A stretch of 64,000 bases of DNA from Macrostomum lignano. Taxonomy: Eukaryota. The notes under the pieces were generated by a model. The model ran no database searches, was not told the DNA's origin, and saw only the letters and a program-made list of their open reading frames with translations. Shown here piece by piece: positions 1-64,000 of the stretch (position 1 is its first letter; each line of letters begins with the position of its first letter). The stretch is from NCBI GenBank assembly GCA_002269645.1, contig NIVC01003000.1:62437-126436 (forward strand), written 5' to 3'. The translations under genes were made by a program, and so were the position numbers.

Positions 1-54
1 CCCCAGAGCAAAGCCACTACCAAGCACGGCCTTCTCGAGTTTATCGACCAGGAC

Positions 55-1330
55 GTGCAGCGCGCTTTCAGTGGAGCGACCCGCCCGAAAAGCGTGCTGG
101 TTCTCGCTGAGAGGTTTGTTCTTCAGCTCAACAGAGTCAAGATGGAAATTCTGCGTCAGGAGCCGAGATGGGGCCAGAGGCACAACCGGCCCCCCGGTGC
201 CCCCTGCGGGGATCGAGTCAACCCCACGGGCGAGGGAGACTCCGCCCCACTTCGACTCCTGCGCACCGCTCCGACGCCGAGCTCCGCTGCCGGCATGATG
301 CCTCCTAGCGAAGCGATCGGGCTGACTCTGGCCCAAGTCCGCTGGCAATTGGCTGCGCAGGGTGCCACTGCGACTCACGCTCCGCAAGCATCAGCTCCTA
401 GTCCTCCAGCTCCGAAAGCCATGGTCGTCGACCCGACTCCACCGGTGCCGGGACCAAGGGAGCCGACGCAAAAGGCCGAAGCTATGACTCCACCCTGGCC
501 TACGGTTTGCCGCGTGGTCGGGCCAGACTTACGTCTGGAACCGGCCTCGCCGCCTAACAGCAGCAGCACGCCACTGTCCCGGAGGACGCCCGGCCGGAGA
601 GGAGGATGCCGGTCATGCAGCGGCTCAGACCTCCGACCATGAGTTGACCGAGGACAGCTTTCCCACCTACTCGTGGAGCCAGCTCGCTGATGAACTGCGA
701 GCTGCTTGTCCAGCGGCGCTTCCCAACTCGCCGCAGCCAGCTTTCACGGAGGACGCCGCCATCCAGTTTGTCAGCACGGGAGCATCCGGGCTGGACGTCG
801 CCGGTATAGTCGGCTCAGGAGCATCCGGCCTGGACGTCGCCGGTACAGGAGCATCCGGCCTGGACGTCGCCGGTGTAGCCGGCACTGGAAGGTTCGGCCA
901 GAACGTCGCCGGTCTATTCGGCTCAGGAGCATCCGGCCTGGACGTCTCCGGTGTAGCCGGCTCGGGAGCGGACGGCCGGGGCATCATCGGCCTGATTGGC
1001 GGCCAGGCGCTGATTGACCAAGGGGCCACTTATGTCGCCGGCCTACTGGTCATGGCGGCCCAAGCCGGGGAGTGGCCCGACTTCGTGGAATGGCCGCACT
1101 GGGACCGGCTGCGTAGCCTAGCGGATGGTGAACACCAGGTCCTGATGAACAGTGCAGCCCGGCTTGCTCGTAGCGAGCTGGCACAGCCACGGCACCCGGA
1201 AGTTCTGCACGCGGTCACCGGTCTCATCATCCGCGCCATCGCAGGCCGCGCACCGGTGATGCCGGACATTATTGCTAGGTCCTGTGGAAATCAGAAAAAA
1301 ACAATTAACAGCAACTCGCATGACAATTGA
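55..1330 (+). CDS. Unidentified GC-rich ORF pair (55-642 and 644-1330, adjacent in different frames), probably TE-derived and cut by the window edge
   Basis: Frame 1 is open from base 1 to 642 and frame 2 from 644 to 1330. Pro/Ala/Gly-rich, with an internal GASGLDVAG peptide repeat. No domain recognised. Confidence 0.3.
779..975 (+). repeat. Coding tandem repeat GGAGCATCCGGCCTGGACGTCGCCGGT (GASGLDVAG), 4 clear plus 1-2 degenerate copies
   Basis: Seen directly. Frame-preserving copies are separated by variable spacers. Confidence 0.85.
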
Positions 1331-1849
1331 ATTCAAGACATTGCCCAGGGTGCTCCCAACTCCCGAGCCTTCGGCTCAGCCGGGCACCGGCATGTCAAAG
1401 GGCCCCTTTTGCTCACTTGCATTTGTTCTCGGTGCTGTATTTAGGCGCCTGTTTTCTGCGGGCTGGCGCCCCCGCTTCTATTTAGGGCTTCATTACGGCC
1501 TTCGCCCAGCTGAAATTGTCATAAAAACGGTTGCGGCGGATTCCGTTGCTCCCTTTTGCGCCGTTTGTCAGCGCCCCTTTCTCTTGCTCCACACTTACTT
1601 AGGCCTCTGCTCATTGTTCAACGGCAATCCACCATGTTTAGGCGCTACTTTCTCAGGGCTGGCGCCCCCTCCCATGTTCTAATACTCAAGGGCTGCAAGG
1701 GCCTTGGCCAAGCCATTGCGTCATTGTGACAATACCATATTTTTGCCAAAGACCCATCTCTTTCTTTTATCAAATTAAATTTTACTACTCGTATTTAGCT
1801 ATTTTATTAAATAAAGCGCGCTTCGCTTTCACTCCGCCTCTTCATTTGA

Positions 1850-2694
1850 ACGGGGAGAGTGTAGTCACACCTTTACCCGGGTCGACCAAGAAATGCTGGA
1901 GTTCATGGAGGAAACCATCAACACGAACCCGAGTATGACTTTAGCCGAGTTGAAAACTGGATTGCACGCTCGATATCCTGACAAGCATGATGTCTCCATC
2001 GCAACAATAGGTCGACACCTCGACGAGCTGTTGTAGACAACGAAGCTTGTGAGAGAGTTGCCAGTAGAGAGAAATTCGCTGGCGAATCTGGAACAGCATC
2101 GTGCCTACTGTGAGTGGTGGTGCAGTCCGGCTGTAGTCAACAACCCAAAGGTCTATGTGGAAGAGTTCGGCTTCAATTGTTGGACACGACGCACGCAAGG
2201 ACGCGCTCCTCAAGGCCAGAGGGCGTACAGACTCGTCGCAGGTTCAAAGGGTCCTCGTTTGTCGGTTTGCTGCTCTATATCTCCAGGGGTTGGAGTAATG
2301 CACTTTCAAACTTACCTGACTGGCATGACGAAAGAGCGTTTTGGTGAATTTCTCAACATCAGGCCGGCAAAATCCAAGCTGCGTTCAATGTGCCAGCATA
2401 GATTATTTACGACAATGTGAGCAGTCACAACGATGGTGAAGACCAAGAAGTCGCCGGAGTTGTCCAAATACTACGCCTGTCACCTTACAGTCCGTTCTTG
2501 ACGCTAGTCGAGAATGCAATTTCTGCCTGGAAAGCTGCCATCAAGGCCGAGCTCACGAGAAACATGGACGCTTTCCTGAATCCGGACCAGGCGACATTGG
2601 CTGGACGAAGCAAGGCTACCTACCGGCGTGACCTTCTGGAGGCTGTCACAAAGTCAAAGCTGTAAAAGAAAGTAAATACATTGAATGTTCACTG
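1850..2694 (+). pseudogene. IS630/Tc1/mariner (DDE_3-type) transposase remnant with a probable right end CACTG|TA
   Basis: Frameshifted HTH region (NTNPSMTLAELK...VSIATIGRHL), VYVEE(D1 site)xGFN, IIYDNV (D2) and LSPYSPFLTLVENA (E). There is an in-frame stop near 2035. CACTG at 2690-2694 is followed by TA, as for Tc1-type CAGTG ends. No left TIR found. Confidence 0.85.
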
Positions 2695-2759
2695 TAACAG
2701 GTTTGGAGTGTCCCAAAAGAATGACAGAATTCAGGAAAGAAAATTATTTGTCTATAATT

Positions 2760-3130
2760 ACTTATCTTAATCGATTGAAAAGTGTCGGAATTGAATTTGC
2801 GGAATGGAAATTCCAACCAGAAAAACCATAATGCGCAGGCTCTTTTTACCCCACTTGGCGGAATTGGTTGGCAATTGTTAGAACTGATTGACTTTTTGTC
2901 GAAAGTGTATGCAAAGTTTTGATTTTGAATCGCAGTTTGTCGCAACTGGTTGAAAACGGATGCCTCACTTGACGGAATTGGTTTGAAGTTGTTGGAACTG
3001 ATTGAATTTTTGTAGGAAATGTATGCGAATTTTCAAATTTGTATCACTGTTAGTCTAAACTGGTTCAAAATCTAAGCTGTCACAACCAAAAAGTGTCGGA
3101 ATCGGAAGCCAGAAAATTAAAATCGGTTGC
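2760..3130. repeat. Degenerate short repeats (AAAAGTGTCGGAAT / CGGAATTGGTT...GAACTGATTGA), possibly subterminal repeats of a DNA transposon
   Basis: GCGGAATTGGTTGGCAATTGTTAGAACTGATTGA (~2858) recurs as ACGGAATTGGTTTGAAGTTGTTGGAACTGATTGA (~2972). AAAAGTGTCGGAAT occurs at ~2778 and ~3089. Confidence 0.45.
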
Positions 3131-3403
3131 AGATAGTTCAAAACTGAAAGTGAAAAGGTGTAACGCATTTCAGGTGCGTGCTACCATTGCTACTAAAAAC
3201 TTTCCGCCTTCTAAGATCCCATCTGAAAATGCACTAAGATAGGGCTAGTAGGCAGCACCTTAAGGACAGGATCTTTTTTGATCCTCTGATGAACCTTATT
3301 GCGCTAGGAATATCTCTGCAGCCAGCATACGAGCTACTTGTGAACTGTTTGTATTTAAATTGGTACATATGAGCCCCAGTTCGTCCCACTCTGGCATGAT
3401 CAC

Positions 3404-4060
3404 TGTTTCGATCTACTCAATGCTTTGCGGTTTGAAAATCAGCCCATAATTCTAGGAATGGATTCAACAAGTGCACCAATTCCACGCATCCAGGGATATC
3501 TGCAGAAAGATTTATACTACCACGCATTGGTCTTGGGGAAGGAATCTCCTGTTTCAGTGCTTGAGCTATTGTCCTCATCTCAGACTGCTACGACTTTGAA
3601 GTTCATCATTGACCTATGGGTTACGCGTGCCGGGATGTCCATTTCGGGCTTGCACTTTGATCAAGTTGTAATTGACTACAATATTCCGACGCTGCAAGCG
3701 TCCTTGCTGGATTCAACGGCGCTAGCATTTTCGGATATTTGCAATCTGACTCTAAGTCTGACTTTAACAGTCGGAAGTCACATGTCCATAAATTTTGCTA
3801 TTGGTCTGAGTATTCCAACTGCCAAAGTAAAATCGTTAGAACATTGAAGTAGGCCTTTTTATCATTTGTTCGTTCAAATAGCATTCACCAGGCCGGGATT
3901 GTGCTGGAAAGCTTTTTTCGCATCTTTTTGGAGCCACTTTCGAATTCCATATTATAAGCTCATCGTGTTCTTCAAGAAGCTGAAAAAGATGACATCAGCG
4001 ATACCTATGCAGAACTAACAAGTGACCTGCTGTACCATCGTCCTGACAGTAAAGAAAATC
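3404..4060 (+). pseudogene. MULE-like (NOF-FB-type) transposase remnant
   Basis: IILGMDST...LYYHALVL...PVLELLSSSQTATTLKFIIDLW...QVVIDYN resembles the D...YY.LV...PV.E.LS..H/QT.....F...VV.D pattern of NOF/MULE DDE domains. Interrupted by stops. Confidence 0.4.
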
Positions 4061-4755
4061 GGCATTGTTTGAAGTAATGACTATTTCTACATGAAGATCG
4101 CCACTTTCGCCAATTATCCTACTATGACGATGTCAGTTTCTTTCATGCTTCTTTCTTATTTTGTGTCGTACATATACAGCATAATATTTATCATCTCTTT
4201 CTACGAGCTACATTAGACTTAAATATTTTACTTTATTATTTAGCGTTGACGTATTTTTGCAATACAGTATAATTCATAGAAATATTTAACAGTATATAAA
4301 ACGTATTACAATCTATTTACTCTCATTTCCTCTCTTTCCTTCACATCGTTTCGTTCCTATACTACTACCCTTGTGCCATCTTTTATATTAAGAGTAGTAT
4401 CAATATATATCAAGAGTGGTTTAAGAGACAATCAGGCGGCTGCTGCTGCTTCTGCGGCCGGCCTCGGAGATTCTGCATAGACATTCTCCTCGTTTCAGTT
4501 CGTTATTGAAATGTATCCCACTTTGCCTGTACGCCTTTTCTATCTCACCAGTGCTTTGCTAGCGGAGATTCTCACTATAAGTAACCTCCGCTGCCATAGA
4601 CAAAAAATTGACGAAAGATAAATTTACACTTTGTAAAAACTTTAAAACTTTGTAGACTTAAACACTGACACTGAGAAGCGTATCAACAAACTATAGTTTA
4701 TTAGTCACTCGTAAAGAAAGATGTTATTATATAGTCAATCGTATCTACCTCAGGA

Positions 4756-5500
4756 TTACTTAGAAGTATTGATGGTAGTTGGAACACGGCTCTCAGGGCG
4801 GTGGGCAACGTATGCCTTGTACATTGATACGACACATCGGTCAGGATTCTCGCACGGATAGATCCGTGTAGTCTTGGGCTTCGTGTATGCTTTGCGAAGT
4901 CCGATCTTGCTATTCTTGGATGTTGTTTCGGTGTAAACTAGCACCTCATCACTTCCGATGGTCACTAGTTTAAGCTGGGATCTCTCACCATACAATAGAT
5001 CACGATGTTCTTGGCAGGCTCGGAAGGAAAAGTGCAATCAAAGATGATAAACCAACGTATTGACGAGCTGGGTAGGATCCGACAGTCCAAACTTACCCTC
5101 TTGCCACATTGCGTTCTCCTCTTCCTTGCTGATGGTACGAGTACGCTTAGGACTCACGTGGAATCCTTCCTTGGCGGACAGCTTCATCGCTGCATCGATG
5201 CACTGGAACGTTCTCGAAAAAGCCGGGTCCGTTAGTATTGACAATTTTTCCGTAGAAGTTTTGAAGTTTAAACTGTATGTCGGAGACAAAGCGCTTGATT
5301 GTAGCAGGCGGGTAGTGATCACAGTTGCCTTTACGCAGTTCGAAAAGGAAATCTTGTAGTACATAGTCCCACTCATCCTTCGTCCCGTGCTCCATCTCTT
5401 TCAGAACTTTCTGGTTGTATCTAATCGCACCGTCCAGGCCTCGTACCATGTTAGAAATTTTCCGAAGTTTCAGTTGACTCGCTTCAGCGTCAGAGGTATG
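4756..5500 (-). pseudogene. Crypton tyrosine-recombinase (DUF3504-type) remnant, frameshifted and C-terminally truncated
   Basis: LQDFLFELRKGNCDHYPPATIK, DPAFSRTFQCIDAAMK, ISKEEENAMWQEGKFGLSDPTQLVNTLVY, HFSFRACQEHRDL, VYTETTSKN and PDRCVVSMYKAYVAHRP are spread over three frames. Confidence 0.85.
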
Positions 5501-6560
5501 CGCGATTGAATGAATGCCTCAATAGCCGCATCAGTACAAGATATGTACTATAGTAGAAGATAGTGCTTGTACTTTCAATGTCCCTTAACTCTGCAGGTGT
5601 CACACCAGCACCACAAATGGCGTCTACGTCAGCAGCGGTAAACTCTTGGAGTTCATCCATTGACAACTCGTTTGTGTGGCAGGATAAAATGAATCGGTGA
5701 AAGACGAGTGTACGCACTTGAAAATTAACGCCTACAGGGAGCAGAGAATACTCATAATCTCCGCGAATCTAGTCAATATTCTCGGCTCCTTGTATTCGTG
5801 GGATACATTATTTTATCTATGTACGAGCGTATCATCTGCTTCACTGTTTAAAATTAGCTCGTATATTCTCTTAATCACAACCGTTAGAGCAAACTATTCA
5901 CTATAAACTATAAAGATGACGCAACAATTTTCTTTTTTTAGCACACAGAAAGTGCTGGTGAATTGTTCTTAAAACTGGCGCAACAGAGTAAAGTCGCTGT
6001 GGAACGGTGTCATTGAATAAACAGTCTAATAAACATGGAATAAACAGTCTGCAATGATCTACAATAAACAGCATGCAATGGACGCATGAAATAAAAGTGT
6101 ACACAGCAAGGCCTCCACTTTTTTCATTCACCGCCATGTCTTGTCGCACCGGAACTCATAAACCTGCCTTTGTGCCTGTCATTAAATGTGCAAGTTGCAC
6201 AGTAAAAGAATTGTTTCTGCTGTGACAACAATCAAAATTTCAGTCCGAAATTAGACCATAACCGTTATAAGAGCATTTCGAATTTCTACTGCAAGTTTAT
6301 GTCGGCAGTTTTAAGCATAAAGCTTTCCAGTAAAACATGATTACTATTATTTCTGCTTTTCATCCGCTACTTTCTCAGCATAATTTCCACTGTTATGATC
6401 CTCTTTTAATTCCATATCGATTCTGCATTTCGATTCAGCTAAACCGATTTTTTTTTCTTGGGAATTTTAATTTGGACAAAACTGGGTACATCTTTTTGTG
6501 TAAAAGTCTGAGTGAGTAAGAGAAAGTGACACTAAAAGTTTACACATTCTAACGGTACAC

Positions 6561-8334
6561 TTACGAGCAGTCGGAGCAAAAATAACGGGTGTCATGCACT
6601 TCGCGTGCCGTGTGCGATCTGCAAAGACCTTCGTCACAGACATAGCTCCGTCGTGTTGTACTTAGCAGGTTTTTCTCTTCCTTGCTTTTGTGTCGGGCAC
6701 ACATCCCGCAGCGCTTTCGTCCACCGGTGGAAACCTTGGCCGCTGCCTCGCGAGCGAAAGTTTTAAACTCTCGTCGCTCACAGAGCATTCGGCGAGCTGG
6801 AACATCAATCGCTGATTTTTTTTTCATGTTTCGAAGCAAATTTTGCGAATTAGAACCACGCTTGATCAACGGCCGGAGCAGTTGGTCTGCCGCACAGCGT
6901 TGAAACTCGTTTCGCATATTAGTCCGGCGAAGGTCAGGATGCAGGAATCGCCAAATCGCCAAGGCGTTCACAGCGGCGATGTTTACGATGGCACCAGAAA
7001 AAAATTGCTTTTTCACCAGAGTCAGAGATCCGCTCGCTGTCGGAAGTGCGAAACATTCGGTTTCACACATCGGTACCACATTTAGTCTTATTGTAATAAA
7101 CGCCAATTGCCTCTGGCTTGCCGTTGGGAAGAACCCGTGCATCGTGATGCATTGTAGAAAGCATCAGTACATTACGACCAACTTTCGGGCAATAGGAAAT
7201 ACATGTCAGCTCTTCTGAGAATCTGAACTCTGTTGAATGAGGAGCTTTCGATCGAATCGGATCTGTTAGAGAAGTTGGGAGCCCGCGTCGGTTTCGCATC
7301 ACTGTTCCCACGAAATTAGTCTTCATCTTGTGGTACAGAAACTTAGCAAGAGCTGGGTTTGAAAAAAAATGGTCACATGTAACGTTGTACCAGTTACCTC
7401 GGAATTCGTTGACAAGACGGCAGACAACTTGTTCACTGCTCCAAACTTCTGCGCCGGTTGCTGCTAGAGCTTCAAAATCGTTTGTCACGTGGGACGTCAG
7501 AAGTTTACCCTTTCCTGTGCACACTTCTGCGTTGAAAACGTACCGAATGTCTTCTGAGCCCTCAACTACAGGGTTGCCGGTCGAAGTCAAAAGAAAGAGC
7601 TTAGCACCATAGCGACATGATTTTTCCTTCAGAAACGTTGTGAAGTCACAGTCCACTTCCCAGTAAACTACTAGAGTCTCATCAACGCAAAGATAGGGCC
7701 CAGGGAGTACTGGAACCCGCAGGTGAGACACGAAAGAGTCCCACAGTCTCCTGACTCCATGCATACTGTCGTAGCCGCAGTTCGCATCCGGTTTTCGGCC
7801 ATGTCGAAGCGTAAATTGCACCAAATCATTTCGAATCGATCCCTGCTAAAAGCACACTGTAGCAAAGGATGGCATCCACATTTACGTCCGTGCTCCATAA
7901 ATCGTGGACCGAAACATTACGGAGGTTGTTGCAACCGTAGTAGAAAAAACGCCTATGATTCCTTCTATTTCGATCCTGTCTACTAGTTCAAAACTGTCCT
8001 CACGGCTCTCCCGAAGATTTTCGTTCGTCGCATTCACAATGGTGTCGAGCATCCCCGAATCAAAGAAGCCCATCACAACGTCGCGTTCCGTTTGACCGAT
8101 TGTTTGTCAGTTGATTGAAGGGTTCAATTCGTCTCTCAGACGAGGCACCTTGTCGCTTGGCCACTTTCTTGACCTTGGAGGCATTTTAGTCCAATCGATG
8201 GTCTCTGCACGCACCGGAAAAATGGCCCTTCGCTGAACAGAGTTTTCAGGATCCGGGATGAATTCATCATCGGACGGAATATAATTGTCGCTGGCGTCAG
8301 CCATTGAGTAGTTGTTAAATAGAAATATAGCCAA
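6561..8334 (-). pseudogene. piggyBac transposase, decayed (frameshifts and stops), with C-terminal Cys-rich domain
   Basis: Acidic N-terminus (SDDEFIPD), FSRDRFEMI, LCVDETLV, RYGAKLF, VTCDHFF, FVGTVMRNR, LSTMHHD, YYNKTKCGTDV and C-terminal CGMC...CDEGLC..H...C..C. TIRs not identified. Confidence 0.9.
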
Positions 8335-8619
8335 ATGCGTCCTTTAGTCCAGGTTGCTCAGTAAGCAATGTTATTTTACTAGAAGGCAGAGTAGACGAGC
8401 TAAAACTTGAATCTGCTATACACTGAAAGTCTTGCAAAATCTTACTTAGGGCAGAGGTATCCTCAGCAGTGGCAGGGTGACTTAAAAAATTGCAAGTTAA
8501 AGTCACTCTTTAGATTCCATCGTCCTCCTCTGGCCACCAGCGTTTATCGTCTATGGCGCGAATTCTGCCCTTCATTCAAGACAGTAAACGAATTTTGCAG
8601 ATAAGTGGGAGGTATCTCT

Positions 8620-9615
8620 TGCTGTCTATGGTAAAAAGCCGTCCAAAAGGATTCAAGCCGTCGTTTCAGTTCATTTCAGTCCTCAACAGCCAGTCTATAT
8701 TAGTGTTATGGGTAGGCTAAAGCGCAGACGCACAACGCGGTTTCACGTCCACAGAAACTGTCTATGGTTGAAAAAGCTTTAGCTATATGCTTAGTGGCGG
8801 TTTCGCAGTCCGCGGAGACTGTCTATGGTTGAAACCCAAATAGAGTTTTAGGCATTCTTCTCCTGGTGGGTGGGAGAGAAAAATAAGATTTAAACAGCTT
8901 TAAAGGTTCGGAATTAGCCATGTTTCACTGGGAATCAATACTAGAGGAAGATATTAGCGGTTTAGAAATGAATGAGACTGTGTTTCTGCAGCAACTTGGA
9001 CATCGTGATCCTGGTGAAGAAGTTAGTCAGTGGACTGGTCTGAGCGTAAGACAGCAGCAGTCGATTGACGCAGAATTGTCTAATTTAAGCACATTCAACA
9101 TTACACCACGCTAGACAGATGTGTCGTGGATTGCAGTTTCTAACTACGACCATGTATTTGAGGTAACTATTGATGAACTATCCAACCACATCTCATTCTG
9201 TGTTCCCAAACGTTATTTACTGAATTCTTTCGTTTATTTCGTGTTTCATTCATGTTGTGTTTGCTCTCGCAGTGAAATATACTGAGATGAAAAGTTATCC
9301 AATTTTACCCATGCTTAAATCAGTCGTGAGCAGATTTGCTTCGACCATAGACAGTGACGGCGGACAAATGTAGAGCGTTTCAATCGCATTTCAACCCAGG
9401 CAGTCTACCCATAATGCGAATTACGTTTTTAAAGTGCAAAGAGACAGCGATAAGTGAAGTAAGCGAGGTAATATACCTTTTTGCAATCAATTTCGTCGTT
9501 TTTGCGTTCAATTTCGGCGCGAGCGCTAGTGTGCAGTCCAAACAACTGAGCCATAGACACTGGGAAACTTTTGCGTTCAAATTCGGCCTTTTTGCGTCCT
9601 ATTTCGCCTATTTTT
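8620..9615. repeat. Cluster of CTGTCTATGG / CCATAGAC motifs and TTTTGCGT repeats; likely end(s) of an unclassified non-autonomous DNA element
   Basis: CTGTCTATGG at ~8623, ~8758 and ~8819. Inverted CCATAGACAG/CAC at ~9345 and ~9553. The 8819-8833 copy matches the reverse complement of 9340-9354 at 14/15. TTTTGCGT occurs four times in 9500-9620. Confidence 0.4.
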
Positions 9616-10215
9616 GCGTTGGCCCACCTTTCCCTGTGCTTAGAAGCCACCCACTGGTTGATCCGAGTGGTGACAACGGCGATGGGGATGGGGGCCACGG
9701 GCAGGGGACCATTGAAAGAACCGGTCGAGCCAGCCTTGGCCAGGCGATCGGCCAGCTCGTTGCCGGGGTGGCCCGAATGCCCGGGGATCCACCTTAGGGA
9801 CACCTTGTTGGAGGCGCCTAAGCGGTTGAGCTGCCCGATGCAGTCAAGGACTGTATGCGAGCAGGTGGTAGTGCGCTCAAGGGCGTGAATCGCCGCTTGA
9901 CTGTCCGAGTGGAGGGTAATTTCCTTCCCCCAGACGCGCTGGTTGTACAGCTCCATGGCGCAGGAGCTGATGGCGAGTACTTCGTTCTGGAAGACGGTGG
10001 AGCAGGTGCCGGTGTGTTGGGAGAAGGTCGCCACAGTTCTCCCTCCAGACACGATGCAGTAGCCGTATCCAGAGGCGGAGTTGATTTGGGACCCGTCAGT
10101 GAAGCAGTGGATTTCATGGGGTTTCCAGTTGTCTCTCGCTTCATGGCGTGGTGGAATGCTGGTTTTGAAATTGAGCGGGGGACAGAGCGTGGACGGGATT
10201 CCGTCCGAGAGGGTC
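9615..10215 (-). mobile_element. LINE A (Loa/R1/I-group non-LTR retrotransposon), RNase H segment; 3' end missing
   Basis: IHCFTDGS...TVFQNEVLAI...LHSDSQAA...RWIPGHSGHPGNELADRLAK. Aligns by eye with the RNase H of the 34992-38411 ORF. Homology stops at RWAN (~9617). Confidence 0.92.
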
Positions 10216-10369
10216 CCCGCTGGAAAATGGTGCCTCAGCGCAAGCGTGATTTTGGCGTTTTTTAAGCAGAGAAGGCGAGTTTTGGGTGTGCAGAGCGTGC
10301 TTTGGGCTGGCTGAGTGTCAGTTAGGCGTAAAATTGGGGTAGTGGGTGGGGGGAGAGAAAAACGCCAAA

Positions 10370-10630
10370 CCCGCTTAACCAGCTAATAAACGCCTGGGCA
10401 ACTTAGGCAGCTAATTTTACGCGCAACCAGCTGGAAAGACGCCTAGGCAGCTAAGTTTACGGCCATGTAGGAAAGTACGCTTGGGCCGCCGAAATTACGC
10501 TCTGCCCGCCCAAATGACGCTTTGGCTGCTCTGACAGCCAATTTTACGCTCAACCAACTGAAGTGACGCTTAGACAGCTAAGCTTACGCCCAACCAGTTG
10601 GAATGACGCCTAGCCAGCTAAGTTTACGCC
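10370..10630. repeat. Left subterminal repeat array of the EnSpm element (CAGCTAAG(C/T)TTACGC-like)
   Basis: Multiple copies of CAGCTAA.TTTACGC / GACGC. The right array holds the inverse (GCGTAAGCTTAGC at ~19011). Confidence 0.75.
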
Positions 10631-12826
10631 AACGGGATCATGCAAAGTACCGTCGCGCGCTGGTCGCCGCCGTCGCTGAATTCAACGGCCGCGCGGCCGC
10701 CGCGCGCGTGGCAGTGACATGAATAATTTCTCGACGTCATCCCGCCGCCCCGCACGGTCAGCAGTCGGCTGACGGCCAGCCGCAAGGATGCGGCTAATAT
10801 CGCAGCCAGATACAAGGAGCTAGTAGGGGAGATCACGAGCGCGATTGAAAATTTCATGGCTCCATATTCGGTGTCAATATTGTTACAGTATTAGCTTGCA
10901 TGGTTGACTTTGCCAGGAAGCTGCACATTTATTAGCAACATGTTGCCGCTGTATTATCACTGCGGTAGATTATACCCTTTCTGACACCTTGTATTACGTT
11001 CTGAAACGCAACAATACAATTGAAAGTAATAATTAAAGTAGACTTTTTGATGGAATACAGTAATTCTGTTGGCAAAAGACCGGAAGCAAATGTTTTATTT
11101 GGAATTTAACTGCCGTCGAAGGCCCACTTTAAAAGACCAATGATGACTAATTATGAAATGTATTTCAATTGCGCAACTTGTTGAAAACATCTATTATAGA
11201 CATGAATGAACTGAGCGAGCACCCAACGTGTGTCTACAATTAACGACAATTGCGTTATCTTGCTCGAGTGGAATAGGCACAGATTCAAATTGCATTGTAT
11301 TTTTCGCTCAGATCATGCCCAAAGAAGAGTAGTGCTGCACTTCTGTGATCTGCACTTACATTTAACTGGCTGGCATAACAGGCCTCTGCCTAAACCGGAG
11401 CTCTCTAATACTAAAAGTATTTTAGTCAATACTTGGAATGACTGGACCAACTTTTGTGTTTAGTAGTCGTTTATTTGTTGCCTAATTGTTGTGGCTTTGT
11501 GCAATGTTAAAATAAGTATAGGAGATTAGTAAGAGTAATCTGTTAAATGTTTCTTCATCTTTCATTGTAGGCAGCTTTCTAGCTGTACACTTTTTTGGCT
11601 TGTACTTAATTAATTATATGACCTATGTATCATTTGTGTGGCAAAATTCTTGATTTTTGCCTTTGGCATGTATATATAAATAAGAATTTGTTGCCAATTA
11701 AAGTATATGACTAGACCTATTTACAAGTCGCATCTGATAAGATTTTTAGGCTGAGAAGGCCTAAGCTTGAGAGTTCATGTGTTTTGATTCATTATATTGA
11801 TGTATTTAAACTGTCTTTAGACACATAATTTAGAGCTTTTTTTCTAGAAATCAATCAGTGTGAAATTGTGAAAATATGCATATATGATGTGATATGAATT
11901 TTGTATATAATATTTCATTTTTATTGGTTATTAATAGAAAGTCTACATTGCTTTTTTGTCATTTTAGGCACTATCAAGCTGAAAAAATGATTTCTTGCTA
12001 GCTACTATCATTCCTAGCTATCTTTTTTTAAAGATACAATCATGTCAAAACAGCTGAAACAATTTCTTGCATCTCATTTTGAATATCATACGAAAAGGGA
12101 AAACAAGATCTTGAAATAAATAAGTGTAGATCTCAAGCTTTCAATTCAAGATCTTAAGTCTAGGTTTCTTAATATGCCTAGGAATAATTATTAATATGCA
12201 TATTTAGGCGTAATAGGAAATTTTAATTAATATAATTTAATATAAAGTCGTATAGTATAGTAATGATACCATACAAAAAATGGACTATTGCCTTTAATGT
12301 CCAAGAACATTTGTTTAAAAAAATATCCATACTTGGCTAGCTTAATTTATAGACTTCTGCATACATAAATCCAAGAAATAGCTTGATTTACAACTGTCCA
12401 TTTAATGCATAAAAAAAGTAAGAATATAACCTATGACACATTTTCATGATTGGTACTACTAACAAGAATAATGTTGCAAATTCCTTCCACTTCTATATCA
12501 ATTTGCTTCAAAAGTTTTTGCTTCTCAAAGTATTTATTTTTAATTTCTTCTTTTAATGTCCCTTTCTCCTTCCTTCTGTTTAAGGTAGCAACATTAGTAA
12601 ACTCAAATGAAATAGACCTTGAACATGAGGACATTAGAGGAGACTGTTGCTTCCACTTCTAGTTCTAGTTATGGCAGCATTGCCAGATTGCCAGTTTCAA
12701 TATTGGACAACAGCCTCTTGTGGTTGCAGCATTATATATATAGACTAAGCAATGGCAAGATCCTCTAAATGCAGCAAAAGACAGGCAGACAGATAATGCG
12801 ATGCGACCACCCAAAAACCCACAGCC

Positions 12827-15800
12827 ATGGATGATGTTCCTGGAGGCGTCAGGCGCCCTGACAGGCGTCAGTATTATGCAGACTACAAGCGGCAACGGAT
12901 TGCCACGGAGGACCCTGTGAAGGCAGCTGCGCGTAAGGCACGTGCTGCCAAACACCAGTACCGCTATCAGGCGCGCAAACGGCAGGAAGCTGCAGGCGCA
13001 ATTGCTGTACCTCCCAGTGGTGCGAATGCAGAGCCTGCAACTGAGGACACAGTGTACGACGCAGAGCATTCGGACGAGGAAATTAATCGATTTATCCCAA
13101 GACCTGCCGGCGACACAGTTGGACCCGTCGCTGGTGCAAATGCGACGCCAGCTGGCGACCACGTGCACGGGTGTGGCCAGGGGCATGGGCAACGCGAAGC
13201 ATCGTATGATGCAGACGAAGAGAGCAGCAGCGACATGGAGGATGTGCACGTGCTTGGTGGCGACCCTGCTGACAATTCCACAGATTCTGGAGACTCAGAG
13301 TCAGATGACACTGCGCAGGAACATGACTATGGCGGTCCTGACCGGCAGCAGCCAGTGACTGACGGCAGCCGTCACACATACGGCAGTTTCTGCGTTGCTG
13401 TCCAGATGTTTAAGGTGAATGTCAGTCTGAAATTGTCAATGTCTGTCACGTATGGAATGCGAGTGCCACGAATGCGTCACCTTTTTGCGACTATACAGAC
13501 GCGACACCGACTCACACGATGCGCACTGACGGACCTGCTGCAGCTATTCGAAAGCACCCTGCCTCCTGGCTCCAAGATCCCCACGTCACCCTATCTACTG
13601 CGCAAGGCTCTCGGGGTGAACTGCACACACTACTGCCTGTCCTGCCTGGCTGAAGTCCCGGAGCAGGCCCCCGCCTGTCCATGCTGTGCTGCCGCTCTCA
13701 CAGCTGACCTGCGCGGGACCTACTGGCAGTTGGACATACTGAGCCAAGTGAGACAGTTAATCGAAACGCAGGGACTGCTGCGCAAGGTGGTGTTTCCGGC
13801 TGATCAGTCGGCCACAGAGGAGTCGCTGAGTCGCAGTACCTCCAGCAGATACCAGTATTTCAAGGCCCGTATCGACGTGGCGGCGAAGCAGCATGTCAGC
13901 GGAACGGTGAATATTGACTCTTTCCAGGTCAGTCAACTTTATGGCGTTAAAATCGTTACACTCCGGGCTGCGGCCTATAGTTACAGTCCGATAGTGTGAG
14001 TAACAAAATTAATAATTCGTTGCCATTGTGCAGGTCTTTCAAACAGCCACCTATTCAATTTGCCCGGTGTACCTGAGCATCAACGAGGTGCCCGAACGAC
14101 TGAAAGGAAAATTTTTAATCATCTGCGGGTTCTGGTGTGGACGCCGGAAACTGAATTGCACCGCCTTCCTCCGACTTCTTGTACAGCAGTTAAATATTCT
14201 GCAGTCGCGTGGCGTGGAGTACTCCACTGGTAAATATTTACTCCAACATTGACGGATAAGACGGTCCAAAGAAAAGCATCCGCACTTAGGCTGCGTATTA
14301 AATTTTAGGTGGCGGCCCAGACGGACTTTCCGCCGGTCGTCTGTTCGTGACAATCCTGGTGCTGCTTCTGGATGCACCCCAGCGTGTCGAAGCAACCTGT
14401 CTGCAGCAGTTTAATGCGCTTTTCGGGTGTGACCACTGTTACATCCAGACGGCCCCTGTTCCCGGTGGTGGCGGCCGTTTCTTCCCTCCTGATGTCACGA
14501 ATGTGCACCTCGCCGAAGCGGAACGGCATGGCTGCCAGAACGTAACACGCCGGACTCTGGAGGACACGGTGCACCTCGCCGGTAATAAGGCACCGGCCGC
14601 CAGCAACCTGCTCGGCGTGAAGTCCGTTTCGCCTCTGATCGGACTGGTGCGACAGGGGTTCGACTACATTGTGGACTCGCCGTTCTGCTACTTGCACCAG
14701 ACGCTGGGTGGCGTTAAGTACATCATCTGCCAGTTGTTCAGCCAGATGGACAGAAAGCCAGACAAATATGCAGGTGAGATACAGCTGCGTCTATCGCTAC
14801 AAATCCATCCCACTTACAGTACATATGAAGAATACGCAGTTGGAATCCCCAATAACGGGCTTTCTTACAGTCAATCCTGATCTGCGGCACGACATTCCGA
14901 CCGTGGACGTAATGACGGCCCAGATCCGGGTTCCAAGGGGCTCCATTCAGCGACCTCCCCGCAGTCTCCGGGATCTTCATCACTTCCGCGGGCACGAGTT
15001 TGAAGCGTGGCTGCTGGCATACGGCCCTCTGGTGCTGCCCATGTGTTGCATGGCGAGTATGAGCGATACCTGCAACACTTCCTGTTGCTGTCATCCTCCG
15101 TCTTTTGGCTGACTCTGGAGGGGGCGCCGATGACGGAAGTTGCAGGGACAAGGGCGAACCTGCGCCAGTTCGGCCATCAACTCCACGGCCTGTACTCGCG
15201 ACGCGCCAGTACTTACAATATGCACAAGGTGCTGGAGAGTGTCGTTAAGGGTTTTTAAACAAAGTTGCAGACTTTTGTTCTCACTGTCACCACACGGTCA
15301 TTGAAATTTTTTCCACACAGGTTACTCATCACATGACCGACTATGCCGAAATGTTCGGCCCTATCCACCTGTCAGCGGCGCAATTCGAGGCGCATCATCA
15401 TGCTCTGCTCTCCCAGCTGCACGGCAGCCGGAGCCTCGGCGCTGAGCTGCACGCCGTCATCCAGACGGAGGTCGCCTGTCGGGAACTGCGCGGTAGAGTC
15501 CCGCTTCCTCCTGCTGTCCCTGACAACCGGCAGGAAGTGGATGGGGTGGTTGTGACTCACCCATTGCGACGGACTGACGGGTGCTTCAGACACGCGTTGC
15601 TGCCGAACGGCTTCCGTATTGAGGCCTACTCACCTCGGTTGCGGGCGCGACGCACAGTCTCCAGCTTCGTCGGCATGTTTGCGGACAACTGGTCTCACCC
15701 GAGTGATCGCTCCGCACATGACTTCCTCTTTGCCCGTGTGGAAGCTATTATGCCAAGGGGCCCCCGCGTTATCCTCCGCATCGGACTGCTGCCGGTGGAG

Positions 15801-16018
15801 CCACCGCCTCCACAGCCAATCTTCAGTGGCGCTGCAAGCCAAGACAATGCACCCGGGGATGCTCCTTCCGGCATGTCCGCCGTCTGCGCTGCGACCCCTT
15901 TGGAGAACTTCCGGAGGCAGACATGCGTGAACTGGATGCGCGGCGCATCTTGGGCGCGTGTGTCCTCACAGACACGCACATCGTGCTCTTGTCGCACGCG
16001 CAGGCGTCCCATGCATGA
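12827..16018 (+). CDS. EnSpm/CMC DDE transposase, 5 predicted exons; this copy has two 1-bp frameshifts (~15047, ~15855)
   Basis: RHRLTRCALTDLL..LP..S.Y, CxxC...CxxC, NIDSFQ|VFQTATYSICPVYLSINEVP, LLDAPQR...QFNALFGCDHC, RSL....F...EFEAWLL.Y and YNMHK|V...FGP......FEAHH. GT-AG introns at 13928-14033, 14230-14308, 14774-14870 and 15229-15320 all join in frame. Confidence 0.88.
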
Positions 16019-16576
16019 CAAATTGCGGTGCTGCATGACTGTCTCAATGTCTGTAAACTGACTGTTTTGTAATTAAAATTTGCCTCTGCCGCCGACTGTT
16101 TGAGTTATATGTCTTTTCTTTAAACACTCTTGGATGTCGAATCTTATAAAATCCGCATACAGAAATGAGAAATTTGAATGGTAATCTAGTATGTACACCT
16201 TTTTCTGCATTTGTCTATTGTACATATTTATATTTAATGGAAGCAAACACTGCTTTTCTTTAATATGCCGTGCATAATTTAATTAATTTTGCTCACATTT
16301 CTCCTTCGTTCAGCCAGCGATCCTGCGATGTCAGGTCCCGTTGTAAAAAACATCCGTTTCAGAGCGTCCGTTTTGCGACTTGTCTCGCTAGATTCGATGC
16401 ACTGAATTGATTGCTCTGCTCTGTTCTGTTTGCTCTGTTCCACTGACTGACTCATTGTCTTAGTTGCTTTTGTGAAACTAAAATTCAGTACCCGCGTAAC
16501 GTTCCATTTCCACATTTGTGACCATTCAATCCCCAGCTAAACTACATCCTAGATACATATCAGTACGTTTCCATAT

Positions 16577-18290
16577 ATGTACAGCGACTGCGGTGTTTTG
16601 CCCCCCCCCTTGCAGACGCAGCAGACGAAGACCCAGCGCAGGCCGAGTCAGCGCGCAACAGCGCAGGCTTCTGCAGCAGCAGTAGCAGCAAGCACCAAGC
16701 CGAAGAAGGGCCGCAATGTTAACTCCCAGCCAAAAGTCGCTGTACACGTGGAGAATCCCACTCCTAGCCAGCAACCCATTCTGTGCACATTCTGCGGGTC
16801 CTGGCCCCCCGAGTTCCATTGCGACCGCTGCCCCCCTGTAGGTCAGCATACGTGCGACGGCTGCAATACACAGTTCCATAATCACCCCGACCGACGCAGT
16901 CATCAGCCTGTGCGTCTACACGAAGGTAAGCTCAGAAGATATTGATACCGGGTTAAACATTTGCGAAGTCCAAGTCCACACTGTCTCGGATGCACTACAA
17001 GTCCCCCTCTCCCACGCCCACACAATCCCTCCAGTAATCAATACGGAGCCCGCTGCCCCGTCTGTCTCTGAAGGCGCGGAAAACAGTCAGCCTGCCGCGC
17101 TAGCGACAGTCAACGAAGAAGCTGCCGGCGAAGCTGACGACGCTCCCACAGGTCCGTGCCACCAGTGCAGCTTGCTGGAGGAGCAACTCGGCGAGGCCCG
17201 GACGACCGCCAACCGCCTTGACGCGACGATCGTCGAGCTGCGCGAACAGGTCGCCGAGGCCGCGAGTGCACACCATGCAGAGGTTGCATCTCTCCGGATG
17301 GAGATTGACCACCTGCGGAATGTGTTGGCGGACCGAGACGCCGACCGACACCGTCTGGATTCTGACCTCCTGGCATTGCAGCGCAACGTCGTTGAGTGGG
17401 TGCAGTCCACTCGGCAGCACCTGCAGGGGGACCTGGCACCTCGAAGCGCGCTACAACGCCATCATTGTCTGGAAAATCGTCGTGATGAGGCTGCGGCAAC
17501 CGAGTCTACGTTTTTGTCGCAGCTCTACTCCACGGAGGCGGTGTCGTTCTCTGCTGCCACTGCAGCCGCCACCGTGTCCGCCCAGCCCATGGCCGCCGCT
17601 GCTGCTGTGCATCAGCAGGACCTGGCTGCAGGCGGGGCGAGCGGCACGATGACGCCACTATTGGCCGGCTATAATATCTTGGTAAGGCGTCACACTGATT
17701 TTTTACAAAACCAAGTATTTTTACTTGCAATCACTTCCGTTATTCCGTGTATTTCATTACACTGTCAGGTTCCTGCCCTCACCGCCGTCGTCGTTCGGTC
17801 GGCACTAAGTGACTTCAAGCGGGACCCGGACGCTCACAATCGGAGCCGCCTGATCCGGAAGCTGCTGCAGGCCCTCTTCACCAAAGAGGAGCTGCAAATC
17901 AGCAGCTGGTCCGGCAAGACCCGCCGGCCCGGCGCTGCTAACAGCCCCGAGAAAATGATGCAGGCTCCGTCGGCTGCAAAGCTTGACGTCCTGGCGTCTT
18001 TCCTGTTGACGGAGGCCGGCATTGCTGACTGCAACGACGAGGTCCGGGCCGTGTTTAAGAACATGGCCGACAACAGTCGGCGGGGCTCGCGCCCGAAGGC
18101 TGCTCGTCCTGCCCCTGGAGGTGGCGATACGCAAGCCGAAAAGCGCCCCCGCCATGCAGAGTCTGCTATCACACTGCAATCACGGCCGGCGAATGCGGCG
18201 AATGCGTCTAATCCTGAACCGGCGGCGAATAGGGGATCTGCACCAGTGGTTAATGATGGCTCTGAACCGGCGGCGACTGCGTCTGCCTAA
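16577..18290 (+). CDS. EnSpm accessory gene: B-box zinc finger + CxxC/coiled-coil + C-terminal BEN domain
   Basis: CTFC-x8-CDRC-x7-CDGC-x4-H-x7-H fits a B-box. Heptad coil LEEQLGEARTTANRLDATIVELREQV. RSRLIRKLLQALFTKEELQISSWSGK...SAAKLDVL resembles BEN. GT-AG introns 16926-17034 and 17682-17768 join in frame. True start exon uncertain. Confidence 0.75.
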
Positions 18291-18909
18291 AAACGTATAA
18301 TCTGTGTCAAAATAACATCACAAAAATGGTTACACGTTTTCGTCTTCATGCTGGTTTAAAAGCGCTCTTGCAAGCTAGCTTCAACTCATCCACTGTTTTT
18401 TCAGTTGCAAGTTACTAGTGATTCCCCACAAAATTTGTCCCGGCGAAAAGTTCATTATTGCTGCACCGGGATATCTGTTGAGTTTGACTCAACAGCGCCA
18501 TGCTTTTATTGTTCTTTAGTACTTTGCAATGCATTACAAAAAACAAAAAAATTACATTGTGGCTCTCATTACATTTCCAGCTCCACTGTTTTTGCTGCTC
18601 CAGCTCCACAGCATTTTATTATGTTCCAGTTCAAGATTTACGTTTACAACTTTCTTTGCTGTTTGTATTACTTTCTTGTTACAGCTACGACTTTTATGCA
18701 GCTTGTCTTTTTGCTCAGTCATTTGCCAGCGAATTAATGTTAATGTTAATGTTAAAAAATAATATTTAATTAAATACATACGTTCCTAGTTGTGTTATAA
18801 ATTAAAAAACCAATTAAGGTAACTAGCTAAAAATTTTCAGCCATTATCTCTTACACTTTTGATTATTTTCTACGTACGCTCGTACGGGACGCAGCTAGTA
18901 CAGTGTATT

Positions 18910-19200
18910 CCCGAAGTACCGCGGCGTAAGCAATTACCGGGCAAGGCGTATTTCAAGCGTAGCACTGGCGTATGCCAGGCTGGCAACATGCGTATCTCAA
19001 GCGTACCGCGGGCGTAAGCTTAGCGGGCAAGGCGTATTTCAAGCGTACCGCGAGCGTTAACCCCACCCCAAACCCCAGCTGGTTAGGCGTGCGTGGGCGG
19101 TTTCTAGGCGTATTTTTGGCGGTTTCTGAAAATGTGCCTCAGTTTTACGCCTGTTTTACGCTTCTTTACGCACAACCTGCTATGTTTACGCCAAGTTTAC
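18910..19200. repeat. Right subterminal repeat array of the EnSpm element
   Basis: GGGCAAGGCGTATTTCAAGCGTA occurs twice, with GTACCGCG and GCGTAAGC repeats. Inverted relative to the left array. Confidence 0.75.
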
Positions 19201-19307
19201 GCGAAGCTCCCCCATCCTCCCCATAGCCGCGCACCCCCACCCACCCCTCCCCCGGAGCGTTTTTAAAGCGCATTTTAGGCGTATTTCGCGCTCCGTTTTC
19301 CAGCGGG

Positions 19308-20822
19308 GTCAGCAGGCCTGTCGCTGCTTCCAGGTCTCGCAGGCTGAGGTCGCCATGCGGCCGGAGGTTCCGCTTTCTGAAGGCAAACTGCTTCTGGATT
19401 TGGACACCCGCGTCAAGCAGACGACGGGTGGTTTTCATTGCCTCCCCTCTAACAAAGAGGTCGAGGGGGGAATGTCCAAGAAGGAGTTCATGCCAGCGAA
19501 GGGCGTAGAGGGAGCCGCGCTCATGATAGCTCGACAAGCGCGGCCTTGCACCCTATTTAAAGCCTCAAGAACCCCTTTCACCTCTAGGGCACTGTTCCAA
19601 ATGAAGCCGGCGAAGGAGATGGCCGGTCTAACAATGGCAGTGTAAATCCACCAGAGGCGGCGGGGGTGAGGCCCCAGGTAGCACCGAAAGCTCTGCGGAT
19701 CTGCGCGAGAGTCGCGAGAGCTTTGCGGGCTTTCGTTTGGACGTGCGGGGTCCAGCTCAACCTGTGGTCGAGGGTGACGCCCAGACATCTAGTTTGTTTC
19801 TCCATGGCAACAGGTTTGCCATAGAGGGAGAGCGGTTCGATCCTCCAGTTTCGGCGGCTGGTGAACATGATAGCCACGGTTTTAGACTCAGAGAACCTGA
19901 GGCCGCAGCTATGTGCCCAGCGCTCGGCACGGTGAATGAAGGCTTGAAGGAGGTCCCTGAGGACCGCGGGCGATGGTCCAGCCACAGTGGCGGTAACATC
20001 GTCCGCGTAGCCGACCTTCTGAACAGGGTCCGGATGCGGGCTGCAAAGCAGCTCGTGGTCCGCCCTTCTGGACTTCCACGGAGCGTGAGTGTCCCAGGAG
20101 GTGCGAGGTGGCAGTACGATGGGAGACTATGTACATGATCCAGCGGGTGAGGTGCTCGTGCGTGCCCCGGGATTCCAGGGCTCGCTTAAAGGCTTCAAAG
20201 AGCACATTGTTGAAAGCACCATCAATGTCGAGGAAAAGCGACAGCGCGTATCCACTGCCAAGCACGGCGCGCTCCAGCTTGTCGACAATGGCGTGCAGCG
20301 CACTTTCGATGGAACGTCCAGGACGAAAGGCGTGCTGATTAGGGGAGAGCGGGGAGTTCCTCAGCTCAACGAGGAGAAGGCGCCAGAGCACCAGCCGTTC
20401 CATCAGTTTGAGGAAGAAGGACGTCAGACTGATAGGGCGGTAAGCTTTGGCGGAGTGATAGTCTCCCTTTCCTGGCTTGGGTATGAAGACTACCGTAGCC
20501 TCTTGCCAGGCTTTTGGCACATAACCGAGGGTAATGCTGGCCTTGAAGAGGTTGCAGAGGAGGCCGAGACACCTGTCATTTTTAACTGCCTCATGAAGGA
20601 AGGCAGGATAAATGTTGTCAGGACCCGGGGACTTGAAAGGAGAGAAGGATTTTGCGGCGCGAGCCGTCCTCTCTCTAGTAATGATGGTCGAAGCCAGGAT
20701 CTGTCCGCCCGGAGAGTGGTCCGGTGGGCCTAGCTGCGGTGCGGCACGTGGGAAAGAGCTGGTGAGCATAATGTCCAGCGATTCCCCAGGGTTCTCAGCG
20801 AGCCGGCCGTCCGGTCTTTTAA
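19308..20822 (-). mobile_element. LINE A reverse-transcriptase segment (frameshifted; short deletion at the QG motif)
   Basis: KSPGPDNI, FIPKPGK, YRPISLTS, NQHAF, LFLDIDGAF, KVGYADD, KTVAIMF, CLGVTLD and WIYTAIVRPAI. About 14 codons (QGGVLTPTLWNLVM in LINE B) are absent after KGGP. Confidence 0.93.
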
Positions 20823-21021
20823 CCTCTTCCGAACTGAAGAGGATTTTATTCATCTCCGTTCCGGTCGGATGGTAAGCAGCGCTTACCATAGACTATTCCT
20901 TTCAGCAGAATGGTTTGCTAAGTCTGTGGTCATTCCAGTCTGATAAAAAGACATTGACTATGAATAAGGCCCAAAACTAAGTCTCCATAAACTAACATAG
21001 AAAGTTTTACAGCTGAAGATT

Positions 21022-21451
21022 ATGGCTGCACTCATGGAAGAATTTGAAAGTTTTTCCGATTCGGACTTAATGACGTCCGATGAAGAAGAAGACATCATGT
21101 CAGAGGACGATTATGGTGAGTCGGACGGCCAGAGCACTGCCGAAGAGACGGAAGAGCTGTCTTGGCATTCTGTAGTTGCTGGGCATGACGTGCAAGCGAA
21201 TTTGCACGAGTTTCTAGGGACACCTGGACTGAATCCAGGAATTTGCGTACCTGGTGATGTTGAGCAGGCAACGTCCTTTTTTCTCGGTCTTTTTTTGTCC
21301 AATAGCCTTTTCGAAGACCTGGCAAAATGGACTAATCGAAGAGCCTGGGCGGCGATCCACTCTGTCAATGTCAACGACCTGCCTCGGAGTTTTGCGCAAT
21401 GGAGAGATTGCAGTGCGAATGAAGTAAAGAAAGTGTTAGGAATGTGCCTTT
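21022..21451 (+). pseudogene. piggyBac transposase N-terminal part (copy 1), interrupted by LINE B
   Basis: Acidic N-terminus and FFLGLFLSNSLFEDLAKWTNRRA...WRDCSANEVKKVLGMCL. Continues as YMG...EYWS at 38520. Confidence 0.85.
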
Positions 21452-21738
21452 GCACGCGAAGGCGTATTCAGCATGCCAGTGAAGTATGAGACAGACTAGG
21501 CCCATGGGCTAAGGTCTGCGATGCTTCACGCCTGCCCCTATCTTCAGCAGGTCAAGGCTGGTGGGAGGTCTGCACCCTCTATTTGCCTCTGGCAGCCGCA
21601 GACCCCCCCCCCACGCTGTCTCGCAAGTCGACCCAGGGTACTCGTCCCCGCGTGTGTTCAAGGCAGTCCCTAGGGCTGCTGGACAGACTGGGCTCCGGCG
21701 CTGGCGACCCTATCCAGTGGCTTCGGCCGAATTTGGGT
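21452..21738 (+). ncRNA. HDV-like ribozyme candidate (copy 1)
   Basis: Same sequence as 32609-32895. P1 21452-21458/21649-21655, L3 21639-21645, putative catalytic C21728. Confidence 0.62.
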
Positions 21739-24680
21739 ATGCGGGTCTGGCTCGCCAACCTGCAGGCCGTGGTACTGCTCAACGTACTCTCTAATGCCTA
21801 AGGTGTTGACCGTGCCGATGGGCTGGAAGGCCGGGGAGTAGTCCGGTCGCAAGCGGTCCCCCTCCTGGTGTCGGGCCAGCCTTGAGGGTGCTATTGGCCT
21901 ACTGCCCGGTCAGATGAAGCGGCCGGGTGGGTACCGCGCCCCTTTGAGGGTAGCCCACCAACCTTCTATCATGGCCTTCGAGCCGACTATGGATAAACAA
22001 GCTATTTCTAGGGATGGGGACCCTTCTAAACCCCAACCTCAGTCCGAAGGACCGGCCGGCCCTGCTGGCAGATCCCAACCGACTGATTCAACTGTGGCAA
22101 AGGAAGGACCGGCTGGCTCTGCTGGCAGATCCGACCAGAGCTACCAAACTCAAAATACCCTAAGACCTGCCAGCTCCGCTGGTGGATCTAAGGGAACCGC
22201 GAGCTCTGAGCCTAAAGGACCGGCCAAATCTGGCAGATCCGATGAAGCTCAGCGGGCTCGGCTTGAGCGCAAACGCGCTAAACAACGCGCCAAAAGGCAG
22301 GCCAAGAAGGGAGCTGCGGGGGCCAAAGCGGCGGCGTCCACCATGGATGCTGAAGCGACTGGAGTCCCAAGGCAACCAGGCGGGCCGGCCGGTGGAAGCT
22401 CCAGTAGTTCAGCGGCGGCGCTCCCTGGAGCTGCTGCCGCGGCTGCTGAGGCCGAAACCACGGCGCAACAAATGGCCACTGCCAACAAGGAGGTTCCTTC
22501 GGGAGCTACCTTTGCGGCGAAGGCCAAGGCCAAAATCCCGGGAGTGATCATCCAAGGTCGCGACCAGGACTGGACCACTGATCAGCTTCAAAAAGTGTGG
22601 AGTGCTGTTGACTCCTATCTGATTGAGCTGACTGTCGAGGAGGGAATCTCCATCGGCGTTGAGCGGATGGTGCTGCGAAGCACATTCGTTCTTATTGCTC
22701 CTAGCAGCGAGGAGGACGCTCGGCGGCTGCTCCAGCGGCTACCGACGGTCTCCTTGGATGCTGACCTTGGCGGAGCTCTTTTTCTTCGCGAGGGCCAGCG
22801 TCCAAAGACGATACCCTATGTGGTTTTCGTCCCTGCTAAGAGCACCGCAGCTGGACCAGACGTTATTCGCCGGGTCCTACTGCGTCTGAACCCCGACCTC
22901 CCTGCTAGTGGACTGGTGTATCACCGTAAAGTCCGCAGGGGGGAGACGGGCAACTCAATTGTCCTCGGCCTTTCCAGCACTTGGGCGAGTCGGTACCCTA
23001 ATGGATCCTCTTTCCAGCTGGGTGCCCTCAAGCTCAAGTTGCGCCGAGGAAAGTCTGCCAAAGGGAAGGCTACTGCCAACCCCGGCATCTCCGGCAAGAG
23101 CGGGGCGCAGTCTAAGGCCCAAGGAAAGGCGCAAGCCGATCCCAAAGCCAAAGCTGCATCTCGCCCCTCTGCTAGCAGCAGTTCGGCGACCGCGGTAACG
23201 GCTCCGGCCGAGCCCCGGGAACCAAACCTGCCAGTCGGAGAAGGAGTTGAGGACGAGGCCGGGTCTTCGGAATCCGAGCTCTCCTCGGCCACCTTGGTGG
23301 GGTCTGAAGGTAAAGATGCAGGTGAGGAAGCTTCCTCCATTCTGTCATCGGAGCCTGAGGAGTCTGCTGGGGGGCCGGTGGGGGTGAGGAGGCCATGGAC
23401 GTCGACCAACTCCCATCTCCCAGTCAAGCCCCAGCGGCCTGGGACGAGGACGATCTGTTGTCCAAGTCTCCTTGATGACCCTGGGCTCTAGCCAGATATT
23501 GCATTTAATACAGTATGACTAAGCTCCACGCTGCCAAAGGAGCGACATTCTGTCTGCAAATAAATTTACAGCATTGCGTATCTGCGTCAGTAAATCTGAT
23601 GAAGATTGCTGAGCTGTACAGGCCAGGCCTCATCCTGATCCAGGAACCCTGGATGCGCAACGGTAAGTTGCCCAACATTCCCTCTGGCTACTCTGATTTT
23701 TATGTGTGTGGCCCGGGGAACAGCCGCCCTAGAGCGGCTATCCTCGCTGCTAGCCATCTCCAGGCTTGGCTGAGGACTGATCTCTCTGATGGAGACCTTT
23801 GCGTCATCCAATCTAATCATTTCTCTCCGCGTACGTGTCTTGTTGCCTCGGTTTATATCCCAGGCGACAGAGACCCTGCTCCGAGAGTTTACTGCGCCTT
23901 GCGCAGTACTGCGAGTCCCAGAACGCTGAGCTGTGCTTAGGGGGCGACCTCAACGCGCACCACAAGCACTGGGGCAGCAAAGATACCAACACTAGAGGAG
24001 AGGAGCTTCTGGCCCTCATCTCTAACACAAACCTCATGCTCTGCAACCGCGGCAGCACTCCTACCTTTAATAATGGCAGATGGCCGAGGTCCTCGACGCC
24101 ACACTCGTTACCCCAAGACTCTTTGACAGAGTCAAGGAGTGGAGAGTCTGGTCTGAGGAGCCCTCCCTGTCTGACCACTGCTTTATTGCCTTTAATATCG
24201 CGGACACTAAAACCCAGTCTCCGATCACTTGGAGACGCAATATCCGCAACACTGATTGGGCGGCCTACAAGGCTGCCCTTGATCTGCACCTGCAGGAACT
24301 CACGGACTTACGTCCGATTGAGACCTGCGAGGATGTGGATCATATGGCTGAGACGCTGACAGGTTGCATTATTGCAGCCTACGAAGCGGCTTGTCCAGCT
24401 CGCGCCTACAGAGGCAAGACCTCGGCGCCGTGGTGGAACCCGGAGCTGGGGAAACTCAGGCGGAAGGCCAAAAGCCTTCATCGCCGTGCCATGAAGACCG
24501 GAAACCCGGAGGACATGGAGCTTTTCCGGCAAGCCTCCCGCAATTTCAAATCTGAAGTGCGCAAGGCCAAGGAATGTAAGTGGCGCCAATTCTGCAATGA
24601 ATTGGATCAAGACAGACCTACTTCTAGGCTTGTCAAGGCCCTTACAATGGACAAAATGTCCAAATTAGCCATGATCAAAA
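21452..24680 (+). mobile_element. LINE B, 5' half (duplicated copy 1: 5'UTR, ORF1 from 21971, endonuclease), cut at the duplication junction
   Basis: Near-identical to 32609-35838. Ends at ...ATGATCAAAA, joined directly to EnSpm transposase sequence. Confidence 0.92.
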
Positions 24681-27174
24681 ACTGACGGACCTGCTGCAGC
24701 TATTCGAAAGCACCCTGCCTCCTGGCTCCAAGATCCCCACGTCACCCTATCTACTGCGCAAGGCTCTCGGGGTGAACTGCACACACTACTGCCTGTCCTG
24801 CCTGGCTGAAGTCCCGGAGCAGGCCCCCGCCTGTCCATGCTGTGCTGCCGCTCTCACAGCTGACCTGCGCGGGACCTACTGGCAGTTGGACATACTGAGC
24901 CAAGTGAGACAGTTAATCGAAACGCAGGGACTGCTGCGCAAGGTGGTGTTTCCGGCTGATCAGTCGGCCACAGAGGAGTCGCTGAGTCGCAGTACCTCCA
25001 GCAGATACCAGTATTTCAAGGCCCGTATCGACGTGGCGGCGAAGCAGCATGTCAGCGGAACGGTGAATATTGACTCTTTCCAGGTCAGTCAACTTTATGG
25101 CGTTAAAATCGTTACACTCCGGGCTGCGGCCTATAGTTACAGTCCGATAGTGTGAGTAACAAAATTAATAATTCGTTGCCATTGTGCAGGTCTTTCAAAC
25201 AGCCACCTATTCAATTTGCCCGGTGTACCTGAGCATCAACGAGGTGCCGAACGACTGAAAGGAAAATTTTTAATCATCTGCGGGTTCTGGTGTGGACGCC
25301 GGAAACTGAATTGCACCGCCTTCCTCCGACTTCTTGTACAGCAGTTAAATATTCTGCAGTCGCGTGGCGTGGAGTACTCCACTGGTAAATATTTACTCCA
25401 ACATTGACGGATAAGACGGTCCAAAGAAAAGCATCCGCACTTGGGCTGCGTATTAAATTTTAGGTGGCGGCCCAGACGGACTTTCCGCCGGTCGTCTGTT
25501 CGTGACAATCCTGGTGCTGCTTCTGGATGCACCCCAGCGTGTCGAAGCAACCTGTCTGCAGCAGTTTAATGCGCTTTTCGGGTGTGACCACTGTTACATC
25601 CAGACGGCCCCTGTTCCCGGTGGTGGCGGCCGTTTCTTCCCTCCTGATGTCACGAATGTGCACCTCGCCGAAGCGGAACGGCATGGCTGCCAGAACGTAA
25701 CACGCCGGACTCTGGAGGACACGGTGCACCTCGCCGGTAATAAGGCACCGGCCGCCAGCAACCTGCTCGGCGTGAAGTCCGTTTCGCCTCTGATCGGACT
25801 GGTGCGACAGGGGTTCGACTACATTGTGGACTCGCCGTTCTGCTACTTGCACCAGACGCTGGGTGGCGTTAAGTACATCATCTGCCAGTTGTTCAGCCAG
25901 ATGGACAGAAAGCCAGACAAATATGCAGGTGAGATACAGCTGCGTCTATCGCTACAAATCCATCCCACTTACAGTACATATGAAGAATACGCAGTTGGAA
26001 TCCCCAATAACGGGCTTTCTTACAGTCAATCCTGATCTGCGGCACGACATTCCGACCGTGGACGTAATGACGGCCCAGATCCGGGTTCCAAGGGGCTCCA
26101 TTCAGCGACCTCCCCGCAGTCTCCGGGATCTTCATCACTTCCGCGGGCACGAGTTTGAAGCGTGGCTGCTGGCATACGGCCCTCTGGTGCTGCCCAATGT
26201 GTTGCATGGCGAGTATGAGCGATACCTGCAACACTTCCTGTTGCTGTCATCCTCCGTCTTTTGGCTGACTCTGGAGGGGGCGCCGATGACGGAAGTTGCA
26301 GGGACAAGGGCGAACCTGCGCCAGTTCGGCCATCAACTCCACGGCCTGTACTCGCGACGCGCCAGTACTTACAATATGCACAAGGTGCTGGAGAGTGTCG
26401 TTAAGGGTTTTTAAACAAAGTTGCAGACTTTGTTCTCACTGTCACCACACGGTCATTGAAATTTTTTCCACACAGGTTACTCATCACATGACCGACTATG
26501 CCGAAATGTTCGGCCCTATCCACCTGTCAGCGGCGCAATTCGAGGCGCATCATCATGCTCTGCTCTCCCAGCTGCACGGCAGCCGGAGCCTCGGCGCTGA
26601 GCTGCACGCCGTCATCCAGACGGAGGTCGCCTGTCGGGAACTGCGCGGTAGAGTCCCGCTTCCTCCTGCTGTCCCTGACAACCGGCAGGAAGTGGATGGG
26701 GTGGTTGTGACTCACCCATTGCGACGGACTGACGGGTGCTTCAGACACGCGTTGCTGCCGAACGGCTTCCGTATTGAGGCCTACTCACCTCGGTTGCGGG
26801 CGCGACGCACAGTCTCCAGCTTCGTCGGCATGTTTGCGGACAACTGGTCTCACCCGAGTGATCGCTCCGCACATGACTTCCTCTTTGCCCGTGTGGAAGC
26901 TATTATGCCAAGGGGCCCCCGCGTTATCCTCCGCATCGGACTGCTGCCGGTGGAGCCACCGCCTCCACAGCCAATCTTCAGTGGCGCTGCAAGCCAAGAC
27001 AATGCACCCGGGGGATGCTCCTTCCGGCATGTCCGCCGTCTGCGCTGCGACCCCTTTGGAGAACTTCCGGAGGCAGACATGCGTGAACTGGATGCGCGGC
27101 GCATCTTGGGCGCGTGTGTCCTCACAGACACGCACATCGTGCTCTTGTCGCACGCGCAGGCGTCCCATGCATGA
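24681..27174 (+). pseudogene. EnSpm transposase, 5'-truncated duplicate (one frameshift ~25245; last two exons intact)
   Basis: Duplicate of 13525-16018. ORFs 25824-26414 and 26296-27174 are open where copy 1 is frameshifted. Confidence 0.85.
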
Positions 27175-27732
27175 CAAATTGCGGTGCTGCATGACTGTCT
27201 CAATGTCTGTAAACTGACTGTTTTGTAATTAAAATTTGCCTCTGCCGCCGACTGTTTGAGTTATATGTCTTTTCTTTAAACACTCTTGGATGTCGAATCT
27301 TATAAAATCCGCATACAGAAATGAGAAATTTGAATGGTAATCTAGTATGTACACCTTTTTCTGCATTTGTCTATTGTACATATTTATATTTAATGGAAGC
27401 AAACACTGCTTTTCTTTAATATGCCGTGCATAATTTAATTAATTTTGCTCACATTTCTCCTTCGTTCAGCCAGCGATCCTGCGATGTCAGGTCCCGTTGT
27501 AAAAAACATCCGTTTCAGAGCGTCCGTTTTGCGACTTGTCTCGCTAGATTCGATGCACTGAATTGATTGCTCTGCTCTGTTCTGTTTGCTCTGTTCCACT
27601 GACTGACTCATTGTCTTAGTTGCTTTTGTGAAACTAAAATTCAGTACCCGCGTAACGTTCCATTTCCACATTTGTGACCATTCAATCCCCAGCTAAACTA
27701 CATCCTAGATACATATCAGTACGTTTCCATAT

Positions 27733-29446
27733 ATGTACAGCGACTGCGGTGTTTTGCCCCCCCCCTTGCAGACGCAGCAGACGAAGACCCAGCGCAGGCC
27801 GAGTCAGCGCGCAACAGCGCAGGCTTCTGCAGCAGCAGTAGCAGCAAGCACCAAGCCGAAGAAGGGCCGCAATGTTAACTCCCAGCCAAAAGTCGCTGTA
27901 CACGTGGAGAATCCCACTCCTAGCCAGCAACCCATTCTGTGCACATTCTGCGGGTCCTGGCCCCCCGAGTTCCATTGCGACCGCTGCCCCCCTGTAGGTC
28001 AGCATACGTGCGACGGCTGCAATACACAGTTCCATAATCACCCCGACCGACGCAGTCATCAGCCTGTGCGTCTACACGAAGGTAAGCTCAGAAGATATTG
28101 ATACCGGGTTAAACATTTGCGAAGTCCAAGTCCACACTGTCTCGGATGCACTACAAGTCCCCCTCTCCCACGCCCACACAATCCCTCCAGTAATCAATAC
28201 GGAGCCCGCTGCCCCGTCTGTCTCTGAAGGCGCGGAAAACAGTCAGCCTGCCGCGCTAGCGACAGTCAACGAAGAAGCTGCCGGCGAAGCTGACGACGCT
28301 CCCACAGGTCCGTGCCACCAGTGCAGCTTGCTGGAGGAGCAACTCGGCGAGGCCCGGACGACCGCCAACCGCCTTGACGCGACGATCGTCGAGCTGCGCG
28401 AACAGGTCGCCGAGGCCGCGAGTGCACACCATGCAGAGGTTGCATCTCTCCGGATGGAGATTGACCACCTGCGGAATGTGTTGGCGGACCGAGACGCCGA
28501 CCGACACCGTCTGGATTCTGACCTCCTGGCATTGCAGCGCAACGTCGTTGAGTGGGTGCAGTCCACTCGGCAGCACCTGCAGGGGGACCTGGCACCTCGA
28601 AGCGCGCTACAACGCCATCATTGTCTGGAAAATCGTCGTGATGAGGCTGCGGCAACCGAGTCTACGTTTTTGTCGCAGCTCTACTCCACGGAGGCGGTGT
28701 CGTTCTCTGCTGCCACTGCAGCCGCCACCGTGTCCGCCCAGCCCATGGCCGCCGCTGCTGCTGTGCATCAGCAGGACCTGGCTGCAGGCGGGGCGAGCGG
28801 CACGATGACGCCACTATTGGCCGGCTATAATATCTTGGTAAGGCGTCACACTGATTTTTTACAAAACCAAGTATTTTTACTTGCAATCACTTCCGTTATT
28901 CCGTGTATTTCATTACACTGTCAGGTTCCTGCCCTCACCGCCGTCGTCGTTCGGTCGGCACTAAGTGACTTCAAGCGGGACCCGGACGCTCACAATCGGA
29001 GCCGCCTGATCCGGAAGCTGCTGCAGGCCCTCTTCACCAAAGAGGAGCTGCAAATCAGCAGCTGGTCCGGCAAGACCCGCCGGCCCGGCGCTGCTAACAG
29101 CCCCGAGAAAATGATGCAGGCTCCGTCGGCTGCAAAGCTTGACGTCCTGGCGTCTTTCCTGTTGACGGAGGCCGGCATTGCTGACTGCAACGACGAGGTC
29201 CGGGCCGTGTTTAAGAACATGGCCGACAACAGTCGGCGGGGCTCGCGCCCGAAGGCTGCTCGTCCTGCCCCTGGAGGTGGCGATACGCAAGCCGAAAAGC
29301 GCCCCCGCCATGCAGAGTCTGCTATCACACTGCAATCACGGCCGGCGAATGCGGCGAATGCGTCTAATCCTGAACCGGCGGCGAATAGGGGATCTGCACC
29401 AGTGGTTAATGATGGCTCTGAACCGGCGGCGACTGCGTCTGCCTAA
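27733..29446 (+). CDS. B-box/coiled-coil/BEN gene, duplicate copy
   Basis: Translations identical to 16577-18290. Confidence 0.75.
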
Positions 29447-30463
29447 AAACGTATAATCTGTGTCAAAATAACATCACAAAAATGGTTACACGTTTTCGTC
29501 TTCATGCTGGTTTAAAAGCGCTCTTGCAAGCTAGCTTCAACTCATCCACTGTTTTTTCAGTTGCAAGTTACTAGTGATTCCCCACAAAATTTGTCCCGGC
29601 GAAAAGTTCATTATTGCTGCACCGGGATATCTGTTGAGTTTGACTCAACAGCGCCATGCTTTTATTGTTCTTTAGTACTTTGCAATGCATTACAAAAAAC
29701 AAAAAAATTACATTGTGGCTCTCATTACATTTCCAGCTCCACTGTTTTTGCTGCTCCAGCTCCACAGCATTTTATTATGTTCCAGTTCAAGATTTACGTT
29801 TACAACTTTCTTTGCTGTTTGTATTACTTTCTTGTTACAGCTACGACTTTTATGCAGCTTGTCTTTTTGCTCAGTCATTTGCCAGCGAATTAATGTTAAT
29901 GTTAATGTTAAAAAATAATATTTAATTAAATACATACGTTCCTAGTTGTGTTATAAATTAAAAAACCAATTAAGGTAACTAGCTAAAAATTTTCAGCCAT
30001 TATCTCTTACACTTTTGATTATTTTCTACGTACGCTCGTACGGGACGCAGCTAGTACAGTGTATTCCCGAAGTACCGCGGCGTAAGCAATTACCGGGCAA
30101 GGCGTATTTCAAGCGTAGCACTGGCGTATGCCAGGCTGGCAACATGCGTATCTCAAGCGTACCGCGGGCGTAAGCTTAGCGGGCAAGGCGTATTTCAAGC
30201 GTACCGCGAGCGTTAACCCCACCCCAAACCCCAGCTGGTTAGGCGTGCGTGGGCGGTTTCTAGGCGTATTTTTGGCGGTTTCTGAAAATGTGCCTCAGTT
30301 TTACGCCTGTTTTACGCTTCTTTACGCACAACCTGCTATGTTTACGCCAAGTTTACGCGAAGCTCCCCCATCCTCCCCATAGCCGCGCACCCCCACCCAC
30401 CCCTCCCCCGGAGCGTTTTTAAAGCGCATTTTAGGCGTATTTCGCGCTCCGTTTTCCAGCGGG

Positions 30464-31979
30464 GTCAGCAGGCCTGTCGCTGCTTCCAGGTCTCGCAGGC
30501 TGAGGTCGCCATGCGGCCGGAGGTTCCGCTTTCTGAAGGCAAACTGCTTCTGGATTTGGACACCCGCGTCAAGCAGACGACGGGTGGTTTTCATTGCCTC
30601 CCCTCTAACAAAGAGGTCGAGGGGGGGAATGTCCAAGAAGGAGTTCATGCCAGCGAAGGGCGTAGAGGGAGCCGCGCTCATGATAGCTCGACAAGCGCGG
30701 CCTTGCACCCTATTTAAAGCCTCAAGAACCCCTTTCACCTCTAGGGCACTGTTCCAAATGAAGCCGGCGAAGGAGATGGCCGGTCTAACAATGGCAGTGT
30801 AAATCCACCAGAGGCGGCGGGGGTGAGGCCCCAGGTAGCACCGAAAGCTCTGCGGATCTGCGCGAGAGTCGCGAGAGCTTTGCGGGCTTTCGTTTGGACG
30901 TGCGGGGTCCAGCTCAACCTGTGGTCGAGGGTGACGCCCAGACATCTAGTTTGTTTCTCCATGGCAACAGGTTTGCCATAGAGGGAGAGCGGTTCGATCC
31001 TCCAGTTTCGGCGGCTGGTGAACATGATAGCCACGGTTTTAGACTCAGAGAACCTGAGGCCGCAGCTATGTGCCCAGCGCTCGGCACGGTGAATGAAGGC
31101 TTGAAGGAGGTCCCTGAGGACCGCGGGCGATGGTCCAGCCACAGTGGCGGTAACATCGTCCGCGTAGCCGACCTTCTGAACAGGGTCCGGATGCGGGCTG
31201 CAAAGCAGCTCGTGGTCCGCCCTTCTGGACTTCCACGGAGCGTGAGTGTCCCAGGAGGTGCGAGGTGGCAGTACGATGGGAGACTATGTACATGATCCAG
31301 CGGGTGAGGTGCTCGTGCGTGCCCCGGGATTCCAGGGCTCGCTTAAAGGCTTCAAAGAGCACATTGTTGAAAGCACCATCAATGTCGAGGAAAAGCGACA
31401 GCGCGTATCCACTGCCAAGCACGGCGCGCTCCAGCTTGTCGACAATGGCGTGCAGCGCACTTTCGATGGAACGTCCAGGACGAAAGGCGTGCTGATTAGG
31501 GGAGAGCGGGGAGTTCCTCAGCTCAACGAGGAGAAGGCGCCAGAGCACCAGCCGTTCCATCAGTTTGAGGAAGAAGGACGTCAGACTGATAGGGCGGTAA
31601 GCTTTGGCGGAGTGATAGTCTCCCTTTCCTGGCTTGGGTATGAAGACTACCGTAGCCTCTTGCCAGGCTTTTGGCACATAACCGAGGGTAATGCTGGCCT
31701 TGAAGAGGTTGCAGAGGAGGCCGAGACACCTGTCATTTTTAACTGCCTCATGAAGGAAGGCAGGATAAATGTTGTCAGGACCCGGGGACTTGAAAGGAGA
31801 GAAGGATTTTGCGGCGCGAGCCGTCCTCTCTCTAGTAATGATGGTCGAAGCCAGGATCTGTCCGCCCGGAGAGTGGTCCGGTGGGCCTAGCTGCGGTGCG
31901 GCACGTGGGAAAGAGCTGGTGAGCATAATGTCCAGCGATTCCCCAGGGTTCTCAGCGAGCCGGCCGTCCGGTCTTTTAA
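30464..31979 (-). mobile_element. LINE A RT segment, duplicate copy
   Basis: Duplicate of 19308-20822. Confidence 0.9.
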
Positions 31980-32178
31980 CCTCTTCCGAACTGAAGAGGA
32001 TTTTATTCATCTCCGTTCCGGTCGGATGGTAAGCAGCGCTTACCATAGACTATTCCTTTCAGCAGAATGGTTTGCTAAGTCTGTGGTCATTCCAGTCTGA
32101 TAAAAAGACATTGACTATGAATAAGGCCCAAAACTAAGTCTCCATAAACTAACATAGAAAGTTTTACAGCTGAAGATT

Positions 32179-32608
32179 ATGGCTGCACTCATGGAAGAAT
32201 TTGAAAGTTTTTCCGATTCGGACTTAATGACGTCCGATGAAGAAGAAGACATCATGTCAGAGGACGATTATGGTGAGTCGGACGGCCAGAGCACTGCCGA
32301 AGAGACGGAAGAGCTGTCTTGGCATTCTGTAGTTGCTGGGCATGACGTGCAAGCGAATTTGCACGAGTTTCTAGGGACACCTGGACTGAATCCAGGAATT
32401 TGCGTACCTGGTGATGTTGAGCAGGCAACGTCCTTTTTTCTCGGTCTTTTTTTGTCCAATAGCCTTTTCGAAGACCTGGCAAAATGGACTAATCGAAGAG
32501 CCTGGGCGGCGATCCACTCTGTCAATGTCAACGACCTGCCTCGGAGTTTTGCGCAATGGAGAGATTGCAGTGCGAATGAAGTAAAGAAAGTGTTAGGAAT
32601 GTGCCTTT
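32179..32608 (+). pseudogene. piggyBac transposase N-terminal part (copy 2)
   Basis: Identical translation to 21022-21451. Ends in TSD GTGCCTTT (32601-32608). Confidence 0.85.
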
Positions 32609-32895
32609 GCACGCGAAGGCGTATTCAGCATGCCAGTGAAGTATGAGACAGACTAGGCCCATGGGCTAAGGTCTGCGATGCTTCACGCCTGCCCCTATCT
32701 TCAGCAGGTCAAGGCTGGTGGGAGGTCTGCACCCTCTATTTGCCTCTGGCAGCCGCAGACCCCCCCCCCACGCTGTCTCGCAAGTCGACCCAGGGTACTC
32801 GTCCCCGCGTGTGTTCAAGGCAGTCCCTAGGGCTGCTGGACAGACTGGGCTCCGGCGCTGGCGACCCTATCCAGTGGCTTCGGCCGAATTTGGGT
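32609..32895 (+). ncRNA. HDV-like (nested double-pseudoknot) self-cleaving ribozyme candidate at the LINE B 5' end
   Basis: P1 GCACGCG(32609-15)/CGCGUGU(32806-12) with a G1.U wobble. P2 ACCCA(32788-92)/UGGGU(32891-95). P3 GGG/CCC. L3 UACUCGU. P1.1 A-U and C-G with GU(32813-14). J4/2 CGAA at 32885-88. Folded by hand. Confidence 0.65.
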
Positions 32896-33126
32896 ATGCG
32901 GGTCTGGCTCGCCAACCTGCAGGCCGTGGTACTGCTCAACGTACTCTCTAATGCCTAAGGTGTTGACCGTGCCGATGGGCTGGAAGGCCGGGGAGTAGTC
33001 CGGTCGCAAGCGGTCCCCCTCCTGGTGTCGGGCCAGCCTTGAGGGTGCTATTGGCCTACTGCCCGGTCAGGTGGAGCGGCCGGGTGGGTACCGCGCCCCT
33101 TTGAGGGTAGCCCACCAACCTTTATC

Positions 33127-34632
33127 ATGGCCTTCGAGCCGACTATGGATAAACAAGCTATTTCTAGGGACGGGGACCCTTCTAAACCCCAACCTCAGTC
33201 CGAAGGACCGGCCGGCCCTGCTGGCAGATCCCAACCGACTGATTCAACTGTGGCAAAGGAAGGACCGGCTGGCTCTGCTGGCAGATCCGACCAGAGCTAC
33301 CAAACTCAAAATACCCTAAGACCTGCCAGCTCCGCTGGTGGATCTAAGGGAACCGCGAGCTCTGAGCCTAAAGGACCGGCCAAATCTGGCAGATCCGATG
33401 AAGCTCAGCGGGCTCGGCTTGAGCGCAAACGCGCTAAACAACGCGCCAAAAGGCAGGCCAAGAAGGGAGCTGCGGGGGCCAAAGCGGCGGCGTCCACCAT
33501 GGATGCTGAAGCGACTGGAGTCCCAAGGCAACCAGGCGGGCCGGCCGGTGGAAGCTCCAGTAGTTCAGCGGCGGCGCTCCCTGGAGCTGCTGCCGCGGCT
33601 GCTGAGGCCGAAACCACGGCGCAACAAATGGCCACTGCCAACAAGGAGGTTCCTTCGGGAGCTACCTTTGCGGCGAAGGCCAAGGCCAAAATCCCGGGAG
33701 TGATCATCCAAGGTCGCGACCAGGACTGGACCACTGATCAGCTTCAAAAAGTGTGGAGTGCTGTTGACTCCTATCTGATTGAGCTGACTGTCGAGGAGGG
33801 AATCTCCATCGGCGTTGAGCGGATGGTGCTGCGAAGCACATTCGTTCTTATTGCTCCTAGCAGCGAGGAGGACGCTCGGCGGCTGCTCCAGCGGCTACCG
33901 ACGGTCTCCTTGGATGCTGACCTTGGCGGAGCTCTTTTTCTTCGCGAGGGCCAGCGTCCAAAGACGATACCCTATGTGGTTTTCGTCCCTGCTAAGAGCA
34001 CCGCAGCTGGACCAGACGTTATTCGCCGGGTCCTACTGCGTCTGAACCCCGACCTCCCTGCTAGTGGACTGGTGTATCACCGTAAAGTCCGCAGGGGGGA
34101 GACGGGCAACTCAATTGTCCTCGGCCTTTCCAGCACTTGGGCGAGTCGGTACCCTAATGGATCCTCTTTCCAGCTGGGTGCCCTCAAGCTCAAGTTGCGC
34201 CGAGGAAAGTCTGCCAAAGGGAAGGCTACTGCCAACCCCGGCATCTCCGGCAAGAGCGGGGCGCAGTCTAAGGCCCAAGGAAAGGCGCAAGCCGATCCCA
34301 AAGCCAAAGCTGCATCTCGCCCCTCTGCTAGCAGCAGTTCGGCGACCGCGGTAACGGCTCCGGCCGAGCCCCGGGAACCAAACCTGCCAGTCGGAGAAGG
34401 AGTTGAGGACGAGGCCGGGTCTTCGGAATCCGAGCTCTCCTCGGCCACCTTGGTGGGGTCTGAAGGTAAAGATGCAGGTGAGGAAGCTTCCTCCATCCTG
34501 TCATCGGAGCCTGAGGACTCTGCTGGGGGGGCCGGTGGGGGTGAGGAGGCCATGGACGTCGACCAACTCCCATCTCCCAGTCAAGCCCCAGCGGCCTGGG
34601 ACGAGGACGATCTGTTGTCCAAGTCTCCTTGA
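33127..34632 (+). CDS. LINE B ORF1 (501 aa): low-complexity termini, central DUF4780-like domain, no CCHC knuckles
   Basis: Intact ORF. RPKTIPYVVFVP...RVLLRLNPDL...SIVLGL...FQLGALKLKLR resembles the DUF4780 of Loa/Lian ORF1 proteins. Confidence 0.8.
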   Translation: MAFEPTMDKQAISRDGDPSKPQPQSEGPAGPAGRSQPTDSTVAKEGPAGSAGRSDQSYQTQNTLRPASSAGGSKGTASSEPKGPAKSGRSDEAQRARLERKRAKQRAKRQAKKGAAGAKAAASTMDAEATGVPRQPGGPAGGSSSSSAAALPGAAAAAAEAETTAQQMATANKEVPSGATFAAKAKAKIPGVIIQGRDQDWTTDQLQKVWSAVDSYLIELTVEEGISIGVERMVLRSTFVLIAPSSEEDARRLLQRLPTVSLDADLGGALFLREGQRPKTIPYVVFVPAKSTAAGPDVIRRVLLRLNPDLPASGLVYHRKVRRGETGNSIVLGLSSTWASRYPNGSSFQLGALKLKLRRGKSAKGKATANPGISGKSGAQSKAQGKAQADPKAKAASRPSASSSSATAVTAPAEPREPNLPVGEGVEDEAGSSESELSSATLVGSEGKDAGEEASSILSSEPEDSAGGAGGGEEAMDVDQLPSPSQAPAAWDEDDLLSKSP

Positions 34633-34671
34633 TGGCCCTGGGCTCTAGCCAGATATTGCATTTAATACAGT

Positions 34672-37600
34672 ATGACTAAGCTCCACGCTGCCAAAGGAGC
34701 GACATTCTGTCTGCAAATAAATTTACAGCATTGCGTATCTGCGTCAGTAAATCTGATGAAGATTGCTGAGCTGTACAGGCCAGGCCTCATCCTGATCCAG
34801 GAACCCTGGATGCGCAACGGTAAGTTGCCCAACATTCCCTCTGGCTACTCTGATTTTTATGTGTGTGGCCCGGGGAACAGCCGCCCTAGAGCGGCTATCC
34901 TCGCTGCTAGCCATCTCCAGGCTTGGCTGAGGACTGATCTCTCTGATGGAGACCTTTGCGTCATCCAATCTAATCATTTCTCTCCGCGTACGTGTCTTGT
35001 TGCCTCGGTTTATATCCCAGGCGACAGAGACCCTGCTCCGAGAGTTTACTGCGCCTTGCGCAGTACTGCGAGTCCCAGAACGCTGAGCTGTGCTTAGGGG
35101 GCGACCTCAACGCGCACCACAAGCACTGGGGCAGCAAAGATACCAACACTAGAGGAGAGGAGCTTCTGGCCCTCATCTCTAACACAAACCTCATGCTCTG
35201 CAACCGCGGCAGCACTCCTACCTTTAATAATGGCAGATGGACCGAGGTCCTCGACGCCACACTCGTTACCCCAAGACTCTTTGACAGAGTCAAGGAGTGG
35301 AGAGTCTGGTCTGAGGAGCCCTCCCTGTCTGACCACTGCTTTATCGCCTTTAATATCGCGGACACTAAAACCCAGTCTCCGATCACTTGGAGACGCAATA
35401 TCCGCAACACTGATTGGGCGGCCTACAAGGCTGCCCTTGATCTGCACCTGCAGGAACTCACGGACTTACGTCCGATTGAGACCTGCGAGGATGTGGATCA
35501 TATGGCTGAGACGCTGACAGGTTGCATTATTGCAGCCTACGAAGCGGCTTGTCCTGCTCGCGCCTACAGAGGCAAGACCTCGGCGCCGTGGTGGAACCCG
35601 GAGCTGGGGAAACTCAGGCGGAAGGCCAAAAGCCTTCATCGCCGTGCCATGAAGACCGGAAACCCGGAGGACATGGAGCTTTTCCGGCAAGCCTCCCGCA
35701 ATTTCAAATCTGAAGTGCGCAAGGCCAAGGAATGTAAGTGGCGCCAATTCTGCAATGAATTGGATCAAGACAGACCTACTTCTAGGCTTGTCAAGGCCCT
35801 TACAATGGACAAAATGTCCAAATTAGCCATGATCAAAAAAGATGATGGCTCTCTTACTAAAGACCCTGAAGAAGTGCTTCAGCATATGCTTAGCACATTC
35901 TTCCCGAGGGTACCTACTGCTAGACCGGAGCCCAACCATTCGATGGATGGAGCCACCCTAGCGGCGGGCATTGTCACTGAAGACCTAATCGCTCGTGCGG
36001 TCAGAACCTTCAAACCCTTCAAATCTCCTGGACCTGATGGTATCTACCCTGTTCTCCTTCGTGAAGCAGCCAAGATACCCTCGTTCCTGAGACTCACCCG
36101 CAATCTTATGCGGGCCTCTATCCAGCTGGGATACGTTCCCAAAAGCTGGACTGAAGCTCGAGTAGTCTTTATTCCCAAACCTGGGAAGGGTGACTACCAA
36201 AGCGTCAAGGCCTTCCGGCCAATTAGCTTAACGTCAGCAATGCTTAAGCTCACTGAGAGGCTTATTCTCTGGCGGCTGCTCTCCTGCGAGCTGACAGCGA
36301 TGCCCCTCAGCAATAATCAGCACGCCTTCCGTACCGGGAGGTCGACTGACAGCGCCCTGCATGCGATTGTCGAAAAGATTGAACGGGCGGTACTGGGTGA
36401 CGGTTACGCCCTGGCTCTCTTTCTTGACATTGTTGGCGCCTTCGACAACGTTATCTTTGAAGCGTTTCAGAGGGCCCTTCAAAATCGCAAAGCTCATGCT
36501 ACCCTCATACGGTGGATCATGTACATGATCTCCAACCGTACGGTCACTGCCCAACTTCTTGGGCAAACTGCCTCCACCAGAGTCTGTAAGGGTGGACCCC
36601 AAGGCGGAGTCCTCACCCCGACGCTCTGGAACCTGGTCATGGACGCTCTTCTGAGTGACTCCCGACCTGACCCCGTCTTCAAAGTCGGGTATGCTGATGA
36701 CGTCACGGCCATTGTGGCAGGACCGTCTCCCAGCACGCTCAGGGATCTGATGCAGAGCTTTATCCGCAAAGCAGAATCCTGGGCCAATGACAATGGTTTG
36801 GAACTCTCTGAGCCCAAAACCGTTGCCATTATGTTTACCAGCAGACTACGCTGGAACATACGTCCTCTGCAGCTCTACGGCAGAGATATTGCCTTCGCGC
36901 ACCAGACCAGATGTCTCGGGGTCACACTTGACCACCGGCTCAACTGGTCCTTCCACGTGAAAGCAAAAGCTAAGCGTGCCTCAGCCATCCTGGCCCAGCT
37001 CCGACGAGCACTTGGCACTTCTTGGGGTCTATCCCCAAAGCGGCTTTGGTGGATCTATACTTCCGTAGTTAGACCTGCCATTACGTACGCCTCTGTTGTC
37101 TGGGTTAGCGCTACCCAGGTCAAAAGCCATGCAGACCTGCTCAACACGATCCAAGGCAGAGCGTGTAGGCTCATCTGCAACGCCACCAGGTCCACGCCCT
37201 TTGCTGGCATGGGGGCCTTTCTTAATCTTCCGCCTCTTGACCTCTTCATCAGGGGTGAGGCGGCTAGAACGACGCGGCGTCTAATTGATGCCGGCGTCAA
37301 ATTCATTTACATGAGAGCACCTGCTAAGCGGAACCTTGTCCCGCATAGCGATCTGTGCCTCAACTTTCTCAACGAGTGTCAGGCCAATCGCGTCTTCACC
37401 GATGGCATTGCCTCAACGCTCAACCTGAGACAGCGCTACTCCGTAGCTATCGACTCGCGCGATAACATCAATGACCATTGGAACCCTGGTGAGCTTCATT
37501 GCTACACCGACGGTTCTAAGCAGTCAGCCAACACCGGCTTTGGTGTTGGAATCTTTCTGAACGGGAGGGTCATCGCTACCCACGCTCAATACACTGGGGT

Positions 37601-38411
37601 CAACTCCAGTGTTTTCCAAAATGAAGTTCTGGCCATCAGCTCCTGCACTGCAGAGCTTCTCGCCACTGGCGTTACTGGTAAGAACATCATTTTCCATTCG
37701 GACAGCCAAGCTGCCTTGCACGCCATCAGTGGCTGCAGCACCAACTCTGCTACAGTCCTTGACTGTATCAAACTCCTCAATGTGTTGGGTTCCGCCAACA
37801 AAATTACCCTTAAGTGGGTTCCGGGGCATGTGGGGATCCGAGGAAATGAGTTGGCTGACACCCTTGCAAAAGTTGGTGCCTCCGGCTCCTCTCTCGGCCC
37901 CGAACCTCTTGTCCCGATTCCTGGCTGTGTCATCGACTCGCGCATCAAAGCGTGGATCAGGACTCAGCACCGCTCGACTTGGGCGAACCGCACGAACTGC
38001 AGGCAATCCAGAGGCGCTGTCCCTCAGCCCTCTCACCAGCTCCGGAAGCTCCTCTTGCGCCTCTCGCGCAGAGACATCCGGGCTGCCACCATGACCCTCT
38101 CTGGTCACGGCTGCTTCTCCAGGCACCAGTACCTGCAGGGCAACGCCACCAACGCCACCTGTAGTTTCTGCAACTCAGGTGACGAAACCGCTGAGCATTT
38201 CGTCAGCATCTGTCCCGCCTTCACGCGGGCCAGACTCACTTACCTCGGGCCACACACATCTATTACTGAAGCGTGCAAACCCGAAAACTTTAATCAGCTC
38301 ATGCGCTACCTTCGGGCCACCCGCAGGGCTGAACTCTCCTTTCCAGAGAGCACCATAGCTGCTGGCGACACTGGGGGACCTCCCTGGGCGGCGCCAACCC
38401 TCCGTCCATAG
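34672..38411 (+). CDS. LINE B ORF2: APE endonuclease + RT + RNase H + C-terminal CCHC; one 1-bp deletion at ~35040
   Basis: QINLQH, LIQEPW, GGDLNAHH..WG, TFNNG, SDHC, KSPGPDG, RPISL, LDIVGAFD, PQGGVL, YADD, YTDGS, FQNE, SDSQAA, WVPGH.GI.GNE.AD and CSFC...ETAEHFVSIC. Confidence 0.95.
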
Positions 38412-38519
38412 CGACGCGTCGGCCGTTCAGGGACTAGCGGAATGGGCGCCCGCGCCTTCCCGCTGTGTCCCCTCCGGGACAGCCCTGCAGCTAAGTCTAA
38501 GTCAAAGTCAAGTGCCTTT

Positions 38520-39402
38520 ACATGGGTTCCAATAAAAAGGCCGAAATGAACGAGTACTGGAGCACAGACAGTTACTACAGTACGCCGTACTTTCAAGCAC
38601 CTCAAGCTCTTTCTAGGGACCGCTTTAAGCAGCTACTTGGTCTGCTCCGTTTCTACGATTGCGCTGAGGATCCGATTGTCAACGATCCTCTCTTTAAGAT
38701 CCGTCCGTTGCTGCAGGCTTTGAAAGAGGCTTGTATTAATGTGTACAGGCCCGAGGAGGATGTGAGCGTGGACCTAACGACGTCGCCTTCATGCGCAAAG
38801 ACGGGGTGCTGGCTGTCAAGATCGTTGAACGAAAGGAGAGTGGCCTGAAGACTCTGTATTTGCTGGACACGAAAGAGGCGGCTGAGAGGGTTCAAACCAG
38901 ACGCGTGGTTCGTGGAGGAGCAGAAACAGTGGTGCAGAAGAGCAGGTCAGTTCTCACCTACAATCGGTGCATGGGTGGTGTTGACAGAATGGACAGTCAT
39001 CTACAGCATCATCTGCCAGGGAGAAAAACTACAAAGTGGTTTTTGAAGCTCGGCTTGCATCTTTTTCTTCAAATGATTCGCAACGCTTGGATTGTGTACA
39101 GCCGGTGCGGTGGAGAGAAGACGTTCGCCAAGTTTCTTGAGGCCAGCATTCGGGAGCTGGTGGAGCGTACCGGAACGAGCAGGAAGCGCCCGGCCGCTGG
39201 CATCCAGGCCGCTCCAGGTGGCCCAGTCAGTCCGCACTTTCCAACGAAGATTGTGGCGCGGGACAGTCAGCCAAGACCAACAAAGCGCTGTCGTGTCTGC
39301 TACAGAGCTGGAAGCAGCAAGCGCACGATCTACTGCTGCCCTGAGTGTCCAGGGGAACCGGGGCTCTGCTTGGAAGCCTGCTTTCAGCAGTGGCATGCCT
39401 GA
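38520..39402 (+). pseudogene. piggyBac transposase C-terminal part with an internal deletion of the catalytic core
   Basis: EYWS...LSRDRFKQLL...DPLFKIRPLL...VSVD jumps out of frame (~38775) to VAFMRKD...YNRCMGGVDRMD...KWFLKL...CRVC...CPEC..LC...CF..WH. The region normally holding the second catalytic D is absent. Confidence 0.88.
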
Positions 39403-39823
39403 TCTTCGACTGCGATTTGGACTAAGTCTGCCTTAATGAATCTATTTGAAGGCAACTGTTCACTCTAACTTAGTCAAAATATAATGCAAGTCAGTATAAT
39501 TTAATGTAGTTTGTAAGTTTACTGAGTTATTATGTTTATTTAAAGTTTAAAGTTGTCTAACACATATCACAATGTTCTTTTTTGCGTTTTGGAGTACTTT
39601 TGCATCTAAATGTACGATCTGTACGATCTGCTTACTTTTGTTTTACTTTGTTAAAATATTTTTCGTATGATTTTTTCTTCAGTCGAGTTGTTTCCAGACC
39701 GTGAATAATCTGTAGCAGATTTCAACCAACTGCGGTATAAAAGGCAAATTTTTTATTTGGAAGGATAAAAGTAAAGCTAGTTCCTTTTTGAATAAATATT
39801 TGTCCATGACCCCTAATGGCTGA

Positions 39824-39825
<2 letters not shown>

Positions 39826-39866
<41 letters not shown>

Positions 39867-39867
39867 G
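39826..39867 (+). repeat. (AGAC)n microsatellite
   Basis: About 10 tandem AGAC units. Confidence 0.95.
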
Positions 39868-40052
39868 TTTTGAAGAGCTGCTCAATCTGATTTTCCTAAC
39901 TTCAATTCCATGGCAAGCTCTGCTTACCATAGCCGACCGGAACGGCCTGTGGCCAGCCATAGACTTATAGAGACTTTCCTCACTCGCGAAAGTTTAGGCT
40001 TGGATTGGAGTGTCAGCGTGGTAAGCACTGCTTACCATCAGACTGCTGGCGG

Positions 40053-40200
40053 TTAATAACTGAGAGCTTTGACATTTTGTCGAGGGTGAGAGCCTTAACT
40101 ACGCGTGAAGTAGGGCGGGTGCCTTCTAACTCCGCGCAGTATTGGCGCCATTTGTCGGACTTGGCTTTCCTGGTTTCACGCTTAAAGTGTGAAAGATGGA
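40053..40200 (-). mobile_element. LINE A 5'-most fragment (5'-truncated copy)
   Basis: HFKRETRKAKSDKWRQYCAELEGTRPTSRVVKALTLDKMSKLSVI is homologous to LINE B NFKSEVRKAKECKWRQFC... and joins the RT segment across TTAA. Confidence 0.88.
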
Positions 40201-41301
40201 CACGGAGCACCCAGAGGTTGAAACTCGGTATCGCTCTGCTTAGCATTCGTGTACCAGTCAGTCAAAGTCGTAACCTCGGTGTCGTCCGAGTTGCGCCGAA
40301 CTTCCGAGCAAGTACAAGCAAGTACAACAGCGCCGGCGTACTCCTGTACTTTTGCTCGTCGTATCGACAAAATGTCGCCGACACTCCAATTGACAGCTTG
40401 ATCGGAGGACGACCCCCAAAACGTGCAGGAGACAGAACGACAGGACTGGTCAACAATAATCACTTTGGCTACGTTTATCCGCTTCCCAGCCTTCGTCATG
40501 ACTTCCTCGGGCGGCTGCAGTGTGTCGATTGCTCCAAGGACATCGACATTTCTAATATACGGCAATGAAGAGGGGACAGTTTTAAAAGTCTTTTAAAACC
40601 TCAAAACTCTTTTTGAAGTTCATTTGAATCCTTTTGAATAGACGAATGAATATAATGGACTACTAGTCTAGCCAACAGCAAGGGATGAAGGCATAGAATG
40701 GATTGTTATTATTTTACAAAATAATTTATAAAAGCCGAACATACACTACAGTGCTACATAATTGCCTATACAATTCACATTTTCTATACTAATATGTCTA
40801 TTGTACATATAATAATATTGTATACTGTCTGTCCATACAATACATACAAGTAGATAGATACAATCCAACTCACTCTTGCAGGCGTACGTTTTGAAGGTCG
40901 CTTATTCCCGTATAGTTACACGCCCGTTCACTAACAGTCGGAACTTCATTGCTTCGATATATTGATCCCTTGGAGTCAACTGAAAGAGGCACCTCCATAG
41001 GATTATTCGTGCTGTTGTATCTCGGATCCGAAGTCTTTACCATACCGCCGGCTATGCGAACAGCATCGGAAGTATTGCAAACTTCCCAAATAGACCGCAG
41101 GTCCTTGCCGAAAACGCTGACTCTCATCTCAGCCGAGTCGTCCACCAAGACGAATGAAAAAACTTCGCCTCGAACATCGTTCTTCATGTAGGACCTGATC
41201 TCCATCAACTCGGTTACAAGGCCAGTAACCGCTGTATTCATGTAGCCCAGTTTCAGGCCAGAGATTTTAGCCTTAATCTTCTTGGTGATTGTAGACGCCA
41301 T
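40200..41301 (-). CDS. RPA70-like ssDNA-binding protein (two OB folds), two exons, 3'-truncated by LINE A; likely Helitron cargo
   Basis: Exon 1 (41301-40874) has GEVFSFVLVDDSAEMRVSVF, like RPA1 DBD-A. GT-AG intron 40873-40552. Exon 2 reads E|NVDVLGAI...IVDQSCRSVSCTFWG...ILSIRRAKVQEY, like DBD-B. The splice is in frame. Confidence 0.8.
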
Positions 41302-41439
41302 TGTTGCTAAGTTGTTCAGTTTAACAGCTTTAACAAAGTAGAAACAAAACTTAGAAAATAGAAAGAGCTTCTATAAATGTTGCAGTGCAAAATACTTCAG
41401 TAGAAATAGCAGGTTAAAATCACAATTTGCAATACATTT

Positions 41440-42200
41440 TGATTTAAATAGTCAAGCCCACACCCCAATCACCAGCAGTCAACCCCACACGACTAAACAG
41501 CCAATCAGAATACAGATACCCCTCCCTCCCTGTGCAATCTCTTCGTTTCCAGACTAAATCGGCTGGGGTGGGTGGGGTCTAGATCTGACAATGGCGTGAT
41601 CTCACGAGGCTGATTGAACTGCCAGGGCCAACCCCTTCTCTGTGGGGGTTATCTGTGATTATCGTTTTTCACACTCAAACGATGTGTCATTTAGTTAGTC
41701 AATTTAGTCAGAATTATTTGTGTTTACTTTATTTTCCCTCCCTCTATCCAGTTCAGTCTTATTATTCTTCTCTCTCTATGTACCCGCCGTCTGATTGGCT
41801 CTATAATCTCGCCTATCTTCTCAGTCGCACACTCTACACTCTACCACCCCTCCTAATTCTTACTCGCAATCAACCCCAACCCCGGAGTTTACAACTAAGT
41901 CTTTGGCATGACTAAGAGAGTCGCGACAATGAAAAACTGCCGAGTATTGCTACTTACCAGCTCAAGCTGGTTTTGACCCAACCTCCCCTGGCCCAGCTTG
42001 GCTTAATCCACCCACCCAACACAGTGCTCTCGCCCCTTCTCCCTGCCAGCGTGAGCTTTACCCCTCACCCTGCAATCCCCCGCATGGCTTAGCCCCAACC
42101 AATCCAGCCACTGCTGTCACTCTCTTGAGCTTAGCTCCACTTGTCTGCCCCACCCCTGCGTGGCCAACCCACCAACCCACCCCAAAACGTTTTGCTATAA
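41440..42200. promoter_or_regulatory. Putative divergent promoter region between the RPA-like and Zn-knuckle genes
   Basis: TATTTAAA on the minus strand (~41443-41450) with nearby CCAAT boxes, and CTATAAATA on the plus strand (~42195). Motif-level evidence only. Confidence 0.35.
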
Positions 42201-42277
42201 ATATATTCTCACTTTTTGCCCATTTTTTCTTCGCTACTGAATTTCCTACTATTGCTACTACTATTCTGAAAGTTGAA

Positions 42278-42900
42278 ATGAAAGTTACCATCATCGAAGG
42301 CGGCCGGCCTCGACGCCGCCAGAACCAACCCCGTAGAAGTAAGTATCGTACATATTGTTACTACTTTTTCATTTCACCTCTCTAGAAGTGTAGTGTAGAG
42401 TTTTATAAATACTGAACACTTACACAAACTTTCTTCTTTCTTGTTAACTCTTAGAAGCAAAAAATCCGTAGAGTTCTAAATACACAACGCGTACACACAT
42501 TTGCTTCCTCTCTTTCTTCACTCTTTGAAGCAAACAAACCAATCGTACGAATCAATCTTAGTCGAACTATATATTGAATTTAATTCTGGGCTTAAGTATA
42601 AATCAATCACGATTGTGTTAAATTAAAAAACTGACAATTTCACCATACACGCCTTCTTTCACAGAAATCGAATGCTACTTCCGCGGGGAAAATCACAGAG
42701 TGTCTCGCTGCGAGGCAGTCAAACAATACTACGCCCAACAGCGGCAGGAGCAGCAGGCACAGCAGCAGCAGGCACAGCAGCAGCAGGCACAGCAGCAGCA
42801 GGCACAGCAACAGCAGCAGCAGCAACAAAACCACCAGCAGGCGCAGCAGCAGGAGAAGCAGCAGCAGCAGCAGCAGCGACAGCAGCAGCACAAGCAATAA
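42278..42900 (+). CDS. Small two-exon gene: basic N-terminus + degenerate CCHC knuckle + poly-Gln tail (~98 aa)
   Basis: Exon 42278-42338 with a GTAAGT donor, then a TTCTTTCACAG acceptor and exon 42665-42900, join in frame: MKVTIIEGGRPRRRQNQPRRKIECYFRGENHRVSRCEAVKQYYAQQRQEQQ... Confidence 0.55.
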
Positions 42901-43404
42901 TAGCATAGCATCCACCACAGTTGCAATCTAAAATAAACATTTGCTGCCAGAAATTGCTGCCTTTTTGAAATTTGCTGAACAGTGTGCTTTCTGAACTTTC
43001 TCTTTTGAATTAGTGTAGAGGCGCAGTCATTGGCGGAAACTATATAGAACAAATTAAATCTTACTACATGTACTTACAGTAAAACACTGCAACCTGGAAC
43101 TACCATATTGATGACGCACACAAACCTGTACATTTAAAGTAATTTAACTAACCAAAATATCAGAATGGCTGACAATAAATATACAGTAAACTTTTCCGCT
43201 TAAACTTCACACAAAGAAATTTTTAAAAATTATACAGTGTCCCAAAAATTAGGTACGTAATAAGAGAGCAGTTCCGATTGATTAATCCTTTTCTCTGCGT
43301 ATTCAGACAAAAAACAAGAAACTCTATTACAAACAATTTTTGTAGGACCTAATTGCATCTTTCGACTTGATTAAAAGAATCACTGCTTCGAAAGTAGTAG
43401 AATC

Positions 43405-43452
43405 ACTACTACTACTACCTACTTACTACTACTACTACTACTACTACTACTA
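43405..43452 (+). repeat. (CTA)n microsatellite, interrupted
   Basis: Seen directly. Confidence 0.9.
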
Positions 43453-43676
43453 TGTCATGTTATGTTTATTACATTATTATGACTCATCAATTTGTTAGGC
43501 AAGTCAGTACCAGTCTCTATTAAAGTGAACAATATGGCTACGAAATCAAGTATTGTGCTATGCTTCCACACTCAACGCTGTTAATTTATTTACTCTGTAT
43601 TTACAATTCCAAAAAGTCATAAAAGAATAAGAATCGAGATGTTTCTGCAGAAGGCCTCGGCAACAAGAATGCATCT

Positions 43677-44110
43677 TAGAATGCACTGTAGAAGAGATTC
43701 TTAGAATGCACTGTAGAAGAGATTCTTAGAATGCATTGTAGAAGGGATTCTTAGAATACAAAGTAGAAGAGATTCTTAGAATAGAAAAGTAGAAGACATT
43801 CTTAGAATAGAAAGTAGAAGAGATTCTTAGAATACAAAGTAGAAGAGATTCTTTGAATGCAAAGTAGAAGACATTCTTAGAATACAAAGTAGAATTCATT
43901 TTAAGAATACAAAGTAGAAGACATTCTTCGAATAGAAAGTAGAAGAGATTCTTAGAATACAAAGTAGAAGAGATTCTTATAATACAAAGTAGAAGATATT
44001 CTTCGAATAGAAAGTAGAAAATATTCTTAGAATACAAAGTAGAAGAGATTCTTAGAATACAAAGTAGAAGAGATTCTTAGAATGCAAAAGTAGAAGAGAT
44101 TCTTAGAATA
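43677..44110 (+). repeat. 25-bp minisatellite (TTAGAATACAAAGTAGAAGAGATTC), ~17 copies, between ~95-bp direct repeats
   Basis: Units seen directly. Flanking direct repeats at 43477-43572 and 44167-44269. Confidence 0.9.
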
Positions 44111-44479
44111 GATTTATATATTCAACATTAACACCAAGTCAATTGAGTTAAAGTCACACGAAGCAGTTATGACATAATCAATTTCTTAGGCAAGTCAGTA
44201 CCAGTCTCTATTAAAGTTAGCAATATGGTTACGCAATATAAATCAAGTGTTGTGCTATGCTTCCACACTGCGTTTTCAATACTGTGACGCAATTCAATTC
44301 AGTGTCAAATTCAGCCAGTACACAGACGATAAATAAAAAGCCTATTGTGATGATGCAATCGATTTCAGAATCAGAATTCAACCAGTCAGTTTTTTCTCTA
44401 GCATTCTTACAATGCATTTCAAGTCGAAAAGTTTGCTTGACCTTTGCAAAAAAGCATGTTTTTCGAATATTTAATCCCT

Positions 44480-44670
44480 TTAGCATTTAGCAATTTCTTA
44501 GCCAAGATACATGTACCGTCCCGGGAAAATTTCTGATCGAATGGTGCAAGTTTGAACAAAATCGGTTGAGCCATTCGGGAGATAATCGATTGCACACAAG
44601 CAAACATACATACAAACAACTCATTTTTAGTATATGGACTAGCCATTTAGCCCCCCGCTGGGGGGCATTA
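44480..44670 (+). mobile_element. Helentron/HINE (DINE-1/Lep1-like) terminus
   Basis: CAAGTTTGAACAAAATCGGTTGAGCCATT..GAGATAATCG..CAAACATACATACAAAC..CATTTTTAGTATAT is followed by a perfect 7-bp stem-loop GCCCCCC-GCT-GGGGGGC (~44650-44666) and ATT. Confidence 0.7.
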
Positions 44671-45139
44671 AAATGACACCAAGTGGTTTTGATTTTGGCC
44701 CAACAGTAAACCATTAATTTCCCTTTCCATTAATCAAAAATTACTTTTTCTCATTCTGAAAAAAAAATTGCCATGAATCAAAACTTTCACCAGCAAAAAA
44801 GTTTCCTTAATCAGCCCAAAACCCGTTTTCAATCAGCAAATAGTGCTTATCCTTTCAAGCACAAACTCTTAGAGCATATCGTCATTGGCCTGGGCATATT
44901 TTGGTCCGCAGCAGGAGCTCAATATGCAAATCCCTGACGGCCTTTGACACCCCTCTTTATTAGCCTAACTCAAAGAATCAAACCTTTAATAAATACGCTG
45001 GTATTTCCTATCAGCAGAATTCAGCATCACTTGTGTGTACTATTTCATTATCTGAATTAAATGAGCTACTTGAGCTGTACTACTTGACGATCTGACAATC
45101 GAACAACAAACCTAACCCCCTCCCCCCAAAAATTCAGCC

Positions 45140-45720
45140 ATCCCCCATGAGCCTTGACATCTCAGCAATTCCCCCAGTAGGCCTTGACATCTCAGAAATT
45201 CCCTCAGTAAGCATCGACATCGCAGCAATTAAACTCGAGCCTTGACATCTACGCAATTCTCTCAGGCCAGTAAGCCTTGAAATCTACGCAATTCTCCCAG
45301 GCCAGTAAGCCTTGACATCTCAGCAATTCCCCGAGTAAGCCTTGAAATCTCAGAAATTCCCACAGTAAGCCTTGAAATCTCAGCAATTCCCCTAGTAAGC
45401 CTTGAAATCTCAGAAATTCCCACAGTAAGCCTTGACATCTCAGCAATTACCCCAGTAAGCCTCGACATCTCAGCAATTACCCCAGTAAGCCTCGACATCT
45501 CAGCAATCCCCCAGTAAGCCTTGACATCTCAGCAATCCCCCAGTAAGCCTTGACATCTCAGCAATTCCTCTAAGAAGCTTTGACATCTCAAGAATTTTCC
45601 CAGTAAGCCTTGACATCTGAGCAATTCCCATGAGCCTTGAAATCTCAGAAATTACCCCAAAAAAGCCATGATATCTCAGCAATTCAACCAATAAGCCTTG
45701 ACATCTCAGCAATTCCTGAG
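45140..45720 (+). repeat. ~30-bp minisatellite (AGTAAGCCTTGACATCTCAGCAATTCCCCC-like)
   Basis: Many tandem units, with a more degenerate continuation at 46250-46430. Confidence 0.9.
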
Positions 45721-46920
45721 ATGTCTCCACAACAACCTGAAATTATCCCTTCAAATCCCAAAAAACAGACTGCAGTCATACTCTAGCGGCATAGAATTGT
45801 CCCCACAGCAAACAATAATTTACTCAGCAGTCCACAGTAGTCCACAGTTACCACCTGAGCAGTTTGCAGCTATACGCTCATAAGTCTGGAGCAAAGACAA
45901 AAACAGCAAAGAATATGGTCTGGAGGAGCTCCGTCTGCACATCTCACATCTTTAAATCTATGAAATGATCCTCCAGACCAGACAATATGATCTATATGTC
46001 TGGAGGAACTACCTTAGCAGTTTGCAGTTTGTCCCCTTTGCAGTCTGCAATGATCCTTTTGACAATCTGCAGTTCTTCTGTCGGCCGGCTCCTCAGTCTC
46101 CTGCTTAGCAAACTGCAATGATATTTTCAACAATAAAAAATTGCTAACAGTTTAGTAACGACTCATCAATCAATTTTCGATACATATCGGCAGTTTTTTG
46201 CACAAATCAGCAGTAAGCAATACCTTCATTCCTAAATAGCAAGCATCCCCAAAAAGAAAGCAATCGCAGCATCTCCCCCCGTCAACCTTGTAATCTCAGC
46301 ACTTCCCCCCATAAGCCTTTGAAACCTCAATTCAAGCGATTCGTCCAGTAAGCCATGGCATATCAGCAATTCCCCATGGGCTTTTAAAGTCAAAAATTGC
46401 CCCAAAAAGCCATGACATCGCAGCAATTCCTGATATATGCCCACAACAACCTGAAATTATCCCTTCTAATCCCACAAAATAGACTGCAGTCATTATCTTA
46501 GCAGCCTGGAGTTATCCCCTTGCAGTCTATAACTTTCATTAACATTAAGCATTTATCCCCTCAGCAGCCTAGAACTGTCCCGTCAGCAAACCACAATAAT
46601 TCACTCAGCAGTCCACAGTAATCCCCTAAACAACCTGGACTTAATCACTTAAACTGTACAGTTTTGAAACTGATGTCTTGCTATCCTATCTTCTCTGAGA
46701 GTTGTCTTGCTCAGAAGTCTATCAATCCTCCAAGCAGCCCCCCTCAGCAGTATTCAGTTTGTCCCCTTTGCAGTCTGCAGTTCTCCTCTCGGCCGGCTCC
46801 TCAGTATCCTTAGCAAACTGAAATAAAGGATCCTTTTAAGAATCTGATTTTTTTCTCAGCATTTATTACGGTTCACTAATAAATTTTCGATACATATCGG
46901 CAGTTTTTTTCACAATTCAG
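45540..46920 (+). repeat. Diverged ~710-bp higher-order tandem duplication
   Basis: Blocks at 45707/46421, ~46027/46757 and 46172/46882 recur with a 710-730 bp offset. Confidence 0.75.
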
Positions 46921-47559
46921 CCTTCATTTTAACAATAAATTTAGCAGTTTAGCAATTTGATACTTTCATGGAGCTAGGCAATACCCATTGATGCGATGAG
47001 TAATACGCGAAGCAGTTTTTTACAAATCAAATTTGCTTAGTAAATTAGCAAAATTTTTTCATTAAGTGTGCCTTGTGAATTCAACAAAAATATTCCTATT
47101 AGTTGAGCCCGAAGTTATATATAAATGAATAAATAAATTTAATTTTAATCATCCGCTGAGGAGTCAGACTCGAACCTTGGACCTTACGCCTAGCCTAAAC
47201 CTAGTCCTAGTGCCTACACTGCGGCTATTCCGCCTACTGATGGGAGGGCGCAAAAATCAGCTATATATGCTTCTGCACTGCAGTCAAATACATAGCAGTG
47301 ATAGGCTGCTCAGTGTGCACAGGTTGTGTGCAGGCAGAGCCAATGCACAAATAAGTGAAATCTATAAATAGCAATTGTCTATGCAGTCCACCCGTCAGCC
47401 AGGGTCAGAATGTACACACGCAGCCACTGAGCATTATTTTCCTCTCCCTTATTGCAGCCAGTATTGAGGCGTACACAGTAAACAGAGAAAATTTGTGGCA
47501 AATTTAAAACCTTTATCATTGAAGCAAATTAAAGAAATTTTTATCGGTACAATGGCCGG

Positions 47560-47720
47560 ACAATTTGCAATGTTTTGCAGAAAACGCGGTTAAAAATGGT
47601 TGAGGCATTCAATTTGTAGAGTGAAATTCCACAGACAGACAGACAGACAGACTTTAGAGATTTAGTATAGGTGGAGGATGGACTGTAGGTGGAGGATGGA
47701 CTGTAGCTGCATTAAAAATC
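47560..47720 (+). mobile_element. Second degenerate HINE/DINE-1-like terminus with (CAGA)n
   Basis: AAAACGCGGTT...GAAATTCC(ACAG)n ACTTTAGAGATTTAGTATAG...GGACT..GCATTAAAA parallels 44625-44672. Confidence 0.5.
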
Positions 47721-48665
47721 GTATGTCATGTGGATACTGCCGCTTTTGTTGCCAAAGTGGTAGATTTTTGGAAGATTGTAAATGTCAAAACATCAGATCC
47801 TCACGCGATGCTGCTAATTTAAACTTTCTACTCAACTTTGCCTCCATGATTGGTCGAATAGCAGGTCGACGTGGTCCCTGCCGCCCGCGTTCCTTGACTA
47901 TAGAGACTCAGAGAGCTGTTATCCAAACAGCGAGGGGTCTCGTTGAGATGTCGCAGTATCTACTATCTCACTTGTAGGTACGAATAATACGAGCTATCAG
48001 GTATTAATTAGTTTAATTGAGGTTGTATATCACTAAATATTCATGCTATACAGCTATTTTCCTTATCCTTTTCAGGTGACTTTCAATCGGATCGGCTGGA
48101 GAAGGAATTCTCTATCTACAGGCAAGGCCATGGAGGTTGCTATTTCGTATCCGTAGAAAAAATACTTATGAGTGCTCGCCTTCGTCGCATGCAAGTGTAC
48201 GCACGCCGTAAGGAGGATGCTCCAGAACAGGAGCGATCTGACTGTTGCGACAATGAATCGTCTGAGGCTGAGCTGTTACACCTGGATGGCCTGTGCCAAT
48301 ATGGAATGCATTTCGGAGAGAGTGACGTTGTACTATATTTGCGGATACGTGGTGCGCAAAGAAGACATTGTTGATGACCTATAGTGTGAGGTTTCCGATG
48401 ACTGCGCAATTGGCAGCTTGCGTCTTTGTGCTATGCCCTCTTTTTAATAGCAAAGCTGACTTGTGTCAATCGTGCAGGAAAGTTTTTTCCCTTTTCTTCA
48501 ATTCATATATGGATGTTGCCAAATTTGCTGATGTTAATGTAGGTAGAATTTCAAAACACTTTGTGAATGTCTTTTTTAAAGGACTTGTACGTCGCGAATC
48601 AGTTGCGTCCCGAATATCCCCGAATGCCAATGCGCGCAGACTTCGCAAACTCTCCAATCCCATGT
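47720..48665 (+). pseudogene. P-element (THAP9-like) transposase, C-terminal fragment with an intron
   Basis: SLTIETQRAVIQTARGLVEMSQYLL, intron ~47978-48075, GDFQSDRLEKEFSIYRQGHGGCYFVSVEKILMSARL and LYYICGYVVRK. Stops and frameshifts present. Confidence 0.85.
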
Positions 48666-48695
48666 AATATGTGTAAAAATTGACATTCACTTTGT

Positions 48696-48830
48696 GTAGA
48701 TGCCATCTGTCTAAAAAGCGTGCCGATTTTTTTGCCATTGTACTCTTCTTGCAGATGCCACCTGTCTATAAAGCGTGCCGATTTTCTTTGCCATTGTACT
48801 CTTGCAGATTCAAACAAGCGTGCCGGTATT
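48696..48830 (+). repeat. ~57-bp direct repeat x2.5 downstream of the P transposase
   Basis: AGATGCCA(T/C)CTGTCTA.AAAGCGTGCCGATTTT..TTGCCATTGTACTCTT repeated. Confidence 0.8.
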
Positions 48831-49552
48831 CTTAACTCTGTCTAGTTTTAAACAGTGAATTTATTCTGTTTTTCGGTTTTTGGTTAGTCACTCTCAACAA
48901 AAAACTAAAACGTACAACGAAATATTTTACAACAAGCGAAGTATTGTATAAAGACAACTTGCTTATATTGCATCAAAAAACAAATGCACTTCCGTTGAAA
49001 TTTGAGCTAGGGTGAAAAGGCAAAACAGGTACTTGGAAGTTTTTCAGCCATTATCAAGTGGCTACAGTTTACAGGATCCGTTGTGGTTTAGTTATAGGCG
49101 TTATTTTTAAAACTGTTTTTACATTTGCTTCATACAAGAAACCTGCTATGTTATACCACTCTAGTCTATAATTTTTGCGTACGTTTTAAAAAAAGGTATA
49201 ATATTAATATGACATCAAAAAACAATATTGAATACCTAGACTCAAAGTTCTTATTCTCAAAATCATTTGTCTTATTTCGTCTTTTGACCCTACTGGCGTA
49301 TTTATATGATACAATGCGCGCAGAACCAGTACGTCTATTTGTACCTGTACGTCTGCGATAGGTTTTCGCATGAACAAGTAAAATGTCCGCTCCACAGTGA
49401 CAATGAACGGTTTGTACTGAAGCAGCGTTTGAAATAAGTGCTACAATAAAATGAAGAGACATTAATGTAGCACTTCGAAATTCACCAGACAAAAGCTAAA
49501 TTTCGTCGCTTGAAACTAATTTCTAAGATTTCTGCATCGCGTTAATAAACAA

Positions 49553-49988
49553 CACAGATAATAAAAGAACTAGATGGGCCACTCAGGCATATATACTTAG
49601 TAAAACACGTTTCTACTTTTAGTTCAGTAGCAAGGAAGTATATATAAGCTATTTTAAAGGCAGCTGAAATGACTTCGATAAGTTAAGAAGCCCAAGCCAG
49701 CAGCCGTAAACAGCTTGCTAATTTGTTTAGCAATAATGTACATTAGCCAGCGCCAACTAAAATGTACATGGCCGCTGCTGGAATGCTAAGAAAGGCAATA
49801 AAAATGTGGGGTGGGGAGAAGGGTAGTGTGGAAATGCGCGGTTGGAAGTTTAAGTGGGGGGAAGAGTCAATAAATGAGCATTGCTTTAAAAAATACATAA
49901 AAATGCTTCCGTTTAACTTGCTACCGACCTGAAAGTAGCTTGCAAGCAAATATGCTGAGTGGCCCATCTAGTTATTCTAGTATCTGTG
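49553..49988. mobile_element. MITE-like element with ~40-bp imperfect terminal inverted repeats
   Basis: CACAGATA...AACTAGATGGGCCACTCAG(G)CATAT at 49553-49592 is inverted at 49950-49988. The interior is non-coding. TSD not resolved. Confidence 0.6.
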
Positions 49989-50389
49989 ATCACACATGAA
50001 TAAGGACTAAATTATGCGCATCCTGTGAAAAAACTACGCTTCACCGAGTTTCTGGAGCCGGTCTACATAAAATTGTATAATCAGCCTCTAATAAAATTTG
50101 AATGTTTTGTGAGTGTCGCGTCCTTTTACTTAAGTAGTCCCTGGACGAAGGCTATACACACTGCTGGCCTGATCGCCTGCATCAGCCTTGGATGAAGTCG
50201 CCAATTGTCAACGAGGTAGCGGCTGAGGATTCTCGCGTGATGTATGAGGCTTTGAGATTGTACGGATGGTCGCAGCGGTGTAGAGGTGGTTAAACTGACA
50301 GCAGAGTGCTAGGAAGCAATCATTCTGCTTCACTGCTAGCTGTGGACTTTTGCCTCCTACTTCCATCGCATTAGGAACCAGTTTCGCAC

Positions 50390-50700
50390 AATTAAGCTTC
50401 TCAAGTTGACGCTGCAGCCTGGCCACAATGGACTGCACGTCAACTTTTCGGATAATTACGCCGCGAAATACAGCAGTAGTGCAGTCAGTGAACTTTGGCG
50501 ATCAGGACAGTATCGTCCTGCATCAGGAAGTTGGCTACGTCAACGGTTGGAAGCCGACTGCCTTTATTACTGTTTCAGACGCCTTGACGTCTGAGGCTAA
50601 GACTGCCGATGCAATTGCCGCACGTCTCAAGCCCGTACTAGTTTTTTCTGGTCGAGTGCGAGAATCAGGGTTTCCGCGTTCGCCGACTGTCAATGCTTAG
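50390..50700 (+). pseudogene. DDE transposase remnant, Sola2-like
   Basis: LHVNFSDNYAAKYSSSAVS plus, after a frameshift, IVLHQEVGY...FITVSDALTSEAKT. This resembles the DFSENY...Q.T.H..V.Y...ISD.L.HD motif; the superfamily assignment is from memory. Confidence 0.45.
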
Positions 50701-51074
50701 CGACTCGCCATCCAGTCAATATCGCAGCATGAATATGATATATATCTTCCACCGTCTACTGTTGTATTGTACTTTGACATCACTGAGTGACAGTGGTTGT
50801 ACACCGGGGCTAGTCATGGCAAATGAGCTGCCAATGGTGTCGGGCGGCTGTCAAGCGCCACTGTGACCGTATTGTCGTCAGCCGAGGCTAGGTCATCACG
50901 CTACAGGACGTCCTATTGACTATACTCGTACGATCGGCTGACAATCCTATGTTATCTTGGTTGTATGAGGAGTGGGATGTTCAGGAGTTCTGCAACATAC
51001 TTGAGATGCTGAAGTTTTCCGACATACGGGACATCTCCAAGATGCATAACGTATGGCGGACCGAAAAATGGGGA

Positions 51075-51215
51075 CGCTGGAATTCGCGCGACTGGATTTC
51101 GCGCTACTTGTTTTCTGCGCGACATGATTTTTCGTGAATCGGATTTCGCGCGACCTGGAATTGAAGCGACTGTACTTCGCGCGACCGGATTTCGCGCGAC
51201 TTAAGCGACTGAATT
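51075..51215 (+). repeat. Short repeat array (GATTTCGCGCGAC-like), probable transposon subterminal repeats
   Basis: About 6 copies of TTCGCGCGAC variants. Confidence 0.7.
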
Positions 51216-53440
51216 TGAGTTGAGAGACTTTGTGTATTTTATTTAGGAGATTTTTGAAGGCAGTAAGTTTGTCTCTGAGTTTAAATCATTTTTTTAGTCT
51301 CAAGTCATTTTAAATCCTATTTCGTGTTTCCGATATTCAGTGTTTGAGTTAGATACAAGACCAGAAAATATTTGAAAAAACACACAAAGCGTGTGTTTTA
51401 CAAGTAAAACTGTTGGATTATGTTCAGTTACAATAAAGCCATTTGTTTTTCTTAAATAAGGATTTAATATCGAGGTTCTCATATGTCCTGAAGGAACTGG
51501 TGGCAGCACTACCTACGCTACTGAGAAGGCTTCCGGTTGAGAAGACGGAGAGCCCATACCACTGTGCTAGACAGCCGGAGAAGCACGAGCTATTTCAAAA
51601 TAAACCTTTTACCAACACGCTTCAAACCATGTTTAATGATGTATACCACCACTGAACTCAGAATTGAACTCTACGACGAACCAAAACTAATTATTATGAC
51701 GCTCGTAAAAAATTAATTTCTTTTTTACGCAAAGGCAAAATGTCTTGCTCCAGTAGGTCAGACATTCCAGACGTCGTTAGACGGATCAACCTATTTTAAG
51801 TTACCGAAAAGAAACCTACTTGCGTGGCGATACACCCGTCAAAATGAAATTAGCGTATTGCTGAGTCAACCGTGTGGCATTTCATGTCACAATTCTGCAG
51901 TTCTTGTGAAGAGTATGTCAAATAGCTATTGCTTTGGTTTGCATGGGTGCTTGCGCCTGTGCAAACCGGCTTTAGTGATCAGCCCGCCCCTTGCGGTCTC
52001 TGTGCATCTGTGTGGGGTGGGGGCTGGTCCCCACCCCCTCCGCCTGCTAGCCTTTTTAGGTGGGCCTCTCGCCGCGTTTTCTGACTCAATTTGCGCGCAG
52101 CTCTCCGCTTGAGGTTTTTTCAATTCAATTTTTGCTTTTAACTCAATTTTTTTATTTATTTGTAACTCGTTATAAAATACATAGCTTGGAGGTCGCTTTT
52201 TCGCTGTGCGCCTCCCGCGCGTTGCTCGCCTTGCTCGCCAATTGTCTCAATGTGCCTCTTTGTGTCTGGCTGGTCACTAATCATATTTCTTATCATTATC
52301 AATACCTTCGAAAATTTTTGTTCTCTAAATGAAAAACTTTACGCAGTGCTTTATTTAAGTCGAAGCAGCTACGCAGTATTGAAAATTGTTGAGTTATGCA
52401 AAAAGTCTTTTTGTTTTACCAAGAAATTTATTTTTATGCTTTCGCTGATCTCTAATTACCTGCTGCTGAGATTTTAGACATTATGTATGTATTCATTCGC
52501 TGTAGTGTAAGCGGAGATACTAAAGGAATAACTAATTACCTGTGGCAACTTAATAGCAACTGAAATTAGCAAAATTGGGGCTTCCTGTGAGCATCTATCA
52601 TAAACGTGTTTCAGCTTTTCTGTTTTGATCGGCCAGATTTTATAAACTTAAAATTATTAATATATTGTTTCAATAATACAATTTTGTATTGCATTGTTTC
52701 TGCACTATATATGCTAGAGGGCTACAATTGCAGCCTTTAGTTAGAAGCCAAGCATTTGGCTATTAAGACCATATTTCATGTTATTTTATGTAGTTGAATT
52801 GATTCCAGCCTATTCCACCAAAATCTCATTATTATACTGAGTTAATAATAATACAACAATGATTTGATAATAATTAAACTATAATTTAATTTCGAAATTA
52901 TTTTGTGAGTTTACATTTGATGATTGGAAATACATTATTTTCGCATTATCTGTCTCTAGGGTAGCAAACAACACAGTAAATGCAAATTGCATTATCTTAA
53001 ACAGTAGTAACCAACAACAGAAGTATGAATTGTAGGAATCGAATTATTTTGTGGTTGCGGAACGATCGATATATTGCATGCAGCTGCATGTGAAACAAAA
53101 ACAGTTTTACAATTTTCTCCTTTTTGTTTAACTGCGCCTGGTTTCTGTGTCCTGATCAAAATAAAAATAAGCATGCATTGGATTTAGAAATCTGAAAAAT
53201 CCTACGTATTTAAGTTATTAGCTGCAACCCTGAGTACAGAAAGCTTATACATACAATTATCCATAATATTATTTCTTTGTTTATCAAATCTGACATATAG
53301 TAAGCTTCCAAAGCAATGAAAACCGAAGGTCTGCAAGGGTATCAAGACATTCGGATCGTCTCATTGATCTAGAGGTCACTACTTACCGAGGCAAATATTT
53401 ATTATTTTATGTAAGGAAAACCAAGAGTTACCTTAACTTC

Positions 53441-53803
53441 GGGGGGGGGCGTAGCACAGCGGTAGCGCAGCTGCTCTGGTGTGCCAGCGACCCAGGCTCG
53501 ATTCCAAAAGCAGCCACATTAATTTGGGGCTGAATTGGAATCTCGGCTTGGCTCTGCTCGTGCAATTAATGGCCTTGAGAGCCACCCCCCAAGGCGCAGT
53601 GAAGTGTACATGTTTAACGATAATATAAAGTTAGGGCCGCTGTACACTCCTGCGTGAGTGTGTGCCTGCGTACGTATCCGCGCGCTTGTATGCCTGCTCA
53701 GGGGAGTCGGCGGAATGGGCAGTAATGCCTCTCGCCGGTTGTGTGCCTATGTCGCTTAAAGTGCGCCAGGGTGCACACAACCCCCTGCCTCTAATAAAAA
53801 AAA
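53441..53803 (+). mobile_element. tRNA-derived SINE, 363 bp, young
   Basis: A box TAGCACAGCGG and B box GGCTCGATTCC. AATAAAAAAAA tail. Perfect 12-bp TSD TACCTTAACTTC at 53429-53440 and 53804-53815. Confidence 0.9.
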
Positions 53804-54879
53804 TACCTTAACTTCACCAGGAGCAGTTCTGCACTTGCAGAAATTAGTATGACAACCTGCTTTGCCTTTGTAAGTGTGATCTTAATAATGAATAAGCAAC
53901 TGACACTGTAGAGTTGTATTAGGCAGTGGCCATGCTGTTAGTGGCTTAAACTGGCCTTACTTTGTGCTCACTGAATGCACTTCACACTAAAACATAAACA
54001 AAATATCTATAATGCGTGGAGCAGCGCGGATGCTGAAACGCAGGAACTAACCTTACCTTAAACATCAAATTAACACTTGTTTAAATATGAAAATTGCTTT
54101 AGCGTTACTTATTTTTATTTGAAACTAGGCGATGAGATCTATTAAAGCCTATGCTGGTAGAGTCGCTCGCTTAGCGAGAAGAATAAATAGAAAGCTTAAT
54201 ATCAACATTTGAATATGATTGCAATTTCTAACAACTTCAACGCGTTTCGCACACCATGGTGCATCGTCAGGATTTTATTAGAACGATTTGAGAAAGTGAG
54301 ATTGAAAACGATTGATTAAATATTGGTTTTTGCAACGTACACAGGTAAGGAGGGTAAGATTGAAAACAATTGATAACAACTTGGCTTTAACAACATACAT
54401 AGGTAGGTAGAAGAGAAAATTATAGATTGAGATTGAAAATTAAACCAAATGTACACAATTCTTGTCCAGTGGTCAAAATGCAGAATCAGGGGCGGTAGCT
54501 TAAGTAATTGAACGTCAAGCTAAGTGTACACAGCGTACACGACTGTGTCAATCACTGTTCAGAAAACGCGGAGAACATGACCTGCACCACTATGTTGTAA
54601 TTGGGTGTTGAGATTCGGGGTCTGAGCATTAATGTGCAGGGCCTCGAGAATTCTAAGTTTGGCGTCAGTATGGCTATGGTCAATGATTTTAAAGTGTTCT
54701 TCTGGTTTGCAGTCATTGTAGTTAGTGCATTCAAGGAGGTGAGTTTGTATAGCAGATGGTTTGAGCCAGTGTTCCCTGATCCTCGTGTGTATATTAGGAC
54801 CGTGTGTGTTAATTAAGACTAATTATTTTGCTAGCGACTAGAACGAGTTGAGACTTAAGAGTCTTAGACAATCTAGGTG

Positions 54880-55970
54880 AAAATAAAAGACTAAGCATTT
54901 AATAAAGCATATCAGACCGTCCTCAGACTGCCCGACACTAGCCTCACCAAGAAGTGTGCGCTAGGATGGGATGAAAAGCTAGAGCAAATCGGGAAAAGCA
55001 AGGATAAACAACGCGCGATCACCAATCACTGGAAGCTGATGGTAAAGAAAGCAGGAGTCGACCCTATCGATATAGAGCGCATAGTTTAGAATAGAGAACC
55101 CTGGAAGGACACGATGGACCGCCAAGTTAGAAAACTAAGACTGAGAGAGAGAAATCCAAGAGAAACCGCAGGGAACGACAAAGAGCCAAGCACAGGGACA
55201 GCAGAGACGCCTACATCGAGGACGCGAGCGGACAGGCTCACAGGCTATAAATGCAGATTCGACGGCTGCAACAATATATGCGCGTCGAAAGGTGGACTAG
55301 CCATTCTACCAAAATTGCATGCACAGGAGGATAGACTGTCAAACTGCCGTGCACGAACTGCCAGCAAATCTTCAGCACCGAGGCGACACGGAAGAACCAC
55401 AAGAAGTGGTGCCGCGGGGCGAAAAAGATCGGCGGTAAGAGGAAGATGCCACCAATACGACAACTGGTACAGCGTGCCACGCCCCGATACAGCCACAGAC
55501 CACCGACCAGCGCGCATCGATCGCCCGCATCTACAAGGGCGTCAGGAAGGCCTGGCCATCGTGCAGGCGACTCCTGGCAGTAACAAATATGGCGCGCCAC
55601 CGGCAATTCCTTGGAAAGAAAGGTGGAGGCCGCGAGTAAGTGTGTCCGGTAAAACCACGCATCAGGCGACAAAAGGTTTTATGATGATGATGAAAAGTGA
55701 AGGCTCCCTTTCGTGCACTGGAGCTTACTTAGTGCGACCAAAAGAGTTTACAGAAGATCACTTCAAAGCTGAAAACAGGAAAGAGAAAAGCGAAATGCAT
55801 CTGACGAAGAGTAGCAAATCGGAAAGACGGCACTGGTGCGACTGAAGAACAGTGCAGTTCTGATTCTATATCAGCAGCGACTAACTCAGAGAAATCGCAA
55901 TTAATTTGTCCGAAGTGTGACTCTCCTTAAAAAATCCCTTAAGCCATTTAAAGCACTGGCATGAAATGAG
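54880..55970 (+). pseudogene. RTE-like LINE 3' remnant with C2H2-type zinc fingers
   Basis: NHWKLMVKKAGVDPIDIERIV*NREPWKDTM followed by YKCRFDGCNNICASKGGLAI and LICPKC resembles RTE C-termini. Heavily decayed. Confidence 0.5.
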
Positions 55971-56559
55971 CTTAGAAGAGACAAAGATCATTCGAGCAAT
56001 CAAGACAGCGAATCTATCAGCGTATAGAAGTCAAAGTCTAGCACCTCCCAATATACGCCAGATGAGGAAGAAAGCAATTCAGTTCTGTCGTTATAAGTTT
56101 ACTGGTCCGACCGGGCGTAGCTTGGTTGGGTGTTAAACCATTGGGGCGTGGCTCTTGTGCGTTGGTGCGGGGGTGGTGGGCCGGGCCTTGGTCACGTGCC
56201 CGCGGCCTGGGTGGCGTTTATTTAATACGGTGCGGGCTGTCGCTGACCCGCCAAGCGCGTATTGATTTCCGGTTTCCGGTGGAAGGCTTGCCCAGTCGAC
56301 GCGGACACAATCACGCAGGGCCATTTTTAAAAATGTCTTTTGCCGGAGTTTCTAGTCCGATCGATATTATACACGCGAAGTACTGTTCCAGGATTATTGA
56401 GTTTTTAACTAGTAAGTCTCAATCTTGCTCCGATGAAAAGAAGACATATTGAAGGTCTAAAACGTTTTGGAGTATACCTGAAGAGCTCGTTTTCTAATTT
56501 CGTTTCAAAGGCTCAGTTGGCAAAGATCTTTTCTTTTAATCTGCAAGGGTTACGGAAAG

Positions 56560-56860
56560 GCCCGACTACAGGACACGAAACTTGCCGAGACATGACGATA
56601 TGCGTTTGACAAAAATAGACTGCTTTTAACGAGCTCTTAACTGTCGTTTATGTTGTCGACTTCTTTGCAGCCGCCGAATCTAAGCCTTCAGTACAGGATC
56701 CCAAGAAAAAAATATATTTACTGACTTGGTTTTTTGGCGAAGGCAACTTCCACTGCGCCGATGCAATCATCGATATAAGTAAATCGACGGATTCCGTGTA
56801 CGGAAATAATCATGTTTTAAACGGAGCGGTTGCACTTGATTACTTTTCGATTATGGTAAG
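56560..56860 (-). pseudogene. Possible LTR/DIRS-type reverse transcriptase remnant
   Basis: SSATAPF..[frameshift]..HGIRRFTYIDDCIG...FFLGI is a YIDD-type motif. Little else recognisable. Confidence 0.3.
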
Positions 56861-57599
56861 TTTCAGAGCATTAAAGTGAATTTTAACGTACTTTTGTAAA
56901 TCTCGAAAAAGGTTTTCTGTCCTAAATAATTTGAAAACAGTTAACGTCCGTACTTATCGTCATGTTGTATGACTAAAGGTGGTGAATTTCTGAGCGAATG
57001 AGACCATAATCTTGTGCAGAAGCGAATGTTGCACTCAAAAGCAACCGCTAAGCTAAGCTAAGCTAAGCAAAGCAAGAAAGCGACAAAAATTGGACTTAGG
57101 ATAGGCGATAACAACCAAGGGCATAATTAGGCACTCCAATTTATGAGCTTACACGCTCGTATAAGATGATATAATAGTCACTTATCATCCCCTTCCTTGT
57201 TCTACCCCTTACCCAAGTCCATTTTTTGTCACTATTTTTCCAAACAGCTTCTTGGTGTTACTGTGAGAATGACGTTTCATTTGTGTACGTAGGTCACTCA
57301 GACTCCACTTTATCTTAAGTTGACAGGCCCATTTGTCAGATTTATTTCTGTAACTCTAAAATCAATACATGAATGGATATTGCAGAGATTAGATCGTGAA
57401 ATTTGCGGTTGCTTCGAGAAGTCCCCCATCGTGACAACTCATATATGTACTGAGCTTTAAGAGTGTAATAGATCCATCTTTGGAAAGTTCCCGCTTGGTA
57501 ATACATGCTGTCATTTTTTTCATTTTCAATCCCAATTTGACATATGCTTCAAAGCACTTTCAGTCAGCGGTGTCCGTACTAATTTGATAACACGCAAGG

Positions 57600-58170
57600 A
57601 GTAGCTAAGAACCAAGACATTGTTATGTATCTACGTACGAGGCGGTGCAGTGGGAGACATCAACAAAGTCCATCGCTCTTATGACCCATTAGAATAGGTC
57701 CTCTTTCATCCATGCGGAGATGACTGGAGATTTGGATTAAAACTAACTAATGGAAATAGGTGAACAGCAAAAGCAATGTATTTATGTGTTGATGGTCAGA
57801 CCAAGTGTCTTTCAACGGTTTGTATTATGGTAGGTGATTGTTACAACAGTACATGGAAGATCAAACTACAAAGATTGAAAGAGATGGTCCAAATTATCTG
57901 ATTGAATGGCGACGCAACAAAAGTAGGTTTATTCTACCATCGACGTTTTTCGGCAGTCCATGCTACTTGACGGAGCGAAAGCAGGATGCCATGGCATATT
58001 TTAAAACTTTAGAGACCGGATTTATTTACAACAATGATTGTAAATTCTTTTTAGAGCGAGATTAAAGACTAACTGGTTAATGGACAGAAAGCTGCCGACA
58101 GGCCTGACATTGTAATGCGAGTTTTTATTTTTAAAAGTAATCAGCTGCTCAAACGGCTTAAAATACGGGG
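57600..58170 (+). pseudogene. Helitron Rep (RepHel N-terminal part) remnant
   Basis: HRSYDPLE*VLFHPCGDDW, QQYMEDQTTKIE, FILPSTFFGSPCYLTERKQDAMAY and DRPDIVMRVF match the Helitron_like_N motifs (YDPLQYPLLFP, ILPSSF.GSPRYM....QDAM, RPD...RVF). Confidence 0.8.
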
Positions 58171-60299
58171 TTGTTCACAGAGTTCCTCTATAGGCAGAAG
58201 CACGTTTGTGTTCAGTTTTATTTTTTCATGGCTGATTTAACGGTTCGGCCAAAATCTAGGCTATCCATCAATTTGATGGGTTATTTTGTTGACCTTAGTG
58301 TTGATCCTGGTGAAAGCATACGCATTTCAGAAAATGGTCAAGTACGAGTTTTTCGATATGATGAAGCGAGTATCTATGATGTGCTACACAACTCCAGCAC
58401 GCAGAAGTGGCATTGCAGCGGGAGTACATACTTTTTGAGTTCGCAAGAAGGCTGCCATTTTGGAATTCGTCAGATTTCCAGAATCCAACATTATTAATTC
58501 AATGATTAGTTGCCAAATGCATTTTTGAGGGTCAGTGCAAAATAATTTTCTAACACTTCATGCTTCCTTCAGACCAGTTTGTTTGTCCAAGTAGAGGCCA
58601 TAATGGAGTCCTGCACGGCCCCCAAGGATTTTTTCCTGGAACCACCTTTATCTAAACTGACCTTCTGGAAAAGAAAACATAATAGAAATTTCATTCTATT
58701 CCTCGAAGTGCCCATCATCTGCCGCTTAACGTCAAATTTTCAATTGGGTCTATTTGTCACGTCACTGGGTGGTATAATAAAAATCCCAAAAGTTCTTTCA
58801 AGTTTCTTATTCATACGACTCACTATCATTTCTCTACGGTGTGCTATTTCATTACAGCTCATCAAAGCAAGAAATGGTTCTTCTTCGGCACAAGATTCCA
58901 ACCGTTCTTCCAGCTCTTTTCGGGGCGAGAAGTCGCACTCTTAACTTTCATTTTTGGCGCACTACCCATGATCGTATCAACAATATAGACCCATACATGC
59001 AGCTTCAACGTTTGGTTTCAAAAGCGCAATCGGTCGTTATAGAAATTCTTATCTGTGGAACTCGATCCAACGAGCATTGATGGCATCGCTGTTTGAAAAG
59101 TACAGTCAAAGTGCAAGTGCAAGTGCAAGTCGGTCCCTGAGAGGGCACACTAGCATAAGACAGCGTACTGGTGGTCTGAGGTGCAGAGCAGGGATTTTTT
59201 ATATCATTTGGTGCATAAAAACGTCTGGATCAGAGAATCAAAATAGTTTCTGTAGTTCACATGTAGCCCATTTATTTCCATACATTGATAGTACAAAGGT
59301 TCTGTTAAGTTTAGGCTAATTTGTCACGCATGATTCGCTGAAATCACACGTAAATTGTCTCATTTATGCGTTTGCCTGCTGGAATTTAAGTAAGGAACCT
59401 TTGTAGGAAATTTTCCTTAGGGACACCTGTCTACAACCTGATTCCTCGTGTATTCCATGAGAACCCTAAACCTGGTGCTACACTTTAGACTATCCGGGAT
59501 TTTCTTCTGGTCCGGATATCCGAACGATATCCGCCCGGATACTGCCAAGCAAAAAATTTGCTTTGTTTTTACTCAGATATCTTGAGCTGCTTTGCAATGT
59601 CCAGGCACCTTGAGGTGTCTCTTTCAGACATCTACGACACTGACTCTGCTATCCGGCCCGTAGATCACATAAGAAGGGGAAGTTGTCTCAGGACATCCGA
59701 CTGTAGGTTTAAACGGAGGGTCTGTATGTGGAGACAGAGGTTTGCTTTAGGACATCGGGCTAATGATGTCTGGGGTTAGAAATAGCAAAATTTCTAGGTC
59801 AGTTGTCGCAAAGTAGAAAATAACCTTTTTTTAATTTTCAATTAGCAAACATCTGCGCCATGCTTACTTGAATGTGTATATTTTAATCACAATTTTGCGT
59901 TTAAAACACTCCAAAACGAACAAAAATTAAAGCCTATTGCAAACAAAAATCAGTTTGCTACTCTATTCACCAATCTAATTCGATCAATCAAAACAGGCGA
60001 TACGCTGAATGAAACGTGATGAGCCCTCTTGAGATGCTCTCCGTTTACAAATTTTGGGAAACCAGCCAACTGATGAGTATTTCTTCCGAGAAATTTGATG
60101 ATGCGGTAGACGCAACGTCTTCTGCAGCTTTCCACCCTTCAAGTTGTCTCGGTGCATCTTACGAAGTCTCATATGATCTCGAACCTTGAATTCCGCTCGA
60201 TTTCGCTGCTGGCTGTTTTATTCTCTGCGCGATGAATTTTCGGGATGCAGCTCACTGTGCGTTCTTCTCGATCATCTAAAGCTAATTTACAGGTTCTAA

Positions 60300-61023
60300 A
60301 TTAGCCTTCAAGGCGGTAGGCAGCAGCGCCGCTGCCTCGTTGCCTAAAAAAGGTTCCAAACCAAACGCGGCCTGGAATGGTGAAAATCCAGTGACTGAAT
60401 TTCGTCGGCTATTGTGGGCCAGTTGAATTTCATTGAGCCTGGTTTCTCAGGCAGTTGAATTCACAGATGAGCTAAACTATCTTAAAAGACTGATGCAGGT
60501 CTGGTTCAAGCACTCGGTCTGTCCGTTCGTTTCTGGATGATATTCGCTTGTTACTTGTCTATCAGTTCCTCTAGATTCTAGAAGGACGTCAATAATTGAG
60601 TTGCAGAACTCCCGTCCCTGATGGCTGAGGATGATGCACGGCCAACCAAACAGTGAAAAGGTTTTTCACTTTTTGCGATGGACGCAGCTTGGATTTTAGA
60701 CAGAGCCCGGAATACAGCAAACTTCGTAAATTTACAGCACATTCTCAGAAGGTACTGCGATCCTGAATCAGTGGTCTTTGGCATCGAGATGCACTCGACA
60801 CAGAGAAATTCAAAAAGCCTACTCGCATTGTCCGGTATTTCAATCGGATGAATTTCGCTTTGCTTGGTTGAAATGTTTTGTTGACAACTTCGCAATTGGC
60901 GCAAGCTTCGACAACGGATTTGGCAATCGGCGACACAGGAAAGTCAGCAAAGTACTGCGACGTAAAGAGGCTCAATGTGCTCTTTATCCCGACGTAACTT
61001 CCCTGAATGTGCGCAACTTGCAT
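60300..61023 (-). pseudogene. Gypsy/Ginger-type integrase remnant (HHCC + rve)
   Basis: AHIQGSYVGIKSTL...VEACANC, HPIEIPD..FEFLCVE..MPKTTDSGSQYLL...KFTKFAV.RAL, then a frameshifted SDQGREF-like segment. Confidence 0.8.
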
Positions 61024-61085
61024 CTTGCTTTTGACTTTGAAATTAAGCCTCCAGTGAACGGAAGCCTAACACCATGGATGTAAAG

Positions 61086-61218
61086 TATCACACGCGATAA
61101 TAAATCGTTCTATGGAAAAGAAAGTAGGAGGATACGTTTTATATACGTTATTTACGTTTTTTTTAGAATAGCGTCCGAGGGCTTCAACCATGGAACGATT
61201 TTTTTATCGCGTATGATA
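61086..61218. repeat. 30-bp inverted repeat with a ~72-bp spacer upstream of Crypton 2
   Basis: TATCACACGCGATAATAAATCGTTCTATGG (61086-61115) versus the reverse complement of 61188-61218, TATCATACGCGATAAAAAAATCGTTCCATGG. Confidence 0.8.
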
Positions 61219-61544
61219 AAATTTAACCCCAAGTAAACTGATACATTTTTCATTGAGGGTTTTAACCACGGACAAAATGTCAGCGATGAGAGCTATCCGA
61301 CTTGGTAAAACCTGCAGACAGTCCAGACCAGATCGGAGTGGTTACCAGCAGAGTAAACATGGAAATTTTTTGAAGATATCTCAAATTTTGGCTGTATTGA
61401 CGACTTTTTCAACGAAATTTCATCGTCTAGCGTCATATATTCACAGTCCAACACCATTTCTGCGTCCATATCAAGTGCATCAAGTGGTTGCTCTGCCAAG
61501 GTTGCTCTTCTGACGATATTGAGAAAAAGATTTAATCCGCCATT

Positions 61545-62561
61545 CATGATGGCACTAGGCGCAAGGAACAATGGGCTCTAGCTGTGTTCAACGAATGGAG
61601 AACTGCTCCTCGGGACAGCATACTTCGAGGTGAGACTGGTCAACCTGTTGGTGCTTTGTGAATTTGAGGAATGGGCACCCGGTGATTGGAATTTTTCGAT
61701 GAAAAGGTTCCTCCTTGAAGTACGTAAGAAGGATGGATGCAAGTACAATGCGAGCTTTCTGAAGGATATTTTCGCTATACTTCAGCACCATGTCACTTTT
61801 GCTCTTAAAAAAGAGTACTCGTTCTGGAAGGACTCACAATTTACCGATGCGAGGATGTCGCTAGACGCAGCAATGAAAGAGAGTGTTCGAGAAGGACACA
61901 TTTCGGGAATGTATGCTAGCGAGCCTATTCCAGTTGCGTTGGAGAGGGATATGTGGCAGCAAGGACTGTTAGGCCCTGATAATCCGAAGACCTTTTGTAT
62001 ACCTTGGTTTTCTACATAGGAAAATGCTTCACGCTTCGAGGCGGTACTGAGTTGCACGACTTGCAATTCAATAGAGATAGTGACACCACTGGCGAATGTC
62101 TTGTTTACAAGGAACAGAAGGGCACGAAGACCAACAATCGTGGACTGAGAACCAGGCGTAGTATGCCTCCTCGTGTGCTAAGGATCTATCATACTCATGC
62201 GCATGAGCGCTGTGTCGTGCGTTTGTACATTGCGTATGTGGCTAAGCGTCCTGCTAATTGTAAAGACGCTAATTTATTTCTATCGTGTTATCGTGGCGGT
62301 GATTGCATTCAAGCTGGAAAATGGTACCAGAATGCAGCAGTCGGACGTCATACACTGGACGGCATCGTCAAGGAATTGACTCAAGGAGCTGGCAAACGGT
62401 ACACGAACCAGTCACTATGGAAAACCTCTGCAAATACGCTACCCCGAGCCGGCTTTGAACGAGCTGATATTGCTCGCGTGACTGACCACTTAAGTTTAGC
62501 TGTGGAAAATTATATACATCTAGATCGTGACGACCAGCAGCGCATCTCCGAAGCGTTGTAA
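61545..62561 (+). pseudogene. Crypton tyrosine recombinase, near full length, inactivated
   Basis: GTRRKEQWALAVFNEW, RFLLEVRKKDGCKY, LDAAMK, LVFYIGKCFTLRGGTELHDL, TKTNNRG, RCVVRLY..YVAKRP, WYQNAAVGRHTL, YTNQSLWKT (H-x-x-R mutated) and TDHLSLAVENY. Two or more frameshifts. Confidence 0.9.
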
Positions 62562-62889
62562 ATTATGCCAGTTGAATGTGCGAATGCTGGCTTGTCACTG
62601 GTTCCAGCTGTCCAAACCGTTCCAGCATTCTGTTTCTGAGGCTGCTCCTGCCACTACGACTAAAAGTACAACTAGTACTACCACTACTACTATTAATTCA
62701 AAGAAGATGAAGGTTGAGATTGACGGACAGCTGACTGGTACTTAAACGTTCATTTTTAAAGTTATCACTTTTCGTCACTTTTATTCTTTAAAAGTTACTT
62801 TAAAATGATAGAAATTGCTATTCATGATGGTTTCGTTTTCAAATATGCATTTCGTTTCTCAGTCCCGAAAACCTGTCTTGAGAAATCGT

Positions 62890-62918
62890 TTCTCAGGCCT
62901 GGTTTTTAGGCCTGAGAA
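62890..62918. repeat. Perfect 11-bp inverted repeat with a 7-bp spacer downstream of Crypton 2
   Basis: TTCTCAGGCCT-GGTTTTT-AGGCCTGAGAA. Confidence 0.85.
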
Positions 62919-64000
62919 CAAAGTTCACTTAAATCTTGACCTAAACTAGGACTTCCACGTGAAAAGAAGAGCCTGATTGACCGTTTGTCCGATGAACCCA
63001 AAACTGGGAGTTAAACATGAAGGACCACTGTATGACCGTTGATACCTATCGCAATGCACCATGCTTATTGAGTCTGTTGCAATTTCGTTGATTGATCAGG
63101 TCATGTCACAATATAAAGTTCTACGCCTGGTATCAAAAGTCGAGTCCTGCGGACTCGTATTTGTCAGAGTCCGAAAACTATCGTTGTGTACGTCCCATTT
63201 TTGGTCAGGCGGACTCTGACGTTAGTCTGAGAACGGACTGGAAAGACCCTTGAAAGAATTCAGTCAGCAAGCAAGCAACAAGCAAAAATACATGCACACG
63301 GTGCCACAAATAAATGTCTTCGTTATCATCGTTGCTGCTTCTCTCAATGAACTGCGGTAGAGACAGTGGCAGAAAGGACAGTCGGAGAGGCCGAAGTGCT
63401 TCGGCGCTTCTGACGCTGCTTCTCTCTTTCCACAGCGTGCCGCAGCATGTTGATCACTTCAAGCTCGAATGCCTGTTTTTGCTGTAGAGGGTTGCTCGTG
63501 TCCTTAGGATCATAGAGGTAGGTGACCGCATCTGAAATTTTGAATTCAAGTTGTAGAACAGTGTAAATTTAAATATCACTTATTGATTTAAATGCGCTGG
63601 ACATTCTACTGTTACTGAGTAGTAGGCTTTGTTCGCTGTTCAGTCATGACCACAGATACTATAAACACTAGATAGGCCACTCCAGCTTTCACAACATTCA
63701 CAATTTTCACAACACGACAGTTTACTCTACTTTCTGCTTAGTAGTAGTAAAAACATTTTAGCGTTATTTATATTTTCTAAAAAAAAAAAACAATGAATGC
63801 AATGCAGCAATTGTATTGATTTTATTTGCAAAAAAAACATAATTTTACTTTCTACAATTCAAGGCAACATTGTGAATGCTTTAGATTGCATTGAAGGCTA
63901 TATTATTGCAGTCAACTATTGTATATTTAGCAAATACGAGCTATATCATATACTCCATATTCGTGTAGCAAAATAGAAAGATTTCTCATCTTAATCAGCT

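Follow-up and report, generated by a model that had tools for sequence, protein, structure and literature searches.

A probable HDV-like ribozyme at the 5′ end of a two-ORF LINE from the flatworm Macrostomum lignano

R2, R4, Dong, baggins, RTE and L1Tc elements carry ribozymes at their 5′ ends, and these cut the RNA at the first base of the element or close to it (PMC3774820, PMC6765202, PMC3185411). In those of R2 elements, P4 is highly variable and the length of J1/2 lies between 23 and more than 700 nt (PMC3774820), and a structured J1/2 combined with a long P2 speeds up cleavage (PMC4908430). The non-LTR elements of Schistosoma have so far been tied to twister variants instead (PMC8501958), and our literature search retrieved no report linking Macrostomum LINEs with a ribozyme. 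Here we analysed a stretch of 64,000 nt from the free-living flatworm Macrostomum lignano (the window), in which the first ~250 bases of a LINE, named LINE B, very probably fold as an HDV-like ribozyme that cuts at the first base of the element. This is a fresh example of a known mechanism and not a new mechanism, and it would add a family of two-ORF LINEs of the APE-RT-RNase H type, from a free-living flatworm, to those with HDV-like 5′-end processing.

Compared with the genomic HDV ribozyme, the LINE B sequence presented the same order of elements (P1, P2, P3/L3, P1′, P1.1, NCAA, P4, J4/2 and P2′), the G·U wobble at the cleavage site and an L3 of the form U..UCG.U with the equivalents of U20 and G25, while it differed in the length of J1/2 (168 nt against 2-3 nt in HDV), in P1.1 (AC/GU against CC/GG) and, in the preferred model, in J4/2 (GGACAGAC against G-CGAA). 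Among the retrotransposon ribozymes, the drz-Agam-2 family of Anopheles gambiae is linked to RTE retrotransposons and Baggins1 belongs to the LOA clade; placement in the LOA/I-type clades, the hosts of Baggins, would call for APE, RT and RNase H domains in ORF2 together with a phylogenetic position in the clade, and the ORF2 of LINE B has the APE-RT-RNase H domain order. Like that of LINE B, the drz-Agam-2 ribozyme occupies the 5′ end of its non-LTR element and has a 'pinch' architecture, in which a large structured J1/2 (P1.2), short linkers and an extended P2 speed up cleavage (PMC4908430). Its host is an RTE element, whereas LINE B is an APE-RT-RNase H LINE with an ORF1, and its P2 has 12 bp, as compared with the 4+4 bp interrupted by an internal loop that we model for LINE B, which also differs from it in its multi-hairpin J1/2 of ~168 nt and in a P1.1 made of A-U and C-G.

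The R2 ribozymes (those of Drosophila, Bombyx, planarian R2 and others) resemble LINE B in that an HDV-like fold within the 5′ UTR processes the co-transcript, with a long and variable J1/2, a P1 of 6-7 bp and a P2 of at least 5 bp (PMC3774820). However, R2 integrates in a site-specific way in the 28S rDNA, possesses a restriction-like endonuclease and one ORF, and is often cleaved upstream, within the 28S, while LINE B is of the APE type, has two ORFs, lies here in a transposon gene and has its predicted cleavage site exactly at its own first base. Baggins1 and L1Tc/ingi are, like LINE B, APE-type LINEs in which the cleavage site falls on the element's 5′ end (PMC3774820, PMC3185411, PMC6765202). 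L1Tc also encodes an RNase H, as does LINE B, but its ribozyme is compact, comprising the first 77 nt and overlapping an internal promoter. Since each of the unusual features of the LINE B ribozyme has a published precedent, they can be considered ordinary for the class.

LINE B occupies positions 32609-38511 of the + strand, and its ORF1 and ORF2 showed 87-98% identity to M. lignano UniRef entries. The element is flanked on both sides by an 8-bp target-site duplication (TSD), GTGCCTTT (32601-08 and 38512-19), and excising 32609-38511 together with one copy of GTGCCTTT restored the ORF of a piggyBac-type transposase. In this reconstruction of the empty site, the flanks (32179-32608 and 38520 onwards) joined in a single reading frame, and the Pfam DDE_Tnp_1_7 match (residues 89-228) spanned the rejoined junction at residue ~143. 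Because of the TSD and the restoration of the ORF, G32609 can be assigned as the first base of LINE B without any RNA model, in agreement with the initial annotation of this DNA, which had placed the 5′ end there. The joined transposase ORF contained stops or frameshifts further downstream, after about residue 250, and the interrupted gene (32179-32608 and 38520-39400) carries LINE B in sense orientation. The features of the element and of the predicted ribozyme are collected in Table 1.

Table 1. Positions in the window of the features of LINE B and of its putative ribozyme
Feature	Position	Strand	Details
5′ target-site duplication	32601-32608	+	GTGCCTTT; second copy at 38512-38519
P1, 5′ strand	32609-32615	+	GCACGCG; predicted cleavage site 5′ of G32609
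J1/2	32616-32783	+	AAG linker, structured peripheral (P1.2-like) domain, AA linker
P2, 5′ strand	32784-32792	+	Distal GUCG 32784-87, bulged A32788, proximal CCCA 32789-92
P3/L3	32793-32805	+	GGG 32793-95 and CCC 32803-05 around L3 UACUCGU 32796-32802
P1, 3′ strand	32806-32812	+	CGCGUGU; 7/7 pairs with 32609-32615
P1.1, 3′ strand	32813-32814	+	GU; C32798-G32813, A32797-U32814
J1.1/4 and P4 hairpin	32815-32837	+	UCAA 32815-18, then P4 (RNAfold)
J4/2	32838-32845	+	GGACAGAC (preferred model); candidate catalytic C32841 in C-A-G-A
P2, 3′ strand	32846-32856	+	Proximal UGGG 32846-49, loop CUC, distal CGGC 32853-56
Downstream UUCG-capped hairpin	32863-32904	+	Constrained MFE; holds C32884/C32885 GAAUU and UGGGU 32891-95
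LINE B ORF1	33127-34632	+	501 aa in the copy at 32609
LINE B ORF2	34708-38411	+	APE, RT and RNase H, CCHC at the C terminus; one apparent frameshift near 35040
LINE B 3′ end	38490-38519	+	GCUAAGUCUAAGUCAAAGUCAA repeats to 38511, then 3′ TSD 38512-38519
Ribozyme copy in tandem duplicate	21452-21699	+	Identical to the copy at 32609

The 3′ end of LINE B is made up of GCUAAGUC-like repeats, and the alignment of ORF2 presented invariant C-terminal Cys/His residues, consistent with the CCHC motif. The apparent ORF2 frameshift lies in the APE domain, and because of it this copy of LINE B may be dead; two apparent frameshifts were also present in the APE domain of the duplicate copy (23883-24086). 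These frameshifts could be due to genuine decay or to indel errors of a long-read assembly. Homology searches with ORF1, either as a single sequence or as a two-sequence profile, recovered three chimeric M. lignano UniRef models only and no DNA, and exact look-ups of the window ORF1 and of these three proteins gave no match.

HDV-like ribozymes are characterized by a P1 of 6-7 bp that starts at the cleavage nucleotide, usually a G, and whose 3′ strand abuts P3, by a 3-bp P3 with an L3 of 7-8 nt that holds the equivalents of U20 and G25, and by a P1.1 in which L3 positions 2-3 form one or two pairs with the nucleotides lying directly 3′ of P1. Self-scission in this class depends on Mg2+ and yields a 2′,3′-cyclic phosphate and a 5′-OH at nucleotide +1. 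In LINE B all seven pairs of P1 can form, the first of them a wobble (G32609·U32812), and the 3′ strand directly follows the P3/L3 hairpin, in which U1 and G6 of L3 are the equivalents of HDV U20 and G25. The 5′ strand of P1.1 consists of A32797 and C32798, inside L3, which are complementary to the GU that follows P1, resulting in two pairs of unusual composition, one of them being A-U. The initial annotation had read these elements from the letters alone, that is, a GCACGCG/CGCGUGU P1 with G·U at position 1, a GGG-UACUCGU-CCC hairpin directly before its 3′ strand and a P1.1 of A-U and C-G, and all three are present in the sequence.

To determine the significance of these pairings, the 5′ region was shuffled 20,000 times at the dinucleotide level with nt 1-7 fixed. 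A 7-bp partner for P1 alone occurred in 21% of the shuffles, a partner directly after a 3-bp stem with a 7-8-nt loop in 1.1%, and this arrangement with a 2-bp P1.1 in 0.115%, while adding U1 and G6 of L3 left 2 of the 20,000 (0.01%); the full core with P2 and C-N-R-A was found in 0 of 20,000. The nearest relative of LINE B, L001, gave 4/20,000 in the same anchored test. Scanning both strands of the whole window with a core-only descriptor retrieved 32609 and its duplicate only. A permissive descriptor of the full HDV motif (J1/2 of 400 nt at most and P2 of 4 bp or more) matched ~70 times per strand in the window, so the full motif alone proves nothing, and with relaxed L3 descriptors the matches in the relatives were as numerous on the minus strand as on the plus strand. 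The informative descriptors were the strict core, or the core plus P2/GCNRN confined to the 5′ region.

L001, a Logan contig, contains a related LINE in full length; its ORF2 is 57% identical to that of LINE B, and its 3′ terminus carries the GCUAAGUCAAAGU motif, as in LINE B. The contig begins with P1 (GCCUGC), and its positions 176-196 read GGG-UCUCCGU-CCC-GCAGGC-AG. With respect to the window, P1 of L001 presented double compensatory changes at position 3 (A-U to C-G) and position 4 (C-G to U-A), and the G·U at position 1 becomes G-C. Both pairs of P1.1 were also changed compensatorily (A-U/C-G to C-G/U-A, CU/AG in L001), and P3 and the U and G of L3 were the same in both sequences. Covariation across related LINE 5′ ends, which had been proposed with the initial annotation as a check on the fold, was thus observed in P1 and P1.1 and, as described below, in P2 and J1/2, and rests on two sequences because a single close relative was available.

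In the J1/2 region (168 nt), RNAfold predicted closing stems at 32619-21/32779-81 and 32626-29/32772-75, two main hairpins at 32636-32686 and ~32724-32762, and a smaller one in between (~32687-32709); the hairpins fold as the initial annotation described. The J1/2 regions of the window and L001 are homologous, ~165 nt long and connected to P1 and P2 by linkers of 2-4 nt. RNAalifold of the two sequences yielded 34 pairs, 7 of them with compensatory changes, and the loop GGCCCAWGGGCUAAGG was invariant between them; a contig scan with this conserved loop gave chance bacterial matches only.

The window also contains 5′-truncated fragments of a second, L001-like LINE family, all on the minus strand, at 30415-31980, with a duplicate at 19259-20823, and at 9543-10244, 1-147 and 40031-40186. 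These fragments were nearer to L001 than to LINE B (~62-79% versus 52-66% amino-acid identity, depending on the fragment), and therefore both ribozyme-bearing families seem to be present in the M. lignano genome.

Among more distant relatives, we examined 80 metagenomic loci encoding ORF2 relatives, with best-segment identities of ~28-43%. In three further families (relatives 33-36% identical), the coding strand presented an HDV-like core located about 2.0-2.2 kb upstream of the match to ORF2: L015/L016, with GGCCCUC ... ACC-UCCACGUU-GGU-GAGGGCU-GG and a short J1/2; L006/L042, with GGGGGGG ... ACC-UCUACGU-GGU-CCCCCCC-AG and a J1/2 of ~140 nt; and L037/L021, with GGGGGGG ... ACC-GCCUAGU-GGU-CCCCCCC-GG and a J1/2 of ~114 nt. 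The U and G pattern of L3 was also found in L001, L006 and L015, while L037/L021 keep the G and have an L3 that starts with G. In L002, a relative with 35% identity, no core was found with the core-only descriptor. Judging from these metagenomic relatives, the same solution appears to be shared by three or more further lineages of the LINE group.

As expected for a retrotransposon ribozyme, the predicted cleavage site was the first nucleotide of the element, so that P1 lies at the element boundary in three lineages. This coincidence is exact in the window and in L015/L016, which have unrelated 5′ flanks and diverge exactly at G+1, and holds to within one base in L037/L021, where unrelated flanks diverge at the start of the G-run and L021 has one G fewer.

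Downstream of P1.1, the four relatives shared a layout of (N)NAA, a simple P4 hairpin, a single G, C-U-R-N and a P2 of 7-10 bp, which is also the layout of the genomic HDV ribozyme, and L015, L037 and L006 have the canonical J4/2 G-C-U-R-A. With MAFFT, the 3′ domains of the four families were not alignable.

Covariance models gave results that depended on the family. L015 gave an end-to-end alignment to Rfam RF02682 that began at the same +1 and scored 25.7 bits, below the gathering score of 44, and a model built from L037/L021 found L006 at an E value of 1e-7. The R1/R2 models (built from L037, L021 and L006) recovered one another and did not recover L001, L015 or the window, and the R3 model, built from L001 alone, scored 5.1 bits on the window and was mis-paired. 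The Rfam search at the gathering score returned no ribozyme family in the whole window, and at E<=10 it returned no HDV-family match (e.g. RF02682) in 32400-33200, as expected from a J1/2 of 168 nt. Hence, neither the curated nor the custom models recognized the window copy. On the minus strand of another locus, L003, two ACC-UCGGUAA-GGU-CCCCUCC copies lie 267 nt apart (1365-1436 and 1632-1703) and weakly resemble the ribozyme model of L006/L037 (11.5-12.2 bits at E values of ~1.4-2); they may be the HDV-like core of another element in the opposite orientation.

The 3′ domain was folded with P3 forced and with L3, P1′ and P1.1 blocked (constrained MFE). In the window this resulted in a composite P2, formed by CCCA 32789-92/UGGG 32846-49 and GUCG 32784-87/CGGC 32853-56 with a 1x3 internal loop between them, and L001 folded with the same layout (170-175/232-237, C169 opposite CAA, and GCCG 165-168/CGGC 241-244). 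The 3′ strand of P2 aligned with UCUGAG-CAA-CGGC of L001, with one compensatory pair (C-G to U-A) and, in addition, one G·U to C-G change, and the composite P2 would explain the conserved alignment block CUGRGC..CGGCGC. P4 was a plain hairpin, GGCAGUCC-CUA-GGGCUGCU (32819-26/32830-37), and C32841 became the candidate catalytic C because of its position between P4 and the conserved 3′ strand of P2.

In the HDV-like class the outer pseudoknot is closed by a P2 of at least ~5 bp, for which the window offers two candidate pairings, the 4+4 bp composite or one of 5 bp. The candidates for the J4/2 cytosine are C32841 (CAGA) or C32884/C32885 (CCGA/CGAA), neither of which follows a single G as in the relatives; C32841 is preceded by GGA (3 nt), where all the relatives have the single G. 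In L001 the fourth nucleotide of J4/2 is C, the usual one being A. The proximal P2 of the compact model has 4 bp, and 5 bp only if G32793 is taken from P3; by chance, the 4-bp proximal P2 was found in 9.6% of the shuffles and the 5-bp CCCAG/CUGGG register in 2.1%. The folding and the comparison with L001 suggest that P2 is probably formed by 32784-92 and 32846-56, with P4 as a simple hairpin and C32841 as the candidate catalytic C.

In the initial annotation the 3′ half was drawn with a P2 formed by ACCCA 32788-92 and UGGGU 32891-95, CGAAUU with C32885 as J4/2 and a branched P4. In this model C32885 (or C32884) would be the catalytic base, and a multi-hairpin insert of ~70 nt would stand in place of P4. 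ACCCA is complementary to UGGGU, with CGAAUU directly before the latter, and the 5-bp P2 would adjoin a full 3-bp P3. We kept this pairing as a rival because a P2 of this type with a CNRA match occurred in 1.6% of the shuffles and because its CGAA is identical to the J4/2 of genomic HDV. L015 (CUAAAU) and L037 (CUAAAC) also have a C-N-R-A that is separated from P2 by a 2-nt spacer, and some R2 ribozymes have no regular P4 (PMC3774820). However, in L001, where the GGCYRAA..GGGUA segment is kept (~245-285), the homologous GGCUAAACCGGGUA has no partner next to P3, and in the window the constrained MFE sequestered CGAA and UGGGU in the stable UUCG-capped hairpin 32863-32904. In addition, this P2 is not extendable, while the relatives have one of 7-10 bp; no convincing closing stem was found for a branched P4, while in 4/4 relatives P4 is a simple hairpin with G-C-U-R-N directly after it; and the conserved CGGCGC block is left without explanation.

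The conservation in L001 and the constrained folding thus favour 32784-92/32846-56, and the 3′ half with C32885 is probably wrong; as a reading of the ribozyme we regard it as unlikely, while still giving it some weight. An HDV-like ribozyme at the first base of the LINE, which was the central proposal of that annotation, stands with regard to the core, the boundary and the relatives, and probably does not stand with regard to the drawing of P2, P4 and J4/2. As a separate observation, an upstream ACCC could pair with GGGU in both the window and L001, which makes a pseudoknot possible.

On balance, we favour the compact anatomy, in which LINE B 32609-~32856 would encode a self-cleaving ribozyme with the nested double pseudoknot of the HDV-like class. 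From this model we infer that the RNA cleaves itself, which C is catalytic and what the ribozyme does for the element. LINE B would be transcribed within a longer read-through RNA, which is plausible at this locus because the copy is in sense orientation inside the transposase gene. P1 (nt 1-7) would then pair with the strand directly 3′ of the P3/L3 hairpin, P1.1 and P2 would close the two pseudoknots, and a cytosine of J4/2, likely C32841, would catalyse scission directly 5′ of G32609, releasing co-transcriptionally a LINE RNA that starts at its own first nucleotide. The proposed start of the cleaved RNA would explain why full-length copies abut the TSD at G32609.

Such processing would support the view that many LINEs with no demonstrated promoter depend on read-through transcription followed by self-cleavage, and it predicts uncapped LINE RNAs with a 5′-OH. 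It would also provide exact 5′ ends for the annotation of LINE B-type elements and natural examples of a long P2 plus structured J1/2 for ribozyme engineering.

The region could also be a conserved RNA structure of the 5′ UTR, HDV-like by descent or by resemblance, that is without cleavage activity in this family or this copy and acts as a protein-binding platform, an IRES-like element or a means of 5′-end recognition, the precise 5′ end being set by an internal promoter. Binding of R2 protein and IRES-like activity have also been reported for R2 ribozyme regions (PMC6765202), and such a role would agree with the non-canonical J4/2 of the window and L001, with a 3′ half that finds no support from any covariance model, and with a J1/2 domain and a downstream hairpin conserved beyond catalytic need. 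On the other hand, covariation specifically preserved P1 and P1.1, the pseudoknot helices of the catalytic core, and the U and G of L3 were retained. Moreover, in every lineage the start of P1 coincides with the element's first base or lies no more than one base from it, which is the signature of ends defined by cleavage, and the J4/2 of L015, L037 and L006 is canonical, making a structure that does not cleave improbable in our judgement.

A broader reading, which we consider improbable enough to be offered as speculation, is that the ribozyme is one module of a larger conserved 5′-UTR machine in widespread, undescribed invertebrate APE-RT-RNase H LINEs. Within it, the J1/2 domain and the UUCG-capped hairpin could be platforms for translation initiation or for binding of element proteins, and the mutually exclusive partners of CCCA/ACCCA (32846-49 and 32891-95) could constitute a conformational switch gating self-cleavage. 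Finally, a chance resemblance in a GC-rich 5′ UTR, as might be supposed from the many matches of the permissive long-J1/2 descriptor and from the frequency with which nt 1-7 find a 7-bp partner in shuffles, is very improbable given the rarity of the anchored core, the independent similar result for L001, the compensatory changes and the recurrence of this architecture in three further lineages of LINEs.

Positions 13525-24681 of the window are repeated in tandem as 24681-35839, a block of 11.16 kb with 99.85% identity, and both blocks carry the same upstream flank and the same TSD as LINE B. The initial annotation had pointed to a second copy of the ribozyme at 21452-21738; this copy is present, and the two ribozyme regions are identical in sequence, but as an independent insertion it does not hold, since it lies within the duplication and has its flank and TSD in common with the first. 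The 11.16-kb repeat could be a true tandem duplication or an assembly artefact. At its junction, ORF2 of LINE B (element position ~3229) is fused to the sequence at 13525. The LINE parts of the two blocks differ by 8 mismatches and 3 gap openings across ~3.23 kb. The duplicate has an ATG at 21914 (21914-21919) that aligns with the ORF1 start codon of L001, while the other copy has a GTG at 33070 (33070-33075), its ORF1 starting 57 nt further downstream. In the AT-rich region downstream, tandem-repeat arrays are present at 43635-44160 (period of ~25 nt) and 45130-45716 (~30-35 nt).
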